DNA of 64,000 bases, taken from NCBI GenBank assembly GCA_964541635.1, contig CAZIQM010000001.1:5852-69851 (forward strand). The letters are read 5' to 3'. The notes under the pieces were generated by a model. That model ran no database searches, was not told where the DNA came from, and saw only the letters and a list, made by a program, of their open reading frames with translations. This DNA comes from an uncultured Candidatus Peribacteria bacterium. GTDB taxonomy: Bacteria; Patescibacteriota; Gracilibacteria; Peribacterales; Peribacteraceae. Shown piece after piece: positions 1-64,000 of this stretch (its first letter is position 1; every line of letters begins with the position of its first letter). The position numbers and the translations under genes are program-made.

Positions 1-1
1 C

Positions 2-2143
2 GCCCGCGCACCGACGGCGCATAGTTCGGGCCATCCTGGCGGACCATTATCGTCATTCACCTTCGCGTACTTCCTCGCGGCGCGGCGCGACCCCTCGACG
101 GACCAGCCGCTGCGCTACTCCGCCGGCCACTTGAGCCTGCTCGCGTACGGGCTCCAGTGGATGTTCGGCAGGGGCAACGGCGACGAACGCCTCTCCTCGC
201 CCGAGAAGATCATCGAAACGTTCCGCATCCCCTCGGGCCTTCCCGGCCACGTGGAAGCCGGCATCGGCGACATCCCCTTCGGCACGGGCCCGCTCGGCAA
301 AGGCGTGAGCCACGGCCTCGGCACGGCGTTCGGCCTCAAGTACGCGAAAAAGCCGGGCATGGTCGACGTGCTCCTCGCCGACGGCGACAGCCAGGAAGGC
401 CAGGTGCTCGAAGCGTTCCGTTTGGCCTCACACCTGCAACTCGACAACCTCGTGGTGCACGGCGACTGGAACGATATCCAGCTCAGCGACATGCCCAGCA
501 AATCGTTCGCGACGGACATGGCGGGCATCGCCGAGGCGTGCGGATGGAACGTGATCGAAGTGCAGGACGGCAACGATCCCGCGCAGGTGGTCGCCGCGCA
601 GGACGCGGCCGACGCGTTGAAGGACTCGAAGCGCCCGACGTTCGTCTGTTACTACACGACGATGGGCCACGGCATTTCGTTCATGGAGGAAGGAAGCAAC
701 ACCGGCGCGAAGAACTACCACGGCTCGCCGCTCTCGAAGGAAGAATCGGAAAAGGCGGTGTCGATGCTGCGCCCCCTCGACGAACTGAAAGCGGCGTACG
801 AACCGTTCCGCCAAGCGGAGCTGAAGCGCGTCGTCGCGAAGCCGCAGGTGGAAACCGACATCCCCCTCTCGTTCGCGCCCGCCAAAGGCTACGTGCGCGC
901 CGTGACGAAAGAGAAGGGCGCGGCCCGGAAGGACTTCGGCGCGACGCACCTCAAGAACCTCATGAAGGGCGACGACCGCATCGTTGTCCTGCACGCGGAC
1001 CTCGGCGCCTCGGGCGGCTTCGACAAACTCGCGAAGGAATTCCCGACGCGCGTCTTCAACGTCGGCGTGGCGGAAGGGAACATGTACATGATGGCCGCGG
1101 GCATGCGCCAAGCGGGCCTGCTCCCGATCACCTACACCTTCGCCGCCTTCGGCACGAACGAAGCCCGCGCGTCGGCCCGCCTCATCGACATCAACGGGGG
1201 CCACACGCGCTGCGGCGTGATCCACGATTGCACGCACGCGGGCGTGTCCGTGGGCGAAGACGGCGAAACGCACCAGGAACAGAACTACCTGAACGTTCCC
1301 TACCGCCACACGCGGGTATGGATGCCCGGCGACAGCAACCAAGCGGCCGCCATGGCGGAGAAGGCGCTCGAGATCATCGCCGAGGGCCACGAGAGCGTGT
1401 ACGTGTTCTCGTCGCGCATGGACCACCCGCAGCTCCTCACGCCCGGCGGCGAACCGATCTACGGCAACGACTACGTCTTCGACGGCAAGGCGGACCTCAT
1501 CCGCGGCAAAGCCGACCGCAGCGACCGGCTCACGATCCTCGCGACGGGCATCGCCATCCACGCGGCGGTCGAAGCGGCGGAGCGCTACATGGCCGAAAAC
1601 ACGGACGTCTCCATCCGCGTGATCAACGTCGGCTGCCTGCGTCCGCTCGACGCGGCGACGGTCATCGCGGCCGCGCTCGAGACCACGCACCTCATCGTCG
1701 TCGAGGACCACAACATCGAAGGCGGCCTCGCCACGCAGGTCGCGGACCTCATCGCCGACTTCCAACTCCCCTGCTCTCTGAGGCGCCTCGGCCTCACGCA
1801 ATTCTATCCGTCGGGGAAAGCCGAAGACCTCCTCTTCTTCGCGGGGCTCGACGTCGACTCGATCCAAAACGCGATCGAAGAAGAAATCCGCACCGAGGTC
1901 ATGGGCGGCGAAGACGCGCTCGTCACGTGCGTGTTCGGCATGTTGCACCACCTGCACGTCAGCCGTTTCCGCGAACGCACGGAGCCGTTCATCGAACGCC
2001 TGAAGTCGGAACCCGGCTACCTCGAAGAGCTCCGCGCCGTGTGGGCCGAACGCACCGTCCCGGCCGAAAAACTCCCGAGCAACGACGAGCTGCGCAAGCG
2101 CCTCACGCAGGAAATCCAGTTCGGATCGGACGACGACGAGTGA
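2..2143 (+). CDS. tkt: transketolase with fused N- and C-terminal halves; the 5' end lies upstream of the window
   Basis: The frame is open back to position 2 (GHPGGPLSSFTFAYFL). TPP-binding region LADGDSQEGQVLEAFRLASHLQLDNLVVHGDWNDIQ, followed by the pyrimidine-binding and C-terminal domains. About 85 extra C-terminal residues. Confidence 0.9.
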   Translation, partial: ARAPTAHSSGHPGGPLSSFTFAYFLAARRDPSTDQPLRYSAGHLSLLAYGLQWMFGRGNGDERLSSPEKIIETFRIPSGLPGHVEAGIGDIPFGTGPLGKGVSHGLGTAFGLKYAKKPGMVDVLLADGDSQEGQVLEAFRLASHLQLDNLVVHGDWNDIQLSDMPSKSFATDMAGIAEACGWNVIEVQDGNDPAQVVAAQDAADALKDSKRPTFVCYYTTMGHGISFMEEGSNTGAKNYHGSPLSKEESEKAVSMLRPLDELKAAYEPFRQAELKRVVAKPQVETDIPLSFAPAKGYVRAVTKEKGAARKDFGATHLKNLMKGDDRIVVLHADLGASGGFDKLAKEFPTRVFNVGVAEGNMYMMAAGMRQAGLLPITYTFAAFGTNEARASARLIDINGGHTRCGVIHDCTHAGVSVGEDGETHQEQNYLNVPYRHTRVWMPGDSNQAAAMAEKALEIIAEGHESVYVFSSRMDHPQLLTPGGEPIYGNDYVFDGKADLIRGKADRSDRLTILATGIAIHAAVEAAERYMAENTDVSIRVINVGCLRPLDAATVIAAALETTHLIVVEDHNIEGGLATQVADLIADFQLPCSLRRLGLTQFYPSGKAEDLLFFAGLDVDSIQNAIEEEIRTEVMGGEDALVTCVFGMLHHLHVSRFRERTEPFIERLKSEPGYLEELRAVWAERTVPAEKLPSNDELRKRLTQEIQFGSDDDE

Positions 2144-2458
2144 TCACGCCGGCATCTTCTTGATACCCCATAGTCCCGCCGCGAGCAGGACGACGATCAC
2201 GATCTTCGCCATGACGTGCCCGTGCGGATCAAGAACCTGCAGGGTCAGCGGCGTGTACCGTGCCGTCAGGACGTGCGCGAGGAAGCTCGCGGGCAACGCC
2301 AGGAAATACCAGTTTCGCACCGGCACGCGCACGCCGCGGCGTGCGCAGAGCTTCGTCAGCCACGGCGCCAGGAACAGCAACGCGACGACCGTCAAAACGG
2401 AATCGAACACGCTGTAATCGCCGAGGCGCCACTGCCGCAGGTACTCCAAAATATGCAT
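2144..2458 (-). CDS. small hypothetical membrane protein (104 aa)
   Basis: ORF with 3 hydrophobic segments and protein-like composition. It fills the gap between tkt and the tRNA. No recognisable family. Confidence 0.55.
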   Translation of the reverse strand: MHILEYLRQWRLGDYSVFDSVLTVVALLFLAPWLTKLCARRGVRVPVRNWYFLALPASFLAHVLTARYTPLTLQVLDPHGHVMAKIVIVVLLAAGLWGIKKMPA

Positions 2459-2532
2459 GACCGCAGCATAGCCTCATTACCCGCCGTTCTTCAGCATCTC
2501 GCCGGGTTTTTCACGGTTTCCCCGCGAACGTG

Positions 2533-2620
2533 TGGCGGAGGGAGTGGGATTCGAACCCACGAAGCCTTGCGGCTTACCTGATTTCAAGTCAGGCGCGATC
2601 GACCACTCTGCCATCCCTCC
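2533..2620 (-). tRNA. tRNA-Ser (anticodon UGA), type II with long variable arm, CCA encoded
   Basis: The reverse complement reads GGAGGGA...CCTGA-CTTGAAA-TCAGG...GTGGG-TTCGAAT-CCCAC-TCCCTCC-G-CCA. The acceptor, anticodon and T arms pair, and there is a 16-nt variable arm. Confidence 0.9.
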
Positions 2621-2734
2621 GCAAGCAGTATAGCGCTTGCACACGCCAAGCGGGAAAGAGTGGACAACTCCGTTCGTCCGCCGTTGTAGCTCCCGTGGCC
2701 GGGGGTATACTCAGGTCCCCTTTTTCCCACCCCC

Positions 2735-3715
2735 ATGAAGAAATACATCGTCGTTTCGCTCCTCCTGCTGCCGCTCGCGGCCTGTTCATGGGGCACGACC
2801 GATACGCCCGCACCCGACGACGGCACCACGGTCGTCACCGAACGGCCCGAAACGAAGAACGTCATTTACCGCGGCCACCTGCTCCCCCTCGGCGCGAGCA
2901 TCTACATGGAAGGATCGCACCGCCTGGAGTTGGAAGACGGCCGTTTCGTCCTCCTGGAAAGCGACGGCCTGCTTCTCGACGAATACGTCAACAAGGACGT
3001 CGAAGTCTTCGGCAGCACCCGCGCGACGATCGAAGGCAGCGCCATCATCATGCGCGTCGAACGGATCGCCGAACTCTCCGAAAGCAGCGCCCCCGCGATC
3101 GAATCCTCCAGCTCTTCGTCCGCGGCGGTTTCGTCGTCGCCCGTCGCCGTGAGCAGCGCCGCGCCGGTCGTCCCGGCCGCGAGCAGCGCCAAACCGGTCG
3201 CCGCGTCGTCGGCGGCGCCGGTCGCCTCCAGCAAAGCGCCGGTCGCGGTGGTGTCGTCCGCGCCCGCGGCGGTCGCCTCCTCGTCCGTCTCGTCGGTCGA
3301 CGCGGCGTTCGAAGCGCGCGTGACGGCCATGGCGAAAGCGAAAATGGACGCCGCGAACTGGAGCCAGCAGTACTGCGCCCCCTCGAACCTGGCGTTCTGC
3401 TTCCCGGTGCACAAAAACTGGTGGTACACGTCGTTCGGCGCGACCTCGAGCAGCCTCTGGCACGTCGAAATGTCTTCCGAGGAACTCGTGGCGCTCGGCG
3501 ACGGCCCGATCGCGGTCGTGCTCGTCTCCGGCAACGCGTCCGTGCCGGACGGGACGGTGTCGACCGCGAACGGCGTGGCGCTCGGCGTCCGCGCGTGGAC
3601 GAACAACCGCCACATCGAGATCCGCGGCCCCGCGGCGTTGTCCCAGGCGGTCGCGTACATCACGGCCGAATTGAAACCCGCGCCGACCGCGGTCTCGTCC
3701 GCGTCCGCGCAGTGA
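2735..3715 (+). CDS. secreted lipoprotein, function unknown (326 aa)
   Basis: Lipobox MKKYIVVSLLLLPLAAC. Long Ser/Ala/Val-rich linker followed by a globular C-terminal domain. Confidence 0.8.
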   Translation: MKKYIVVSLLLLPLAACSWGTTDTPAPDDGTTVVTERPETKNVIYRGHLLPLGASIYMEGSHRLELEDGRFVLLESDGLLLDEYVNKDVEVFGSTRATIEGSAIIMRVERIAELSESSAPAIESSSSSSAAVSSSPVAVSSAAPVVPAASSAKPVAASSAAPVASSKAPVAVVSSAPAAVASSSVSSVDAAFEARVTAMAKAKMDAANWSQQYCAPSNLAFCFPVHKNWWYTSFGATSSSLWHVEMSSEELVALGDGPIAVVLVSGNASVPDGTVSTANGVALGVRAWTNNRHIEIRGPAALSQAVAYITAELKPAPTAVSSASAQ

Positions 3716-3727
3716 TACACTGATCGC

Positions 3728-4402
3728 ATGCCGACCTTCACCTACATCGCGAAGCGGGCCGACGGCGCGGAAACGCGCGGCAAGATCGACGCCGTGTCCA
3801 TCGACGCGGCGCGCGAAGAACTGCGAAAGCAGGGCTTGATGGTCGAGGACCTCCGCGAGCAACAGCCGCAGCGCCAGCAGCAACAGCCTGCGCGCCCCGC
3901 GCAGCAGCCGAAGCCGCAACAGCCCCAACAGCAGAAACCCGCGAACCAGCAGCAAAAACCCCCGCAGCAGAAACCCCAGGTCCCCAAGCCCACGGTCCAA
4001 CAACCCCCGAAGCCGATCATCCAGGCCTCGCCCGCGCCGAAAGCCTCGAAACCCGAACCGCTCCCGTGGAGCGGGGCGAACAACGGCGCGGCGCCGAAGC
4101 TCCCGGACGAAACGATGTACGCGCCGATGCACGAAACGCTCCGCATTTTCGCGGGGTGGCTCCTCGCGTGGTACGGCCTCATCTACGCCCTCGGGTTCCT
4201 CGAACAGACGGGCAAGCTCTCGCCGATCCCCTTCATCCACGAACTCTTCGCGTCGCGCCTCGTGCTGCAATTCACCTTCGGCACGTTCCTGGTGCTCGCG
4301 CTCTCGAACGTGCACCGCTGGCTCGGCCGCGGTCCGTTCGTCGGCTTCGCGCTCAGCCTCGCCTACCTCGGCGCACTGGCGGGATTCGTCATCTACGGCT
4401 GA
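3728..4402 (+). CDS. membrane protein with a GspF/PilC-like N-terminal motif, a Gln/Pro-rich linker and a TM-rich C-terminus
   Basis: The N-terminus MPTFTYIAKRADGAETRGKIDAVSIDAAREELRKQGLMVEDL matches the F-x-Y-x-A-x-D-x-x-G...A...L...GL pattern of T2SS/T4P platform proteins. It is followed by QQPQRQQQQP repeats and 3 hydrophobic segments. Confidence 0.75.
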   Translation: MPTFTYIAKRADGAETRGKIDAVSIDAAREELRKQGLMVEDLREQQPQRQQQQPARPAQQPKPQQPQQQKPANQQQKPPQQKPQVPKPTVQQPPKPIIQASPAPKASKPEPLPWSGANNGAAPKLPDETMYAPMHETLRIFAGWLLAWYGLIYALGFLEQTGKLSPIPFIHELFASRLVLQFTFGTFLVLALSNVHRWLGRGPFVGFALSLAYLGALAGFVIYG

Positions 4403-5023
4403 TCAGAGTCCGAGCTGCTTGCGGATTTCGTCCGCCTGCGCCTGGTCGTCCTGTTTCACCGACTGCTGGTGCGTGACGCCCTGGAGGTCTGCCCAGTCCT
4501 GCGCGTGGCGCTGTTCGAGCTTCATGAGCTGGAGCAAGTGCTTCGGCGAAAGCTCGGTGAACTTGCGGCGCTCCTCCTCGAGGATGTTCTGCAGTTCGTC
4601 GACCTGGTATTGCGAGAGCTTGGGGATGGCCTGGATGATGCGCCACTTCTCGTCGCGCGTGAGCGAAATCGATCCGCGGAGCAGCGTCAGGAATTTCTGC
4701 TCGTCGAAGGCGGTGCCCGTGTGCGCGGGAACGACGATGCTGTCGTTGCTCATTTGCATCGTGATCGAACCGAAACGGTAATCGCCGACTTCGCCGAGGA
4801 CGCGGATGTCTTCGTCGTCGTAACCCATCTCCTTCGTGGCGACGGTGCCCGGCGGGGGCGGCGGCGGTCCCATGTCCTGCGGCGGCGCGGCGCCGTCGTC
4901 GCCTTGGCCTCCCGCCTGTTGGGCGGGCGGGGGCGGGGGCGTGCCGAATACCTGGGTCGGATCGAGTCCGTCCTGGGGAACCGGATCGCCGGGGCGCGGG
5001 GGGTTCTGCTGGTCGTCTGCCAT
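4403..5023 (-). CDS. hypothetical protein with Pro-rich N-terminus (206 aa)
   Basis: Only the C-terminal 206 codons of the 848-aa track ORF look protein-like (MADDQQNPPRPGD...PPPPPPGT...SLTRDEKWRIIQAIPKLSQYQVDELQNILEEERRKF). ATG at 5023. Confidence 0.7.
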   Translation of the reverse strand: MADDQQNPPRPGDPVPQDGLDPTQVFGTPPPPPAQQAGGQGDDGAAPPQDMGPPPPPPGTVATKEMGYDDEDIRVLGEVGDYRFGSITMQMSNDSIVVPAHTGTAFDEQKFLTLLRGSISLTRDEKWRIIQAIPKLSQYQVDELQNILEEERRKFTELSPKHLLQLMKLEQRHAQDWADLQGVTHQQSVKQDDQAQADEIRKQLGL

Positions 5024-5070
5024 ACGGTGCCAGTCTACGCCAAAAGGCCCCTCTGACAATCGGAAACGGC

Positions 5071-7104
5071 TCAAGCGGACCGCTCCCCCTCGACGCCGAT
5101 CAGCTTCTCGGCGGTGCGCCGCACGCGCAGGATGAACGCCGGATCGAAGAGCTGAGGGAAGCGCATGTCCGGCAGGCCGCTCTGGCGCAAACCGAACAGC
5201 TCGCCGGGACCGCGCAGTTGCAGGTCGATCTCCGCGAGGTGGAATCCGGAGTGGTGTTCTTCCATCGCCTTCAGGCGGGGCGAACGCGCCTGTTCGGGCG
5301 TGGTGGTGAAGAGGAAGCAGTGGCTCTGGTGGTCGCCGCGCCCGACGCGCCCGCGGAACTGGTGAAGCTGCGAGAGGCCGAACCGCTCGGCTCCTTCGAT
5401 GACGATGATGGTCGCGTTCGGCACGTCGATGCCGACTTCGATGACCGACGTCGACACCAGGATGTCGCTCTCCTTCGCCTTGAACGCCTTCATGATCACG
5501 TCCTTCTCGTCGCCCGGCATGCGCCCGTGCAGCAGCGCGATGCGCCGGTGCGGGAACGCCTCGGCGAGGCGCGCGTGCTCCTGCTGGACGTTCTTCACCT
5601 CGCGGATATCCTCCGCTTCCGACTCGGCGATGAGCGGGCAGATGACGAACACTTGGCGGCCACCGTCGATTTCCTTGTCGATGAACAGCTCGATCGTCCG
5701 CCTGTCCTTGGGCGACACCACCTTGGTGTGGATGTCCTTGCGGTTCTTCGGCTTCGTCTGGAGCACGGACAGGTCGTGGTCGCCGTACGCCGTGAGCGCG
5801 AGCGTCCGCGGGATCGGCGTGGCGGTCATCGAGAGGAAATGCGGCGAACCTTTGTCCTTCAGCCGCGCGCGTTGCGCGACGCCGAACCGGTGCTGCTCGT
5901 CGACCACCACGAGGAGCAAGTTGGAAAAACGCACGGAATCTTCGATGAGCGCGTGCGTGCCGATGACGACGTCGATCGTTCCGGCGGCGAGCGATTGGCG
6001 CACCGCGTCCTTCTCGCCCGCCGTCATGGAACCCGTGAGGAGCTGGACGTTGGGCAACCGCCGCGAGCGGCCGTCCGCGGCGACGGCGTTGTGCCACGTG
6101 AGGAGCAATTTCGAGATCGAGAGCACGTGCTGCCTGGCCAAGACCTCCGTCGGGACCATGAGCGCAACCTGGCCGCCGTGCGCGATGGCGTTCGCCATCA
6201 CCGCCACGGCCACGAGCGTTTTGCCCGAGCCGACGTCGCCTTCGAGCAGGCGCGACATCGGGCGGTCCTTCTCCATGTCTTTCAATATTTCGTAGATCGC
6301 GATCTTCTGGTCGTCCGTGGGCGTGAACTGCAGCGACGAGAAGAAACTCTTGATGAGCTCCGGGTCCATCGGCGTCTTCAAACGGTCCTGCGCCGCGGAC
6401 TGCCACGCTTTGCGGCGCTCGAGGGCGTCTTGCTGCACGCCGAGCATTTCCTCGAACGCCATGCGTTCGCGCGCCCGTTCCACCGCGGCGGGATCGTCGG
6501 GAAAATGCAGCGCCTCGAAGGTCTCGCTCCTGCTGAGGAGGTTTTCCTCCTTCAGCACGGCTTCCGGCAGCGTTTCGGGTATGTCCGTGATGGCGGGGCG
6601 GACGAGCGTCATTTTCTCGCGCAGCCACTTCGTGTTGATGATGTCGTGCTGCGGGTAGATCGGCACGAGCCTCCCGGCGTGGACGAGGGGCTTGCTTCCC
6701 GCGACCTCGAACTGCGGGCTCGACATCTGCAACCGGACGCCCACCTCCTTCAACTTCCCCGTGAGCACGACTTCGCTGCCGTCCGGCAGCATGCGTTTCA
6801 CGTGCGGCTGGTTGAACCACGTGACCTCGCACGTATCGCCGGCCGTGTCGGTGAAGGTCGTCTTCAGCAAATTCTTGCCGCCGCGCAGCCGCGTGAACTT
6901 CAATTCGGCGATGGTGCCGCGCACCGTGACCTTCTCGCCGATGGCGCACTGCGCGAGCGTGCGGACCTGGCTCAGGTCTTCGTGTCCGCGCGGCAGGTAC
7001 TTCAACAAATCGAGCACCGTGCGGATGCCCATGCCTTCGAGCGCGTCGATATGGGCCTGCGTGGTGCGCAGGAGCGCCGACGTGAGACGGCTCGATCCTT
7101 TCAC
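5071..7104 (-). CDS. recG: ATP-dependent DNA helicase RecG
   Basis: Wedge/OB domain, then helicase motifs GDVGSGKT, VVDEQHRFGV, SMTATPIPRT and QLHQFRGRVGRG. GTG start. Confidence 0.93.
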   Translation of the reverse strand: MKGSSRLTSALLRTTQAHIDALEGMGIRTVLDLLKYLPRGHEDLSQVRTLAQCAIGEKVTVRGTIAELKFTRLRGGKNLLKTTFTDTAGDTCEVTWFNQPHVKRMLPDGSEVVLTGKLKEVGVRLQMSSPQFEVAGSKPLVHAGRLVPIYPQHDIINTKWLREKMTLVRPAITDIPETLPEAVLKEENLLSRSETFEALHFPDDPAAVERARERMAFEEMLGVQQDALERRKAWQSAAQDRLKTPMDPELIKSFFSSLQFTPTDDQKIAIYEILKDMEKDRPMSRLLEGDVGSGKTLVAVAVMANAIAHGGQVALMVPTEVLARQHVLSISKLLLTWHNAVAADGRSRRLPNVQLLTGSMTAGEKDAVRQSLAAGTIDVVIGTHALIEDSVRFSNLLLVVVDEQHRFGVAQRARLKDKGSPHFLSMTATPIPRTLALTAYGDHDLSVLQTKPKNRKDIHTKVVSPKDRRTIELFIDKEIDGGRQVFVICPLIAESEAEDIREVKNVQQEHARLAEAFPHRRIALLHGRMPGDEKDVIMKAFKAKESDILVSTSVIEVGIDVPNATIIVIEGAERFGLSQLHQFRGRVGRGDHQSHCFLFTTTPEQARSPRLKAMEEHHSGFHLAEIDLQLRGPGELFGLRQSGLPDMRFPQLFDPAFILRVRRTAEKLIGVEGERSA

Positions 7105-7119
7105 GGCCCGATTATACCG

Positions 7120-7575
7120 TCAGAGGCGGCCCAGCACCGACTGCAAAAACTCCTGGTCTTTGGGCACGCTAAGCAGGTTCAGGGCATCGGCCGGTTTCAC
7201 CCACCGCGCCTCGCGGATCCTGGCGTCCGCCGGGAAGAGATCTGTCTCGGTCGTCGTGAAGAGCATCACCGTGATGCGCTTGAGCTGCGTTTTGTCCTCG
7301 CGCCCCTGTTCGTCGATCGTGTACTTCGTGTAGCTGCCGAGCGTCTCGACCTCCGTGAGCTGGCGGATGCCGGTCTCTTCCGTGATTTCGCGTTTCGCCG
7401 CGGCCAAGCGGTGTTCCCCTTCCTCGATCTGCCCCTTCGGGATGGACCACACGCCGTTGCGCTGGAGCACGAGCAGCATCTCCCCCTTGGGGTTCAGCAC
7501 GACCCCTCCCGCGGAATTGCGGTAGGTCATGTGGGGAATCGCCTCCTTTTGCTTGGTAATCGCGCTGTGTTCCAT
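7120..7575 (-). CDS. NUDIX hydrolase
   Basis: Nudix box GQIEEGEHRLAAAKREITEETGI. The start is ambiguous: Met codons at 7647, 7575 and 7530. Confidence 0.8.
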   Translation of the reverse strand: MEHSAITKQKEAIPHMTYRNSAGGVVLNPKGEMLLVLQRNGVWSIPKGQIEEGEHRLAAAKREITEETGIRQLTEVETLGSYTKYTIDEQGREDKTQLKRITVMLFTTTETDLFPADARIREARWVKPADALNLLSVPKDQEFLQSVLGRL

Positions 7576-7636
7576 AAACAAGGACCCATCGTCCCACTGG
7601 AGCGTCGCGAGGGCAAGTTTGCTACACTCACCGTAT

Positions 7637-8026
7637 ATGACGGACATGAAGAGCCTCTATGACGAGCACAAAGACCTGGGCGAGGATGCCCAGAAACAAG
7701 CGGGCAAAGCCATCGCCGGCACCATGCGGCCCGAGATCGAGGCCTTCCTGAACGCCCTGCTGGGCCTCCTGGAAAAAAAGGAGATCGACTCCGGGAACCC
7801 GAAATCGTTCCTCAACGCCGCCGTGTACGACGCGTTGGGCGAAACCGACAAGGACAAAATCGACCTGGCGCTCATCAACCTGGGGCACATGCTGGAGGAC
7901 GTCATCGAATTCCGCCTCTCGAAGCTGACGCCCGATTCCTCGCCCCAGCTCGAAACGATGATCGCGGCGTTGCTCCAAACGAAAACGCGGATCGAGGAGA
8001 AGGTGGGAGACGTGTTCAAGTTCTGA
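7637..8026 (+). CDS. hypothetical protein (129 aa)
   Basis: In-frame ATG at 7637, preceded by TACACT 8 nt upstream. Helical, protein-like composition. Confidence 0.65.
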   Translation: MTDMKSLYDEHKDLGEDAQKQAGKAIAGTMRPEIEAFLNALLGLLEKKEIDSGNPKSFLNAAVYDALGETDKDKIDLALINLGHMLEDVIEFRLSKLTPDSSPQLETMIAALLQTKTRIEEKVGDVFKF

Positions 8027-8037
8027 CCACGACAAAA

Positions 8038-8062
8038 GCGCATCCGAACGTTTCGAATGCGC
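8038..8062 (+). terminator. hairpin downstream of the 7637-8026 CDS
   Basis: GCGCAT-CCGAA-cgt-TTCGA-ATGCGC imperfect stem with a weak U tract. Confidence 0.4.
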
Positions 8063-8091
8063 CTTCGTACATTTTGGCGGGCGGGAATGCC

Positions 8092-8487
8092 CTACTCTTT
8101 TTCACGCATCTGAAGGATAAATTCAGGCCCTACTCCGGTAGGCATAACTCCGGGCAAATCCAGAGTATCCGTGAACCATGTATCTGCCGCGAGGACGTCG
8201 CGATCACCCGTTGCAAGATGGTCAACGATTAGACCTTCTTTATGCACTGTCTGGGCAAAGTCGAACGCGAGATACACCGCAAGAGGTGGATTTCCATCGT
8301 CCTCTACGGGCTTCTCGTTTTCGATCCAAAAATGCATGCTCGGACCATCCGAATAATTCTCGAAGGTGAGACTATCTCTTTTCATTCCAAGCTCTTGGCA
8401 GAGCGTCAGGACCCACGAGAGGTCCTTCACGGAAGGAAATGTGACGACAATTCTTGGATCCTTCAGACTCACATAGAAACGTTTCAT
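8092..8487 (-). CDS. hypothetical protein in a low-GC segment (131 aa)
   Basis: Start MKRFYVSL, preceded by AAGGGGA 8 nt upstream, one of very few SD-like sites in the window. GC is clearly below that of its neighbours. Confidence 0.6.
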   Translation of the reverse strand: MKRFYVSLKDPRIVVTFPSVKDLSWVLTLCQELGMKRDSLTFENYSDGPSMHFWIENEKPVEDDGNPPLAVYLAFDFAQTVHKEGLIVDHLATGDRDVLAADTWFTDTLDLPGVMPTGVGPEFILQMREKE

Positions 8488-8597
8488 GACGTTTCCCCTT
8501 TTTATAAGGCTGTTCTTGCACGGTCCCGCCCGTGGTGTAAATGTACTATGAATATAATAAAACATTAATATATATTGTCAATGTATGGATTTTGGCT

Positions 8598-8700
8598 TAA
8601 GTTAGCTGTCGCGCATCGATCCAACGGATCCGATCGTCGTCCTTCCCCCACGTCAGTCCTCGGTACGATTTTGCTGCGGCAAAATCACTCGGCCTGACAA
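8598..8700 (-). pseudogene. degenerate duplicate of the miaA 3' end (last ~30 codons)
   Basis: The minus-strand translation ...FAAAKSYRGLTWGKDDDRIRWIDARQLT* resembles the intact miaA C-terminus ...IAAKTRQYAKRQMTWWKDDERIKWIDARQM*. The DNA similarity is visible too (gcatcgatcca..gatccg..atcgtcgtccttcc). Confidence 0.7.
8652..8700. repeat. left inverted repeat of the GIY-YIG cassette
   Basis: gtcagtcctcggtacg...gctgcgg...cactcggcctgacaa is the reverse complement of blocks at 9113-9162 (15 + 7 + 16 nt identical). Confidence 0.8.
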
Positions 8701-8718
8701 GCCCGCCGTTCTTAGGGG

Positions 8719-9162
8719 ATGAAGTACGCGATATGTTGTTTTGTCATGCCGAGTGTTCGGCGAGTCGCACGCGAGTCGAATGTACCGAGGCATGACAAAT
8801 CGCATGCTTATTTCGTGCAGCAATATTTCACCTACCTCCTTCGTTTTAAGAACGGCTCGTACTACGTGGGCGTGACGAACGATATCGAGCGCCGAATGGA
8901 CGAACATCGAACTGTTCTCAATCCCGGATCGTACGTGGAACAACAAGGCGACTTCGAACTCGTCTACGTCGAGTCTTCTCCGTACATCCTCAACGCTATC
9001 GCGAGAGAAAAACAAATAAAGAATTGGAGTCGCGCAAAGAAAGATGCTCTCGTCGAGGGGGATGAGAACGCGCTTTTTTATCTCGCGAAGAAAGATTTCT
9101 CTTCGAAAAAGGTTGTCAGGCCGAGTGCCCCGAGCCGCAGCGAGGGGCGTACCGAGGACTGA
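8719..9162 (+). CDS. GIY-YIG domain nuclease (UPF0213/YhbQ-like)
   Basis: YFTYLLRFKNGSYYVGVTNDIERRMDEH...REKQIKNWSRAKK matches the GIY-YIG core (Y..Y..G.T.d..rR..eH...E..iK.W.r.kK). Confidence 0.8.
   Translation: MKYAICCFVMPSVRRVARESNVPRHDKSHAYFVQQYFTYLLRFKNGSYYVGVTNDIERRMDEHRTVLNPGSYVEQQGDFELVYVESSPYILNAIAREKQIKNWSRAKKDALVEGDENALFYLAKKDFSSKKVVRPSAPSRSEGRTED
9113..9162. repeat. right inverted repeat of the GIY-YIG cassette
   Basis: ttgtcaggccgagtg...ccgcagc...cgtaccgaggactgac. It encodes the C-terminus of the GIY-YIG ORF and ends 2 nt before the miaA stop codon. Confidence 0.8.
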
Positions 9163-9164
9163 CA

Positions 9165-10100
9165 TCACATCTGCCTCGCATCGATCCATTTGATCCGCTC
9201 ATCGTCCTTCCACCAGGTCATCTGGCGCTTCGCATATTGGCGGGTTTTCGCGGCGATGACCTCGATGAGCTGCTCCTTGTTCTGCTCGTCTGACCTCAGC
9301 CACTGCGCGATCTCGCGGTAGCCGTGGCTCTTGAAGCCGGGATCATGTTCCGTGTAGCCGCGCTCCAACAATGATTCGACTTCGCGGATCCATCCCCCGT
9401 TCACGAGCTCGGGCGTGCGCGCGTCGATGCGCTTGGTCAGCTCATCACGCGGCCATTCGAGCCCGAGCATCAAGGCGTGGAAATCCGGCGGCACGGTTTT
9501 CTTCAGAGTCGACGGCGGGAACCCCGTGAGCCGGTAGAGCTCCACCGCGCGGACGACGTACTGCTTGTTGGCTTTGTCGAAACTCTTCGCGGTTTCGGGA
9601 TCCACCCTTGAGAGCTCGTCGAAGAGCGCCCACCCGTCGTCTTCGTCGTACAGCTTCTCCAATTCTTTCCGCAGTTCGGGGTCGGCTTCGGGCAACGGAC
9701 GCAGGCCGTCGACGACCGACGAGATGTAGAGCATCGATCCCCCGACGAGCACGGGCACGTTCCCGCGCGCGTGGATTTCCTTGATGACGCTGTTCGCGTG
9801 TTCTTGGTACCACGCGATCGTGACAGGCTCTTTCGGATCGAGCACCGAGAATAGATGGTGCGGGACTCTCCCCTTTTCCTCCTCGGTGATTTTCGCGGTG
9901 CCGATGTCCATGCCCGTGTAGAGCTGGCGCGAGTCGGCGTTCACCACCTCGGCGCACTCCCCCATCCGTTCGCAAAGACGCAACGAGAAACCCGTTTTTC
10001 CGCTGCACGTAGGCCCGAGCACGACGATGACCGGTTTCGGGTTCTGCGCCAGATGCTCGTCGACGAGCGGCTGCCAATCGTTGGGACCCAGGAGATGCAC
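9165..10100 (-). CDS. miaA: tRNA dimethylallyltransferase
   Basis: P-loop GPTCSGKTGFS, then DSRQLYTGMDIGTAK and a conserved C-terminal helix. The GTG start at 10100 is the first plausible start before the P-loop; the upstream part of the 518-aa track ORF is GC noise. Confidence 0.9.
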   Translation of the reverse strand: MHLLGPNDWQPLVDEHLAQNPKPVIVVLGPTCSGKTGFSLRLCERMGECAEVVNADSRQLYTGMDIGTAKITEEEKGRVPHHLFSVLDPKEPVTIAWYQEHANSVIKEIHARGNVPVLVGGSMLYISSVVDGLRPLPEADPELRKELEKLYDEDDGWALFDELSRVDPETAKSFDKANKQYVVRAVELYRLTGFPPSTLKKTVPPDFHALMLGLEWPRDELTKRIDARTPELVNGGWIREVESLLERGYTEHDPGFKSHGYREIAQWLRSDEQNKEQLIEVIAAKTRQYAKRQMTWWKDDERIKWIDARQM

Positions 10101-10190
10101 GCCCCTATTCCACCATATTCCCGAAGCCGTGCCTACTGCTGAGGCAAGCCCAAAAGTGGTAGAATGATCTCGATTTCCCTCAACAGCTTC

Positions 10191-10826
10191 ATGCACCCCC
10201 TCCTCCAGTCGATCTCCAGCCAAATCAACCGCGGACACATCACCCCCACGAACTTCATCATCCCGACCGTCATCGAGAAGACGCAGTTCGGCGAACGCGT
10301 GTACGACATCTACTCGCGCCTCCTCGAGGAGCGCATCGTCTTCCTCGGCACGGCGATCAACGACGACGTCGCCAACGCGATTATCGCGCAGTTCCTCTTC
10401 CTCCAGAAGGAAGACCCGAAGAAGGACATCACGATGTACGTGAACTCCCCCGGCGGACAGGTGACGTCCACGATGGCGATGTACGACACGATGCAGCACA
10501 TCTCGCCGGACGTTTCGACCGTATGCCTCGGCATGGCGGCCTCGGGCGGCGCGATCATCCTCATGGGCGGCCACAAGGGAAAGCGCTTCGCCCTCAAGCA
10601 TTCCGAGATCATGATCCACCAGCCGCTCGGCGGCACCGAAGGCCAGGCGACGGACATCGCGATCCACGCCGAGCACATCATCAACATGAAGAACACCCTC
10701 AACGAGCTCATCGCTAAGCACACCGGCAAGAAGCTCGAGCAGGTGAAGCAGGACACCGAGCGCGACAAGTTCCTCACGGCGAAGGAGGCGCTCGAGTACG
10801 GACTCATCGACAAGATCATCGACTAA
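10191..10826 (+). CDS. clpP: ATP-dependent Clp protease proteolytic subunit
   Basis: [19 protein letters not shown], catalytic GMAASGG, IHQPLGG and ERD. The ATG at 10164 overlaps a TAGAAT -10 box, so 10191 is preferred. Confidence 0.92.
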
Positions 10827-10832
10827 GGCTCG

Positions 10833-10861
10833 AAAAAGGGCGCCCGAGCGGCGCCCTTTTC
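10833..10861. terminator. bidirectional intrinsic terminator between clpP and the convergent membrane-protein gene
   Basis: AAAAA-GGGCGCC-cgagc-GGCGCCC-TTTT. Confidence 0.75.
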
Positions 10862-10880
10862 ATATCCCAGTGTTGCCGTC

Positions 10881-11429
10881 TTACTTCTTCTTGCCGACCG
10901 GCTTCTTGGCCGGGGCCTTCGCGATCATCACGGGCTTCGGCGCGGGAGCGCGCATCGCCGGGGCCGGCATGGGCTTGGCGGCGGGAGCGCAGCAGTCACC
11001 CGTGCAGCAGAAGCCGCGGGCGGCAGCCATGTAGAAGAGCACCCAGATGATGGCGTTCATCGCCGGGGGCATGGTGTCGTTGAGCGAGAGGCCCGACAGG
11101 ACCGACTTGAGCATGAGCCCGGCCGGGATGCTGAGCAGGGCGATGCCCGCGAGGAGCGTGCCGACCGCCGGCATGTAGCCGAAGGCCATGAAGACGCCAC
11201 CGACGATCATGAGGCCCGGGAGCAAGTAGCCCCAAACGAAGCCGAGACCGACGAGGACGTTGATTTCGGTTCCGCGGACGGAGAATTCCAAACCGCGGCC
11301 GACCGCCTCGGCGAAATTCGCGGCGTCCATGTAGTGCGCGACGCCGACGAGGGCGAGGGCGAGACCGAAACCGATGCGCACGGCCTTCTTGGCCACCGCC
11401 ATCGGATGGGACATCGTAGAAGAGTTCAT
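10881..11429 (-). CDS. polytopic membrane protein with Cys-rich and Lys-rich C-terminal tail
   Basis: 4-5 hydrophobic helices. Tail FCCTGDCCAPAAKP...KKPVGKKK. The start is uncertain (Met at 11429, 11414 or 11402). Confidence 0.7.
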   Translation of the reverse strand: MNSSTMSHPMAVAKKAVRIGFGLALALVGVAHYMDAANFAEAVGRGLEFSVRGTEINVLVGLGFVWGYLLPGLMIVGGVFMAFGYMPAVGTLLAGIALLSIPAGLMLKSVLSGLSLNDTMPPAMNAIIWVLFYMAAARGFCCTGDCCAPAAKPMPAPAMRAPAPKPVMIAKAPAKKPVGKKK

Positions 11430-11505
11430 AAAAAAGGAAGTGGGAAGCGTTGGAAAGCAGTCTGAACGCGGCGGCACGTGCGCGACAAGTGCCCGTCGCC
11501 ACTTG

Positions 11506-12609
11506 ATGTTGCCGAAAACGCGAAACCTGTATGCTTCGCGCGTGTTTCATGTGAACAACGAAACGGCCCGCGGACGCGCCGGACGCATCGAAACGATGCA
11601 CGGCGTGATCGAAACCCCCGTGTTCTTCCCCGTCGCGACCGACGGCGCGATGCGCGGGCTCAGTCTTGAGGACACGCGCGCCCTCGGCTCGAGCGTGCTG
11701 CTCTGCAACACGTACCACCTCCACCTGCAGCCGGGCGAAGCGATCGTGAAGGCGGCCGGCGGCCTGCACGAATTCATCGGCTGGGACGGACCGATCCTCA
11801 CCGACAGCGGCGGGTTCCAGGTGTTCTCGCTCCAAGACCTCCTCACGATCGAAGAGCACGGCGTGAAATTCAAATCGCACCTCGACGGCTCCCCGCTCTT
11901 CCTCGGACCGGAAGAAGCCATGCGCATCCAGCACGCGCTCGGATCCGACATCATCATGTGCTTCGACCAATGCCCGCCGTCGACGGCTGCGCGAAGCGTC
12001 CAAGAAGAAGCCGTCGACCGGACGATCCGGTGGGCGAAGGAGTGCAAGCAATGGCACGAGAAGTTAAAAGCGGCATCGGGCAAGAATCCCCTGCTCTTCG
12101 GCATCGTCCAAGGCGGGTTGGAAAAAGACCTGCGCAGGAAGTGCGCCGAGGAACTCATCGCCATCGGGTTCGACGGCTACGCGGTGGGCGGGCTCGCCGT
12201 GGGCGAAACCGAAGCCGAGATGTACGACGTCCTCGACGCCGTGTGCCCCCTCCTCCCGAAGGACAAACCCCGTTACCTCATGGGCGTGGGTCGGGTCGAA
12301 CAGCACAAACAGGCCGTCGCGCGCGGCATCGACATGTTCGACTGCGTCCTTCCGATGCGCGAAGCCCGGCACGGAAAAATCCACCGCAGCGACGGCACGA
12401 CCATCAACATCCTCAACAGCGAGTACCGCACCGACCACTCGCCCATCGACGCCGATTCCCCCGCCGCGATGGGGCGGAACCACTCGAAGGCCTACCTCGC
12501 CCACCTGTTCCGGGCGAAGGAACGCTACGCCGAGACGATCGCGTGCATGCAGAACATGGCCGTGACGCTGGATGCCATGCGGAAACTGCGGGAAGCGATT
12601 TCGGCGTAG
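11506..12609 (+). CDS. tgt: tRNA-guanine transglycosylase (queuine tRNA-ribosyltransferase) lacking the canonical zinc ligands
   Basis: ETPVFFPVAT, LTDSGGFQVFSL, LFGIVQGG, GYAVGGLAVGE and YLMGVG...GIDMFDCVLP are conserved. The CxCxxC...H site is replaced by DSPAAMG ... Q. Confidence 0.9.
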   Translation: MLPKTRNLYASRVFHVNNETARGRAGRIETMHGVIETPVFFPVATDGAMRGLSLEDTRALGSSVLLCNTYHLHLQPGEAIVKAAGGLHEFIGWDGPILTDSGGFQVFSLQDLLTIEEHGVKFKSHLDGSPLFLGPEEAMRIQHALGSDIIMCFDQCPPSTAARSVQEEAVDRTIRWAKECKQWHEKLKAASGKNPLLFGIVQGGLEKDLRRKCAEELIAIGFDGYAVGGLAVGETEAEMYDVLDAVCPLLPKDKPRYLMGVGRVEQHKQAVARGIDMFDCVLPMREARHGKIHRSDGTTINILNSEYRTDHSPIDADSPAAMGRNHSKAYLAHLFRAKERYAETIACMQNMAVTLDAMRKLREAISA

Positions 12610-12699
12610 CACGCTTGGAAAACAAAAAGACGTTATGGCAGGGATTTCACCGCCTACGACGAAATCGTGTTCTGCCCTTCCCTTGGGGCTGAACCGAAA

Positions 12700-13020
12700 T
12701 TACAAGACCTTGATCCCCTTGATCGTGATCGTCGTGTAGTCCTGCTTGTGGCCCTTCGTGCGCATGTAGCGCTTGCGGCGGCGGAACTTGAAGACGGTCA
12801 CCTTATCGTGGCGGCCGTGGTCGACCACTTCGGCCTCGACGGACGCGCCCTTCACCGTGGGGCTGCCGAGGGTGAGCTCCCCGGCGTCCGACACGACCAT
12901 GAGGACGTCGTCGAACGTCAGTTTGTCCTTGGCTTTGGAATCGACGTGCAGCGGCACCTTGAGGGTGTCACCCACGGCGACCTTTTCCTGGAAGCCGGCG
13001 ATTTGGACGACTGCGAACAT
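12700..13020 (-). CDS. rplU: 50S ribosomal protein L21
   Basis: MFAVVQIAGFQEKV...KVTVFKFRRRKRYMRTKGHKQ. Confidence 0.95.
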   Translation of the reverse strand: MFAVVQIAGFQEKVAVGDTLKVPLHVDSKAKDKLTFDDVLMVVSDAGELTLGSPTVKGASVEAEVVDHGRHDKVTVFKFRRRKRYMRTKGHKQDYTTITIKGIKVL

Positions 13021-13073
13021 AGGAAAGCCGCGATATCCTAGGGATTCCCCCGGGGTCCCGCAAGCCGATTTGC

Positions 13074-13106
13074 ATCAAAAAGAGCCAGGCGGAACGCCCG
13101 CCTGGC
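13074..13106 (-). terminator. intrinsic terminator after the desaturase gene
   Basis: The minus strand reads GCCAGGCGG-gcgtt-CCGCCTGGC-TCTTTTTG. Confidence 0.8.
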
Positions 13107-13129
13107 CCTTTGAGTAGTCCCAATCGATG

Positions 13130-14044
13130 TTATGACGATTCAAGCTTGTTGGACGGGTCGCTTTTGACGGCCCAGGCCAACCCGCATAGCCAAAGGAAAC
13201 AGATGAACCAATACGAACAATCTATCTCCCACCATGCGTGCCCGTGGCGGGCGCAGGTGGGTTTGGCATGGTGGTTGTTATGCCACCCCTCGCCGAAGGC
13301 GAGGATGCCGATGATCCAGTTGTTGCGGCTGTTGTCGCGCGTTTCGTACGTGCGGTACCCCCAGATGTGGGTAACGCTGTTCACGCACCACGTGACGTTC
13401 CAGACGAACACCACCCGGAGGAAGTATCCCCAGAGGAGGAACGAGCTAACGCCCGGCCATCCCCCGACGAGGTACCCGATCCCGCCGATCGCCGCGGCCA
13501 TCACCACGGGCACGAGCCAGTAGCGACGGTGGACGAAGAGCGACACCGGATCCTCGAGGATGTCGGACGCGTATTTGCGCGCATCCGCTTCTTTCTCCGG
13601 GGACGTGTGGTACACGAACAACCATCCGGCGTGCGACCAGAGCCACCCGTGTTCCGGACTGTGGGGATCCCCCTCGTGGTCCGAATACTGGTGGTGCTTC
13701 CGGTGCTGGGCGATCCATTCGACGTCGGATCCCTGGAGGGCCATCCAACCGCACGTCTTGAGGAACAATTTCACCGGCCACCACGTTTCGAAACCCCCGT
13801 GGGTTTGGAGACGGTGGTAACAGACGGTGATCCCGACCATGCCCGTGACGGGCACGAGGACGAGGAACGAGACGATCGCTTCCCAACGGACGATGTACGG
13901 CATCAGCGCGGGGGCATCGAGCACTCCGAGCAGTAGCAAGGCGGAAACGATGGCGAATCCGACCGCTACCGCGTGGACGAACAGGATGAACCCGCCGACG
14001 ACGTAATCGACACCGTGGGGAAATTTTACCGAGGACGTAGTCAC
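13130..14044 (-). CDS. membrane fatty-acid (acyl-lipid/acyl-CoA, delta-9-type) desaturase
   Basis: Three His boxes are present: HRLQTH, HRKHHQYSD and HNNHHAKP. N-terminal TM helices. GTG start. Confidence 0.85.
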   Translation of the reverse strand: MTTSSVKFPHGVDYVVGGFILFVHAVAVGFAIVSALLLLGVLDAPALMPYIVRWEAIVSFLVLVPVTGMVGITVCYHRLQTHGGFETWWPVKLFLKTCGWMALQGSDVEWIAQHRKHHQYSDHEGDPHSPEHGWLWSHAGWLFVYHTSPEKEADARKYASDILEDPVSLFVHRRYWLVPVVMAAAIGGIGYLVGGWPGVSSFLLWGYFLRVVFVWNVTWCVNSVTHIWGYRTYETRDNSRNNWIIGILAFGEGWHNNHHAKPTCARHGHAWWEIDCSYWFICFLWLCGLAWAVKSDPSNKLESS

Positions 14045-14096
14045 GATATGTGCCTTTCTGTGGTTTCAAAGAGACTGGGACCTATCCGCATCAAGA

Positions 14097-14125
14097 CAGA
14101 AAAAAGGCGGCCGTACAAGGCCGCC
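14097..14125 (-). terminator. intrinsic terminator after the aquaporin gene
   Basis: The minus strand reads GGCGGCC-ttgtac-GGCCGCC-TTTTTTCTG. Confidence 0.8.
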
Positions 14126-14151
14126 CTTTCGGATTCGCGGGAAAACGCCGT

Positions 14152-14775
14152 TTACTGGGCGTGATGGACGTGCGCGTGCTCCGGCTCGACGAACCAGCGG
14201 TAGAGCCACGCGGCGGCGATCGTGCCGACGATCGGACCGACCAAGTACGCCAAGGAGAACGAGTGGATGCCGAACGCGACCGCGGGGTTGAGTACGCCGT
14301 TGCTGCCGGAGGCAGTGGCCACCAAGACCCCCAACGTCAGCGACGAGCCGACGACCAACCCGGACGCGCCCTTCGACACTTTGCCCTCGACGACCGACAT
14401 GATGCCCCACAGGAGCAGGAAGGCGCCCATCGCTTCCGCGATCGTGACCCAGGCGGTGTTCACGATCGTCGGGGAAGGGGCCTCACCCGTGAGCTTCACG
14501 ACGACGAACGACGCCGCGATGGCTCCCACGAACTGCGCGAGCATGTAGTACACCGCGTCGTTGACGCCGATTTTCTTGATCGTCGCGAGCGCGACCGTGA
14601 CCGCCGGGTTGAGGTGCGCGCCGCTGATCCAGCCGACCGTGTACACGAAGAGGCCGAGCGTCAGTCCGGCCAAGACCGGAACGGGAAGACCGAGGACGCC
14701 GGTCAGCCCCAGCGAGACGGCGAGCGTGAGGACGAAGGTACCGATGAGTTCCGCGAGGTAAGGCTTGAACGTCAT
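14152..14775 (-). CDS. MIP-family channel (aquaporin / glycerol facilitator)
   Basis: Two NPA boxes (SGAHLNPAVT and GVLNPAVAFG) and six hydrophobic helices. Confidence 0.9.
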   Translation of the reverse strand: MTFKPYLAELIGTFVLTLAVSLGLTGVLGLPVPVLAGLTLGLFVYTVGWISGAHLNPAVTVALATIKKIGVNDAVYYMLAQFVGAIAASFVVVKLTGEAPSPTIVNTAWVTIAEAMGAFLLLWGIMSVVEGKVSKGASGLVVGSSLTLGVLVATASGSNGVLNPAVAFGIHSFSLAYLVGPIVGTIAAAWLYRWFVEPEHAHVHHAQ

Positions 14776-14925
14776 GGGGTGGAAAGGAAGGATGGCCTGA
14801 TCCTAGCGTGTCGGTCGAAAGCGGAACCACTTCCCCGCGATCACCGCAAGCCAAAAGAAACGGTGGATTCCCGTAACGATCCGGGCGATCATCCGTATAT
14901 CCTTGTGCTTCCCCCTCCGCTCCCC

Positions 14926-15198
14926 ATGACCCCCCGTCTCCTCGCACTCTCCGCCGCGGCCCTCGCGTTCGCCGCGTGCACGCCCGCGCCAGCCCCCGGC
15001 ACCAACGGCGGCGCGGTTCCGCCTCCGACGTCGTCGGCGCCGTCCGCCGCTTCGTCCTCGTCGTCCAGCGTGGCGCAGCGCCCGCTCTCGAAGGAAGGCG
15101 ACATGTGCGGCGGCATCGCCGGATTCCAGTGCGAACCCGGACTCTTCTGCAAGTACGACGGCGCGTATCCCGACGCTGCCGGCGTCTGCATCAAGTGA
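14926..15198 (+). CDS. small Cys-rich lipoprotein (90 aa)
   Basis: Lipobox LAFAAC, a Ser/Pro linker, and a C-terminal 4-Cys knot MCGGIAGFQCEPGLFCKYDGAYPDAAGVCIK. Only the last 90 codons of the 382-aa track ORF look protein-like. Confidence 0.7.
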   Translation: MTPRLLALSAAALAFAACTPAPAPGTNGGAVPPPTSSAPSAASSSSSSVAQRPLSKEGDMCGGIAGFQCEPGLFCKYDGAYPDAAGVCIK

Positions 15199-15202
15199 TA
15201 GG

Positions 15203-15691
15203 ATGCACCCGATGACGACACTCGAAACGGCGACGTTCGGCGCCGGATGCTTCTGGGGCGTCGAAGAAACGTTCCTGCGCACGAAGGGCGTCGTGAAAAC
15301 GACCGCGGGGTACCTCGGCGGCACGTTGCCGGACCCGACCTACCAGGACGTCTGCAGCGGAACGACCGGCCACGCCGAAGTCGTGCAGGTCGAATTCGAC
15401 CCGACGGTCGTGACGTACGACGAGCTCCTGAAGGTCTTCTGGGACAACCACGACCCCACGCAGAAGAACCGCCAGGGTCCCGACGTCGGCGACCAGTACC
15501 GCTCGGCGATTTTCGTGCATTCGCCCGCGCAACGCGCCGCCGCCGAAGCGTCGAAGGCAGCCCTGGAGAAGGCCAAGCGTTTCGCGCGGCCCATCGCCAC
15601 GGAAATCACCGAAGCGTCGGCGTTCTACCCGGCCGAGGACGAGCACCAACAGTACCTGCGCAAGCGCGGTCTGGACTCGTGCCACATCTGA
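15203..15691 (+). CDS. msrA: peptide methionine (S)-S-oxide reductase
   Basis: ATFGAGCFWGVEETF active-site motif. The alternative ATG at 15212 would sit 7 nt after a TAGGAT box. Confidence 0.93.
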   Translation: MHPMTTLETATFGAGCFWGVEETFLRTKGVVKTTAGYLGGTLPDPTYQDVCSGTTGHAEVVQVEFDPTVVTYDELLKVFWDNHDPTQKNRQGPDVGDQYRSAIFVHSPAQRAAAEASKAALEKAKRFARPIATEITEASAFYPAEDEHQQYLRKRGLDSCHI

Positions 15692-15722
15692 CACGAACGC
15701 GCGCGGGGGGTACCATCGGTGC

Positions 15723-16118
15723 GTGACCAAAGCGTGGCACGCGTTCTTCGGGTTCGTGACGGCCGTCGTGGTGACGACGATGGTCGCGCCCGGCGCGTTC
15801 GGTTTGCAGGGCTACACGCAGTGGGGCGGGATGTACGTCGACGGGTGGTGCAACGTGATCGTGTCGCACACGCCGCTCGAGATCGATCCCTCGGCCGAGA
15901 CGTTCGAAATCCGCGAGGACCAACGCGACGTGTGGTACACGCCCATGCATAACCCGCGCTCGTGCGTCGCGTGGGCGCGCAGCTGGTGCGGGCAGACCGC
16001 GCCGAACGGCTGGACCGTGGGCGCCGCGTACGCCTACCACCGCGGGACGTACCTCGAAAACGACGTCGACATCTGCTCGCTGCCGGACCGTCCGGAATTC
16101 CGCTGGTACCGCCGATGA
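15723..16118 (+). CDS. hypothetical secreted protein (131 aa)
   Basis: GTG start, N-terminal hydrophobic signal and 6 Cys. ATGA overlap with the next gene. Confidence 0.6.
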   Translation: MTKAWHAFFGFVTAVVVTTMVAPGAFGLQGYTQWGGMYVDGWCNVIVSHTPLEIDPSAETFEIREDQRDVWYTPMHNPRSCVAWARSWCGQTAPNGWTVGAAYAYHRGTYLENDVDICSLPDRPEFRWYRR

Positions 16119-16966
16119 GCATCCGACGCGCGTTCGATCGCTGGCGCGGGAACATCGGGCCGTGGACGCTCGCGGCCCAGGTCCTCGTCGGGCTCTTCTT
16201 CCTCGCGGCGGCGGCGCACAAGGTGTCCATGTATTTCGTCGACGGCCGCTCGATCGCCGACGATTTCGCGTATTGGGAGAGCCTGGGGTATCCGCCGCAG
16301 TGGTACCGGGCGTTCCTGCATGCGCTCTTCGCCCTGCCGTACGGGCACAGGGTCCTCGAGATCGCCGTCATCGCGCTCCAGGGCGTCGGCGGCGCCTTGC
16401 TGGTCCTGAACCGCGGCACGCGGATCGGCGGCTGGCTCCTGCTCTTCGTGCAAGCGAACGTGTTCCTGGGAACGTTCCACCACCTCGGCTTCAACGAGTT
16501 CGTCGGCGTGTCGCTCGCCATCGCGCTGTACTTCGCGCTCCGGCCGTCGGACGGACGCTGGACCGGCGCGGGATGGAGGGCGATCGTCTGGCCCGTGGCC
16601 GCGGTCACAGCGCTCTTCCTCTACAACCGCTGGGTCATGGGCGACCCGTGGATCGCGAACGTGGAATGGCGGAGGCTGGACCTGCAGCAGGACGTCATGT
16701 CGACGGCGTGGTTCTGGAAATCGTCCGCTTTGGCCATCGCGGCCTCCCCCATCGGGCCGTACGCCTGGGTCGCGCCGTGGTGGATCGGCCTCGCGTTGGT
16801 CCCGCCGCTGTTCTCGCGACGGGCGCGTCCCTACGCGCTCGCCGGCCTCCTGGTGCTCGCGACGCTGCGCACCCTCACGTGGATGAACTCGATCACGAGC
16901 CAAGGCGTGCTCTTCGTGCTCCTGTACTTCCTGGTCCTCGCCGACGAACGGGAACGGACGCGGTGA
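16115..16966 (+). CDS. polytopic membrane protein (DoxX/MauE-like topology, tentative)
   Basis: MSIRRAFDRW... with 7-8 hydrophobic helices. Translationally coupled to the upstream ORF. Confidence 0.7.
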   Translation: MSIRRAFDRWRGNIGPWTLAAQVLVGLFFLAAAAHKVSMYFVDGRSIADDFAYWESLGYPPQWYRAFLHALFALPYGHRVLEIAVIALQGVGGALLVLNRGTRIGGWLLLFVQANVFLGTFHHLGFNEFVGVSLAIALYFALRPSDGRWTGAGWRAIVWPVAAVTALFLYNRWVMGDPWIANVEWRRLDLQQDVMSTAWFWKSSALAIAASPIGPYAWVAPWWIGLALVPPLFSRRARPYALAGLLVLATLRTLTWMNSITSQGVLFVLLYFLVLADERERTR

Positions 16967-16969
16967 GCG

Positions 16970-17437
16970 TCACTTCGCGCCCTTCATCTTCTCGATCTCC
17001 TTGATGATTTCGCCGAGCGCGCCCTCGATTTTGTCGAGCGTGACGTCGTGCTTCTGGTGGATCGCCTCCTCTTCGTCCGCTTCCACCTGGATCTCGTCGA
17101 CGTCCTTCTGGATGTCCTCGACGTCATCGTGGATGTCTTCCACGTCCTCGTGGATGTCCTCGACCCGCTCCTGGATCACGTCGATGTCTTCCACCACGCC
17201 CTCGAGGCTCTGGGACTGCTGGTTGATGGCCATCTGGATGAAGATCGCGAGGTAGATGGCCTCGAGCGACACGACCGTCGTGACCGTGAGGAGGATTTTG
17301 TCGAAGTCGTAGCCGAAAAGCACGAGCGAGAAGCTGACGATGAAAAGCGCCGTGTGCACCAACAACGACGACACCGAACCGATCCAATCGGTGGCGGACT
17401 TCGCGGCTGCGTTGATTGTGCGTTGGACGGGCGACAT
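16970..17437 (-). CDS. DUF1003-like membrane protein with acidic heptad-repeat tail
   Basis: Two TM helices are followed by the IFIQMAINQQSQ motif, then VEDIHED/VEDIHDD/VEDIQKD/VDEIQVE repeats. Only the last 155 codons of the 784-aa track ORF look protein-like. Confidence 0.7.
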   Translation of the reverse strand: MSPVQRTINAAAKSATDWIGSVSSLLVHTALFIVSFSLVLFGYDFDKILLTVTTVVSLEAIYLAIFIQMAINQQSQSLEGVVEDIDVIQERVEDIHEDVEDIHDDVEDIQKDVDEIQVEADEEEAIHQKHDVTLDKIEGALGEIIKEIEKMKGAK

Positions 17438-17530
17438 GGCTCTCGGGTGAGCGCGCATCCTGCTCCGGCTTCGGGAAGGAGGCAACTTTTTGTCGGACGG
17501 AACGCGCGCCTTGCCGTACCATGCACCGGC

Positions 17531-19186
17531 ATGCCGACGAACGCGCGTCTCACCGATTGCCAGGCGAAGGCGCTCGACATCCTCGAGCGGCAGGGCAACG
17601 TGTTCCTCACGGGCGCCGCGGGAACGGGCAAGAGTTTTTTGCTGAACGAGTACCTGAAGGACAAACCCTCCGAGGCGTTCCCCGTCGTGGCCAGCACCGG
17701 CGCGGCGGCGGTGATCATCGGCGGCCGGACGTTCCACAGCTTCTTCGGCCTCGGGATCATGGAAGGCGGCGTGGACGAAACGGTCCAGCGGGCGCTCAGG
17801 AGCCGCAAACTCACGAACCGCCTGCTCGCGGCGGCCTGCGTGGTGATCGACGAAGTGTCGATGCTCTCGGGCACGACGCTGATGGCCGCGGAGCGGATCG
17901 CACGCGCCGTGCGCAACAGCGACGAACCGTGGGGCGGCCTCCGGATCATCGCCGTGGGCGACTTCGCGCAGCTGCCACCGGTGACCCCGGGCGCGACGCA
18001 GAAGGACTGGGCGTTTTTGCACCAAACATGGAAGGACAGCGCCTTCCTGCCGGCGCTGCTCGACACGGTGATGCGCTCGAAGGACGCCGATTTCCTCGAC
18101 GTGCTGAACTTCGTGCGCGCGGGCACGGTGAACGACGACGTGCGGGGTTTCCTCGACGCACGCACGGGCTACGCGAACGACGACACGGAAGGCACGCGCC
18201 TCTACGCGCACCGGGGCAGCGCGGACGCGTTCAACATGCGCAAGCTCGACATGATTCCAGGGCAGCCGCGGTCGTTCGAGACGCAGTACGCCGGCGACGC
18301 CCGCGCGGTCGAATCGGCGAAGAAGTCGATGCCGATCCCGGACGTGCTGCTGCTGAAGGAAGGAGCGCTCGTGATGATGCGCAAGAACGACACGAACGAA
18401 CCGCAGCTCTTCGTGAACGGGTCGCTCGGCACCGTGCGCCGCATCGAGGACGAACTGCTCGTGGTGGAACTCCTCACGGGCGACGTCATCGAGGTCGAGC
18501 CGCAGAAATTCTCGTACCTCGACGGCGACGGCAAGGAGCTCGTCGCCGCGTGGAACTTCCCCGTGACGCTCGCGTGGGCGACGACCATCCACAAAGCGCA
18601 GGGCGCGTCGCTCGATTCGCTCATCGTCGACCTCAGTTCGCTCTGGGAACCCGGCCAGGCCTACGTGGCGCTGAGCCGCGCGCGCAACCCCGGCAGGCTC
18701 TACGTGGACCGCTGGAACGCGTCGTCCATCCGCGCGGAACCGCTCGTCACGCGCCTGTACGACTCGCTCGCCGTCGAAATGAACGCGTACGTGCCGCGCC
18801 CGTTCTTCGCGTTCGACGCCGCGACGTACACACCCGACGGCGGCGATGAAGCCCCGGCGAAGAAAACTGGCCAGACCAAGCAGAAGCGCGCCCTGCTCAT
18901 CCGCGAGTTGCTCGCGGAGTGCGCGCCGCTCGACGCGATCGTGGCGCGCGCGGGCGTGAAGGCCGACCGCGTGCTGCTGTACATCGAGGAATTCCTGGCC
19001 GAAGGCCTGCCCGTGCGGCCGCAGTACCTGGCCGAACACGTGAAGGACGCCGGCCGGATCCGCGAGGCGTTCGACGAGAACGGGATGGACCGCTTGAAAC
19101 CCGCGTACGACGCGCTGGGAGGCCGCGTGCCGTTCACGACGCTGCGCGTGGTGCGCTGCGCAATGCTGGCGGAGGCCGCGGCGTGA
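17531..19186 (+). CDS. PIF1/RecD-family helicase with C-terminal HTH domain
   Basis: Walker A LTGAAGTGKSF, VIDEVSML, GDFAQLPPV and TIHKAQGASLD, plus a helix-turn-helix-like tail. Confidence 0.88.
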   Translation: MPTNARLTDCQAKALDILERQGNVFLTGAAGTGKSFLLNEYLKDKPSEAFPVVASTGAAAVIIGGRTFHSFFGLGIMEGGVDETVQRALRSRKLTNRLLAAACVVIDEVSMLSGTTLMAAERIARAVRNSDEPWGGLRIIAVGDFAQLPPVTPGATQKDWAFLHQTWKDSAFLPALLDTVMRSKDADFLDVLNFVRAGTVNDDVRGFLDARTGYANDDTEGTRLYAHRGSADAFNMRKLDMIPGQPRSFETQYAGDARAVESAKKSMPIPDVLLLKEGALVMMRKNDTNEPQLFVNGSLGTVRRIEDELLVVELLTGDVIEVEPQKFSYLDGDGKELVAAWNFPVTLAWATTIHKAQGASLDSLIVDLSSLWEPGQAYVALSRARNPGRLYVDRWNASSIRAEPLVTRLYDSLAVEMNAYVPRPFFAFDAATYTPDGGDEAPAKKTGQTKQKRALLIRELLAECAPLDAIVARAGVKADRVLLYIEEFLAEGLPVRPQYLAEHVKDAGRIREAFDENGMDRLKPAYDALGGRVPFTTLRVVRCAMLAEAAA

Positions 19187-19202
19187 GGTAGAGTGGGCGC
19201 AT

Positions 19203-19490
19203 ATGAATTCCAACACCATCTTCGTCCTCGCGAGCGCGGTCGTGTTGGTCGCCCTCGTCGTGTCGTTCGTCTGCTGGATCCAGGTCCACGCCAAAACGCG
19301 GGGCATGGCGCAAATGTCCGCCAAGAGCTTCGTCGCGTGCTTCGGCCTCTACATCGTGGGCCAAGGCCTCGCGCTGCTCCAGGGCATGGGACTCGTGAAC
19401 GGCTACTGGGCGGTCCCCAGCCTCTGCTACGCCGTCGCCGCGCTCATCTTCGCCGTGGGCTCGTTCCAGCAACTGCGCAGCCTGCGTTGA
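19203..19490 (+). CDS. small membrane protein (95 aa)
   Basis: Three hydrophobic helices. A TAGAGT box lies 8 nt upstream of the ATG. Confidence 0.6.
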   Translation: MNSNTIFVLASAVVLVALVVSFVCWIQVHAKTRGMAQMSAKSFVACFGLYIVGQGLALLQGMGLVNGYWAVPSLCYAVAALIFAVGSFQQLRSLR

Positions 19491-19494
19491 TCCG

Positions 19495-21384
19495 ATGAAA
19501 CGGGCGCTGCTCCTGTCGGCGTGTTCGATCGTCCTCGCCTCGTGCGCGGCAGGTGAAGATACGGCGCGGCCCCCGCTCGCGCCGCTCCCGGACCACGCGA
19601 GCGCCCAACCCGACTGGCACGCGATGACCGGTGCCATCGTCCGTGCCGAGATGCACTCGACCGTCGGCGTGCTACTCGACGATTTCCCCGCGGCCTCCCG
19701 CGAACGCCTGGAACGCGAACTGCTCGCCGAGCCCGCGTCGTTCTGGATCGAGCGCGCGAAAACGCAGATCAGGCTCACGAGCATGCGACTCGATTTCCGC
19801 AACGGGTTTTACCCCAAGGGCACCAAGTGGCAATTGCCGCTCCCGCCGGAATCGACGTGGACGGTGACGATCGACGGGCAGGTGGAGAAGAAAACGATCG
19901 ACGGGCACGCCGTCATGGCCGTGCCGTACTCCGTGACGACGTCGATCCTGACCGACGAAGCGTCGCCCGGGATCTCGGAGCCGTCGCTCGCGGCGGTCGG
20001 CGGCACGTGGCGCGAACCGTTCGTCTTCCCCGTCGATCCCCTCTTCGTGTTCCAGCGCACGGGCTACGCCTGCATCAACGAGGCGCAGTTCCCGCCCAAC
20101 AGCCACGACGCCGAGGAGTCGGATCTGTTCTACGACCACGGCTGCACGGTGGAGGCGCGGCTCTCGAACGTGGGCTGCCACCAAACCGCAATGCCGACGA
20201 TGTCGTGCGTGCAGGCGTTACAAAAGAACGTCGGGCGGGTCGAAACGGCCATGGTCTTCACGCGCGCGGCGTGGGATCCCGCGGTCGCGGACGTGCTCCG
20301 CTCCGGCACGGTCACGAACCCGGACGGGCCCGATTTGGAACCGGACCACGCGGAATTCCGCAAACACCGCTTCACCTACCGGTACATCCCGGCGAATTCG
20401 TGCACGATCGAAGAGCGGTGCGTCGGCGGACCCGGATGGCGCAGGCTCCTCATGTTCCCGACGGCCGACCTTAACCGCGGCATGAAGGACCTGAACATCG
20501 GCTGGGTGGATTACTTCCACAAGGACGGCGGTTCGACGCTCTCGGAGCACGGCATGTTCGAACTCAGCGAGTGCCACGGGCACTACCACTTCTCGCACTA
20601 CGGCACGTTCTCCCTCGACGGCGAACCGCAACTGACGCGCAAGAACGGCTTCTGCATGCAGCCCACGCAGCGCATCTGGAACAACGAAGCGAGCCCGCTC
20701 CACCACCCGTTCGTCGATTGCGAGGAGCAGGGCGTGAGCCCGGGGTGGATCGACGAGTACAAGATGGGCCTCGAGTGCCAGTGGCTCGACGTCACCGACG
20801 TGCGGCCCGCGACGAAGAAGCTCTCGTTCGTCAGCAACCCCGACGACATGCTCTGCGAAGGAACGCTCAAGAAAGACGCAGACGGAAAGCAGCTCTTCAA
20901 ACCGAGCGCGTTCACGACCACCAAGGGCACGCCGGTGGACCGGCCCGTTTGCGACGAATTCCCCGGCTGGAAGGACAACAACGGCTCCGCGTACGACGTG
21001 ACGGTGCCCGTCGCGGGCGAGAGCTACGTGACGCAATCCTGCGGGATCGGGCACGACGGCCTCCTGCGCAACTGCGGCTTCACGAACGAGAAAGACCTCC
21101 TCGGGTGCGACGTGCCGGGAAAGACGATGGTCGCCGACTGCACGACCGACGCCGCGACGCCGCAGGTCGTGCGCTTCTGCGAAGGGAGCCGCGCCCTGGG
21201 CCACGGCATTCCCTGCACGGAGGGCGACGCGCTCGCGACGGCGGTGGTCGACGGCTCCGCGCGCGTGACCTTCACCTGCCCCGCCGCGCGCGACGCCGTG
21301 GAAATCGGCGGAGTGTACGGGATGATGCACGCTCCGCTTTTCGTGGGAGACGAATCCGAAACGGTGACGTGCACGGTGCGGTGA
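19495..21384 (+). CDS. lipoprotein with a lysyl-oxidase-like copper amine oxidase domain
   Basis: Lipobox LLLSAC. ECHGHYHFSHYG compares with the LOX motif CHQHYHSMDEFSHY. RKNGFCMQP, SPGWIDEYK and ECQWLDVTDV compare with LOX HKASFCLED, SPGCYDTY and CQWIDITDV. Confidence 0.75.
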   Translation: MKRALLLSACSIVLASCAAGEDTARPPLAPLPDHASAQPDWHAMTGAIVRAEMHSTVGVLLDDFPAASRERLERELLAEPASFWIERAKTQIRLTSMRLDFRNGFYPKGTKWQLPLPPESTWTVTIDGQVEKKTIDGHAVMAVPYSVTTSILTDEASPGISEPSLAAVGGTWREPFVFPVDPLFVFQRTGYACINEAQFPPNSHDAEESDLFYDHGCTVEARLSNVGCHQTAMPTMSCVQALQKNVGRVETAMVFTRAAWDPAVADVLRSGTVTNPDGPDLEPDHAEFRKHRFTYRYIPANSCTIEERCVGGPGWRRLLMFPTADLNRGMKDLNIGWVDYFHKDGGSTLSEHGMFELSECHGHYHFSHYGTFSLDGEPQLTRKNGFCMQPTQRIWNNEASPLHHPFVDCEEQGVSPGWIDEYKMGLECQWLDVTDVRPATKKLSFVSNPDDMLCEGTLKKDADGKQLFKPSAFTTTKGTPVDRPVCDEFPGWKDNNGSAYDVTVPVAGESYVTQSCGIGHDGLLRNCGFTNEKDLLGCDVPGKTMVADCTTDAATPQVVRFCEGSRALGHGIPCTEGDALATAVVDGSARVTFTCPAARDAVEIGGVYGMMHAPLFVGDESETVTCTVR

Positions 21385-21400
21385 CGCCTTGCCGCGACCC

Positions 21401-21637
21401 TCACTTCCCCCACCGCCACCGCGGCTTCTCGCCCGTGTACCAACACAGCAGGAGCAGCGCCCCCGTGGAGAGGCCGACGTCTGCGAGGAAATACCACGGC
21501 TGCGTTTCGGTGTCCCAGCGGATGAACGCGCCCACGAAGAAGACGGTCCACACGAGCATCGCGAACCATCCTTGCCACGTCGAAGGATACCATCCGTACC
21601 CGTACCGTTTCGCCTTGAACCATACGTGTCGCGCCAT
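21401..21637 (-). CDS. small Trp-rich membrane protein (78 aa)
   Basis: Two TM helices and protein-like composition. Confidence 0.55.
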   Translation of the reverse strand: MARHVWFKAKRYGYGWYPSTWQGWFAMLVWTVFFVGAFIRWDTETQPWYFLADVGLSTGALLLLCWYTGEKPRWRWGK

Positions 21638-21726
21638 GAGAATGAGTATATGAAATCCGTCCTCACAAGCATAGGCGCCGCGCTCGGCATCCCGACGGGA
21701 TGGATCGGCGGCCGGCTCGCCCGCAT

Positions 21727-22026
21727 ATGAACGCGCTGCTGCTCCGCCATCGGATCGTCCTCGCCTACGTCGTCGTCTGCACGGCGCTGTACGTCGCGGG
21801 CGTCATCGACTGTTGGGGCGTCCACGACGGATTCCTGTGCGGGTACGACTACCTCCGCGCCGCGTTCTTCCTGACCTGCCCGGCGTCGTACGGATTGCTC
21901 GTCCTGACGCAGGCGCTCCCCGGCGTCCCGCTGTCGGACCACGCCTTCGCCGCGGGCGCCGTCGCGATCAACGCCCTGTTGCTCGGGGGCGCCATCGAGT
22001 GGCTCAAGCGGCTCCGCTCCCGATGA
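21727..22026 (+). CDS. small membrane protein
   Basis: MNALLLRHRIVLAYVVVCTALYVAG... with 3 hydrophobic helices. The start is uncertain (21700 or 21727). Confidence 0.5.
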   Translation: MNALLLRHRIVLAYVVVCTALYVAGVIDCWGVHDGFLCGYDYLRAAFFLTCPASYGLLVLTQALPGVPLSDHAFAAGAVAINALLLGGAIEWLKRLRSR

Positions 22027-22176
22027 CCCTTTTTTCGACCGGGGAAAGGCGTACCATGTCGCGCCGGCACCCGGTTTTTCACAACGCACCGATGCAGGGA
22101 GCACCCTGGCACTCTCCACGTTTTTCGGGAGGGGGCCAGCGCCCCTCCCTACACCTCTCCGCGAAAGGAATCTCGT

Positions 22177-22545
22177 ATGACGACCGCCGTCGCTGCGGAC
22201 CCCGGGACGATCACGCTCACGTGGCCGGGGGTAGAACATTCGCTCGAACTCAGTGAACGCGAGGCCGGCATCCATGCCGCGCTGAACGTCATCAAGCCCA
22301 ACGGGCGGCAAAAGCTCGAGTTCGATCTCCCGCCCAACGTCTCGCTCGACCACGTCCGCAAGGCATGGAAAGAGCAAGGCGAGAAATGGGAAGACCTCTA
22401 CGTCCTCAAGGGCGCTCCCGTCTTCCTCGCCGTCCGGGTGATCCGCTTGGATCCCCACGGCGGCATCTTCTGGTTCGTCCACCACGTGGACAACGCGCCG
22501 GACGACCGATGCTTCTTCACGCCGATCGGCACGAAGATCCCGTAA
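22177..22545 (+). CDS. hypothetical protein (122 aa)
   Basis: Protein-like ORF followed by a clean hairpin terminator. Confidence 0.65.
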   Translation: MTTAVAADPGTITLTWPGVEHSLELSEREAGIHAALNVIKPNGRQKLEFDLPPNVSLDHVRKAWKEQGEKWEDLYVLKGAPVFLAVRVIRLDPHGGIFWFVHHVDNAPDDRCFFTPIGTKIP

Positions 22546-22583
22546 TGACCTCACCCGCGCAGCGGGTACGAGGGGCACACACC

Positions 22584-22608
22584 GGAGGCAAACCACGCGT
22601 TTGCCTCC
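22584..22608 (+). terminator. intrinsic terminator
   Basis: GGAGGCAAAC-cacgc-GTTTGCCTCC, followed by ATTTCCACGTTTT. Confidence 0.7.
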
Positions 22609-22636
22609 ATTTCCACGTTTTCACGACCAGGGATAT

Positions 22637-22664
22637 TTGACATATGTAATAAATGTATTAATAT
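22637..22664 (+). promoter_or_regulatory. near-consensus sigma70-type promoter
   Basis: TTGACA-N16-TAATAT in an AT-rich context. Confidence 0.6.
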
Positions 22665-22667
22665 GCA

Positions 22668-22864
22668 CGCAGTTGTTCTCTCTCATTCGCACGTTGCAGC
22701 CGACACCGGCGCGGATTCCATCGAGATCCACGCTTCGCTCGTCGACCAGGGGTCGACCAGCACAACAATACGAACGAGAACGATTACGGGATCGATGAGG
22801 CCCGCGCCCGTCAGAACGTATCTGACAATGACCCCGCACGTACCAACGTGCGGGGTTCTTTTTT
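22668..22864 (+). ncRNA. candidate structured small RNA (~200 nt, rod-like, 6S-like shape), class unassigned
   Basis: It lies between a consensus promoter and a strong terminator (ACCCCGCACG-taccaa-CGTGCGGGGT-TCTTTTTT). No credible ORF is present. Long-range pairing: GGCGCGG/CCGCGCC, CATCGA/TCGATG, CATT/AATG, and an apical GTCGACC-agg-GGTCGAC. Confidence 0.45.
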
Positions 22865-22875
22865 GCTTTGAATAC

Positions 22876-23394
22876 TTAACTCTTCCATCCTTCCGACGGC
22901 TCATCAAATTGTCTTTTCGTGTAGTTCCCGCCGATTTCCTTCGAAGCAATTTGCGACAACTTGTGAAGCTGCTGATCCAGGGAGCGCTGCCCCCGGAAAT
23001 CAGCGATCTCAAACTCCGCCTCGAAGTCTTCCCCGGTCACCGTGTTCCATGCAGTAACGGCGGCGGCGGACGCAACTTCCCGAAGGGCGTTTTCGACTTC
23101 CGTACGCAGGTGCGGATCGCGTTCCCACTGGCTCAGCTCAGGCGATTGTAGAACGTTCTCCGGCCGCAGTTGTAGCCACCAATCCGGATTTCCTTGATCC
23201 GATAATACGGAAATAAGTTTTTCTTTTATTTTCTCCTGCAAAGCAATCGCGGGCTCGATGCCTCGTTCGCGCATTATCGCAACGTGATCGGGCTTTGCCA
23301 CGACGTCTTCCGTTGCTTGCAACGGCTCAATCGCTACTCCCCGCTCGAAGAGAGCCGGAAATACGGTCTGTAGCTTCATAATAATATTATACAA
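22876..23394 (-). CDS. hypothetical protein (172 aa)
   Basis: Protein-like ORF with intermediate GC. No family recognised. Confidence 0.6.
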   Translation of the reverse strand: MYNIIMKLQTVFPALFERGVAIEPLQATEDVVAKPDHVAIMRERGIEPAIALQEKIKEKLISVLSDQGNPDWWLQLRPENVLQSPELSQWERDPHLRTEVENALREVASAAAVTAWNTVTGEDFEAEFEIADFRGQRSLDQQLHKLSQIASKEIGGNYTKRQFDEPSEGWKS

Positions 23395-23438
23395 TAATTA
23401 CTGTATTTGATAAATACTTCAAATAAACGTTCAACCGC

Positions 23439-23840
23439 TTATTGGGCGGCGTTCGGGTTCATCCACGTGAGTCCCCATCCGTGGCCATCAAGGTCGTAGA
23501 ACGCACCCTGGTACATGAAACCGTGGTCTTCGAATTCGTGCGCCTGCGATCCCCCGGCGGCGATCGCCTTCTTCACCATCTCGTCGACTTCTTCCCGGCT
23601 CTCGCAGTTCACGCTCATGAGCACGTTGCATGCCTTTTCGGGCTCGATGTACGGCCGGGGCGAGATCTGCGCGAACTGTTCCTTCGACCCGAGCATGAGG
23701 GACGTCTTGTCGTTCAACACCACGCAGCACGCGGAACCGTCGGCGAACCGCGGATCCCGCGCGAACCCGACCGCCTCGTAGAACGCCAACGACTTCGCCG
23801 GATCGGCGACGGGGAGGGTGATGAACATGCTCGTGACCAT
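23439..23840 (-). CDS. VOC/glyoxalase-bleomycin-resistance family protein
   Basis: MFITLPVADPAKSLAFYEAVGF...FYDLDGHGWGLTWMNP is typical of the paired beta-alpha-beta-beta-beta fold. Confidence 0.8.
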   Translation of the reverse strand: MVTSMFITLPVADPAKSLAFYEAVGFARDPRFADGSACCVVLNDKTSLMLGSKEQFAQISPRPYIEPEKACNVLMSVNCESREEVDEMVKKAIAAGGSQAHEFEDHGFMYQGAFYDLDGHGWGLTWMNPNAAQ

Positions 23841-23888
23841 GGGATGAGGGGAAAGGATTATTAGGATAATTGGCGACGAGTGATGGTT

Positions 23889-24911
23889 TTAGCATCCGAT
23901 AAGGTGCCTCTCTACTTTATCTATTTCTTTCATAGAATAAAACTTTGTGGGAAGCTTTATGAATTCAGATTGCAGAGGATCCATGTTAATTAATGAGAAC
24001 CAATTATGATCAATCAGCATCACATCACAGTAAGGTGCGAAGTGCGAAATAATATCAATATCAGCAAAATCACTACCCTCTGGAAGACTGTTATATAAAT
24101 CTTTGGGAGAAAGTTTGCGAGCACGTTCCGACCACATTTTTAAACTGAGTGCTACACATGGAACATGATTCTTTATGTTAGGATCTCTCAAAATGTAACA
24201 AACAGTCCTAAGACGGTTGAGTACAGGAATATGTGAGATTTCTTCACATCTCAATATTTCATCGATGAGCTGAATATATTCATCAGGCACCTCTTCAATG
24301 TCTTTGTGTGGAATTCCGAAAACTGAATATGAAATATAATGAATCACAGCTCGTTCAATCACCCTTGTGTAGCCCGAAAATTCTTCATCGATGTAATCAT
24401 CGAAACTTTTTCCTTCTTCCTTTGCACTGATCCATCGTTTTGTTAACTCAGACAAATTCCGCTCGGCCTCTTTCCTCGTCTGTCGAATCCCTTCTATGTA
24501 ACGACTTTCCGCAGAAATATTTATATGTTTGTAAGCTTTGGTAACATCTTTAAAATCAATATTTTTAACGGTCTTTTGAAAAATTTGCTTTTGTAAATAT
24601 TCCTTAAACTGAAGAGTAAATATACGACTCGAATTCAAAAATTCTTTTTCACAAAGTTCATTGCAAACGTTCAATATTGGATCCGCTAATGCACCCGCAA
24701 GCGCAGACTCTTCACGATGGGATCTGGAAAAGGGAATGATTATTTTCCCTTCATCTTTCTTAGATTTTATTAGCACATATATATGCCTCCATTTCTTAAG
24801 CCATTCTTCTTTGTCTGTTAATGACATTTTTCCTCGTATCAGATGTGGGTTTTGAGCTTTTGCGAAATTACTCATCCACCCCTGATCTAGATAGATAACC
24901 TGCGATTCCAT
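23889..24911 (-). CDS. AT-rich orphan protein (340 aa); a PIN-like nuclease fold is only a weak guess
   Basis: GC is roughly 35-40% versus >60% in the surroundings. N-terminal VIYLDQGW and C-terminal DFADIDIISHFAPYCDVMLIDHNW resemble the acidic strands of PIN-like domains. ATG at 24911. Confidence 0.7.
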   Translation of the reverse strand: MESQVIYLDQGWMSNFAKAQNPHLIRGKMSLTDKEEWLKKWRHIYVLIKSKKDEGKIIIPFSRSHREESALAGALADPILNVCNELCEKEFLNSSRIFTLQFKEYLQKQIFQKTVKNIDFKDVTKAYKHINISAESRYIEGIRQTRKEAERNLSELTKRWISAKEEGKSFDDYIDEEFSGYTRVIERAVIHYISYSVFGIPHKDIEEVPDEYIQLIDEILRCEEISHIPVLNRLRTVCYILRDPNIKNHVPCVALSLKMWSERARKLSPKDLYNSLPEGSDFADIDIISHFAPYCDVMLIDHNWFSLINMDPLQSEFIKLPTKFYSMKEIDKVERHLIGC

Positions 24912-24947
24912 CACTAGATATTAGCAGCACTGAGAAGCTATCAGGAT

Positions 24948-25003
24948 TGGCTGGGGAGGAGGGATTCGACTCCCCAATGCACGAACGGATGATAGCCTCC
25001 CCT
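24948..25003 (-). other. tRNA-like minihelix (acceptor stem + T arm + G + CCA) lacking D and anticodon arms
   Basis: The minus strand reads AGGGGAG-(21 nt)-GGGGA-GTCGAAT-CCCTC-CTCCCCA-G-CCA, with canonical T-loop and acceptor spacing. It lies 36 nt upstream of the AT-rich ORF. Confidence 0.35.
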
Positions 25004-25145
25004 ATTGTAGCGCAAAGCCCGTTTTTCCGTGAGCTGAAGCCCAAAGACGTGATTCTTTGACATTCGGAGGTTTCGAAACCGCATTAAACCATTCAAAGCA
25101 CTAATTTGCCGCTTCTTTGCCATGTTTGAGGTACCCCACAAATAG

Positions 25146-25174
25146 TTGACAAGATTATATTACTATGACATGAT
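25146..25174 (+). promoter_or_regulatory. candidate promoter of giant surface protein gene 1
   Basis: TTGACA-N17-CATGAT, followed by a CT-rich leader. Confidence 0.4.
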
Positions 25175-25205
25175 CACCCCCTTTTTGTCACTCCTCCTCT
25201 TCCCT

Positions 25206-28200
25206 ATGGGTACGCGCACTGTATCCGTCCTCTCGCTCCTCGCGCTGTCGCTGAACGCGACCGCCGCGATGGCCGCCGAACCCGCGCAAGCGCCGTTCGG
25301 TTCGCGCGACATGGACTCGCAGGTGGACCTCTCGCAGGCCTACCTGCCCGAAGCGGTCTACGTCACGAGCGTGGCGGCGAACGTCACGGACACCTCCGTG
25401 GCGGGATCGTTCACGGTGGAGAACACGGAAGACGTCCTCGTCACCGGCCTGCAGTACCGCTTGGAACTGCGCGGCACCGGGAAGCTCGACGGACTCCCCT
25501 ACGCGATCGACGTGGTGCGCGCGTCGTTGGCGTTGGCCCCCCAGGAAAGCAAGAAACTCCTCTTCGCGACCGCCCTCCCGAACGTCCCGGCCGGCCGCTA
25601 TGACCTGCGCGTGCAGCTCCTGACCGCCAAGGGCCGCGCCCTCGGTTGGCAGGACACGCCGGTGGTCGTCGCCGCCGAGCGCGGCGCGACGGATTTCGTC
25701 ACGGTCGTGCCGGGCACGATCGGCATCGCCGCGTACGGCGACGAACTCCTGCCCCCGCTCTCGGGCCCCAACGTCGATCCCTCCGGCGCCATGACCCTGC
25801 GCGCCACGGCGATCAACGACACCGACCACGCCATCCGCGTGACGCCGGTCATCGACCTCTACGACTTCAACGCCGCGCGCGTCGGGCTCGGCAGCCTGGA
25901 ATACTCCGACCTCAACGTCGCCGCGGGCGAAACGGTGAAGCTCGACCTCCCGGTCACGGCCGACGCCGTCCCGGGCACCTACATGGCCCACCTCACGCTC
26001 AAGGACGCCGACACCGGCGAGACCCTCTCGAGCATCGCCCAGTACCGCTACGTGGTGAAAGGCGAGGACGCCGACATCGTCTCGGTCCGCATCGAGAACA
26101 TGGGCACGAAGGCAGGCGACTGGGCCTACGGCACGGTCGACATGGCCGGCGCCGCCGACGCCCTCACGACCACCGTCGCCACGCTCCGCGTGCAGCTGAC
26201 GGACGACAAGGGCACGGTCGGCTCGATCGACGTCCCGGGCATCACGCTCGCCGACTCGATCCTCTCCGCCAAGATCCGCATCCCGCTCTCGCGCGACCTC
26301 GTGGGCGCCCCGAGCGTGGACGCGAGCCTCCTCAGCGACTCCAACACGACCTACGACCACGTGACCTACGCCGGCACGCTGACGCCCGCGCAGCTCGCGG
26401 GCCTCACGCAGGACAAGGCGTTCAATAACTGGGTGGCCTGGCACGGCCTCTCCCGCATCGCCCTCTTCGCCTTCATCGCGATGGCCATGGGCTACGCGCT
26501 CTTCGCGGTCGCGTCGCGCATGCGCGCTTCGATCGCCTTCGCGCGCGCCGCGACGGCGGCGTTCCTCCTCGTCGCGTTCGTCGGCAACGTCGGTTCCGCG
26601 TTCGCGGCCGGCAGCGGCGGCATCGAGACCCTCACGCCGGTCAACGGCAGCGCGGTCTTCGCCCCGCTCGGCAACCGCCCGATCATCGCGCTGTTCGTGA
26701 ACAGCCCGGTGCACGGCCAGGCCAACAACTTCTGCAACCGCCAGATCCAGCTCAGCTACCGCCTGGAATACGGCGTGTGCGAGAACGAAATCGCCTACGC
26801 CCGCGTCGTCGGACGCGTCACGCGCAACGGCGGCCTCATCAGCGCCTACGACGTCCCCGGAACGGCCTGGGACACCGTGCACAACCGCACGTACCAGAGC
26901 CAGTTCTGCAACAACCACTTCTGCTTCCAGGAGGAGAACTTCAGCGGCATGGTCGACCTCACGAACATCGTGGACCAGAACGCCAACACCGCCACGCTCC
27001 AGCTCCTCGCCAAGTGGGGCAAGAACCTCTCGATGCCCGACGCGAGCTTCGACCGCACCGACCCGTACATCAACCTCGGCTGGGCCCACGCGTTGAACAT
27101 CCACCTGCAGTGCACGCCGCCGCAGCTGAACGTCACCAAGACCGTCCAGTCCGGCTCGGCCACGCCCGGCAGCACCGTGACCTACACGTTCGCCGTCACC
27201 AACGGCGGCCAGACGAACGCCCCGAACGTCACGCTCAACGACATCTTCCTGAACGGCAACACGCGCTACATGCCGTTCGAATACGTCGGCGCCAACGGCG
27301 CCACGTGCTCGTTCGACACCGGCGCGGTGCAGCTCTCCTGCACGCTCGGCGCGCTCACGCCCGGCCAAACGAAGACCTTCACGGCTTCGTTCCGCGTGCC
27401 GCAGAACCAACCGCAGCTGTGCGGCCAGACCGTGCGCAACCGCGCGGAGGTCCGCACGAACAACCAGTCGACGGGCTCCGCCAGCGCCGAAGCGCAGGTG
27501 AACGTCGTCTGCCCCCCGAGCTACGGCTGCGTGGAAGTCTTCAAGGAAGGCTTCACGTCCGACAACCAGCGCATCACGGGACCGCTCCCCTCCTTCACCT
27601 TCAAGCTCGATAACCAGATCACGACGACGAGCGACCAGAACGGCTTCGCCCGCTTCGAGAACGTCCAGCCCGGCACGCACTCCGTGTCGGAAATCGCCCA
27701 AAGCGGTTGGACGAACTTCCTCATCACGCCCCAAAACGGCTTCGTGACGGTCCAGGCCGGCTCGAACTGCGCAGGCGTGACGGTGAAAAACCGCCAGGAC
27801 CCGCAGGACGCCGACCTCCAGCTCGCCAAGACGGGCCCGCAGACGGTCGTCCGCGGTTCCACCGCCACCTACGCGCTCACGGTGAAGAACAACGGCCCCG
27901 TGTCCGCCACGAACACCATCGTGCGCGACACGATCCCGGCCGGCACGTCGTTCAACGCCGCGCAGTCGGACACGCGCTGCTCGATGCAGGGCAACAGCGT
28001 CGCCTGCAACGTCGGCACGCTCACGCCGGGCCAAACGGTCACGGTGTCCCTCGTGCTCAACGTCGCGAACCCCGATCCCGCCTCGTGCGCCCCGGGCACC
28101 ATCGTGAACCAAGCCGCCGCGCTCAGCGACCGCGTGGACAACAACCTCGCGAACAACCAATCGTCCTTCACCACGCAGGCAACGTGCCCGCAGCCGCAGG

Positions 28201-31200
28201 TCGGGTGCATCGAAATCCTCAAGGAAGGCTTCACGTCCGACAACCAGCGCATCACGGGCGCCCTCCCGGCGTTCTCGTTCAAGCTCGACGGCAACCAAAC
28301 CGTCCAGACGGACGCCCTCGGCCGCGCGACGTTGCAGAACGTCACGCCGGGCCAGCACACGGTCACCGAACTCACGGCCTCCGGATGGACGAACTTCCTC
28401 GTCACGCCGCAAAACGGCGTGGTGAACGTCCAAGCGGGCACGGCCTGCGCGGGCGTGACCTTCAAGAACCGCCAGGACGCGCACGACGCCGACCTCTCGC
28501 TCGTGAAAACGGGCCCGGCCAGCGTGACCCGCGGCACGACCGCGACGTACGCGCTCGCCGCGAAGAACAACGGCCCGACCGCCGCCCCGAACACGATCGT
28601 CCGCGACGAACTCCCGGCCGGCACGACCTTCAACGCCGCCCAGTCGGATAACCGCTGCACGCTCCAGGGCAACAGCATCGTCTGCAACATCGGCACGCTC
28701 GCGATCGGCCAAACGATCACGCTGTCGATCGCGCTGAACGTCCCGTCGTCGTACGTCGGAGCCACGCTCGTGAACCGCGCCGCGGTGTTGAGCGACCTCC
28801 AGGACCCAAACCTCGACAACAACCAGTCGGTCTTCACCTCGCAGGTGGCCATCGTGCAACCGCAGGTCGGCTGCATCGACGTCTTCAAGGAAGGCTTCGA
28901 CGCCGGCGGCAGCCGCCTCGGCACGGTGCCCCCGTTCACATTCATCCTCGACGGCAGCGGTGCTCTGAACGTCCACACGAATAGCGCCGGCAGCGCGCGC
29001 TTCGTGAACGTTCCCGTCGGCCAACACACGGTCTCGGAAGTCACGGCCAGCGGCTGGACCCTCTTCAACACGACGCCCACGGGCGGCGTGGTGAACGTCG
29101 CCGCGGGTTCCACCTGCGCCGGCGTCGTCTTCAAAAACCGCCAGCAACCGCTGAACGCCGACGTCTCGATCGTGAAATCCGGACCGGCCACGGCCGTCCG
29201 CGGCGGCAACCTCACCTACAGCCTCACGGTCACGAACAACGGCCCGGCCGTCGCGCAGAACGTAATGGTCGACGACCAGCTCCCCTCCGGCCTCGGCACG
29301 CCCGTGGTGTCCGGCGCGGGATGCACGGTCAATAACGGCCTCGTGCACTGCGTGATCGGCCCGATGAACGTGAACGACCAACGCATCATCACGATCAACG
29401 TCCCCGTGCCGTCGCAGCAGACCTGCCAGCCCGGCTCGGTGACGAACACCGCCACCGTCACGTCGCAGAACGACTCGCAGGCGGGCAACAACGCGAGCTC
29501 CGTCACCACGCAGCTCCAGTGCCCCACGCAGCAGCAGGCGGACCTCCTGGTGCAGAAAACCGGCCCGGCCTCCGTGGTCCGCGGCCAGAACGCGCAGTAC
29601 ACGATCCTCATGAAGAACAACGGCCCGGCCGCGTCGCCGAACACGATCGTCGGCGACCCGCTCCCCGCGGGCACGACGTTCGTCGCCGCCCAATCCGATA
29701 ACCGCTGCCAGCTCTCGGGCAACGCCGTCTTCTGCAACCTCGGCACGATGGCCCTGAACCAGCAGATCACGTTCACGCTCACGCTAAACGTCACCGCGCA
29801 GGCGCAGTGCCAGGCCGGAACGCTCCTCAACCGGGCGTCGGTCCTGGGCGACCTGCAGGATCCCTTCCTCGACAACAACCAGTCGACCTTCACGTCGCAG
29901 GTGACGTGCCCGAGCCCGACCACGGCCGACGTCTCGGTCGCGAAGACCGGACCGAGCACCGTCGTGCGCGGCACGAACCTCTCCTACGGCATCACGGTCA
30001 GCAACCTCGGCCCCGCCACCGCGAGCGGCGTCGTCCTCTCGGACGCCGTCCCCGCCGGCCTCACGCTCGTCTCCTCGGGTTCCGGCTGCTTGCTGAACAA
30101 CGGCGTCGTGACCTGCCAAATCGGCGCCCTCCCGACCGCGCAAACGCGCACCTACTCGTTCGTGTATTCGACCGGCTCCGCCCAGAACTGCGCGGCGGGC
30201 ACGGCCACGAACGTCGCCAACGTCACGTCGACCTCGACGGACCCGAACACCGCGAACAACCAGTCGACCGTCACGACGCAGATCACCTGCCCGTCGTCGA
30301 CCGGCAAGGACGTCCAGATCGCGAAGACGGGCCCCTCGGTCGTCACGCGCGGCGAGAACTTCACCTACACGCTGACCGTCACGAACAACGGTCCGGCTAC
30401 GGCCACGGGCGTCGTCGTCACCGACGTCCTCCCGAGCGGCCTCACGTTCGTCTCCACGAGCGCCGAATGCCAGAACCTGAACGGCGTCGTGACCTGCCAG
30501 GCGGGCACGATCGGCGCCGCACAATCGCGCGCGTTCTCGGTCACGGTGGTCGCCCCGGCCGTCAGCTCCTGCACGCAGGCGTCCGTCACGAACACCGCGA
30601 CGGTCACGTCGTCGGGCACGGATAACAACGTCGGCAACAACTCGAGCTCGCTCACCACGCAGGTGAACTGCCCGAACGCGCAGCTCGGCTGCATCGACGT
30701 CATCAAGGAAACGTACGACACGAACGGCAACGTCCTCACGCCGGTCACGCAGTTCACGTTCAACCTCGACGGATCGCGCACCGCCGTCAACGACGGCCAG
30801 GGCCGCGCCCGCTTCGAGAACGTGACCCTCGGCCAGCACACCGTGACGGAAAACCTCCCGAGCGGCTGGACCCAGCTCCTCGTGACGCCTTCCGGCGGCC
30901 TCGTGAACGTCACGGCCGGCACGTGCGTCGCCGTCTCGTTCAAGAACAAGCAGACCATCCAGAACTCCGGAAGCTTCTCGATCACGAAGACCGACCACGA
31001 AACGGAAGTCGAACCGGGCGACACGCTCGAGTACGAAATCCGCGTCCGCAACAACTCCTCGGTCCGCGTCACGAACGTGACGGTGACGGACACGCTGCCC
31101 GACGAAGTCGAATTCCAGGACGCCTCGCCGAACGAGTCGTCCGAGAACGGCCGCGTGATCCGCTGGGAGAACCAGACGTTCGAAGCCAACGAAGAGAAGC

Positions 31201-31856
31201 TGTACCGCGTCGAAGTCGACGTCGACGACGACGCCGACGGCACGCTCTACAACACGGCCGAGGCGCGCGGCGTCTCCGCGACGGACCGCACAGACGTCGA
31301 TGACAACGGCAACCACAACGGCAACGCGGAAATCGACCTGACCAAGACCGCGAGCACGTCGGAAGTGTTCCCCGGCGGCATCATCGATTACACGGTGCGC
31401 GTCCGCAACACGGGCGACGACCCGATCGAGAACCTCACCGTCACCGACCAGCTCCCGGCCGACGTGATCGTCATCGACGACGGCGACGCGGACAGCCGCA
31501 GCGGCCGCCGCCTGGAATGGGAAATCGACGAACTCGATGACGGCGACGAGGAAATCTTCCGCTACCGCGTCTCCGTGCCGACCTACATGGTCGCCGGCCA
31601 GATCATCCGCAACAACGTGTGCGTCGAAGCCGACGACCTCGACAACGACGAATGCGAAAGCGTGACCGTCAGCGTCCTGGGCATGATCCCGAAGACGGGT
31701 GCTAAGGCGCCGGAGCACGACACGCACCTGACGCCGGTCGCCGCGCACGACGCGCCGAGCGACGGGACCCTCCCCTTCTTCGGCCTCATCGCCCTCGCGG
31801 GCGCCGCCACGGGCGCGGGCCTCGGATTCGGCCGGAAGATGCTGTTTGGCATCTAA
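25206..31856 (+). CDS. giant cell-surface protein (2216 aa) with CARDB-like N-terminal domains, an internal TM pair, about 9 DUF11 repeats, 4 SpaA/Cna-B-type domains and a C-terminal sortase-like sorting signal
   Basis: Signal peptide MGTRTVSVLSLLALSLNATAAMA. Repeats of the form L.KTGP..V.RG....Y.L.V.NNGP. GC(I/V)E..KEGF...G.H.V.E...GWT modules. C-terminus IPKTG...FFGLIALAGAATGAGLGFGRK. Confidence 0.9.
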   Translation: MGTRTVSVLSLLALSLNATAAMAAEPAQAPFGSRDMDSQVDLSQAYLPEAVYVTSVAANVTDTSVAGSFTVENTEDVLVTGLQYRLELRGTGKLDGLPYAIDVVRASLALAPQESKKLLFATALPNVPAGRYDLRVQLLTAKGRALGWQDTPVVVAAERGATDFVTVVPGTIGIAAYGDELLPPLSGPNVDPSGAMTLRATAINDTDHAIRVTPVIDLYDFNAARVGLGSLEYSDLNVAAGETVKLDLPVTADAVPGTYMAHLTLKDADTGETLSSIAQYRYVVKGEDADIVSVRIENMGTKAGDWAYGTVDMAGAADALTTTVATLRVQLTDDKGTVGSIDVPGITLADSILSAKIRIPLSRDLVGAPSVDASLLSDSNTTYDHVTYAGTLTPAQLAGLTQDKAFNNWVAWHGLSRIALFAFIAMAMGYALFAVASRMRASIAFARAATAAFLLVAFVGNVGSAFAAGSGGIETLTPVNGSAVFAPLGNRPIIALFVNSPVHGQANNFCNRQIQLSYRLEYGVCENEIAYARVVGRVTRNGGLISAYDVPGTAWDTVHNRTYQSQFCNNHFCFQEENFSGMVDLTNIVDQNANTATLQLLAKWGKNLSMPDASFDRTDPYINLGWAHALNIHLQCTPPQLNVTKTVQSGSATPGSTVTYTFAVTNGGQTNAPNVTLNDIFLNGNTRYMPFEYVGANGATCSFDTGAVQLSCTLGALTPGQTKTFTASFRVPQNQPQLCGQTVRNRAEVRTNNQSTGSASAEAQVNVVCPPSYGCVEVFKEGFTSDNQRITGPLPSFTFKLDNQITTTSDQNGFARFENVQPGTHSVSEIAQSGWTNFLITPQNGFVTVQAGSNCAGVTVKNRQDPQDADLQLAKTGPQTVVRGSTATYALTVKNNGPVSATNTIVRDTIPAGTSFNAAQSDTRCSMQGNSVACNVGTLTPGQTVTVSLVLNVANPDPASCAPGTIVNQAAALSDRVDNNLANNQSSFTTQATCPQPQVGCIEILKEGFTSDNQRITGALPAFSFKLDGNQTVQTDALGRATLQNVTPGQHTVTELTASGWTNFLVTPQNGVVNVQAGTACAGVTFKNRQDAHDADLSLVKTGPASVTRGTTATYALAAKNNGPTAAPNTIVRDELPAGTTFNAAQSDNRCTLQGNSIVCNIGTLAIGQTITLSIALNVPSSYVGATLVNRAAVLSDLQDPNLDNNQSVFTSQVAIVQPQVGCIDVFKEGFDAGGSRLGTVPPFTFILDGSGALNVHTNSAGSARFVNVPVGQHTVSEVTASGWTLFNTTPTGGVVNVAAGSTCAGVVFKNRQQPLNADVSIVKSGPATAVRGGNLTYSLTVTNNGPAVAQNVMVDDQLPSGLGTPVVSGAGCTVNNGLVHCVIGPMNVNDQRIITINVPVPSQQTCQPGSVTNTATVTSQNDSQAGNNASSVTTQLQCPTQQQADLLVQKTGPASVVRGQNAQYTILMKNNGPAASPNTIVGDPLPAGTTFVAAQSDNRCQLSGNAVFCNLGTMALNQQITFTLTLNVTAQAQCQAGTLLNRASVLGDLQDPFLDNNQSTFTSQVTCPSPTTADVSVAKTGPSTVVRGTNLSYGITVSNLGPATASGVVLSDAVPAGLTLVSSGSGCLLNNGVVTCQIGALPTAQTRTYSFVYSTGSAQNCAAGTATNVANVTSTSTDPNTANNQSTVTTQITCPSSTGKDVQIAKTGPSVVTRGENFTYTLTVTNNGPATATGVVVTDVLPSGLTFVSTSAECQNLNGVVTCQAGTIGAAQSRAFSVTVVAPAVSSCTQASVTNTATVTSSGTDNNVGNNSSSLTTQVNCPNAQLGCIDVIKETYDTNGNVLTPVTQFTFNLDGSRTAVNDGQGRARFENVTLGQHTVTENLPSGWTQLLVTPSGGLVNVTAGTCVAVSFKNKQTIQNSGSFSITKTDHETEVEPGDTLEYEIRVRNNSSVRVTNVTVTDTLPDEVEFQDASPNESSENGRVIRWENQTFEANEEKLYRVEVDVDDDADGTLYNTAEARGVSATDRTDVDDNGNHNGNAEIDLTKTASTSEVFPGGIIDYTVRVRNTGDDPIENLTVTDQLPADVIVIDDGDADSRSGRRLEWEIDELDDGDEEIFRYRVSVPTYMVAGQIIRNNVCVEADDLDNDECESVTVSVLGMIPKTGAKAPEHDTHLTPVAAHDAPSDGTLPFFGLIALAGAATGAGLGFGRKMLFGI

Positions 31857-31885
31857 GCGGCTAAAGCATCGCCATCACGCCAATG

Positions 31886-31908
31886 AGGCTTCCTCGGGAA
31901 GCCTTTTT
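31886..31908 (+). terminator. intrinsic terminator of giant gene 1
   Basis: AGGCTTCC-tcg-GGAAGCCT-TTTTGG. Confidence 0.8.
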
Positions 31909-31952
31909 GGCATGTTTAGCAGTGAGGATCGACTGTTTTGCCCAGGAAAACA

Positions 31953-31982
31953 TTGACAAAAAAGATCATATGGGCCAATACT
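31953..31982 (+). promoter_or_regulatory. candidate promoter of giant gene 2
   Basis: TTGACA-N18-AATACT in an AT-rich spacer, followed by a CT-rich leader. Confidence 0.45.
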
Positions 31983-32013
31983 ATTTTCTTTCTATCTCTC
32001 TCCCTCCCGGTTT

Positions 32014-35000
32014 ATGGTCCGTTCGACGTTGCAGAAGCGCACCGCTTCCGCCCTCCTCCTTACGACCATCGCGGTCCAGCTGCACGTCAGCGGAGCGCTC
32101 TCGGCGTTGCAGAACACGCCGGTCTTCCGGCCGTTCATCGGCGTCCCCGCTGCGGAAGCGCAGACGACGGGCTTCTATGATGAAGGCGCCATGCCGAAGT
32201 ACGGCAAGACGTGGATCGCGTCGATCACGTGCCGCGATTCGAACGGGGCCACCACGACGATCGGCGGAACGGGAAACCCCGAAGTGGTGAAGAACGCCGT
32301 GCGCCAAGCCATCGCGAACCGCGGCCTCGGCCTCACGCCGCCGAACAACCCGATCGTCCGCACGGACGGCGGCACGGGAGCGGGTTTCAACTGGAACGAC
32401 AACAGCGGCACGCCCGCGCTGAACGACCTCAATGCCGTGTGCCAGATCCTTGGCTATCCCACGTACATCAGCTCGACCTGCCGCGACGAAGAGCGTTCGG
32501 GCATCTACCCGAACGGCAAGTGCAACTTCCACTCGCCCGAAGACAACCAACTCTCGCGCCTGAGCGGCACCTTCACGACCTCCGCCTGCAGCGACGGCGT
32601 GGATAACGACGGCGACGGACGCGTCGACTTCCCCTCCGATCCGGGCTGCGTGAACGCGCAGGACACCGACGAAGCGGATCCGACGAACAACGCCCGCTGC
32701 TTGAGCATCATCACCCCGAACGTCATCAACGTGGGCCAGCAATTCCAGGCCACGGTCACGATGCAGAACAACGGCGGCACGACGTGGAGCACGAGCAACT
32801 ACAAACTCAGCTCCGAGAACCCCATGGATAACCTCACGTGGGGCATCAACCGCGTGGACCTCCCGCAGAACACCGCGGTGAACGGCAGCGCGACCTTCAC
32901 GTTCACGGCCACGGCGCCGTCGACGCAGGGAACGTACAACTTCGATTTCGGCATGGTGCAGACCAACCTCGGCCACTTCGGCGAGATCTGCCGCAAGAGC
33001 CTCACCCTGACGCCGGTCCAGTGCCCGTCGTCCACGGTGAACGCCACCTTCGAAGGCAACCAAGGACCGTGGGAAGACGTCGCCCCGAACGGCGACGCCA
33101 AGGCCCCGACCTTCGTGGGCAACGTACAGCCCGGCACCGTCATGAAAGTGAACTCGGTGAACGGGACGTACTCCGCCCGCATCTACGGCGGCGTCGACCA
33201 ACTCCCGGTGAGCTGCGACAACGGCACGCTCAGCTTCACGGGCAACAGCAACAGCACGATCTCGAGCATCAAGCTCAACGCGATCGGCAGCAACGGCGTC
33301 ACGGTGCCGAACGGCGCCACGCGCGCGTTCGTGAGCCACGACGAACCCGGCTCGTTCAACTACTTCGATAACTCCGGCAACCGCGACCACCGCGCCCCCT
33401 GCCAGGTGAACTTCGGCATCGTGCCGACGTCGTGCCAGCAGCCCCAGTGCCGCGACGGCCTCGATAACGACGGCGACGGACTCACCGACTTCCCGGCCGA
33501 TCCGGGCTGCATCAACCAGGACGACAACGACGAATCGCCGCGCAACATCGGCAACCTCGACGTCGAAAAGGTCCTCGACGGCCAGATCGTCCCGGGCCAG
33601 ACGGCGCAGTACACGATCACGGTCCGCAACAACGGCAACGTCGCCGCGCAGAACGTGAACGTCTACGACTACTTCCTCGACGACCAGGACCTCAAGTACG
33701 TGCCCTTCACGTACGTCTCGAGCGCCGGCGTGAACTGCTCCTACCAGTCGGGCCTCCAGCAGGTGTCCTGCCCGGTCGGGACGGTCGCCGCCGGATCGAC
33801 GGTCACGATCACCCTCCGCTTCAACGTCCCGCAAACCCAATCCTGCAACACGCAGGTAAAGAACCGCGTCGACGCGTGGATCAACGGTCAGCAGGCCGGC
33901 GCCGACACCGACGACGTCTCGTCGGGCGTCCAGTGCCCCTTCCAGTGCTCCGACGGCCGCGATAACGACGGCGACGGACTCACGGACTTCCCGCAGGATC
34001 CGGGCTGCGTAAACGCGCAGGACAACGACGAATTCAACGCTCCCCAGTGCCAGGACGGCATCGATAACGACCAGGACGGCGTCACGGACTACCCGAACGA
34101 CTTCTCCTGCTCATCCCCGACGGACAACGACGAAACGAACCCCAAGGCCGCCTGCCAGGACGGCCTCGATAACGACAACGACGGACGCGTCGACTTCCCG
34201 CAGGACGTCGGTTGCGTGAACAACCAGGACAACGACGAAACGGATCCCTACACGTTCCTCTACGTGTACAAAACCGGCCCCGTCGACGCCACCCGCGGCT
34301 CGAACATCCCCTACACGATCAACGTCCGCAACAACGGCGCTTCCATCGCGCAGAACGTGGTGGTCCAGGACATCTTCCCGACCGGCCTCTCGTTCGTCGC
34401 CGCCCAAAGCACCGCGGGCTGCACGGCGGGTCCGAACACGATCACCTGCAACGTCGGCGCCATCCAGCCCGGCCAAGACAAGGAACTGACGCTCGTCTTC
34501 ACCGCCACCACGACGGTCGCGTGCGAAGGCATCGTCCAGAACCGCGCGCAGGCCACGGCCTCGAACGTGCAGGGCACGAGCGTGGGCAACCAGTGGTCCA
34601 CGACGATCCACTGCACCGCGCAGTGCCAGGACGGCATCGACAACGACGGCGACGGAGCGACGGACTACCCGAACGACTTCAGCTGTTCGTCCCCGACCGA
34701 CACCGACGAAACGAACCCGAAGGCGGCCTGCCAGGACGGCGTCGACAACGACGGTGACGGCCTGACGGACTTCCCCCAAGACCCGGGCTGCGTCAGCAAG
34801 CAGGACAACGACGAATCGAACGCGTCGCAGTGCAACGACGGCATCGACAACGACGGCGACGGAGCGACCGATTACCCGAACGACTTCAGCTGTTCGTCCC
34901 CGACCGACACCGACGAAACGAACCCGAAGGCGGCCTGCCAGGACGGCTTCGACAACGACTTCGACGGCAAAGTCGACTTCCCGCAGGATCCCGGTTGCGC

Positions 35001-37824
35001 CAGCAAACAGGATAACGATGAATTCAACGCCCCGTTGCCCGCCTGCCAGGACGGCATCGACAACGACGGCGACGGACGCGTCGACCTCCAGGATCCGGGC
35101 TGCAGCGGCCCCACTGACACGAACGAAGGCGACGAAGCGCAGTGCCAGGACCTCCGCGACAACGACGGGGACGGCCTGACGGACTTCCCCTTCGATCCGG
35201 GCTGCGCGAGCCCCTCGGATAACGACGAATTCAACCAGACCCAAACGGTGGACGTGCAGATCACGAAGACCGGCCCGGCGAGCGTCGTCCGCGGCCAGAC
35301 CCTCGTCTACACGATCCAAGTCGGCAACGCCGGAAACGCGCAGGCCACGAACGTGACGGTCGTCGACCAGATCCCGGCCGGCGTCACCTTCAACGACAAC
35401 GCCAGCTACTTCCCCTGCCAGCAGCAGGGCAACCAGGTCTCGTGCCCCATCGGCACGCTGCCCGCGGGCGTGTTCGGCTCGTTCCAGATCTCCTTCGACG
35501 TCCCGACGGTCCCGAACTGCGTCCAAGGCCAGACGCAGCCCATCGTGAATACGGCGACGATCACCGCGACCGAAGACAGCGCGACGACGGGTAACAACGC
35601 GTCGTCGACGGCGAACGCCCCGGCGCGCGTCGATTGCCCCGCCTCGCCCCAGTGCTCCGACGGCATCGATAACGACGCCGACGGCGCCACGGACTTCCCG
35701 AACGACTTCAGCTGTTCCTCCCCGACCGACACCGACGAAACGAACCCGAAGGCGGCCTGCCAGGACGGCTTCGACAACGACTTCGATGGTCTCACAGACT
35801 TCCCGTTGGACCCCGGTTGCGCCAGCAAACAGGACAACGACGAAGCCAACGCCCCGGCCACGCAGTGCACCGACGGCATCGATAACGACGGCGACGGACG
35901 CATCGACACGCAGGACGCGGGCTGCGCCAACCCGACGGACAACAACGAAGGCGACGGCGCCGCCGACCTCGGCGTCACGCTGAACGGCCCGTCGACGGTG
36001 CAGGGCGGCACGAACGCCACGTACATCGCGACGATCTCGAACAACGGCCCCGACGCCGTCACCACGCCCGCCACGATCCGCATCGCGATCCCGAACGGCG
36101 TCACCTTCAACCCGAACTCCTCCAGCCCCGGCTGCGTCCAGAACGGCAACGCGGTGGTCTGCTCGGGCATCACGCTCGGCACGACCTTCCCGAACAACCA
36201 GACGCAACGCACGATCTCGTTCTCGGTCCCGGGAAACCAACTCGGTTCCCGCGGCACGAACCTGATCGACATCGCGTTCGGCGTCGAGACGGCGCAGGCG
36301 CAGGCGGTGGGCGTGTGCAACACGACGATCGTCGTGACGGTGACGATCCCGCAGAACGCCAACCCCGATCCGAACCAGACGAACAACACGGCCACGGTCT
36401 CGACGTTCGTGTCCTGCCAGCAGTTCCAGTGCAGCGACGGCATCGACAACGACGGCGACGGACGCACGGACTTCCCGAGCGATCCGGGCTGCACCTCGGC
36501 CCAGGACAACAACGAAGGCGACGAAGCCGCGTGCCAGGACCGCCGCGACAACGACGGCGACGGCCTCGTGGACTGGCCGCTCGATCCGGGCTGCGTGAGC
36601 CCGACGGACACCGACGAATTCAACGCCCCGTTGCCCGCCTGCAGCGACGGCCAGGACAACGACCATGACGGCCGCATCGACATGCTCGATCCGGGCTGCA
36701 GCAACCCGCAGGACACCAACGAAGGCGACGATCCCGCCTGCAGCGACCGCATCGACAACGACAACGACGGCTTGGTCGACTGGCCGCTCGATCCGGGCTG
36801 CGTCGGCCCGACCGACACGGACGAAACCAACGCCCTGCCCCAGTGCAGCGACGGCCTCGACAACGACTTCGACGGCAAGGTCGACATGCTCGATCCGGGC
36901 TGCAGCAGCCCGCAGGACAACAACGAAGGCGATGATCCGGTCCAATCCGGCTGCGTCGAGATCACGAAGCAGACGTTCGACCCGCACGGCACGGCGCTCC
37001 CGGTGACCGCGCAGTTCACGTTCATCCTCGACGCCACCCGCGTCGCCTACAACGATTCCACGGGCCGCGCGCGCTTCGATAACGTCCTCGCCGGCACCCA
37101 CACGGTCGCCGAAATCATCCCGTCCGGTTGGACGCAGCTGTCGATCACGCCGGCCAACGGCCTCGTGACGGTCGCCCCCGGCCAGACCTGCGCCCAGATC
37201 ACCTTCCGCAACCGCCAGGTGTTCGTCGCCAACGCGCAGTGCAACGACGGCTACGACAACGACGGCGACGGATTGGTCGACTACCCGCAGGACACGGGCT
37301 GCTCCAGCGCCACGGACAACGACGAGTACAACAGCACGTTCGTGCCGCAGTGCCGCGACGGCATCGACAACGACGGCGACGGGCTGAGCGACTACCCGCT
37401 GGACCCGGGCTGCGCGAACCAGGACGACAACAACGAGCAGAACCAATCGGTGACGCCCGCCTGTTCCGACAACCTGGATAACGACGGCGACGGCCTGAAG
37501 GACTACCCGGCCGATCCGGGCTGCGCCAACGCGCTCGACACCGACGAAACGAACGCCGCCGGCTCCTACGCCTGCAACGACAACGTCGACAACGACGGCG
37601 ACGGCGTGAAGGACTTCCCGCAGGATCCGGGCTGCTCCAGCGCCACGGACAACGACGAGTTCAACTTCCGCGTCCCGCGCTGCTCCGACGGCATCGATAA
37701 CGACGGCGACGGATTGAAGGACTATCCCCAGGACACCGGCTGCACCACGCCGTACGACGACAACGAGTACAACGACCGCCTGTGGCTCGACCGCTGGCGC
37801 GAGTGGTGGAACTGGAACTGGTAA
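32014..37824 (+). CDS. giant secreted protein (1936 aa) with 24 Cys-bracketed DNDGDG (Ca-binding-like) modules, DUF11 repeats, an NBR1-FW-like Ig domain, one SpaA-like domain and a Trp-rich C-terminus
   Basis: Signal peptide. C.DG.DND.DG..D(F/Y/W)P.DPGC....D.(D/N)E occurs 24 times. There are 4-5 KTGP/NNG DUF11 units. Ends in ...DRLWLDRWREWWNWNW*. Confidence 0.9.
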   Translation: MVRSTLQKRTASALLLTTIAVQLHVSGALSALQNTPVFRPFIGVPAAEAQTTGFYDEGAMPKYGKTWIASITCRDSNGATTTIGGTGNPEVVKNAVRQAIANRGLGLTPPNNPIVRTDGGTGAGFNWNDNSGTPALNDLNAVCQILGYPTYISSTCRDEERSGIYPNGKCNFHSPEDNQLSRLSGTFTTSACSDGVDNDGDGRVDFPSDPGCVNAQDTDEADPTNNARCLSIITPNVINVGQQFQATVTMQNNGGTTWSTSNYKLSSENPMDNLTWGINRVDLPQNTAVNGSATFTFTATAPSTQGTYNFDFGMVQTNLGHFGEICRKSLTLTPVQCPSSTVNATFEGNQGPWEDVAPNGDAKAPTFVGNVQPGTVMKVNSVNGTYSARIYGGVDQLPVSCDNGTLSFTGNSNSTISSIKLNAIGSNGVTVPNGATRAFVSHDEPGSFNYFDNSGNRDHRAPCQVNFGIVPTSCQQPQCRDGLDNDGDGLTDFPADPGCINQDDNDESPRNIGNLDVEKVLDGQIVPGQTAQYTITVRNNGNVAAQNVNVYDYFLDDQDLKYVPFTYVSSAGVNCSYQSGLQQVSCPVGTVAAGSTVTITLRFNVPQTQSCNTQVKNRVDAWINGQQAGADTDDVSSGVQCPFQCSDGRDNDGDGLTDFPQDPGCVNAQDNDEFNAPQCQDGIDNDQDGVTDYPNDFSCSSPTDNDETNPKAACQDGLDNDNDGRVDFPQDVGCVNNQDNDETDPYTFLYVYKTGPVDATRGSNIPYTINVRNNGASIAQNVVVQDIFPTGLSFVAAQSTAGCTAGPNTITCNVGAIQPGQDKELTLVFTATTTVACEGIVQNRAQATASNVQGTSVGNQWSTTIHCTAQCQDGIDNDGDGATDYPNDFSCSSPTDTDETNPKAACQDGVDNDGDGLTDFPQDPGCVSKQDNDESNASQCNDGIDNDGDGATDYPNDFSCSSPTDTDETNPKAACQDGFDNDFDGKVDFPQDPGCASKQDNDEFNAPLPACQDGIDNDGDGRVDLQDPGCSGPTDTNEGDEAQCQDLRDNDGDGLTDFPFDPGCASPSDNDEFNQTQTVDVQITKTGPASVVRGQTLVYTIQVGNAGNAQATNVTVVDQIPAGVTFNDNASYFPCQQQGNQVSCPIGTLPAGVFGSFQISFDVPTVPNCVQGQTQPIVNTATITATEDSATTGNNASSTANAPARVDCPASPQCSDGIDNDADGATDFPNDFSCSSPTDTDETNPKAACQDGFDNDFDGLTDFPLDPGCASKQDNDEANAPATQCTDGIDNDGDGRIDTQDAGCANPTDNNEGDGAADLGVTLNGPSTVQGGTNATYIATISNNGPDAVTTPATIRIAIPNGVTFNPNSSSPGCVQNGNAVVCSGITLGTTFPNNQTQRTISFSVPGNQLGSRGTNLIDIAFGVETAQAQAVGVCNTTIVVTVTIPQNANPDPNQTNNTATVSTFVSCQQFQCSDGIDNDGDGRTDFPSDPGCTSAQDNNEGDEAACQDRRDNDGDGLVDWPLDPGCVSPTDTDEFNAPLPACSDGQDNDHDGRIDMLDPGCSNPQDTNEGDDPACSDRIDNDNDGLVDWPLDPGCVGPTDTDETNALPQCSDGLDNDFDGKVDMLDPGCSSPQDNNEGDDPVQSGCVEITKQTFDPHGTALPVTAQFTFILDATRVAYNDSTGRARFDNVLAGTHTVAEIIPSGWTQLSITPANGLVTVAPGQTCAQITFRNRQVFVANAQCNDGYDNDGDGLVDYPQDTGCSSATDNDEYNSTFVPQCRDGIDNDGDGLSDYPLDPGCANQDDNNEQNQSVTPACSDNLDNDGDGLKDYPADPGCANALDTDETNAAGSYACNDNVDNDGDGVKDFPQDPGCSSATDNDEFNFRVPRCSDGIDNDGDGLKDYPQDTGCTTPYDDNEYNDRLWLDRWREWWNWNW

Positions 37825-37843
37825 ATCCGCCGATACTCACGAC

Positions 37844-37868
37844 GAGGGGGCCGAAAGGCCCTCTTTTC
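37844..37868 (+). terminator. intrinsic terminator of giant gene 2
   Basis: GAGGGGGCC-gaaa-GGCCCTC-TTTTCG. Confidence 0.75.
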
Positions 37869-37871
37869 GTA

Positions 37872-38417
37872 TCAGAGCTCCACCACGAACTCCTTCACGA
37901 TCTCGGGCACGACGGCGTAGAGCCCGTCCATGCCTTTGCGTTCTTCCTCGGAAAACGCGCTCACGACCCAGTTGGCCAGATCGACCTTCTCGGGCTTCGG
38001 GCCGATGCCCAGGCGCAAGCGCGGGAATCCTTCGCCGACGTGTTCGATGATCGACTTCAGTCCGTTGTGCGTGCCGGCGCTGCCGGACTTCCGCAGGCGC
38101 GGCGTGCCGAGCGGCAGGTCGATGTCGTCGCAGACGACGAGCACGTTCTGCGCGGGATCGAGCTTGTAGAAATCGACGACCTTGCGGACCGCCTCGCCCG
38201 AGAGGTTCATGAACGTGTGGGGCTTGAGGAGCAGCACGGGCACGATGCCGATGCGCGCTTCGAGCGTCTCCCCGCCGAACTTCGGCGCCTGTTTCCAGTC
38301 GCCTGTGCCGTAGTGCTTGGCGAGTTCGTCGAGCGCGTGGAAGCCCGCGTTGTGCCGGGTCTTCTCGTACGCTTTGCCGGGATTCCCGAGGCCGACGATG
38401 ACGAGGGAGGGCTTCAT
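37872..38417 (-). CDS. pth: peptidyl-tRNA hydrolase
   Basis: LVIVGLGNPGKAYEKTRHNAGF...DDIDLPLG...GTHNGLKS. Confidence 0.93.
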   Translation of the reverse strand: MKPSLVIVGLGNPGKAYEKTRHNAGFHALDELAKHYGTGDWKQAPKFGGETLEARIGIVPVLLLKPHTFMNLSGEAVRKVVDFYKLDPAQNVLVVCDDIDLPLGTPRLRKSGSAGTHNGLKSIIEHVGEGFPRLRLGIGPKPEKVDLANWVVSAFSEEERKGMDGLYAVVPEIVKEFVVEL

Positions 38418-38812
38418 CGCGAGAGGTGTTTGATGGCGTGCTCGAGGACGCGCACCGCGCGGTCGATCTGCGCGGGGTTCGCGGACGCATCGTGCTCGTG
38501 CGCGAGGACATTGCGCAACTTATGCGCTTCCCACACCGCCTGGATGTTCGGGATGCGCGGACCGGCCTTCTTCAACTTGTCGCCGAGCGATCCCGCGAAC
38601 CCGAGTTCCGCGAGCGCGAGGTCGAGCACCGTGTCCATCGACCAGACACGCCGGACGGGGTCCTGTTGTGAAATGGCTTGCGCAAGCGCTTTTTCGACCT
38701 TCGCTTTCGACGCCCCCGACATGCCGCGGCGACGCGTTTTCAGCACGACGCCGGCAAGGACGATCGCCGCCAGGAGCGCGAGGACGCCGACGGAGATCCA
38801 CATCCCCGTCAT
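38414..38812 (-). CDS. membrane-anchored DUF4145/HEPN-like protein (132 aa)
   Basis: N-terminal TM helix. The C-terminal WEAHKLRNVLAHEHD carries an R-x4-H motif in a DUF4145-like context. 4-nt overlaps with both neighbours. Confidence 0.6.
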   Translation of the reverse strand: MTGMWISVGVLALLAAIVLAGVVLKTRRRGMSGASKAKVEKALAQAISQQDPVRRVWSMDTVLDLALAELGFAGSLGDKLKKAGPRIPNIQAVWEAHKLRNVLAHEHDASANPAQIDRAVRVLEHAIKHLSR

Positions 38813-39411
38813 TCGTCGTCTTCGTCGGAAGCGATGCCCAATTCCTTCATGTTCATCTGGTTGGCGAGGAGCGACGAGAGCATCTTCTGCACCTCCTTGC
38901 CGTCGCGCAGGTTTTTCTTATGCAGGTACTTCTCCTGGTTCGCGAGGAGCAGCGACTCGATTTTCTTCGGGCGCTTCACCGACTCGAGCGACACGCTGTC
39001 GCCCGTCGAGATTTTTTCCACGGAGATCACGCCGACTTGCAGGAGCGTGCCGATCACGCCCTTGATCTCGTAACTCACGCCCTGGATGTCGCTGTAGAGG
39101 ATGCGCGCCGATTCGCGGTGGAACCATCCGTGCCACGCGACGTCGATGATCCCTTCGTTCGTGATGATCCACGCGTCGAGGAAGTAATCGAAGAAGCTGC
39201 GCAGCCACCACACGGCGACCACGGCGCCGAACACGCCGCAGAGGATGAACATCGCGCGCGTCGGGAAGCCGACCGCGAGCAATGCATCGAAGGCGATCCA
39301 CGCTGTGGGCCACAGGAGCGCCCTCACGCCGAGCAACCAGTGCTTGTGCACCACGCGGACGAGCGTCTCGTCGTCGTCGAGATGCTTCGTGAAGAGCATT
39401 TTCTGCAGCAT
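38809..39411 (-). CDS. bacterial PH-domain (bPH_2, YdbS/YdbT-like) membrane protein
   Basis: Two TM helices, then ITNEGIIDV...ILYSDIQGVSYEIKG...ISVEK, a pattern typical of DUF304. Confidence 0.7.
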   Translation of the reverse strand: MLQKMLFTKHLDDDETLVRVVHKHWLLGVRALLWPTAWIAFDALLAVGFPTRAMFILCGVFGAVVAVWWLRSFFDYFLDAWIITNEGIIDVAWHGWFHRESARILYSDIQGVSYEIKGVIGTLLQVGVISVEKISTGDSVSLESVKRPKKIESLLLANQEKYLHKKNLRDGKEVQKMLSSLLANQMNMKELGIASDEDDE

Positions 39412-39493
39412 CAGGCCGATTGTACCCGCGCGGGGCCGCGCGAAACAGGCCGATCCGCTGTACAGCCGGAGGCCGCGCTCCTACCATGCGGAC

Positions 39494-40144
39494 ATGGCGC
39501 ACGCGCCCGCACAACGAGGGTTTTGGTTCCACGTTCTCGACGTCGTGTTCAACATCGCCGTGATCGTGGCGATCGTCACCGCGATCCGCACGTTCCTCGT
39601 GTCGCCGTTCAAAGTGGAAGGCAGTTCGATGGTCAGCACGCTCGAGGACCACGAGTACATCGTCATCAACAAACTCGCGTACATCCTGGGAGACCCCAAG
39701 CGCGGCGACATCGTGGTGTTCCGTCCGCCGAGCGAGCCCAGCAAGTACTACGTCAAGCGCGTCATCGGCGTGCCCGGCGACACCGTCGACATCCGCGGCG
39801 GCAACGTCTACGTCCGCCCGGACGGCGAGGAATCGGAAGCCGAGCTGGCGGAACCCTACCTGGACGAAAACAACCAAGGCGCGACCTACCGCCATCCGCC
39901 GAACAGCGGCGACCGGACGCCGACGGTCTACAAAGTGCCGGACAACGAATACTTCCTCCTCGGCGACAACCGCCAAGGCAGCCACGATTCGCGCAGTTTC
40001 CGCGTCGACGGCAAGGAAGCCCCTTTCGTTCCGGACCAGGACATCAAGGGACGGGTCTGGTTCGTGGTGCTGCCGATCACGAAAGTGCACGCGTTTTCCG
40101 CCCCCGATTACGACCTCGAGGGGGCCGGAGACGCCCAGGAATAA
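39494..40144 (+). CDS. lepB: signal peptidase I
   Basis: TM anchor, catalytic VEGSSMVSTL, KRGDIVVF, YVKRVIGVPGD and LLGDNRQGSHDSR. Confidence 0.9.
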   Translation: MAHAPAQRGFWFHVLDVVFNIAVIVAIVTAIRTFLVSPFKVEGSSMVSTLEDHEYIVINKLAYILGDPKRGDIVVFRPPSEPSKYYVKRVIGVPGDTVDIRGGNVYVRPDGEESEAELAEPYLDENNQGATYRHPPNSGDRTPTVYKVPDNEYFLLGDNRQGSHDSRSFRVDGKEAPFVPDQDIKGRVWFVVLPITKVHAFSAPDYDLEGAGDAQE

Positions 40145-40146
40145 GC

Positions 40147-40174
40147 TTGCAAACGCCTTCAGATAGCCTATAAT
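40147..40174 (+). promoter_or_regulatory. candidate promoter upstream of secE-nusG
   Basis: TTGCAA-N16-TATAAT. Confidence 0.5.
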
Positions 40175-40181
40175 GGCTTCG

Positions 40182-40200
40182 AGCCCCGAAGGGCTTTTTT
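40182..40200 (+). terminator. short hairpin plus U tract (lepB terminator or secE leader attenuator)
   Basis: AGCCC-cgaa-GGGCT-TTTTT, starting about 8 nt after the TATAAT box. Confidence 0.55.
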
Positions 40201-40213
40201 ACGAAGCACGCCT

Positions 40214-40405
40214 ATGCAGCCGATCATCACCTTCGTCCAAGATTCCATCGTCGAACTCCGCCAGGTCCGCTGGCCCACGCGCCAACAGGCCGTGCGTCTG
40301 TCGGGCATCGTGATCGCCTTCACGCTCGCGTGCACCGTGGTGTTCGGCGCCCTCGATTTCGGCCTGTCCGAACTCCTGCGGTATCTCTTGTCGTTCGCCG
40401 CGTAA
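40214..40405 (+). CDS. secE: preprotein translocase subunit SecE
   Basis: 63 aa, with ELRQVRWPTRQQ and a single TM helix. It lies immediately upstream of nusG. Confidence 0.88.
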   Translation: MQPIITFVQDSIVELRQVRWPTRQQAVRLSGIVIAFTLACTVVFGALDFGLSELLRYLLSFAA

Positions 40406-40427
40406 TCCCTTCCTTCCTCTTTTTCCC

Positions 40428-40973
40428 ATGGCAAAGCAGGACCCCAATGCAGGACGGAACTGGTACGTCGTTCACACCTACGCAGGGTACGAAGACGCTG
40501 TCGCCTCGGCGCTGAAACAGCGCATCGAGAGCTTCAACATGGGCGACTACATCTTCGACGTGCAGGTGCCGAAGGAGAAGCAGCTCGTCTTCAAGAAGGG
40601 CGATCCGGTCGAGGAAGAGCGCAAGCTGTTCCCGGGCTACGTGCTCGTGGACATGAAGGTCACCGACGAATCGTGGTACCTCGTGCGCAACACGCCGAAC
40701 GTCACGGGCTTCGTCGGCTCGGGCAACATCCCGGTGCCGGTCACGCCCGAGGAATTCGGCGTCATCCAGCGCCGCATCGGCGAACAGCAGGCGAAGTTCA
40801 AGAGCGACTTCCAGGTGGGCGACCTCGTCATCATCGTCGACGGTCCGTTCAAGAACTACGAAGGAACCGTGGACTCGGTCGACGTCGACAAGGGCAAGCT
40901 CACGGTGCTCGTGGTCATCTTCGACCGCGAAACGCCGGTCGAACTCGACTTCACGCAGGTGAAGAAGAAGTAA
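40428..40973 (+). CDS. nusG: transcription termination/antitermination factor NusG
   Basis: NWYVVHTYAGYE NGN domain and a KOW motif GDLVIIVDGPFKNYEGTV. Confidence 0.95.
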   Translation: MAKQDPNAGRNWYVVHTYAGYEDAVASALKQRIESFNMGDYIFDVQVPKEKQLVFKKGDPVEEERKLFPGYVLVDMKVTDESWYLVRNTPNVTGFVGSGNIPVPVTPEEFGVIQRRIGEQQAKFKSDFQVGDLVIIVDGPFKNYEGTVDSVDVDKGKLTVLVVIFDRETPVELDFTQVKKK

Positions 40974-40997
40974 GCCCGCGCATCCAACGCATCCGCA

Positions 40998-41022
40998 AAG
41001 ACCGGCCCCCGGCCGGTCTTTT
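40998..41022 (+). terminator. intrinsic terminator after nusG
   Basis: AAGACCGGCC-ccc-GGCCGGTCTT-TT. Confidence 0.75.
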
Positions 41023-42338
41023 CATGCCGGCCGCAGCGTCCGCCGCGTGGCGAACGGGAGCAACGCCGCGAGGCCCGCGAGGGATATCGCCTGCCCCAAG
41101 AGGAACCCGAGCGGGATCGCCTGCACGCCGATGTGCGGTGCCAGCGCCCACGCGACGACGATGGCGATCGCGCCGTTCACGACACTGAGCACGGCCGGCA
41201 ACGCCGTGACGTGCAGCGAATAGTAGGAACGCAACACGAGGTGGTTGAGGCTCTCGAACGGGATGCTGACCGCGTACACGAGGATCGCCGCGGAGAACGA
41301 CGCGTACACGCTATCGATGTGCACGAGCTTCGCCGCGATCGGGGTCGCCACGACGAGCGCGATCGCCGCGGGCACGGTGAGCGCGACGATCGTCGTCACG
41401 CCTTTGCGCACGTACAACACGAAGCGGTCTTTTTCGCCGCGGGCCGCCGCTTGCGACATGAGCGGGAACGCCGACTGCGCGAGCGCGATGCCGATGACGC
41501 CGACGACGAACGATTGGAAATTGCGCGCGTTGCTGTTCACGACGATCGATCCCGGCGACAGGCCCGACGCGATCGTGTCGAACAGCAGCAGCTGGAGTTG
41601 GAGCACGGCCAGCGCCGCCATGCGCGGCAGCATGAGAAGCCCCATCGTGGATAAATCGGGATCCCAGAAACGGAGCCTCGGCCTGTACCCCGACCACACG
41701 GCCCCCACTAGGCGGATGAGCACGTAGACGACGGCGCCGCCTAGCGTGCCGAGCATCGGACCGAGCGGTCCGTACGCGGGCGTCAGCCAGAGCGTGCCCA
41801 TGATCGTGCCCGCGGTGTAGAGCACGGGCGTAAGGCCGTAGAGCCAATATTTTTGGACGGTGACCAGGTATTGCCCGAGGCTGTTGCCGCACACGAAGAG
41901 GAAGTTCGTGAGCAGCGCGATGCGCCCGAATTGGATGTAGAGCTCCAGGGAGCGGCCGTCGAAATCGACGAGCGCGGGGGCCACGTACGGGAAGAGCAAC
42001 CCGAAGGCGAGCGCGAGAGCGCCGAACACCAGCGAACCGATGCTCATGACGCTCGAGAGCAAATCCGACGAATCCCCGCCCTTGGCGTGGGCGCGGGCCA
42101 GGAGCGGCACCAACACCGTCGCGATGCCCGACATCACCGTGAGCTGGAAGAGGAGGTCGCTGGGCCGGAAACTCGCGATGTAGGCGTCGACGACCGACAG
42201 GTCCCCCGAAAACGTCTGGTTAAGCAAGCGGTCGCGCAACAGCCCCGCCACCGACGCCGCAGCTTGCGTGACCGCGAGGACGGCCGCGCCGCCGAGGATC
42301 CGGTGTTGCCCGACGTGCGCTTTCAGGAAGGCGAACAT
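41022..42338 (-). CDS. murJ: lipid II flippase MurJ/MviN family
   Basis: About 12-14 TM helices. The N-terminus ...AAVLAVTQAAASVAGLLRDRLLNQTFS is typical of MurJ. Start taken at MFAFLK. Confidence 0.8.
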   Translation of the reverse strand: MFAFLKAHVGQHRILGGAAVLAVTQAAASVAGLLRDRLLNQTFSGDLSVVDAYIASFRPSDLLFQLTVMSGIATVLVPLLARAHAKGGDSSDLLSSVMSIGSLVFGALALAFGLLFPYVAPALVDFDGRSLELYIQFGRIALLTNFLFVCGNSLGQYLVTVQKYWLYGLTPVLYTAGTIMGTLWLTPAYGPLGPMLGTLGGAVVYVLIRLVGAVWSGYRPRLRFWDPDLSTMGLLMLPRMAALAVLQLQLLLFDTIASGLSPGSIVVNSNARNFQSFVVGVIGIALAQSAFPLMSQAAARGEKDRFVLYVRKGVTTIVALTVPAAIALVVATPIAAKLVHIDSVYASFSAAILVYAVSIPFESLNHLVLRSYYSLHVTALPAVLSVVNGAIAIVVAWALAPHIGVQAIPLGFLLGQAISLAGLAALLPFATRRTLRPA

Positions 42339-42442
42339 GGTTCCATGGTAGACGAACGCGATCAGGATGCGAAACGCCGACCCTGAACAGTCCCGCGGCG
42401 ACACCCCCCGGTGTAGAGTCGGGGCATCTTTCCCGCTCCACG

Positions 42443-43792
42443 ATGCGCCTCTCCGCCGCACTCCTTCCCCTGCTCCTCGTTCCCGCCGTCGCTTTCGCGG
42501 ATTCCGGCGCGACGGTGATCGACGAATCGTCCTCGCAGGTGCTGGCGCCGGATAACACGGATACGGCCATCCCCGAAGGAACGGCGAGCGTCACGATCGA
42601 GCAGGTGTCGCTCGTCCCGGGCGTCCAGGGATCCTGGCTCTTGTCCTTCCCCGACCACACGCAACGCACCGGCACCGTCGGCGCCGAGGTGCTCACCGAC
42701 ATCCCGAGCGGCAATTACGTCCTCTACGCCAACCTGCCGAACGGCACGCTCTCGACCATCCGCATCTACAAGAACGGCGTGCTCGATAAATTCTTCGAGC
42801 GCCAGCAAACGCCGTTCGCCCTGTACCCCGGCGACGACATCCGCATCGCGATCCACTACCGCCTCGACAAAACAGGCACGGTGTCCGTGCAGAGCGACCC
42901 CACCGGCACGCACTTCGTGCTCTACGGGCCCGATGAAGCCGTGTACGACGGCACGACGCCCGCGACGTACGAGGATTTGCCCGAAGGACAGTACAAGGTG
43001 CTCTACGACGCCTTCGCCGAAGGATGCATCACCCCCGCGCCGAAAGCCGGGCAATTGGTGAAGGATTCGCGCGTGTCGTTCGACGTGAAGTTCGACTGCC
43101 CCGCGGCGAACAAAGCGCGCGAGCGCCAGGCGAAGGACTCGAAGAAGTACCTCACGATCGTCGTGGGCGGCAAGGACGTGCAGCTCCAGGACGTGCAGCA
43201 GAGCGATTGGTTCTCGACGTACGTCTTCGAAGCGGCCAAACGCGACATCCTCTCGGGCTACAAGGACGCCGAGGGCAACCCGACGGGAGCGTTCGGCCCC
43301 GGCAACAGCGTCACGGTCGCGGAACTCGGCAAAATCGCGCACCGGATGGCGGGCATCGCCGAAGACGCGTTCAAGACCGCGCAGCCGAAGAACCCCGCGG
43401 GGGCCGGACAATGGTTCTCGCCGTTCATCGCCAGCGCGGAAAACCGCGGATGGATCATCTACGCCGACGGGACGATCGACCCGACGCGCCCCGCCACCCG
43501 CGGCGAAGTGCTCGTGACGCTCATGCAGGCCTTCGACGTCGGCCTGCGGTGGCAGAAAGGCAACGTGTTCACGGACGTTCCCGTGACGTATCCGTACGCC
43601 GCGGCCATCGAAACCGCCGCCGCCGACAAGGTCGTCTCTGGCCGCACGGACGCCGACGGCAAGCCCACGGGCGCCTTCGACCCCGACGCGTCGATCACGC
43701 GCGCGGAAATCGCCAAGATCATCACGACGCTCCTCGACACGTACAAATCGCCGACCGCCCTGCGCAACGCGGCGAACAAGAAGCAGGATTAA
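42443..43792 (+). CDS. secreted protein with PEGA-like N-terminal domains and three C-terminal SLH domains
   Basis: Signal peptide. SLH repeats DVQQSDWFSTYV...VTVAELGKIAHRM, QWFSPFIASAENRGWI...ATRGEVLVTL and FTDVPVTYPYAAAIETAAADKVVSG...ITRAEIAKII. Confidence 0.8.
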   Translation: MRLSAALLPLLLVPAVAFADSGATVIDESSSQVLAPDNTDTAIPEGTASVTIEQVSLVPGVQGSWLLSFPDHTQRTGTVGAEVLTDIPSGNYVLYANLPNGTLSTIRIYKNGVLDKFFERQQTPFALYPGDDIRIAIHYRLDKTGTVSVQSDPTGTHFVLYGPDEAVYDGTTPATYEDLPEGQYKVLYDAFAEGCITPAPKAGQLVKDSRVSFDVKFDCPAANKARERQAKDSKKYLTIVVGGKDVQLQDVQQSDWFSTYVFEAAKRDILSGYKDAEGNPTGAFGPGNSVTVAELGKIAHRMAGIAEDAFKTAQPKNPAGAGQWFSPFIASAENRGWIIYADGTIDPTRPATRGEVLVTLMQAFDVGLRWQKGNVFTDVPVTYPYAAAIETAAADKVVSGRTDADGKPTGAFDPDASITRAEIAKIITTLLDTYKSPTALRNAANKKQD

Positions 43793-43830
43793 GCGGCGAG
43801 CCCCTCGGCACGCTCGGGGTGACAGAAGGA

Positions 43831-45111
43831 TTACTGTTGCAAAATTTTGCCCGCCAACGACGTCACGTCGCCCGCGCCCATGGTGACCACCACGTCATGG
43901 GGTTTCAGGCCTTCCGCAAGCCATTGTAAGGTTCCCTCCAGCCCGCCGCCGTCGACGACCGTCGTCGCGCTGCCGGCCGCCACGTCGGCGATGAAACGGA
44001 GGAAATCCACTTTGGCCGAATCGGATTCGCCGCGGGCGCCGTACACGTTCGGCATCACCACGAGATCGACGCCGCGGAACGCGGTGAGGAATTCGTCGTA
44101 CAGTTTCAGCGTGCGGTCGTGCGTGTGCGGCTGGAACACGACGACGATGCGGCGGCCGGGATACCCTTCCTTGATTCCCTGGAGCGACCCCGCGATCTCC
44201 GCGGGATGGTGCGCGTAGTCGTCGATGACCGTCACGCCGTCCGAGTCACGGGTGCCCTTCACTTCCATGCGCCGCCACGTGCCGCGGAATCCCGCGAGCG
44301 AGCGGAGTGCCGACTCCTCGGCGATGCCGAAGTGTTTCGCGGTCGCGAGGGCCAACCGGGCGTTCTGCCGCATGATGTCGCCCGGTACGCCGACCACGGG
44401 CAGGTCCGCCGCGTCGGCGTTGATGCCCGGATGCCCGCTGCGCGCGACGACCTCTTTGCACGTGTCGTCCGACGCGTGGAGCACCACGGGATTGCCTTCG
44501 GGTTCCAAACGGAAGAAATCGACGAACGCCTGCCGGTAGTCCTCGAGCGATCCGTAGGCGTCGAAGTGGTCGCCGTCGACGGTGGTGAGCACCGCGACGT
44601 CCGGCGAAAGGTAATGGAACGATTTCCGGTACTCGCACGCTTCGACGATGAAGATCTCGGACGCGCCTTTCCGCCAGTTGCGCCCCGCGAGGTCGGGCGA
44701 TTTCGTGCCGACCACGACCGAGGGGTCTTTGCCCGCGTCGATGAACGCCTTCGCGATCATGGCGGTCGTCGTCGATTTGCCGTGCGTGCCGCACACGGCG
44801 ATCACGGTGTAGTTCTCGCTCAGCTCGCCGAGGGCGCGGAAGTACGACTGCTGCTCGATGCCGAGATCGGTCGCTTTCCTGCGCTCCGGCGCGTCCGGCG
44901 GGACGGCTTCCGAATAGACGAAGAGATCGACATCGCCCGTCACGTGCGAGCCGTCCTGGTCGAGGAAGACCTCGATGCCCTGGCCGCGGAGGTCGTCGAG
45001 CAAGGCGCTGTCCGATTTATCGCTGCCGCGCACGACGTGCCCGTTGGCGCGCTGCAACGCCGCGTAGGCGCTGAGCCCGATGCCGCCGATGCCGCTGCAG
45101 TAGATCACCAT
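43831..45111 (-). CDS. murC: UDP-N-acetylmuramate--L-alanine ligase
   Basis: GIGGIGLSAYA...VRGSD N-terminus and the Mur ligase P-loop GTHGKSTTTAM. Confidence 0.88.
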   Translation of the reverse strand: MVIYCSGIGGIGLSAYAALQRANGHVVRGSDKSDSALLDDLRGQGIEVFLDQDGSHVTGDVDLFVYSEAVPPDAPERRKATDLGIEQQSYFRALGELSENYTVIAVCGTHGKSTTTAMIAKAFIDAGKDPSVVVGTKSPDLAGRNWRKGASEIFIVEACEYRKSFHYLSPDVAVLTTVDGDHFDAYGSLEDYRQAFVDFFRLEPEGNPVVLHASDDTCKEVVARSGHPGINADAADLPVVGVPGDIMRQNARLALATAKHFGIAEESALRSLAGFRGTWRRMEVKGTRDSDGVTVIDDYAHHPAEIAGSLQGIKEGYPGRRIVVVFQPHTHDRTLKLYDEFLTAFRGVDLVVMPNVYGARGESDSAKVDFLRFIADVAAGSATTVVDGGGLEGTLQWLAEGLKPHDVVVTMGAGDVTSLAGKILQQ

Positions 45112-45137
45112 GGTCCTAGTGTAGACTGTCCGCCGTC

Positions 45138-45587
45138 ATGGCGTACAACCGGGTCACCCAACCGGTCAGCAAGCAGCTGACGATCATCATCGGCCTCACC
45201 GTCGTGGGGTTCATGGCGTTCGGCTTGGCGCTGTCGTTTTACCGCAACATCCTCTTCGAACAAACCCTGGGCGACATCGAGAACGAAAACGCCCGGATCG
45301 CCGGGACGATCGAGCAGGGATACGGCGACCTGGAGTACTACCGCTCGGCGCAGTACAAAGACAAATACGCCAAGGAAAACCTCGGCAAAGTGAACGCCGG
45401 GGAAAAGCTCATCATCATCACGCCCGATCCCAACGCGCATAGCCCCTTGGCCCAGAGCGGCTCGACGGACCAGGAGCGGCGCGAAGCGGCGTATTTCGAA
45501 CTGCTGCAGCAAATGCCGGTCATCGAACACTGGCAACTCTTCCTCTTCCAGCGCAAGAAACTGGAGGAACTGCGTAAGAACATCTGA
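45138..45587 (+). CDS. septum formation initiator (FtsB/DivIC-like)
   Basis: Single N-terminal TM, a coiled coil, and YYRSAQYKDKYAKENLGKVNAGEKLIII. Confidence 0.7.
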   Translation: MAYNRVTQPVSKQLTIIIGLTVVGFMAFGLALSFYRNILFEQTLGDIENENARIAGTIEQGYGDLEYYRSAQYKDKYAKENLGKVNAGEKLIIITPDPNAHSPLAQSGSTDQERREAAYFELLQQMPVIEHWQLFLFQRKKLEELRKNI

Positions 45588-45597
45588 GGCCGAACGC

Positions 45598-45625
45598 TTG
45601 TGTTATGGCGATCCGTCGCTAGAAT
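45598..45625 (+). promoter_or_regulatory. candidate promoter of tRNA-Met
   Basis: TTGTGT-N16-TAGAAT, 11 nt before the tRNA 5' end. Confidence 0.5.
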
Positions 45626-45636
45626 CCTTCCACTTC

Positions 45637-45713
<77 letters not shown>

Positions 45714-45729
45714 ATTTGATCGCCCTAAA

Positions 45730-45751
45730 GCCCCCAAACGGGGCCTTTTTT
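45730..45751 (+). terminator. intrinsic terminator after tRNA-Met
   Basis: GCCCC-caaac-GGGGC-CTTTTTT. Confidence 0.7.
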
Positions 45752-45755
45752 GTGC

Positions 45756-45783
45756 TTGCGCGGCCATGATCTTTCGGTAGAAT
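45756..45783 (+). promoter_or_regulatory. candidate promoter of rpmA
   Basis: TTGCGC-N16-TAGAAT, 11 nt before the ATG. Confidence 0.5.
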
Positions 45784-45794
45784 CCCCGTACCCT

Positions 45795-46079
45795 ATGGCA
45801 CATAAGAAAGCAGGTGGCACAACAGAAAACGGCCGAGATTCTCGGGCCAAACGCCGTGGCGTAAAGCGCTTCGGTTCGCAGCTGGTGAAAGCCGGCGAGG
45901 TCATCGTGCGCCAGAAGGGCACGCTCTTCCGCATCGGAAAAAACACGTACATGGGCAAGGATTTCACCATCCACGCCGAAGTCGCCGGCAAAGTGAAGTT
46001 CTCGCGCACGAAGCTCTCGAACTTCACGGGCAAGCGCATGTGGGCGACGCTCGTGCACATCGAACCCGCGAAGGCCTGA
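45795..46079 (+). CDS. rpmA: 50S ribosomal protein L27
   Basis: [24 protein letters not shown]... Confidence 0.95.
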
Positions 46080-46131
46080 GCCTCCGCTTCGCCTTTCCCC
46101 CTTCCCCTGCCGCACGGTAGGATTTCCGCAT

Positions 46132-46818
46132 ATGTTCATGGATCTTGGCGCCGGCCCCGGTGAAAACGCCTCGCCCGACGAAGGCGGCGGCAGCGGCGGC
46201 GAAACCCTCAGCGAAGAAGCCCGCGCCCGGTTCGCCGGCGCGGCGGCGGCGCAGCAGCAAGCCAGGAAAGACGAACGGAAAGCTAAGAAGCGCGACGACG
46301 GCGTCGCCCAGATGATCATGGCGTTCCTCACGGACACGCAGCGCACGCACCTCGCGACGCTCATTTCGCGGCTCGTCGCGCTCGACTGCCCCTCGCCGTT
46401 CCTCCTCGCGATCCTCTCGCTCGTGAACGCCGACTGCACGAAGGCCGTCGACGAGTACTTGGCGGAACAAGGCTCGCCCGCGGATCCCGACACGACCGCC
46501 CTCGCCGCGCTCGGCGAAACGAACCTGCCCGCAGAAGCCAACGCGACCCTCGAGAAGTGGATCCTCTCCATGGAGCTCGTCCTCGCCACGAACCCGGTGC
46601 AGATCCTCGCCGCCCTCATCGTGGAGGAAGGCAACATCGACGGCACGGTGCTGCAGCTCACGACCTTCGTCCTCGACGAATTCATGAAATCGCACGGCAA
46701 GCCCGTGCAGTTCGCGGCGCTGCAAAGCGCGACCATCTCGATCCTGCAGGCGGTGTTCGAGGATTACATGCACCACGCCCCGCTGCCGGAAGCCGCGAAA
46801 AACGAGGACGACGAGTGA
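46132..46818 (+). CDS. hypothetical protein (228 aa), acidic
   Basis: Protein-like ORF. A TAGGAT box lies 8 nt upstream of the ATG. Confidence 0.65.
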   Translation: MFMDLGAGPGENASPDEGGGSGGETLSEEARARFAGAAAAQQQARKDERKAKKRDDGVAQMIMAFLTDTQRTHLATLISRLVALDCPSPFLLAILSLVNADCTKAVDEYLAEQGSPADPDTTALAALGETNLPAEANATLEKWILSMELVLATNPVQILAALIVEEGNIDGTVLQLTTFVLDEFMKSHGKPVQFAALQSATISILQAVFEDYMHHAPLPEAAKNEDDE

Positions 46819-46849
46819 TCCCCTTCGGCAGGCTCAGGGTGACAGCGGA

Positions 46850-48667
46850 TTAATCGCGCTTGAGCACGCTCAGGAACGCTTCCTGCGTGATGGTCACTTT
46901 GCCCATCTGCTTCATGCGCTTTTTGCCTTTCTTCTGCTTATCGAGGAGCTTGTTCTTGCGCGAGACGTCGCCGCCGTAGAGGTAGCCGGTCACGTCCTTG
47001 CGCATGGCGCCGATCGTTTCGCGGGCGACGACCTTGCCGCCGATCGCCGCTTGGATCGCGATTTCGAACTGCGCCTTCGGCAATACCTCTTTTAGGCGTT
47101 TGCACACGATAGCTCCCACGCTGTGTGCTTCGCTGCGGTGCACGATCGTCGAGAGCGCTTCGGCCGGTTCGCCCGCGAGCAGGATCTGCAATTTCACCAA
47201 ATCGCCGCTGTGGTACCCGAGCGGTTCGTAGCTCATGGAGCCGTACCCTTCGGTCGAACTCTTCAGGCGATCGAAGAAATCGAGGACGATCGACTGGAGC
47301 GGGACGTCGAACTTCATGAGCACGCGCTGCGCGTCGAGGTACTCCAACGCCTTCTGCGTGCCGCGTCGTTCCTGCAGCATCTGCATCACGATGCCGACGT
47401 CGACGTCGCGGCACACGACTTCGAGCGCCACCCACGGCTCGCGGACCTGTTCGATGATCACGGGATCCGGAAAGTCCGCCGGGTTGCTGATGCGCGCGGT
47501 GTCGGGCTCGTCGACCTTGAGCAGCGAGCTGCGCACGTACTCGGCCGGGTTCTTGGCGGCCATCTTCACCTCGTAGAGCACGCTCGGCGCGGTGACGATG
47601 AGATCGCAATTATGTTCGCGTTCCAGGCGTTCTTGGACGATTTCGAGGTGCAGGAGCCCGAGGAACCCGCAGCGGAACCCGTTGCCGAGGGCGGCGTTCT
47701 GTTCCGGTTCGGTGGAGAGCGCGCTGTCGTTGAGCGTCAGTTTCTCGAGCGCGTCGCGCAGGTCCGGGTACTTGTCGGCTTCGGTCGGGTACAACCCCGC
47801 GAACACCATCGGCTGCACGAGTTTGTAGCCCGGCAAGAGTTTCAGGTCCGGCGCCGACGCCATCGTGTCGCCCACGCGGACCAGGCGGACGTCCTTCATC
47901 CCTGAGACGACGTACCCGATCTGGCCGAGGACCATTTTGTCGTCCGGCACGTAGTGCGGCGAGAAATGGCCGACTTCCTGGACGTCGAACTGCGTTTTTT
48001 GGCCGAGGAGATGCACCTTCATCCCCTTCTTCAACTCACCTTCGATCACGCGGACGTACGCGATGGCGCCGCGGTAGCCGTCCATGAACGCGTCGAAAAT
48101 GAGCGCCCGGGTGCCGCCGCCCGCCGGCTGGACCGTCGGCGCCGGGATGCGCGCCGCGACCGCGTCGAGCACCTGGTCGACGTTCGTGCCGTCCTTGGCC
48201 GAAATCCTGAGGATATCCTCCTTTGCGCACCCGATGAGCTTCACCACTTCCTCGCTCACGCGCTCGGGATCGGCGGCGGGCAGGTCGATTTTGTTCAGCA
48301 CGGGGATGATCGTCAGGTCGTGCTCCATCGCCATCATGAGCACCGCGATCGTCTGGGCTTGGATGCCCTGCGACGCGTCGACGAGGAGGATAGCGCCTTC
48401 GCACGCGGCGAGACTGCGCGACACTTCGTAGCGGAAGTCGGTATGGCCCGGCGTATCGATGAGGTTGTACTCCACGCCCTTCCATTCCATGCGGACCGGC
48501 GTGAGCTTGATTGTGATCCCCCGCTCGCGCTCCAAATCGAGCATGTCGAGCGTCTGGCTCTTCATTTCGCGCTTCTGCAACGTGCCCGTCAGTTCGATCA
48601 TGCGGTCCGACAACGTCGATTTGCCGTGGTCGATGTGCGCGATGATGCAGAAGTTGCGGATATCCAT
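46850..48667 (-). CDS. lepA: translation elongation factor 4 (LepA)
   Basis: IRNFCIIAHIDHGKSTL, DTPGH, NKID, and the LepA-specific C-terminal domain. Confidence 0.96.
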   Translation of the reverse strand: MDIRNFCIIAHIDHGKSTLSDRMIELTGTLQKREMKSQTLDMLDLERERGITIKLTPVRMEWKGVEYNLIDTPGHTDFRYEVSRSLAACEGAILLVDASQGIQAQTIAVLMMAMEHDLTIIPVLNKIDLPAADPERVSEEVVKLIGCAKEDILRISAKDGTNVDQVLDAVAARIPAPTVQPAGGGTRALIFDAFMDGYRGAIAYVRVIEGELKKGMKVHLLGQKTQFDVQEVGHFSPHYVPDDKMVLGQIGYVVSGMKDVRLVRVGDTMASAPDLKLLPGYKLVQPMVFAGLYPTEADKYPDLRDALEKLTLNDSALSTEPEQNAALGNGFRCGFLGLLHLEIVQERLEREHNCDLIVTAPSVLYEVKMAAKNPAEYVRSSLLKVDEPDTARISNPADFPDPVIIEQVREPWVALEVVCRDVDVGIVMQMLQERRGTQKALEYLDAQRVLMKFDVPLQSIVLDFFDRLKSSTEGYGSMSYEPLGYHSGDLVKLQILLAGEPAEALSTIVHRSEAHSVGAIVCKRLKEVLPKAQFEIAIQAAIGGKVVARETIGAMRKDVTGYLYGGDVSRKNKLLDKQKKGKKRMKQMGKVTITQEAFLSVLKRD

Positions 48668-48736
48668 GGAAGCCGCGGTAGAGTAGCAAAAAACGCGCCG
48701 AATGGATACGGTGCCTTTCGGGGTTTCGGGCGCCGT

Positions 48737-51700
48737 TTAGTGGATATACGCGAAGATATCACCCACCGCCGGCGGCATGACCGCTGGCCCCAGCTTTTTT
48801 TGCGCGTCGAATATGGCTTCCTGGATGAGGTTGTGGACGTCGATCTCGGTCGTGATCGCGGCGAACTTTTCGCGTCGCGCTTCGACGGCCGCGCCGACCG
48901 CCACCGTGATTTTCCGCAGGTTCCCGGGCTCGAGGTGAAGATCCGGATTGCCGAGGGCGCGGTAATACTGGTCGAGCTTCGTCCGGATCGCCCCTTCGAC
49001 GGCGGCGTTATCGAATCGCGGGACGGGATCGACGGCATCGAGGACTTCGGGCGGCAGCGGCGCGATTTTCGCCTTGTCATTGAACAAGCCAAGAAGATCC
49101 GACGACGCGGGCTGCCATGCGCCAACCGTTTCTTCGGCGGCCGCCTTTTCTTCCAATTCTTCCCCGTAGCGTTTCTCCTCCTCGGAGATCCTGCGCTCCC
49201 CGCCCACGCGGCCGTTATTCACGCGGAGGCGCTCGAACGAATCCGCCCAATCCCGCGCCGAAACCTCGCGCGATGTCGTCCGCGGCGTCGCGATCGACAC
49301 CGTTTCCCATCCTCCGGTCGCGTTTTGTCGCAGGAGCACGAGACGGCTGTCCTTGCCTTCGCCCAGGCGCACGCCCCACGTGGAGCGATCGATCTGCGTG
49401 AGCACCCCCGGCCGCTCGCCGGCGCGGAACATGCGCTCCGCCCTGGACGTCCCTTTCAGGAGCTCCACGTCCTTCTTCTCGCCTTGCGCCGCGCGCTGGG
49501 CCACGATCTCGCGCAGGAACAGCGACCGCTTTTCCTCCGGAAGCCGCACGAGAGGATTGCCCAGGACGGGCAAACCGACCTCGAGATACCCCGACCCTTC
49601 GCTGCGGATACCGGCGATTTGCACGTACGAAGGCTCTTTGCCATTCCCGGCGTGCTCGGGATCGTCGCCGAGCGACAAGGGATCGCTGGAATAGACGAAC
49701 GTGACGAGGTAACGGACGGTGTTATCGGCTTCGACCATCTTCTGGCAGTGCACCGCGTAGATTTTTTCGCGCGAGAGGTAGTGGGAATCCGCTTGTACCG
49801 GAAACGCGAGGAGCTCTTTGAACGCCCGCACGTCTTCGGCATCGAACGTATCGGAAGCGACCAGCGTGGGAACGCGTCCGCCCTTGTCCTTCAACACTTC
49901 GGCGAGTTCCCCGTTGGATTCACGGAACTGGAATGTGTCCCTGGCCCACAACGCGACGGCGCGTGCGGAAGCCTCCGTGGTCCTCGATTCGAGTTGTTTT
50001 TCCGTGCCGACGAATCGCTTCGTTTCCCGCTCGCAGTGCGAAAGGTCCAGCAGGAACATCGAAAGGTCCGCCCGGAACGACGCGTAGATATCCGACAGCG
50101 TTTCTTTGTCGTACGCGGCGCATGCGTCGGCGCCGTACTCGGCGCGATACGCGTCGAAGTCGACGCGGGAACGCGCCGCCGCCTCCTTCGCGCGGGCGAG
50201 TTGTTCGTTCGCCTTGGCGAGGGCGGTCGTGGCTTCGTCCAGGTTTCCCGTGTACGGCACGTCGTGGGGACGTTCCCTCCTGAAACGCGTGATCTCGGCG
50301 TCGAGCGTCTCGACAGTTTTCTTCTTCGCATCAACGTCGGTTTGCGTGGCCGCGACGTTCGCGTCCGCGAGTTCGGCGCGCGAGCGCCAAAACACGTACC
50401 GTTCCAGGAACCGCAAACGGGAATGCTCCGCGGAAACGACGTTATGCTGCTCCATGAGCTGCCGCCGTTCGGTCCGGAGCTGCGGATACGCATCCGCGCC
50501 CATCATCGGTTCTATCGCCGGAATGGCGCGGTTGATGTCGGGCACGCACGTCGTTTCAGGATCGCGGACACCGCCGTCCGAAAACCTGATAGCTCCGTCT
50601 TTGCCGAGCTTCTCCGTTCCCGCGATGCCAGCAGTCGAAACGTCGAAGTCGCGGTCGTACGAGAAACGCCTGGCGGCGATCGTGTCCGTCTTGCCGTCCA
50701 CCTTCATGGGCGTCTCGCGGAACGTGTTCGGGCCGCCGCCCGTCGTGCGCCCGCTGTCCATGACGTCCTCCCACGTCGCGTCCGGGCCGCCGCCCGCTTT
50801 GAGCAACGTTTCGCGGAAACGGGCCATGAGGAGTTCCGTGCGTGTTTTCCCGCCGTTCTTCGCGAGTTCGCCTTCGACGTCGAGAAGGCGCGTATGCAGC
50901 ACGACTTTCGACCCGAGCTCATAGCGGCGCGCCTCGAGCAACTCGCGGATGACGGGATCCCGTTCGCCCTTGGCGTCCGCGGAAACCTGGAGGAACTGCT
51001 TCTCTTGCAGGTGCGTGGCGTAGGCCTTTCCCGCGCCGCGAAGCGCTTCCGCCAGGCGCTTCGGCTCGATGTCCTGCATGAACCAATCGCTGTTGGGGTT
51101 GTATCCCCTCTGCGTGTTCAACCCGTCGATGAACGACATGCCCACATCGGCACGGTGTCCGTCCACGAACATGTGCGTCGCGTAGAACGGAAGGACGTGC
51201 GTTTGGAAATCGCCCTCGAAGAATTCCTGCATGCGGTCCGCGGGACCGCCGAATTGCGCGGCGATCACGCCGTACTCGCTCGGCGCGTGCGTCTTCATCT
51301 CGCGCAGGAACAGCGCGAAGAACAATTTTTTCCGGATTTCGACGTCTTTCGCCTCTTTCAGGTTCAGGGTGGAAAGCCCGTCGAGCACGAAATCAACGTA
51401 GGAATCGCCGAGGAGGTGTTCTTCCTGTTGGTTGATCGTCGGCGTCGTTCCGCCGAGGTGCGCCAGGATCCACGCGGGGCAACGCCGGACGAACTCGTAG
51501 TACGAATTCTTTTCCCACGCGCTGACTGCCGAATGGAGGGTGACGATGACGCCCAAGGCGATCCATCCGGGGGGACCTTCCCACCCGAGCCCGCTCGCGA
51601 GGAACGCGAGCATCGACGTCGAATCGATGCCGAGACGCCAGTTGGCGGCGGTTTTCTCCGTCGTCGGATCGAGCGCCGACGCGTCGATCGACACCTTGTC

Positions 51701-54700
51701 GCCGTACCAATAGACGTTCCCTTTTTTCGTGAGGAGCGGATCAGACCCGCCCGAGAGCTCGTCGAGCTGTTTGGCCATGCGCGCGCTCGCGTCTTTGTAG
51801 AAGTTTTCGGCACGCTGCAATGCCAGGAGATCTTCGTACACGATGTACGCTTCCGCAGCGGCACCGGCGAAGAACAGCATGTTTCGCGCTGCGGGGGAGC
51901 TCATCCACTTCGCGAGGAGCGATTCTTCCGTTTTGAGGAGCGGACGTCCGGCATTCGGACCCGGCGAGACCGACGGGCCGCGCCGGCCGCCGACGACGCG
52001 GATGTTCGACGTGCTTACCCGACCGAACGCGGATCCCCCTTCCGCCGCCGCGGCACCCATGCGCGTCAGCCCCCGTCCTCCGGTTCCGAACTTGGCCACC
52101 GTCTCCGTCACGTCCCCGCAGATCCCGGACCGCAGAAGCGTGCCGGCTTGCTCCAGCGAGAAGATTCCGTTTTTCGTGAGGATCGACATTTTCGCCTCCA
52201 TCGTGGCGGCCACGTGCGCTTCCCAGATCGCGGCCCGTTGGGCCGGCAAGAGCTCGAACCGCAGCCCGAGCAATTGGCGGGCGCCCGTCACGCGCAACGC
52301 GTGCTCCGCGGCGATCGTTTCGTCCAGCACCCGCTGGAGCGCCGTCAGGTGATCGCCGCGCGCGCCCTTGAGCGCGTCGGCAAGCGCCGGATCGAGACCC
52401 TTGCGGAGCTCGCCCAGCTCGACGGCGTACTTCGCGTCATCGAGGCCCTGCATCGTCCGCAGCTTCTCCAGGGCACCCTGCGCGCGTTCGGTACGGCCCG
52501 CGAGCGTGCCGATTTCACCGAACGTTTCCCGTCCGATGTCCGTGCCCAGGTATTCCTGGATCCTCGCCTGCGCGTTCGCGCGACGGACCTGCAGGCGCGA
52601 TCCTCTCATCACTTTCTCCAGTTCCTCCACGCGGGCCTTGGCGGCCGTCGCTTCCGCCCTGGCAACCCGGGCTTCTTCCTTGGCCGCGGCAGATTCCGTC
52701 TTGGCCGCGGCGGCTTCCGCCTTCGCCGCCCGCGCTTCCGCCTGCGCCGCTTCGACCTGCGCTTGCGCGATCTCTTCCACCGTTTTGGGAGCGCCGAAGA
52801 CCGCGTTCTTGCCCGCCGTCCACGCCTTGCCCATCACCCACTTCGTGCCCTTCCAGGCGACGGCGCCGAACACCGCGCCGCCCGCCGCCACGGCGAGCAG
52901 GAGGAGCGCGATGTCCATCTGCGCGTCGCCGAACTCGTGGTAGAACCTCTCCATGTCGAGGTGCGTCCCGACGATCGTGTTGAAATCGCCCAGAAGCACT
53001 TCGTACTCCTTGGAATAGTTCTCCCAATCAGCCTTCAGCGTCTGGAACGTCTGCACGTAAATGCCGCGCATGCGCTCCATCTCCTCGGGCGTCAGTTCCG
53101 ATCGAACTTGTTCGGGCGTGAGCTTGTCGATGGGCACCTTGCCGAACCGTTTCTGCAGCCGCTGCCGCACGGACGCGATGAACGCCGTGGAATCGGCATC
53201 GACCTCCGGCAGCCCCGCTTTCCCGTCGACGTCGACGAGTTGCTCCGGGAGCAGCACCGGCGAGTCGATGAGGCCCTTCGCCGTCGCGACCGACACTTTC
53301 AGCTTGTCGATGCCGGAGCGTTCGCGGAACCTCCGGATCGCTTTTTCGATCGAATCCTGCTTCTCTTTGATCTTTTCCCAATCTTCCTTCTCCAGTTGTT
53401 CGACCGGCCGCCCCGTCTTGGGGTCGCGCGGCCAACCGACCGCGTCGTAGATGCTGCCGTCTTCGGCGTTCGAATCGAGGATCCACGACTTCATTTGCTG
53501 GCGCAAATAGTCGCCGCCGAGCATGTCGGGAAGCGTCGGCACCCATGCCGTCTCCACCCCCGCCACGCGATCCGCGAACCACGTCATGTTCGGCCTGACC
53601 CGCCCGTTCCACACGGTTTCCGCCTTCTCGGCGATGCCCACGCGCAGCACCCCGCTCTCGACGCGTTGGAGATGCGTATCGACCGCCGCAATGCCTCCCT
53701 TCGCCTGCATCTGGAGCCATTCGCGGTACTTTTGTATTTCGGGATCGTCTTTCAGCGGGAGCGGTTCACGCTGCGCCGTGTCCGTTTCGGCATCTTGCCC
53801 GATGTGGTGGCGCATGAACGACAGCTCCGCGCGCAGGATCTGGTACCCGCCCATCATCCCGCTGATGCGCGCGAGACGTTTGACGTTCTCTTCGGAATCC
53901 GCGCGAAGACCCTCGAGCGCCGTGTTCTTCCCCTCGAGCAACCGCAGGTCGAGTTGGTACTGGACGTAATCGTACGGTTTCCCGTCGACGTTCAACGACG
54001 GGTCTTCCTGCAGCGCGGCGTTCGCCTCGTTTTTCGGGATGGGTTTCTTGCCGATCCTGTCGAGGATCGGGTCGGCCCGCTTCACGCGTTCCGTCGCCTC
54101 GGGGATTCCCTGGCCTTTGCCCACCTCCCGGTAGCGATCCATGATGCGTTTGTACTGCTCTTTCTGCACGTCCAAGAGGACGCGGAACGCCGGCAAAATG
54201 CCTTCTTTGTTGTTTCCCGGAACGTCGGCGTCGGTGCAGAGCAGCAGCTTCAAAATCTGCCGATCCGCTTCCGTTTTTTGCTGCGGCGTCGCGTTCGGAT
54301 TGCGCGCGATGGCCATGCGCTTCTCGCTGGCCTGCGTCAGCATCGCGAGATGCTCCATGACGATCGCGTCTTCCCCCGTGCTCGCGCCGCGTCCCACGTC
54401 ACGGAGCTTTTTGTATTCCTCGACCAGGTCCATGTAGATCGTGAGTCCTTTGGCGAGGCTTTCCTTCGTCGAGGCGCGCATCTGCGCCGCGACGAGCGAG
54501 CGCGTCTCCGCCGGCGTGGGACTCCGTTTCTCGGCGTTGATTTTGGACACGATCCTCGACGCCTGCATGCGCTCGACGCCGGCGTGCAATTCCCCGTACA
54601 TCTCGGCCAGCGACACCGTGCCGCGCGGATCGCGCAATTCCCTCTTCATTTCCTCGGTTTCGTACTCTTCGCGTTGCGCGTTCCACGGCTCCGCGGACGG

Positions 54701-54832
54701 CTGGTACCGACCGATGACCGAACGCGCCCGATCGACCGTGTTGGGAATATCCAACGACTTCTTCACTGACGGCGCCCCTTCGGCGGGCCGGGATTCTGGA
54801 GCCGGTGTTGGTGTCGGTTTTGGGAGTTCCAT
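48737..54832 (-). CDS. giant orphan membrane protein (2031 aa), mostly helical, with a central TM helix followed by an Ala/Glu/Lys coiled coil
   Basis: Uninterrupted, protein-like ORF. The ATG at 54832 lies 4 nt after the upstream stop. TM helix MDIALLLLAVAAGGAVFGAVAW (about 52853-52918), then AQAQVEAAQAEARAAKAEAAAAK.... No catalytic motif recognised. Confidence 0.85.
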   Translation of the reverse strand: MELPKPTPTPAPESRPAEGAPSVKKSLDIPNTVDRARSVIGRYQPSAEPWNAQREEYETEEMKRELRDPRGTVSLAEMYGELHAGVERMQASRIVSKINAEKRSPTPAETRSLVAAQMRASTKESLAKGLTIYMDLVEEYKKLRDVGRGASTGEDAIVMEHLAMLTQASEKRMAIARNPNATPQQKTEADRQILKLLLCTDADVPGNNKEGILPAFRVLLDVQKEQYKRIMDRYREVGKGQGIPEATERVKRADPILDRIGKKPIPKNEANAALQEDPSLNVDGKPYDYVQYQLDLRLLEGKNTALEGLRADSEENVKRLARISGMMGGYQILRAELSFMRHHIGQDAETDTAQREPLPLKDDPEIQKYREWLQMQAKGGIAAVDTHLQRVESGVLRVGIAEKAETVWNGRVRPNMTWFADRVAGVETAWVPTLPDMLGGDYLRQQMKSWILDSNAEDGSIYDAVGWPRDPKTGRPVEQLEKEDWEKIKEKQDSIEKAIRRFRERSGIDKLKVSVATAKGLIDSPVLLPEQLVDVDGKAGLPEVDADSTAFIASVRQRLQKRFGKVPIDKLTPEQVRSELTPEEMERMRGIYVQTFQTLKADWENYSKEYEVLLGDFNTIVGTHLDMERFYHEFGDAQMDIALLLLAVAAGGAVFGAVAWKGTKWVMGKAWTAGKNAVFGAPKTVEEIAQAQVEAAQAEARAAKAEAAAAKTESAAAKEEARVARAEATAAKARVEELEKVMRGSRLQVRRANAQARIQEYLGTDIGRETFGEIGTLAGRTERAQGALEKLRTMQGLDDAKYAVELGELRKGLDPALADALKGARGDHLTALQRVLDETIAAEHALRVTGARQLLGLRFELLPAQRAAIWEAHVAATMEAKMSILTKNGIFSLEQAGTLLRSGICGDVTETVAKFGTGGRGLTRMGAAAAEGGSAFGRVSTSNIRVVGGRRGPSVSPGPNAGRPLLKTEESLLAKWMSSPAARNMLFFAGAAAEAYIVYEDLLALQRAENFYKDASARMAKQLDELSGGSDPLLTKKGNVYWYGDKVSIDASALDPTTEKTAANWRLGIDSTSMLAFLASGLGWEGPPGWIALGVIVTLHSAVSAWEKNSYYEFVRRCPAWILAHLGGTTPTINQQEEHLLGDSYVDFVLDGLSTLNLKEAKDVEIRKKLFFALFLREMKTHAPSEYGVIAAQFGGPADRMQEFFEGDFQTHVLPFYATHMFVDGHRADVGMSFIDGLNTQRGYNPNSDWFMQDIEPKRLAEALRGAGKAYATHLQEKQFLQVSADAKGERDPVIRELLEARRYELGSKVVLHTRLLDVEGELAKNGGKTRTELLMARFRETLLKAGGGPDATWEDVMDSGRTTGGGPNTFRETPMKVDGKTDTIAARRFSYDRDFDVSTAGIAGTEKLGKDGAIRFSDGGVRDPETTCVPDINRAIPAIEPMMGADAYPQLRTERRQLMEQHNVVSAEHSRLRFLERYVFWRSRAELADANVAATQTDVDAKKKTVETLDAEITRFRRERPHDVPYTGNLDEATTALAKANEQLARAKEAAARSRVDFDAYRAEYGADACAAYDKETLSDIYASFRADLSMFLLDLSHCERETKRFVGTEKQLESRTTEASARAVALWARDTFQFRESNGELAEVLKDKGGRVPTLVASDTFDAEDVRAFKELLAFPVQADSHYLSREKIYAVHCQKMVEADNTVRYLVTFVYSSDPLSLGDDPEHAGNGKEPSYVQIAGIRSEGSGYLEVGLPVLGNPLVRLPEEKRSLFLREIVAQRAAQGEKKDVELLKGTSRAERMFRAGERPGVLTQIDRSTWGVRLGEGKDSRLVLLRQNATGGWETVSIATPRTTSREVSARDWADSFERLRVNNGRVGGERRISEEEKRYGEELEEKAAAEETVGAWQPASSDLLGLFNDKAKIAPLPPEVLDAVDPVPRFDNAAVEGAIRTKLDQYYRALGNPDLHLEPGNLRKITVAVGAAVEARREKFAAITTEIDVHNLIQEAIFDAQKKLGPAVMPPAVGDIFAYIH

Positions 54833-54836
54833 CGGT

Positions 54837-55403
54837 TCAGGGCAACAATTCGCCGGTTTCCCCGCCGTAGGTATTGGGGAGCTGTTCCGCCGCGCCGTTC
54901 GCGGCGTTGCCGATGGCTTCGGCCGCCGTGTCGGCGCCCAGCTTGCCGTACAAGTGCGATATGCCGAGCTTCGAGAACAATCCTTCGATATCACCCGCCA
55001 GGTAGTACGCTCCCCCGATCGCCGCCGCGGTCAACGCCAAGAGCCCTATGGACGTCAGGACGGGATGCCGCTTGAAGGACCGCCATGTCCATCGAAAAGG
55101 CGCGGTCACGACGTTCTTCGTCCAACGCCACGTGGTTCCGAGGAGCGTTTCCTTACGGGCGAATTCCTGCTGGTGCAAACGATACGTTCGTTCGACGGCT
55201 TCCGAACTGCCGTTGAGTCCGTACTTGTGCAATTCTTCGACGATTTCCTTCTGCTTGAGGTTCGAATCCTTCAAGGTCCGAAGCACCTCCGGGCCGTAGG
55301 CCCGCTCGAAGTGTTCGTCGAGCTCTTCGATCGTTTCGACGTGGGGAACCTCGACGATGGACAGGTTCTTCTTTTTCGTCGCCTGTTTCTGTTGGGAGCT
55401 CAT
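54837..55403 (-). CDS. single-pass membrane protein (188 aa)
   Basis: MSSQQKQATKKK..., with TM helix VLTSIGLLALTAAAIGGAYYLAG. The start lies 1 nt after the upstream TAA. Confidence 0.7.
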   Translation of the reverse strand: MSSQQKQATKKKNLSIVEVPHVETIEELDEHFERAYGPEVLRTLKDSNLKQKEIVEELHKYGLNGSSEAVERTYRLHQQEFARKETLLGTTWRWTKNVVTAPFRWTWRSFKRHPVLTSIGLLALTAAAIGGAYYLAGDIEGLFSKLGISHLYGKLGADTAAEAIGNAANGAAEQLPNTYGGETGELLP

Positions 55404-55404
55404 A

Positions 55405-55818
55405 TTACGCGATGGAAATGGAAGCATTCGTGTTCAGGATGTCGCGGCGGATATGGGAAAGTCCCACGACGCCCTCGACGTCTTCGTCGTCCGCGCACGC
55501 GGACAAGAGTTCGCGGATCATGTGCGTCACGCCGACCGCGCCGATCGTGAAGAACAATTCCGGCAGTGCGTCCTGCGGGATGTCCTTGATGGTTTGCGGA
55601 TCGATCTTCTCGCCCCTCACGGCCTTCTGCACGAAATCCCGCAGGTCCGGGAACGCATCGAAGCGCGCCATGCCCGCGCGGACCTTCAGCACGTCGGCGT
55701 CTTCGTAGGCCGTGCCGTTCTCCTCCTCGACCGTCCACCCCTCGCGGAGCGTCTCGGGCAACGAGGAAAAGACTGCGGACTCGGCCGCGGTGAGGTAGAG
55801 GGTGGTGTGTGTAGCCAT
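55405..55818 (-). CDS. small acidic hypothetical protein (137 aa), first gene of the giant-protein operon
   Basis: The ATG at 55818 lies 6 nt downstream of a TATACT box. Confidence 0.7.
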   Translation of the reverse strand: MATHTTLYLTAAESAVFSSLPETLREGWTVEEENGTAYEDADVLKVRAGMARFDAFPDLRDFVQKAVRGEKIDPQTIKDIPQDALPELFFTIGAVGVTHMIRELLSACADDEDVEGVVGLSHIRRDILNTNASISIA

Positions 55819-55824
55819 CTCCCG

Positions 55825-55853
55825 AGTATACCCGATTTTACGTAAAAATTCAA
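55825..55853 (-). promoter_or_regulatory. near-consensus promoter giving a leaderless transcript
   Basis: The minus strand reads TTGAAT-N17-TATACT-cgggag-ATG. Confidence 0.6.
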
Positions 55854-56800
55854 CGTTTCAGCGCTTCCCGAAGCGCCGACTCGCCGTTCCCGATATCGGC
55901 CAGCGCCTGCGTTTGGCCATCCGGGCGTCCGAACCGTGCCGAAACGGTCGAAATCTTGTCTCCCGCCGCTTGCGGGACGCTCGACAGCGGCACGCCCGCC
56001 GCCGCGGCCGCGAGCGCGCCGTGGAAACGTTCGCACACGCAATGCGACGCGGTGGCGAGGAGAGACATCAAATCGTCGACGGTGCGGATCGTCCGGACGG
56101 ACGCTTGCGGATACGTCCGGCGCAACGCCTCCACCGCTTTCCTCTCGCCCGGATCATCGGGCTGGAAGAGCGCGATGACCACGTCCACGTGCCGGAGGTT
56201 CGTCGCGTGGGATTCGAGCGCGGCCAGGAAATTCTTCCCCGAGTTGTGACGCGGGATGAGGACGTAGGAGTTGTCCGGTCGGTACGCGCGTTTCTTGGCG
56301 AGGAACAGCGCGAAAACGGGATCGAACGCCAGCACGACGGACGCGCGCTTCGACCATCCGGCGATGCGCGCGAACGAGGCGTCGTCGCGCACCGAGACCG
56401 TCGTCGCCATGCGCACCACGCGTCGCGCGATCCACTCCCCCGCCGCGGTCCTGAACGGACCGATCCCTTGGAATGCGAGATGTACCGGCACGCCGAACAT
56501 CCGCGCCGCGGCTGCGTGGATCCCCCACACGACGCATGCCTTCGGCGATTCGATGTCCGTGAAGAGGGTCCCCCCGCCGAACACGACGGCGTCCGCGCGA
56601 CGGATGGCCCCGAGCGTCTTCATCCACGGCGTGCCGACGAACGACCGGATTCCCGCGGGCAGGCGCGGCAACTCCCCTCCTCCCGGATGCGCGGACAGGA
56701 CCGTCCATTCGACGCCGGAGTACGCGCCCAGGAAATACTCCTTCAGCGCCTCGTCACCGAAATTCCCGACCCCGTAATTGCCGATGAGGACGGCGTTCAT
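55850..56800 (-). CDS. csaB: polysaccharide pyruvyl transferase (CsaB-like)
   Basis: LIGNYGVGNFGDEALKEYF...ADAVVFGGGTLFTD...GVPVHLAFQGIGP are typical PS_pyruv_trans motifs. Confidence 0.8.
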   Translation of the reverse strand: MNAVLIGNYGVGNFGDEALKEYFLGAYSGVEWTVLSAHPGGGELPRLPAGIRSFVGTPWMKTLGAIRRADAVVFGGGTLFTDIESPKACVVWGIHAAAARMFGVPVHLAFQGIGPFRTAAGEWIARRVVRMATTVSVRDDASFARIAGWSKRASVVLAFDPVFALFLAKKRAYRPDNSYVLIPRHNSGKNFLAALESHATNLRHVDVVIALFQPDDPGERKAVEALRRTYPQASVRTIRTVDDLMSLLATASHCVCERFHGALAAAAAGVPLSSVPQAAGDKISTVSARFGRPDGQTQALADIGNGESALREALKR

Positions 56801-56817
56801 GCGACGATGGTATCAGG

Positions 56818-57297
56818 TCAAGCCGCCGGCTGCTCCGCCTTCTCCTCGGCCTTCGGCTCTTCGGGCGTCGCCTCGACGACCGGAGCATCTTCCTGCTGGG
56901 CCTGGATGTCCTTGTCGACCTTGAGGGCCTCGAATTCGCCTTCGTTCGTGAAGCGCTCGATCATGCGGGCGGACTTGCCCGTGCGGCCGCGGAGGAAGTT
57001 CAGGCGGGCGCGGCGGACCTTGGCGACCTTCTTCACTTCGATCTTCTCGAGGTTCGGCGAGTGCAGGGCGAACACCTTCTCCACGCCGATGCCCGACACC
57101 ACCTTGCGGACGGTGAAGGAACGGTCCGTCTGGACATGCCCCTTGTGGACACCGATGACGATGCCTTCGAAGATCTGCACGCGGGTCTTTTCGCCTTCCT
57201 GGATGCGTTCGTGGACACGCACGGTGTAGCCGGGCTGGATGTCCGGAACGCTGCGGAGGTAGTTTTTGGCCTGGGAATGGAGAACCTGGTGCGGCAT
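56818..57297 (-). CDS. rplS: 50S ribosomal protein L19 with an acidic C-terminal extension
   Basis: PDIQPGYTVRVHERIQEGEKTRVQIFEGIVIG...RRARLNFLRGRTGKSARM, plus about 45 extra residues. Confidence 0.93.
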   Translation of the reverse strand: MPHQVLHSQAKNYLRSVPDIQPGYTVRVHERIQEGEKTRVQIFEGIVIGVHKGHVQTDRSFTVRKVVSGIGVEKVFALHSPNLEKIEVKKVAKVRRARLNFLRGRTGKSARMIERFTNEGEFEALKVDKDIQAQQEDAPVVEATPEEPKAEEKAEQPAA

Positions 57298-57360
57298 ACA
57301 AAAGTGTGCGGAGAGCCTACAGAGGCGATCCTCCCCTGTAAAGGGAGATTCCGGACCCTC

Positions 57361-57948
57361 TTAGCGGGTCGCTTCCTCGATCTGCTTCTGCAGCTGGTTC
57401 AAGACCACCATGTGGCGCGGATCATTGAGGATTTCGATGACGAAACGGTCCTTCAGGCTCAGGCGGTAGAGGAAGTCCGCCTCGGAGAAGATCGAGTACT
57501 TCACGTACTTCATCTGCGGATCCTGGAGGAGCAAGGCCTCGATCACCTCCTTCTTCACGTCCCCCACGATGAGCAGGTCGACCTTCGATTCGCTGCTGAC
57601 GAAGGCACCCGCAAGGAGGATGAGCTTCACGTGGGGCAGGGCGCGCAGGCTTTGGACCAGGGGGCTCTCCCCTTGGACGGCCTTCGAGAACAAGCTGCGC
57701 AAATCCTGGTAGAGCGGGAACTCGGTATCGACGTGGTAGTACTTCTTGCGGTTCTTGTGGCGCGCCTTCACCAATCCGATCTTCCGAAGGTTCTCGAGCT
57801 CGCGGCGGATGCTGTTGATCTGCTCGTTCAGGAGACGCGTCAGCTCACGGATGAAGTACTCCTCCTCCGGATGAAGGAGGAACGTGGAGAGCAATTTGAC
57901 CCGAGTTTGGGAGCTGAAGAGGGACTTCAGCACTGCTGCGGAGGACAT
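57361..57948 (-). CDS. winged-HTH (ArsR/MarR-like) transcriptional regulator with a nucleotidyltransferase-like C-terminal domain
   Basis: LFSSQTRVKLLSTFLLHPEEEYFIRELTRLLNEQINSIRRELENLRKIGLV. The ATG at 57948 is preferred over the GTG at 57969. Confidence 0.75.
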   Translation of the reverse strand: MSSAAVLKSLFSSQTRVKLLSTFLLHPEEEYFIRELTRLLNEQINSIRRELENLRKIGLVKARHKNRKKYYHVDTEFPLYQDLRSLFSKAVQGESPLVQSLRALPHVKLILLAGAFVSSESKVDLLIVGDVKKEVIEALLLQDPQMKYVKYSIFSEADFLYRLSLKDRFVIEILNDPRHMVVLNQLQKQIEEATR

Positions 57949-57960
57949 ATGAGCACAAGT

Positions 57961-57976
57961 AGTATTCACGAATACT
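57961..57976. promoter_or_regulatory. perfect 7-2-7 palindrome (candidate operator)
   Basis: AGTATTC-ac-GAATACT, 13 nt upstream of the regulator ATG. A further TTGTG-tt-CACAA lies at 58004-58015. Confidence 0.45.
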
Positions 57977-58140
57977 GGATAAGTGCAAGGAATTTACTCA
58001 AGTTTGTGTTCACAAGAGTTATTCATAAAATATGGCTTATTTCCGAGGAAAAACACAAAAAAATTGCCTAAAAATCGCAATGTTTGCACAAATTTTGTAT
58101 TCAGTATTTTGGCCGCTTGTAGCGGCGTTCCCAGGACCAC

Positions 58141-58171
58141 GCTTCCCCCCGTGATCGACGCGGGGGGAAGC
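58141..58171 (+). promoter_or_regulatory. very stable 5' hairpin upstream of the membrane-protein gene
   Basis: GCTTCCCCCCG(TG)-atcga-(CG)CGGGGGGAAGC gives 11-13 bp with no following U tract. Confidence 0.5.
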
Positions 58172-58205
58172 ATTGAGAAAATGGCTCATTTCTGCTATAC
58201 TTATG

Positions 58206-60062
58206 GGAATGCATACACACACCCTCCGCCGCGTCACCGCGAGCCTTTCCGCCATCGTCGCGGGGGTGATCGTCCCCTCGGTCACGTTCGCCCAGGTGGT
58301 CGGCGGCGGGACGCTGCCGGTGAACCAAACCTACGACGTCATCTCGAAGTACACCGTCCTGGTCGCCCAGTTCTTGAACATCATGACCTGGTTCGTGTTC
58401 TCGTTCCTCATCTTCCTCCTCGATCCCCGCTTCATGTTCGACATGAAAGACGGGGTGGAAGGAAGCCTGATGGAGGTGTTGAACCTCATCTGGCGGCTTT
58501 CCAGGGACCTCATGAACGTGGGTTTCGCCGTCGGGCTCGTGGGCGCGGCCATCTACACGGTTGTGAAGGCGGACAAGGAATTCGTCTCGGCGCACCTGAA
58601 AACCTTCGTGATGGCGGTCGTGCTCGTGAACTTCTCGTGGTTCATCCCGCGGGTCATCCTCGACGTCGCCAACATCGCCACGGCCACCGTCTACTCGATT
58701 CCCACGGCGATCACGAACCCCGCGGCGCAGTGCACCTACACGAGCGTGAAGGAGGAGGGCTGCATCAAGGCCGACGCCGGCGGCGCGGCGCTTCCGCCGG
58801 GCGAAATGCTCTGCAAGTGCAAGGCCGTGGCCGACTTCATCCCCTTCCCCGGCACCAAGAAGGCCGAAGACCTCAAAGAGAAGGATAAAACCTGGCAGTG
58901 CTACTGGCTCTACTGCGTCCGGTTCGTCGAGCTGGACCCCAAGACCAGCACCAAGCAGGGCGGCGTCTTGAACGGACTGATCATCAACCACGCCCGCCTG
59001 CCCCAGCTGGCGGTCGTCACGCGCACGGACGTCGACGGCGACATCGCCGACCTCCTGCTCTTCATCCTGCGGCAAATGGTCGTGATCATGATCCACATCG
59101 CGATCCTCTTCCCGCTCGTGGCCTTGCTCATCGCGCTCGTCGTCCGGATCCCTATCCTGTGGATGACGATCGCCTTCATGCCGTTCTACTTCGTCAGCTG
59201 GGTGATCCCCGACGAAATACCCGGCATGGGGCAGGTGAAGGAATTCGCCGACAAAATCCTCAGCCTGTTCCTGAAAGCCGCGTTCCTGCCCGCGGCGGTC
59301 GCCGTGCCCCTCAGCATCGGCTACCTCATGGCGAACGCCGGCTCGCGGGTGTCGTTCGACGGCATCAAGGACATGCCGTTCAACCTCATCGACGGCATGG
59401 GCAACTTCGGCCAATTGCTGTGGGTCATCATGGTGCTCGGCATCCTCTGGACCGGCACCTTCACGGTCCTCGAGATGATGATGTCCGGCATGCCGGGCGA
59501 AGGCCTCATCGGCCAAATCAAGGAAACGGGCGAACAGGCCGGCAAGTTCGCGGCGGAGTTGCCGCTCTCGTCGGTACCGCTGCCGGGCGTCGCGGGCAAC
59601 AACCTCCTCAAGTTCGGCAAGATGTTCGGCGCCGAAGGCATCCGCAACGCGCGCTCCACGCTCCAGCGCGGCGGTCCCAGCGCCCTCCTGGGCGCGGCCA
59701 CGGGCGGATTCAAGGACGAAGACATCCTCAAGACCCGCGGCCAAGACATCGCGAAGGAAAAGGACGGCAAGGACAAGTTCGTGAAAGCGCTCGATGAGTT
59801 CAGCGGCAAGGACGCCGGTAGCCTGAAGGTCGACGACATCCAGGTGATCTTCAAGGACCAGCTCAAGGGCACGGGGGTCACGCTGACGGACGACAACTTC
59901 AAGAAGCACATCGGCGACCTCATGAAGACGCTCAACCTCGACGACGGCAAGATCCGCGCGTTCAACACGCAGGCCGACAAGTACATCAACCTGAAGAAAG
60001 CCGGCGGCGGCGCGCCCGCCCCGGGCGGCGCCCCCGGCGCACCTCCCGCTCCCGTCATCTAA
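58206..60062 (+). CDS. polytopic membrane protein with a Cys-rich external loop and long soluble tail (TrbL/VirB6-like topology, tentative)
   Basis: Signal peptide MHTHTLRRVTASLSAIVAGVIVPSVTFAQ, about 8 TM helices, a 7-Cys loop and a Gly/Pro-rich C-terminal end. The TTG at 58173 is rejected as the start. Confidence 0.8.
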   Translation, partial: GMHTHTLRRVTASLSAIVAGVIVPSVTFAQVVGGGTLPVNQTYDVISKYTVLVAQFLNIMTWFVFSFLIFLLDPRFMFDMKDGVEGSLMEVLNLIWRLSRDLMNVGFAVGLVGAAIYTVVKADKEFVSAHLKTFVMAVVLVNFSWFIPRVILDVANIATATVYSIPTAITNPAAQCTYTSVKEEGCIKADAGGAALPPGEMLCKCKAVADFIPFPGTKKAEDLKEKDKTWQCYWLYCVRFVELDPKTSTKQGGVLNGLIINHARLPQLAVVTRTDVDGDIADLLLFILRQMVVIMIHIAILFPLVALLIALVVRIPILWMTIAFMPFYFVSWVIPDEIPGMGQVKEFADKILSLFLKAAFLPAAVAVPLSIGYLMANAGSRVSFDGIKDMPFNLIDGMGNFGQLLWVIMVLGILWTGTFTVLEMMMSGMPGEGLIGQIKETGEQAGKFAAELPLSSVPLPGVAGNNLLKFGKMFGAEGIRNARSTLQRGGPSALLGAATGGFKDEDILKTRGQDIAKEKDGKDKFVKALDEFSGKDAGSLKVDDIQVIFKDQLKGTGVTLTDDNFKKHIGDLMKTLNLDDGKIRAFNTQADKYINLKKAGGGAPAPGGAPGAPPAPVI

Positions 60063-60068
60063 TCCCCC

Positions 60069-61385
60069 ATGACGTCCGGCGCAGAACGATTGCCCACCGG
60101 CCCCCGCGAAACGCCCGAACAGGAGCGTGGCCGCTTGCTGGACGCGACCGTGACCCAACTCGCCTCGCGGAAATTCGACGAGGTGCGGCGCAACCCGGGC
60201 CTGACCCAGGATGCGCAAACGAGGAAAAGCTACGAAACCATGATCGGCGAGCTGCAATCGCTCCACGGCGCATCGAAAAGCGTCGCCGCGGACGCGGAGA
60301 GGCACGTGACGCCGTACTTCGATTCGATCGATCCCACGGGCAGCGCCTCGCAGCGACTCGAGGAAATCTGCGAACGGATCCAAGCCGATATCCCCGCGTA
60401 CGGCGAGGAACCGGTCGACCACCCGTACCTCACGCGCTCGACCGTCGACCCCCGGGTGAAAGGCCTCGAACCGGTGGAGGATGACAAGAAGATCTCGATC
60501 TACCACATCTTCAACGGATCGCCGTTCTGCAAAGGGGCCCTCCGGACCGACATCGCCTTCCTCCGCGGGCACCTGAAGAACGTTCCCGCGAACACCGACG
60601 CGTCGAAGGGGCTCACGACGCTCATCCTCCACATGGAACGGATGCGCATGACGGACCCGCCGAACTCGTGGGAACACCTCATGCAGGTTGAACGGGGCGG
60701 CAGGACCGCGATGGACACCGGCGTCAAAGAAATGGGCCGCGTGGCCCTCGCGGGCATCTTCCTCGCGGGGCTTACCCTCACCGGCATCGCGTCGATCGTG
60801 CAGTTCTTCCGCAAAGGCGAACTGTCGCTCTCGTGGGTGTTCTGGCTCGTCGCGGCGCTCGTGGCGGCCGACAAGGACATCCTGAAGACCATGTTCGGCA
60901 GCGACGCGAAAATCCTGAAGGATTTCGATGACGTGAACCGCGTGAGCACGAACCCGCGCCTTCGCAGGATCGCGGGAAAATACGACGTGGGCGGCCAGCG
61001 CTGGTCCGCCGTCGTCCAGAAGCTCTACGACGACGAAGAAGAGTACCGGAAGGTCATCGAGCTGAAATCGCCCGATGCGGAAACCCTCGCGAAGACGGTG
61101 AACGAGCTCTCGGGTGAACAACCGATCAAGCCCGGCGAAGAGCCGCCGAAGGGCACGATCCGCGGGGCGCTGTACCTGATGCTCACCACGAAGGACGCGC
61201 GGGGCGTCAGCGAATTCGAGGAATTCTTCACTGGGCTCATGGGCGCGAAAGCCGAAGGCGGCCGGGAATTCATGGTCACGTTCGTCCGCAACGACTCGTT
61301 CAAAGCCGGGCTCGACATGGATGCCGGCACGATGAAGGGCGTGAAAGCGACCGTCGCGGCGCAGAAAGGAGCGGCAGGACGCTGA
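60069..61385 (+). CDS. hypothetical membrane protein (438 aa, 2 central TM helices)
   Basis: Starts 6 nt after the upstream stop. TM pair VALAGIFLAGLTLTGIASIV / WVFWLVAALVAA. Confidence 0.75.
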   Translation: MTSGAERLPTGPRETPEQERGRLLDATVTQLASRKFDEVRRNPGLTQDAQTRKSYETMIGELQSLHGASKSVAADAERHVTPYFDSIDPTGSASQRLEEICERIQADIPAYGEEPVDHPYLTRSTVDPRVKGLEPVEDDKKISIYHIFNGSPFCKGALRTDIAFLRGHLKNVPANTDASKGLTTLILHMERMRMTDPPNSWEHLMQVERGGRTAMDTGVKEMGRVALAGIFLAGLTLTGIASIVQFFRKGELSLSWVFWLVAALVAADKDILKTMFGSDAKILKDFDDVNRVSTNPRLRRIAGKYDVGGQRWSAVVQKLYDDEEEYRKVIELKSPDAETLAKTVNELSGEQPIKPGEEPPKGTIRGALYLMLTTKDARGVSEFEEFFTGLMGAKAEGGREFMVTFVRNDSFKAGLDMDAGTMKGVKATVAAQKGAAGR

Positions 61386-61388
61386 GCG

Positions 61389-63620
61389 TCACTCGTCCTT
61401 CTTCTTGAATTCCTTGTTGTAGACCTCGAGGATATCGCCCTCCATGACCGGGATGGTCGATTCGACGCGCATGCCGCACTCGGAATCCGCCTTCGCTTCC
61501 TTGATGTCCTGGTCCACGCGGCGGAGCGACAGGATGCGCCCCGTGCCCACGAGCTGCTCGCCGCGCATCATGCGGAAGAGCACGCGCTTCACGACACCGT
61601 CGGTCACGCGGCCGCCGACGATCATCTCTTTCTTCTGCGTGAGGAACACGCCCTTCACTTCGAGGTGGCCGAGGACTTTCTCCTGCTCCTCGGGCACCAA
61701 GAGCCCCTGGAGCAGGCCTTCCATGTCTTCCAAGAGGGCGTAGATGACCTCGTATTCGCGGATTTTCACGCCTTCGCGGTCGGCCGTGCGCACGACGGCC
61801 TGGGGCACGTCCGCGCGGAAGGACACGACCAACGCCTGCGAGGCGGCGGCCATCATCACGTCGCTCTCCGACACCGCGCCGATCGCGCCGTGGATGACCT
61901 TCACCTGGAGCTCGGAGGTCTTAAGCTTCTCGAGCGCCTGCTGGAGCGCCTCGAGCGAACCCTGCGCATCGGCCTTGAGGACGATCTTCAACTGCGTCGC
62001 TTTGCCTTCGTGCAGGAGCGACACGAGGTCGCCCGCGGGCTTGCGGCTCACCGCCCCCGCCTGGTCGAGGAACACCTTCTGGAGGTCCTTCGCTTCGCGA
62101 TCGGTGGTCATCGCCTGCAGGATGTCGCCCACGCTGGGAACGTCGCCGAAGCCCGAGATACGGACCGCGCCGGAGGGTCCCGCCTGCTGGAGGCGCGCGC
62201 CCGTGGCGTCGGTCATGCTGCGGACCTTGCCCGTGGTGCGGCCGCAGAGGAACGGATCGCCCACCTTGAGCGTTCCGGTGTTCACGATGACCGTGGCCAG
62301 CGCGCCGAGCGACGGGTCCAGGTTGCTTTCGATGACGGTGCCGATGGCGCGGCGGTTGGGGTTGCCCTTGAACGGCGTGAGCTCCGCGCGCAGGAGGATG
62401 GTGTCGAGGAGCGTGTCGATGCCCATCTTCGTGACGGCGGACGTCGGCACGTAGGCCGTGTCGCCGCCCCATTCCTCGGGCTGCAGGCCGTGCGCGGCCA
62501 ATTCGCCCTTCACGCGGTCCGGATCGGCGTTCGGGCGGTCCATCTTGTTGATCGCGACGATGATCGGCACGCCGGCTTCCTTCGCGTGATTGATGGCCTC
62601 GACGGTCGTGGGACGCACGCCTTCTTCGGCGGACACCACGAGGATCGCGATGTCGGTGATCTGCGCGCCGCGGGCGCGCATCTGCGTGAAGGCTTCGTGA
62701 CCCGGGGTATCGAGGAACGTGATCGGTTTGCCGGCGTGCATCACCTGGTACGCGCCGATGTGCTGCGTGATGCCGCCCGACTCCCCCGCCACGACGTTCG
62801 TCTTGCGGATGGCGTCGAGCAGCGAGGTCTTGCCGTGGTCGACGTGGCCCATGACCACGACGATCGGGGCGCGTTCGACCAGGTTCTCCGGCTCGTCCTT
62901 CGTGAGCTCCTCGAGGTTCTTGCTGAGCAAGTCCTCGACCTTCGTTTCCTGTTGTTCGCGGCTCACCTGCACGCCGAGCTCGCCGGCGACGATGGCCGCC
63001 GTTTCGTAGTCGATGGTCTGGGTGATCGTGGCGAGCACGCCGTTCTTGAGCAACGCGCCGACCACCTGCGGCACCTGGATGCCGGTCTTCTCGGCGAATT
63101 CCTTCACCGTGATCTGCGCCGGGAGCGGCACGACGCCTTCTTTCTTCTTGATCTGCTGCTGGACCGTGGGCTTCTTTTCCTCGCGCCGCTCGGAGCGGTC
63201 GCGCTGCGGACGGCGTTGGCCGCCGCGGTGCCCTCCCGGTCGGGGCGGCAGCACGGCGGGGCGGTGGCGCATCGCGGCCTCCTTCGACACGTCGTCGAGG
63301 GTCAGCTTGCGGAGCACGTGGAGCGATTCGGGGGCGACGGGCGCCGCGGGCGCCGCGGGGGCGACGGGCGAAGGCGCGTCGAGCGTGGCGGTGGATGTCG
63401 GGGCGGGTTGATCGTCGTCGTCCCCGGTCGGCGGGGCGGTGAGGAGGCTTTCGTCGATCTTGATGCCGTGCTTGCGCGCGACGAAGCGCACGATGCCGAG
63501 CGCCAGGTTATCGGGCACTTCGCGATCCGTGGGGCGCACGCCGAAGTCGACCAACTCCAGCTCCTTGCGGAGCTGCTGTCCCGTCATGCCGAGGATTTTA
63601 CCAATCTGAACAAGACGCAT
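61389..63620 (-). CDS. infB: translation initiation factor IF-2
   Basis: [20 protein letters not shown] and NKMD, plus the C-terminal beta-barrels. Confidence 0.96.
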
Positions 63621-63680
63621 CGGATACGCGAAACGCGCCCGACGATCCTAGCAACCTTTACGCTTTGCCGAAAGGAAGAA

Positions 63681-64000
63681 TCACGCGTTGTTCGACACGC
63701 TCCTGATGACGTCGGTGCCGCCCTGGAGCGCGTTCGCGGGGCGGACCGCCTCGATCACGTCGACCGACTTCGCGGCCGGCTTCGCCGGAGCCGGCGCCGG
63801 CGGCACGATGCGCGCCACCGAGGGCACCGCCGCTTTCGGGGCGACGGGCGGGATGTCCTTCATGCCTTCGTCCTGCTGCTGCGCTTTCATCCCCTCCTTC
63901 AGCTTCTGCACGCACTCGATGACCTGCAGCTGGAAGTTGTCGAACTTCGGCACGCGGAAACCCGAGGCCCGGGCGTGCCCGCCGCCGCCGTAGGTTTGGC
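63681..64000 (-). CDS. hypothetical protein; the 5' end may lie beyond the window
   Basis: The frame is open to the window edge (...YGGGGHARASGFRVPKFDNFQLQVIECVQKLKEG...). Ala/Pro-rich C-terminus. Confidence 0.45.
   Translation of the reverse strand, partial: QTYGGGGHARASGFRVPKFDNFQLQVIECVQKLKEGMKAQQQDEGMKDIPPVAPKAAVPSVARIVPPAPAPAKPAAKSVDVIEAVRPANALQGGTDVIRSVSNNA

Follow-up and report, generated by a model that had tools for sequence, protein, structure and literature searches.

A conserved three-gene operon of Candidatus Peribacteria encodes a giant protein with a predicted membrane anchor and coiled-coil arm

PodJ and TipN of Caulobacter, together with EzrA and MapZ, are large, non-enzymatic, coiled-coil-rich proteins that diverge fast, are specific to particular lineages and have small partner proteins. 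Here, we describe a three-gene operon (genes A, B, and C, all on the minus strand) from a 64-kb window, the whole stretch of DNA that was analyzed, whose 2031-aa product C has a layout familiar from PodJ, namely a long N-terminal domain lacking a signal peptide followed by a single transmembrane (TM) helix. However, the giant has no sequence or Pfam relationship to PodJ, TipN, EzrA, or MapZ, is two to three times larger, and carries a hairpin-bearing helical core and an alpha/beta domain without counterpart in these proteins; in addition, the charge bias around its TM runs opposite to that of PodJ-type N-in anchors, and the giant belongs to a fixed operon with A and B. We tentatively favor, at somewhat less than even confidence, a reading in which A, B, and C are subunits of a mostly cytoplasmic, membrane-anchored coiled-coil scaffold specific to the Peribacteria/Peregrinibacteria lineage. 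The operon consists of the following elements:

55825..55853, minus strand: promoter TTGAAT-N17-TATACT (-35 TTGAAT at 55853-55848, -10 TATACT at 55830-55825, spacer of 17 nt)
55405..55818, minus strand: gene A, 137 aa, soluble and acidic, net charge -12 (open reading frame and orthologue comparison)
54837..55403, minus strand: gene B, 188 aa, bitopic membrane protein (open reading frame and orthologues)
54993..55061, minus strand: TM helix of B, at about residues 115-137, with many small residues
48737..54832, minus strand, including the stop codon: gene C, 2031 aa (open reading frame and family search)
48668..48736, minus strand: C-lepA intergenic region, without a convincing intrinsic terminator (MFE z = 0.12)

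The gene layout is as originally predicted, with a 137-aa acidic A, a 188-aa single-pass B after a 1-nt gap (TAA-t-ATG), and a 2031-aa C after a 4-nt gap (TGA-accg-ATG); the starts giving these lengths of B and C match the N-termini of their orthologues. The promoter is also present as claimed, and because its -10 hexamer ends 6 nt (CGGGAG) before the ATG of gene A (55818), the gene A transcript would be leaderless. The reading frame of the upstream pyruvyl transferase has its stop codon within the -35 hexamer. The exact promoter pattern is unique within the window (0 expected by chance), and a generic promoter scan over 11.7 kb showed no enrichment (one site observed, 1.7 expected). A -10 box (TATAAT or TATACT) lies 6-8 nt before the gene A ATG in 5/5 orthologous loci, and three orthologous loci additionally retain a TTGAAT/TTGAAG -35 element at 17 nt. 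Leaderless-type placement of the -10 box is a genome-wide habit, TANNNT occurring 5-9 nt before the start of 10/43 window genes against a background of 1.45% (p = 5e-10). Downstream, lepA has its own -10-like TACTCT 12 nt upstream of its ATG. The proposed tight coupling of the giant to two partners holds for A and B, whose spacing stays within the range from overlap to 7 nt across orthologous loci, but not for B and C, which are separated by 4 to 44 nt. A single predicted leaderless promoter serves A, B, and C, with tight translational coupling between A and B.

The three genes are inherited together and duplicated together. In 11/11 triads that had enough DNA, at GC contents of 39-64%, A lies next to a B-type protein and a giant, which bears out the earlier expectations that the three genes co-occur in relatives and form a dedicated unit; likewise, among metagenome loci with 300 bp or more of downstream sequence, A and B are adjacent in 8/8. 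Locus L009 carries two tandem triad copies, and in L013 the triad stands in another genomic context, outside the usual rplS-lepA neighborhood. The trio is syntenic and part of the core genome, and nothing resembling it was found among viral and plasmid-borne sequences. The notion of three unrelated hypothetical genes lying side by side, or of an over-called giant reading frame in a high-GC genome, was rejected on the conservation data and is exceedingly improbable. While high-GC DNA does yield long spurious reading frames, a 2271-aa antisense one overlapping gene C itself, and the generic promoter scan offers no enrichment, gene C has a coding-type GC3 of 0.80, about 50 homologues of like length, and confident AlphaFold models, and its partners are conserved over the whole GC range above.

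Although the giant had been described as an orphan, an exhaustive HMMER search with C recovered 50 cluster representatives at E<=1e-3, query included (49 besides), 30 of them at E<=1e-10, and its product is identical to one 2031-aa protein in a public collection. The homologues are mostly 1450-2700 aa long and have a core of ~370 residues in common. Sensitive profile searches assigned no known family, in agreement with the original prediction: A, B, and C have no match in Pfam, NCBIfam, PADLOC, PHROG, or PDB sequences. Among the relatives a single one bears a label, a Candidatus Peribacteria MAG, whose 91% identical LepA fits a Peribacteria-like (candidate phyla radiation) genome here; in comparison with L002, C is 35% identical and LepA 91%. 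The housekeeping genes flanking the trio evolve far more slowly than the trio itself. Fast divergence is usual for coiled-coil scaffolds, and fast evolution with paralogue expansion is equally typical of surface and host-interaction proteins.

The giant comprises four modules: an N-module; a TM helix; a hairpin-bearing helical core; and an arm of ~100 Å with alpha/beta and helical ends:

52925..54832, minus strand: N-module, residues 1-636, charged, without signal peptide
52853..52918, minus strand: TM helix, residues 639-660, MDIALLLLAVAAGGAVFGAVAW, Kyte-Doolittle 2.45, the sole strong TM
52610..52777, minus strand: low-complexity helix rich in Ala/Glu/Lys/Arg, residues 686-741
50798..51910, minus strand: conserved family core, residues 975-1345, helical bundle and three-strand sheet
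51524..51613, minus strand: hydrophobic helical hairpin with an EGPPG turn, residues 1074-1103 (model and hydrophobicity)
49946..50485, minus strand: coiled-coil arm, residues 1450-1629 (AlphaFold, pLDDT mostly 85-97)
49283..49867, minus strand: alpha/beta domain, residues 1656-1850 (model and family motifs)
48746..49270, minus strand: helical C-terminal domain, residues 1855-2029, conserved only among closer relatives

An N-terminal region followed by a single TM had been predicted, and this layout stands; the proposed length of ~690 residues does not, since the TM at residues 639-660 leaves an N-terminal domain of about 638 aa. Its N-terminus is Pro/Thr-rich, acidic, and disordered across orthologues, whereas residues ~275-660 are conserved family-wide, and the module has no PDB-sequence relative. 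The N-module also occurs as separate 760-830-aa paralogues with their own TM in five-gene loci, which suggests hetero-oligomers of like modules.

AlphaFold models were made of the core (pLDDT 76.7, pTM 0.73) and of the C-terminal region (pLDDT 81), and neither has a meaningful Foldseek match beyond generic coiled coils. In the C-terminal region, the predicted arm consists of three long antiparallel helices of 71, 39, and 51 residues, spanning about 100 Å. Its Foldseek matches are generic coiled coils only (JetC/SMC arms, RipA, EnvC, PI3K iSH2), the best neighbors being the similarly long antiparallel arms of SMC/MukB/JetC (8q72_A, E 5.7e-4; 9qxu_B, probability 0.99 over 262 columns). This match is confined to the arm, with a TM-score on the query of 0.15-0.16, and C lacks the ABC-ATPase head, Walker A/B, and hinge of those proteins. 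The alpha/beta domain, with family motifs YL.TFVYS, YVQ.G..R.GSGY.E.GLP, ER(I/M)FRAG, and W.VR, has no specific structural neighbor by Foldseek. A catalytic motif scan of C found no Walker A, HExxH, or similar, as the claim that the giant shows no recognizable motif had implied. The modeled coiled-coil arm and helical bundles (pLDDT 77-81), together with the coiled-coil-only neighbors and the lack of catalytic motifs, would count in favor of a scaffold.

The core has no Foldseek neighbor in the PDB or viral library and no PDB-sequence match. Its invariant or near-invariant residues (R1066, P1087, W1106/E1107, P1119, E1137, H1274, and N1326-GGKTR) hint at a site dedicated to binding or catalysis, which would weigh against a pure scaffold. 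These residues bear on a reading, the least likely of those still weighed here, in which the giant would help to make a wall glycopolymer or the S-layer, as an enzyme or assembly factor associated with the membrane, acting with the pyruvyl transferase and glycosyltransferase-like neighbors, and the polar core residues would form an active or binding site. The invariant R, E, H, N, and GGKTR would lie next to a membrane-proximal hairpin, and a gene for a CsaB-like polysaccharide pyruvyl transferase (PS_pyruv_trans) directly precedes the operon in 6 loci; the window also has a divergent gene for a weak PMT-like protein, and Wzy_C is found near one distant family member. However, no sequence or fold match to a glycosyltransferase, polymerase, ligase, or flippase was found, and GGKTR, which is missing from distant members, does not constitute a Walker A motif. 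The pyruvyl transferase adjacency falls within a conserved housekeeping gene order, which may be all that it reflects, and is gone in L009 and L013.

The "hydrophobic patch" of the original prediction corresponds to the core hairpin, residues 1074-1103, whose arms of about 19-20 residues each lie between conserved R1066, P1087, and W1106. Constitutive insertion of the hairpin into the membrane is unproven because its hydrophobicity is moderate and its second arm bears an E...R/H pair in most family members; it may simply be buried in protein, which counts against a hairpin that dips into the membrane. A hairpin in a helical bundle, together with coiled coils, is shared with T3SS translocators and their class II chaperones, colicin/Bcl-2 pore domains, and chlamydial Inc proteins, and a small acidic protein encoded just upstream is likewise shared with such hidden-hairpin inserters and their chaperones. 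The giant shows no similarity to them in fold or sequence, no secretion apparatus lies nearby, and most members have E/R in the hairpin arms.

As the original prediction held, at least B and C are membrane proteins. B has a charged N-terminal stretch of ~112 aa, then a basic RWTWRSFKRHP segment ahead of the TM, and ends in a short tail rich in Gly, Ala, and Pro, with a predicted N-in, C-out orientation; a B-type homologue directly follows A at every locus with enough DNA. An all-cytoplasmic giant is impossible given its single TM. In 5/5 homologues examined, the flanks of the giant's TM are acidic before and basic after (Lys-rich in C), so the positive-inside rule would place the N-module on the outer side and the remainder of the giant inside, which, to judge from sequence, counts against the scaffold reading. 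This placement despite the absence of a signal peptide would instead fit an effector or translocon that exports itself or inserts into membranes, with A as export chaperone and B as membrane partner. Without a Sec signal, either the whole giant or just its N-module of ~600 aa would cross or enter the cell's own or a host membrane, and the sheltered hairpin would insert conditionally, like colicin/Bcl-2-type or T3SS-translocator proteins. The disordered, acidic, Pro/Thr-rich orthologue N-termini, the embedded hairpin, and the small acidic A, always the first gene, fit this reading. We nevertheless consider it improbable, as neither a secretion ATPase nor any other known part of a secretion system is encoded in or beside any examined locus, no resemblance in fold to translocators, colicins, or Bcl-2 was seen, and the N-module is the most charged segment of the giant (31.5% DEKR); moreover, we know of no precedent for an N-terminal domain of 600 aa being exported without assistance.

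A is the best-conserved of the small partners, with motifs NTTLYLT, L(R/K)EGW.VE.E, G(A/P), and R(H/R)..L. Orthologues in L002-L005 and L007 are 30-64% identical, those in L009 were recovered by HMM at E 1e-26 and 1e-37, and a homologue is present at 13 metagenome loci. In size and acidity A is like calmodulin/EF-hand light chains, and its profile weakly matches a helix-loop-helix segment in both calmodulin lobes (whole-sequence E about 0.01), but the individual pieces are sub-threshold (i-E 13-27), and A has neither the 12-residue Ca-binding loop consensus nor a Pfam EF-hand match. The EF-hand likeness would therefore be a lead rather than family membership.

The opposite topology underlies a further reading, unlikely yet the strongest of the alternatives, that the giant is an envelope-spanning tether or host-contact protein with a cytoplasmic N-module, the TM as signal anchor, and residues 661-2031 extending through the wall to the S-layer, a wall polymer, or a host cell. 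The strong single span, the predicted outside tail of B, the long rigid arm bearing distal alpha/beta and helical domains, the extracellular RipA and EnvC coiled coils among weak Foldseek neighbors, the fast evolution and expanded paralogues of the trio, and the upstream pyruvyl transferase are consistent with it. Peribacteria are inferred symbionts, and large extracellular proteins have been reported for Ca. Peribacter riflensis (PMC4736985). Against it, the TM flanks are opposite to those of a signal anchor in the homologues examined, the pyruvyl transferase is not beside the L009 and L013 triads, and no SLH, Ig-like, DUF11, or other surface-type domain was found in the giant. Furthermore, the part following the TM has a cytoplasm-like composition, unlike that of genuine exported giants from the same genome: all segments of C have 24-32% DEKR and 24-27% STNQG, resembling LepA and IF-2, whereas two signal-peptide DUF11 giants in the window have 14-19% DEKR, about 40% STNQG, and 41-76 Cys. 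The DUF11 surface giants resemble C in size and fast evolution but are weakly charged, cysteine-rich proteins with signal peptides and Ig-like DUF11 repeats; C has none of these features and is unrelated to them. The cytoplasm-like composition of every segment points to a mostly intracellular giant rather than a surface adhesin, a compositional argument that is heuristic only.

Under the scaffold reading that we favor, the giant would reside at the cytoplasmic membrane with the bulk of its mass in the cytoplasm, anchored by its TM helix and possibly dipping into the bilayer with the core hairpin. B would be a bitopic partner, N-in with its short Gly/Pro-rich tail out, that may pair with the giant via small-residue-rich TM helices and link the complex to the wall side, and A may act as a soluble acidic adaptor or chaperone for a helical segment of B or C. 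Rather than being catalytic, the complex would organize or tether something at the membrane of these bacteria, for example at a division, polarity, or envelope-assembly site.

The three genes are read from the minus strand, and reading of the sequence bore out the layout described in the original prediction, in which a near-consensus promoter lies 6 nt before the ATG of a 137-aa acidic protein (A, net charge -12), followed after 1 nt by a 188-aa single-pass membrane protein (B, with one hydrophobic span at about residues 115-137) and after 4 nt by a 2031-aa giant (C):

55853-55848 and 55830-55825, minus strand: promoter, TTGAAT, a 17-nt spacer and TATACT, then the six bases CGGGAG before the ATG of A
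55818-55405, minus strand: gene A, 137 codons, with its ATG at 55818
55403-54837, minus strand: gene B, 188 aa, beginning one base after the stop of A (TAA-t-ATG)
54832-48737, minus strand: gene C, the giant, 2031 aa, beginning four bases after the B stop TGA

The starts giving a 188-aa B and a 2031-aa C are those that match the orthologue N-termini in alignments, and a product identical to the 2031-aa giant is present in a public protein collection. The exact promoter pattern occurs once in the window with none expected, and in the 11.7-kb neighbourhood scanning for generic sigma-70 sites gives one where 1.7 are expected, so that the promoter match alone proves little. TATAAT or TATACT lies 6-8 nt ahead of the gene A ATG in five of five orthologous loci, TTGAAT or TTGAAG is also kept at 17-nt spacing in about two to three, and a TG-n extended -10 is seen in several; this conservation, together with the context, renders the A promoter credible. 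The close coupling claimed for all three genes holds at the A/B junction, which ranges among relatives from a 4-nt overlap to a 7-nt gap, but not at the second junction, where the gap from B to the next gene varies from 4 to 44 nt. A candidate intrinsic terminator 3' of C was rejected (z = 0.12).

Within the window, TANNNT ends 5-9 nt upstream of 10 of 43 candidate gene starts, compared with 1.45% of all ATG/GTG positions (p = 5e-10), and Shine-Dalgarno-like motifs are not enriched (4/43 candidate starts, against a background of 11%). Enrichment of the former without the latter indicates that leaderless starts are a habit of this genome, to which the A-B-C operon, judged by its sequence, conforms. 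Example starts are found at 2144-2458(-), 3728(+), 5071-7104(-), 38809-39411(-), 43831-45111(-) and 55850-56800(-). Leadered genes of the window, at 2735(+), 14775(-), 23840(-), 32014(+), 40428(+) and 42443(+), carry pyrimidine-rich (C/T) tracts right before the ATG, and internal genes of four lower-GC relatives (the loci L003, L004, L005 and L007) have CA-rich 'acacaaacaca' tracts instead; neither being Shine-Dalgarno, these tracts suggest an initiation signal of another kind.

The operon is flanked on the same strand by housekeeping genes. Upstream are those for a highly conserved protein of 202 aa, for ribosomal protein L19 and for a polysaccharide pyruvyl transferase; LepA is encoded downstream, and IF-2 and a Mur ligase nearby. 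A 99%-identical strain fragment of 1.36 kb (L001) comes from an independent sample, and the sole taxonomically labelled relative of the giant is encoded in L002, a contig from a Candidatus Peribacteria MAG (uncultured), whose LepA is 91% identical to that of the window. In L002, L003 and L004 the gene order is L19, pyruvyl transferase, A (137-148 aa), B (182-228 aa), giant and LepA; L005 and L007 keep this order and add two large genes of about 760-830 and 860-920 aa between B and the giant. BLAST identified A orthologues (30-64% identity) and B orthologues in all five of these loci, and showed the first added gene to encode the N-module of the giant (C residues 1-636) as a separate protein with its own transmembrane helix. 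This five-gene form spans 4818-9921 in L005 and 1240-6375 in L007; its second added gene encodes a transmembrane protein of about 900 aa, relatives of which were not detectable outside these loci.

A metagenome scan seeded with A recovered 13 loci. A B homologue stands directly after A in all eight metagenome loci with enough downstream DNA, and a family giant comes next in the three that extend further (L011, L013 and L018); another locus, L009 (1131-17889), carries two tandem A-B-giant triads (A-HMM E 1e-26 and 1e-37). In P0025, a distant subgroup, the small genes ahead of the giant appear to be different ones, of 344 and 63 aa. Defining the module as an A homologue, directly followed by a B-type bitopic protein and next by a giant that has the N-module, the core (C residues 975-1345) or both, with a leaderless -10 before A, we find it in the window and, consistent with the idea that the three genes belong together, co-occurring in L002-L005, L007, both triads of L009, L011, L013 and L018. 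The triad of L013 lies in a different neighbourhood, with neither pyruvyl transferase, L19 nor LepA, which makes the triad, not the wider syntenic block, the unit. The adjacency to the pyruvyl transferase seen in most loci could be read as the mark of a wall-polymer assembly factor tied to that enzyme, a reading that we regard as very improbable. Since L009 and L013 lack this neighbour, a functional link to it was not adopted.

The trio evolves far faster than its flanks. Between L002 and the window, identity is 91% for LepA and 75% for L19, compared with 51%, 29% and 35% for A, B and C; with L005, LepA reaches 73% and the 202-aa protein 70%, compared with 30%, 27% and 23% for the trio. Rearrangement has accompanied this divergence, with a lineage-specific duplication of the triad in L009 and fission or duplication of the module in L005 and L007. 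Trio-like material was absent from the viral contigs, viral structures and plasmids searched, and a viral, plasmid or mobile origin was therefore rejected.

Several other features of the surrounding DNA were recorded. The 202-aa protein upstream of rplS, at 57361-57969(-), shows 95% identity in L003 and 70% in L005, exceeding the conservation of L19 and LepA, and has a weak winged-helix (HVO_A0114) Pfam match (E 7e-5) under the curated threshold. Two divergent genes follow, at 58173-60062(+), encoding a 629-aa protein without a Pfam match, and at 60069-61385(+), encoding a 438-aa protein with a weak PMT-like glycosyltransferase match; gene pairs resembling them in size and orientation occur in L003, L011 and L018, so that synteny probably reaches beyond the triad. 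A protein with a lysyl-oxidase domain (E 1e-12), unusual in bacteria, adjoins a PIF1-like helicase with a C-terminal HTH (19495-21384(+) and 17048-19186(+)). At 8000-10000, GC drops to 54.5% from the roughly 65% seen elsewhere; the stretch has no Rfam match and contains no ORF that meets the high-GC3 coding filter, and its DNA may be foreign or non-coding. A 2271-aa ORF at 47954-54769(+), antisense to lepA and the giant, was rejected as a gene, being a shadow ORF typical for high-GC DNA.

No significant match to A, B or C was obtained in Pfam-A, NCBIfam, PADLOC or PHROGs (profile HMMs, curated or significance threshold), nor any Pfam match for 16 giant-family members at E<=0.01 or for eight A homologues better than E 0.05, and phmmer/hmmsearch of PDB sequences with C, its core, its C-terminal region and its N-module gave nothing below E 0.07; the impression that the trio belongs to no known family thus survived sensitive profile searches. 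A zinc-finger model (E 0.24, family libraries), CARF/SAVED models (E 0.005-0.04) on the charged N-terminus of B, and phage tail or head models on the low-complexity Ala/Glu/Lys helix of C were rejected as compositional. Protein A gives a whole-sequence E of about 0.01 against calmodulin, from two sub-threshold pieces; the A alignment lacks the DxDxDG consensus of the 12-residue Ca-binding loop, Pfam gives no EF-hand match, and we keep this weak signal as a lead only.

The giant is not the orphan it was taken to be. An exhaustive HMMER scan of its residues 832-2031 against 1.84 billion cluster representatives yielded 50 proteins with E<=1e-3, of which 30 reach E<=1e-10 and eight E<=1e-30; nearly all of the 50 are 1450-2700 aa long. 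Common to the family is the core of about 370 residues (975-1345), with the hydrophobic patch of the first description within it; iterative searches within the family showed that the N-module, above all residues 275-660, is common to at least 15 distinct family proteins, and the C-terminal region, to about residue 1850, to 16 members. Internal duplication of the giant, N-module versus C-terminal region, was rejected (hhalign probability 0.2%).

As originally described, the giant has a single transmembrane helix, an Ala/Glu/Lys helix (686-741) and a hydrophobic patch (1074-1103). Its one strong hydrophobic span, with exactly the sequence first quoted for it, lies at residues 639-660, and the N-terminal domain is accordingly about 638 residues long, not about 690. 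Motif and repeat searches likewise agreed with the first reading, with no Walker A, HExxH, CxxC or LPxTG motif and no internal repeats in C. The model of the core (15-sequence alignment, pLDDT 76.7, pTM 0.73) predicts a helical hairpin (84-107 and 114-143, with EGPPG at the turn) together with a 48-residue helix, a three-strand sheet and further helices that form a bundle; Foldseek against the PDB gave a best E of 1.3 with TM below 0.25, and the viral library also held no neighbour. For the C-terminal region (17 sequences, pLDDT 80.8), the model predicts a disordered linker, an arm of three antiparallel helices (71, 39 and 51 residues, about 100 Å), an alpha/beta domain and a helical end domain, and Foldseek returned generic coiled coils alone (JetC/SMC arms, RipA, EnvC, PI3K iSH2; TMq 0.16 or less). 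A P-loop reading of the invariant N-GGKTR was rejected; its spacing is wrong and it lies between two helices in the model.

SMC, MukB and JetC have an ABC-type ATPase head with Walker A and Walker B and a hinge, whereas C has neither [AG]xxxxGK[ST] nor a Pfam SMC domain; that pattern occurs in 12 of 50 family members, a chance-level frequency, at non-homologous positions. Bacterial dynamin-like proteins and mitofusins combine a dynamin-type GTPase domain (G1 P-loop) with a helical stalk and a membrane paddle or hairpin, but C has no P-loop, Pfam dynamin or GTPase domain, or Foldseek match to them, and the family HMMs of EzrA, DivIVA and other Pfam-defined coiled-coil division scaffolds do not match it. 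As no sequence or structural relationship was found for the three parts modelled or profiled, we rate the trio as outside known kinds, the fold comparison covering models of the core and C-terminal region and the sequence profiles these two and the N-module.

The topology of the giant is where its features disagree. Exported cell-surface adhesins carry a signal peptide or another sorting signal (LPxTG, SLH) and repeats or Ig-like domains, whereas C has no signal peptide, judged by the lack of a hydrophobic N-terminus, no internal repeats, no LPxTG and no SLH, DUF11 or Ig Pfam domains. Charged residues make up 24-32% of its four segments and Ser/Thr/Asn/Gln/Gly 24-27%, values like those of LepA and IF-2, whereas the two other giants of the window have N-terminal hydrophobic signals, 14-19% charged residues, about 40% STNQG and 41-76 cysteines, a difference that argues against a classical surface adhesin. 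Those two DUF11 giants are adjacent paralogues of each other at 25146-31856(+) and 32014-37824(+) (2236 and 1936 aa). Besides nine and three DUF11 repeats they carry DUF7507, CARDB and SpaA-like domains, and they contain 41 and 76 cysteines; they are similar to the giant extracellular proteins, rich in cysteine, that have been described for Ca. Peribacter riflensis, and a low-GC stretch (51-56%) lies ahead of them at 22-26 kb. They show no similarity to C, and paralogy with it was rejected. In all five homologues examined, acidic residues lie ahead of the transmembrane helix of the giant and Lys/Arg-rich sequence behind it, and by the positive-inside rule the part after this helix would be inside and the 600-residue N-module outside. 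Between the cytoplasm-like composition and this prediction there is, on sequence grounds, a real conflict.

An outward-projecting tether or host-contact protein would fit the inferred symbiotic life of Peribacteria, which have large extracellular proteins (PMC4736985); with the charges flanking the transmembrane helix and the composition of C against it, we consider this reading unlikely. Another possibility is a self-exporting or membrane-inserting effector with its own chaperone. Each arm of the core hairpin has about 19-20 residues, set off by conserved Arg, Pro and Trp-Glu, and is long enough to span a bilayer; the hairpin is moderately hydrophobic, its second arm carries a Glu...Arg/His pair in most members, and it may be buried or insert only conditionally. 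T3SS translocators (SipB/IpaB/YopB) with their CesT/TPR chaperones differ from the trio in that the C core matches them neither in sequence nor in fold and A has no sequence match, and no secretion genes were found in the nine loci examined; we judge the effector reading distinctly unlikely.

It seems quite possible, and is our tentative reading, that the trio forms a membrane-anchored scaffold largely in the cytoplasm, in which the giant would be a coiled-coil scaffold anchored at the membrane with most of its mass cytoplasmic, A might act as adaptor or chaperone, and B could be the trans-membrane partner of the giant. The basic residues ahead of the transmembrane span of B and the short Gly/Ala/Pro-rich tail behind it indicate a predicted N-in, C-out orientation. 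PodJ, TipN and EzrA are membrane-anchored coiled-coil scaffolds, and by analogy the layout of the trio would work most like theirs. A quite improbable but more unusual reading is an unrecognised, Peregrinibacteria-specific membrane machine that places the N-module outside without a Sec signal and whose exposed modules could contact or fuse with a host cell. If the N-module does lie outside, a dedicated ATPase-less export or insertion route would be implied, in which A would serve as the chaperone and B as the membrane partner; were this predicted topology true, it would point to a so far unknown mechanism by which a large domain is put across a membrane.

Taken together, A, B and the giant constitute a conserved, vertically inherited, leaderless module in which a soluble acidic protein and a bitopic membrane protein accompany a giant membrane protein of modular build. 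None of the three has a catalytic motif, and the modelled core and C-terminal region of the giant show no known fold. Both the Peregrinibacteria and the Peribacteria belong to the candidate phyla radiation and are uncultured, and next to nothing is known of their cell biology. The trio takes about 7 kb, where complete Peribacteria genomes measure only about 1.25 Mb (58.5% GC; PMC4736985), and sits in the conserved genome core, kept together through deep divergence, across GC contents of 39-64% and LepA identities of 73-91%; being both costly and well conserved, it likely matters for envelope building or organisation, division or interaction with partner cells. Such genomes commonly carry conserved 'dark' families whose function is unknown, and the value of this one lies in a well-defined, testable module rather than a demonstrated mechanism. 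Metaproteomics, cryo-ET and heterologous expression would have concrete targets in it, and structural biology new folds to study, and it is probably important in a poorly understood phylum.
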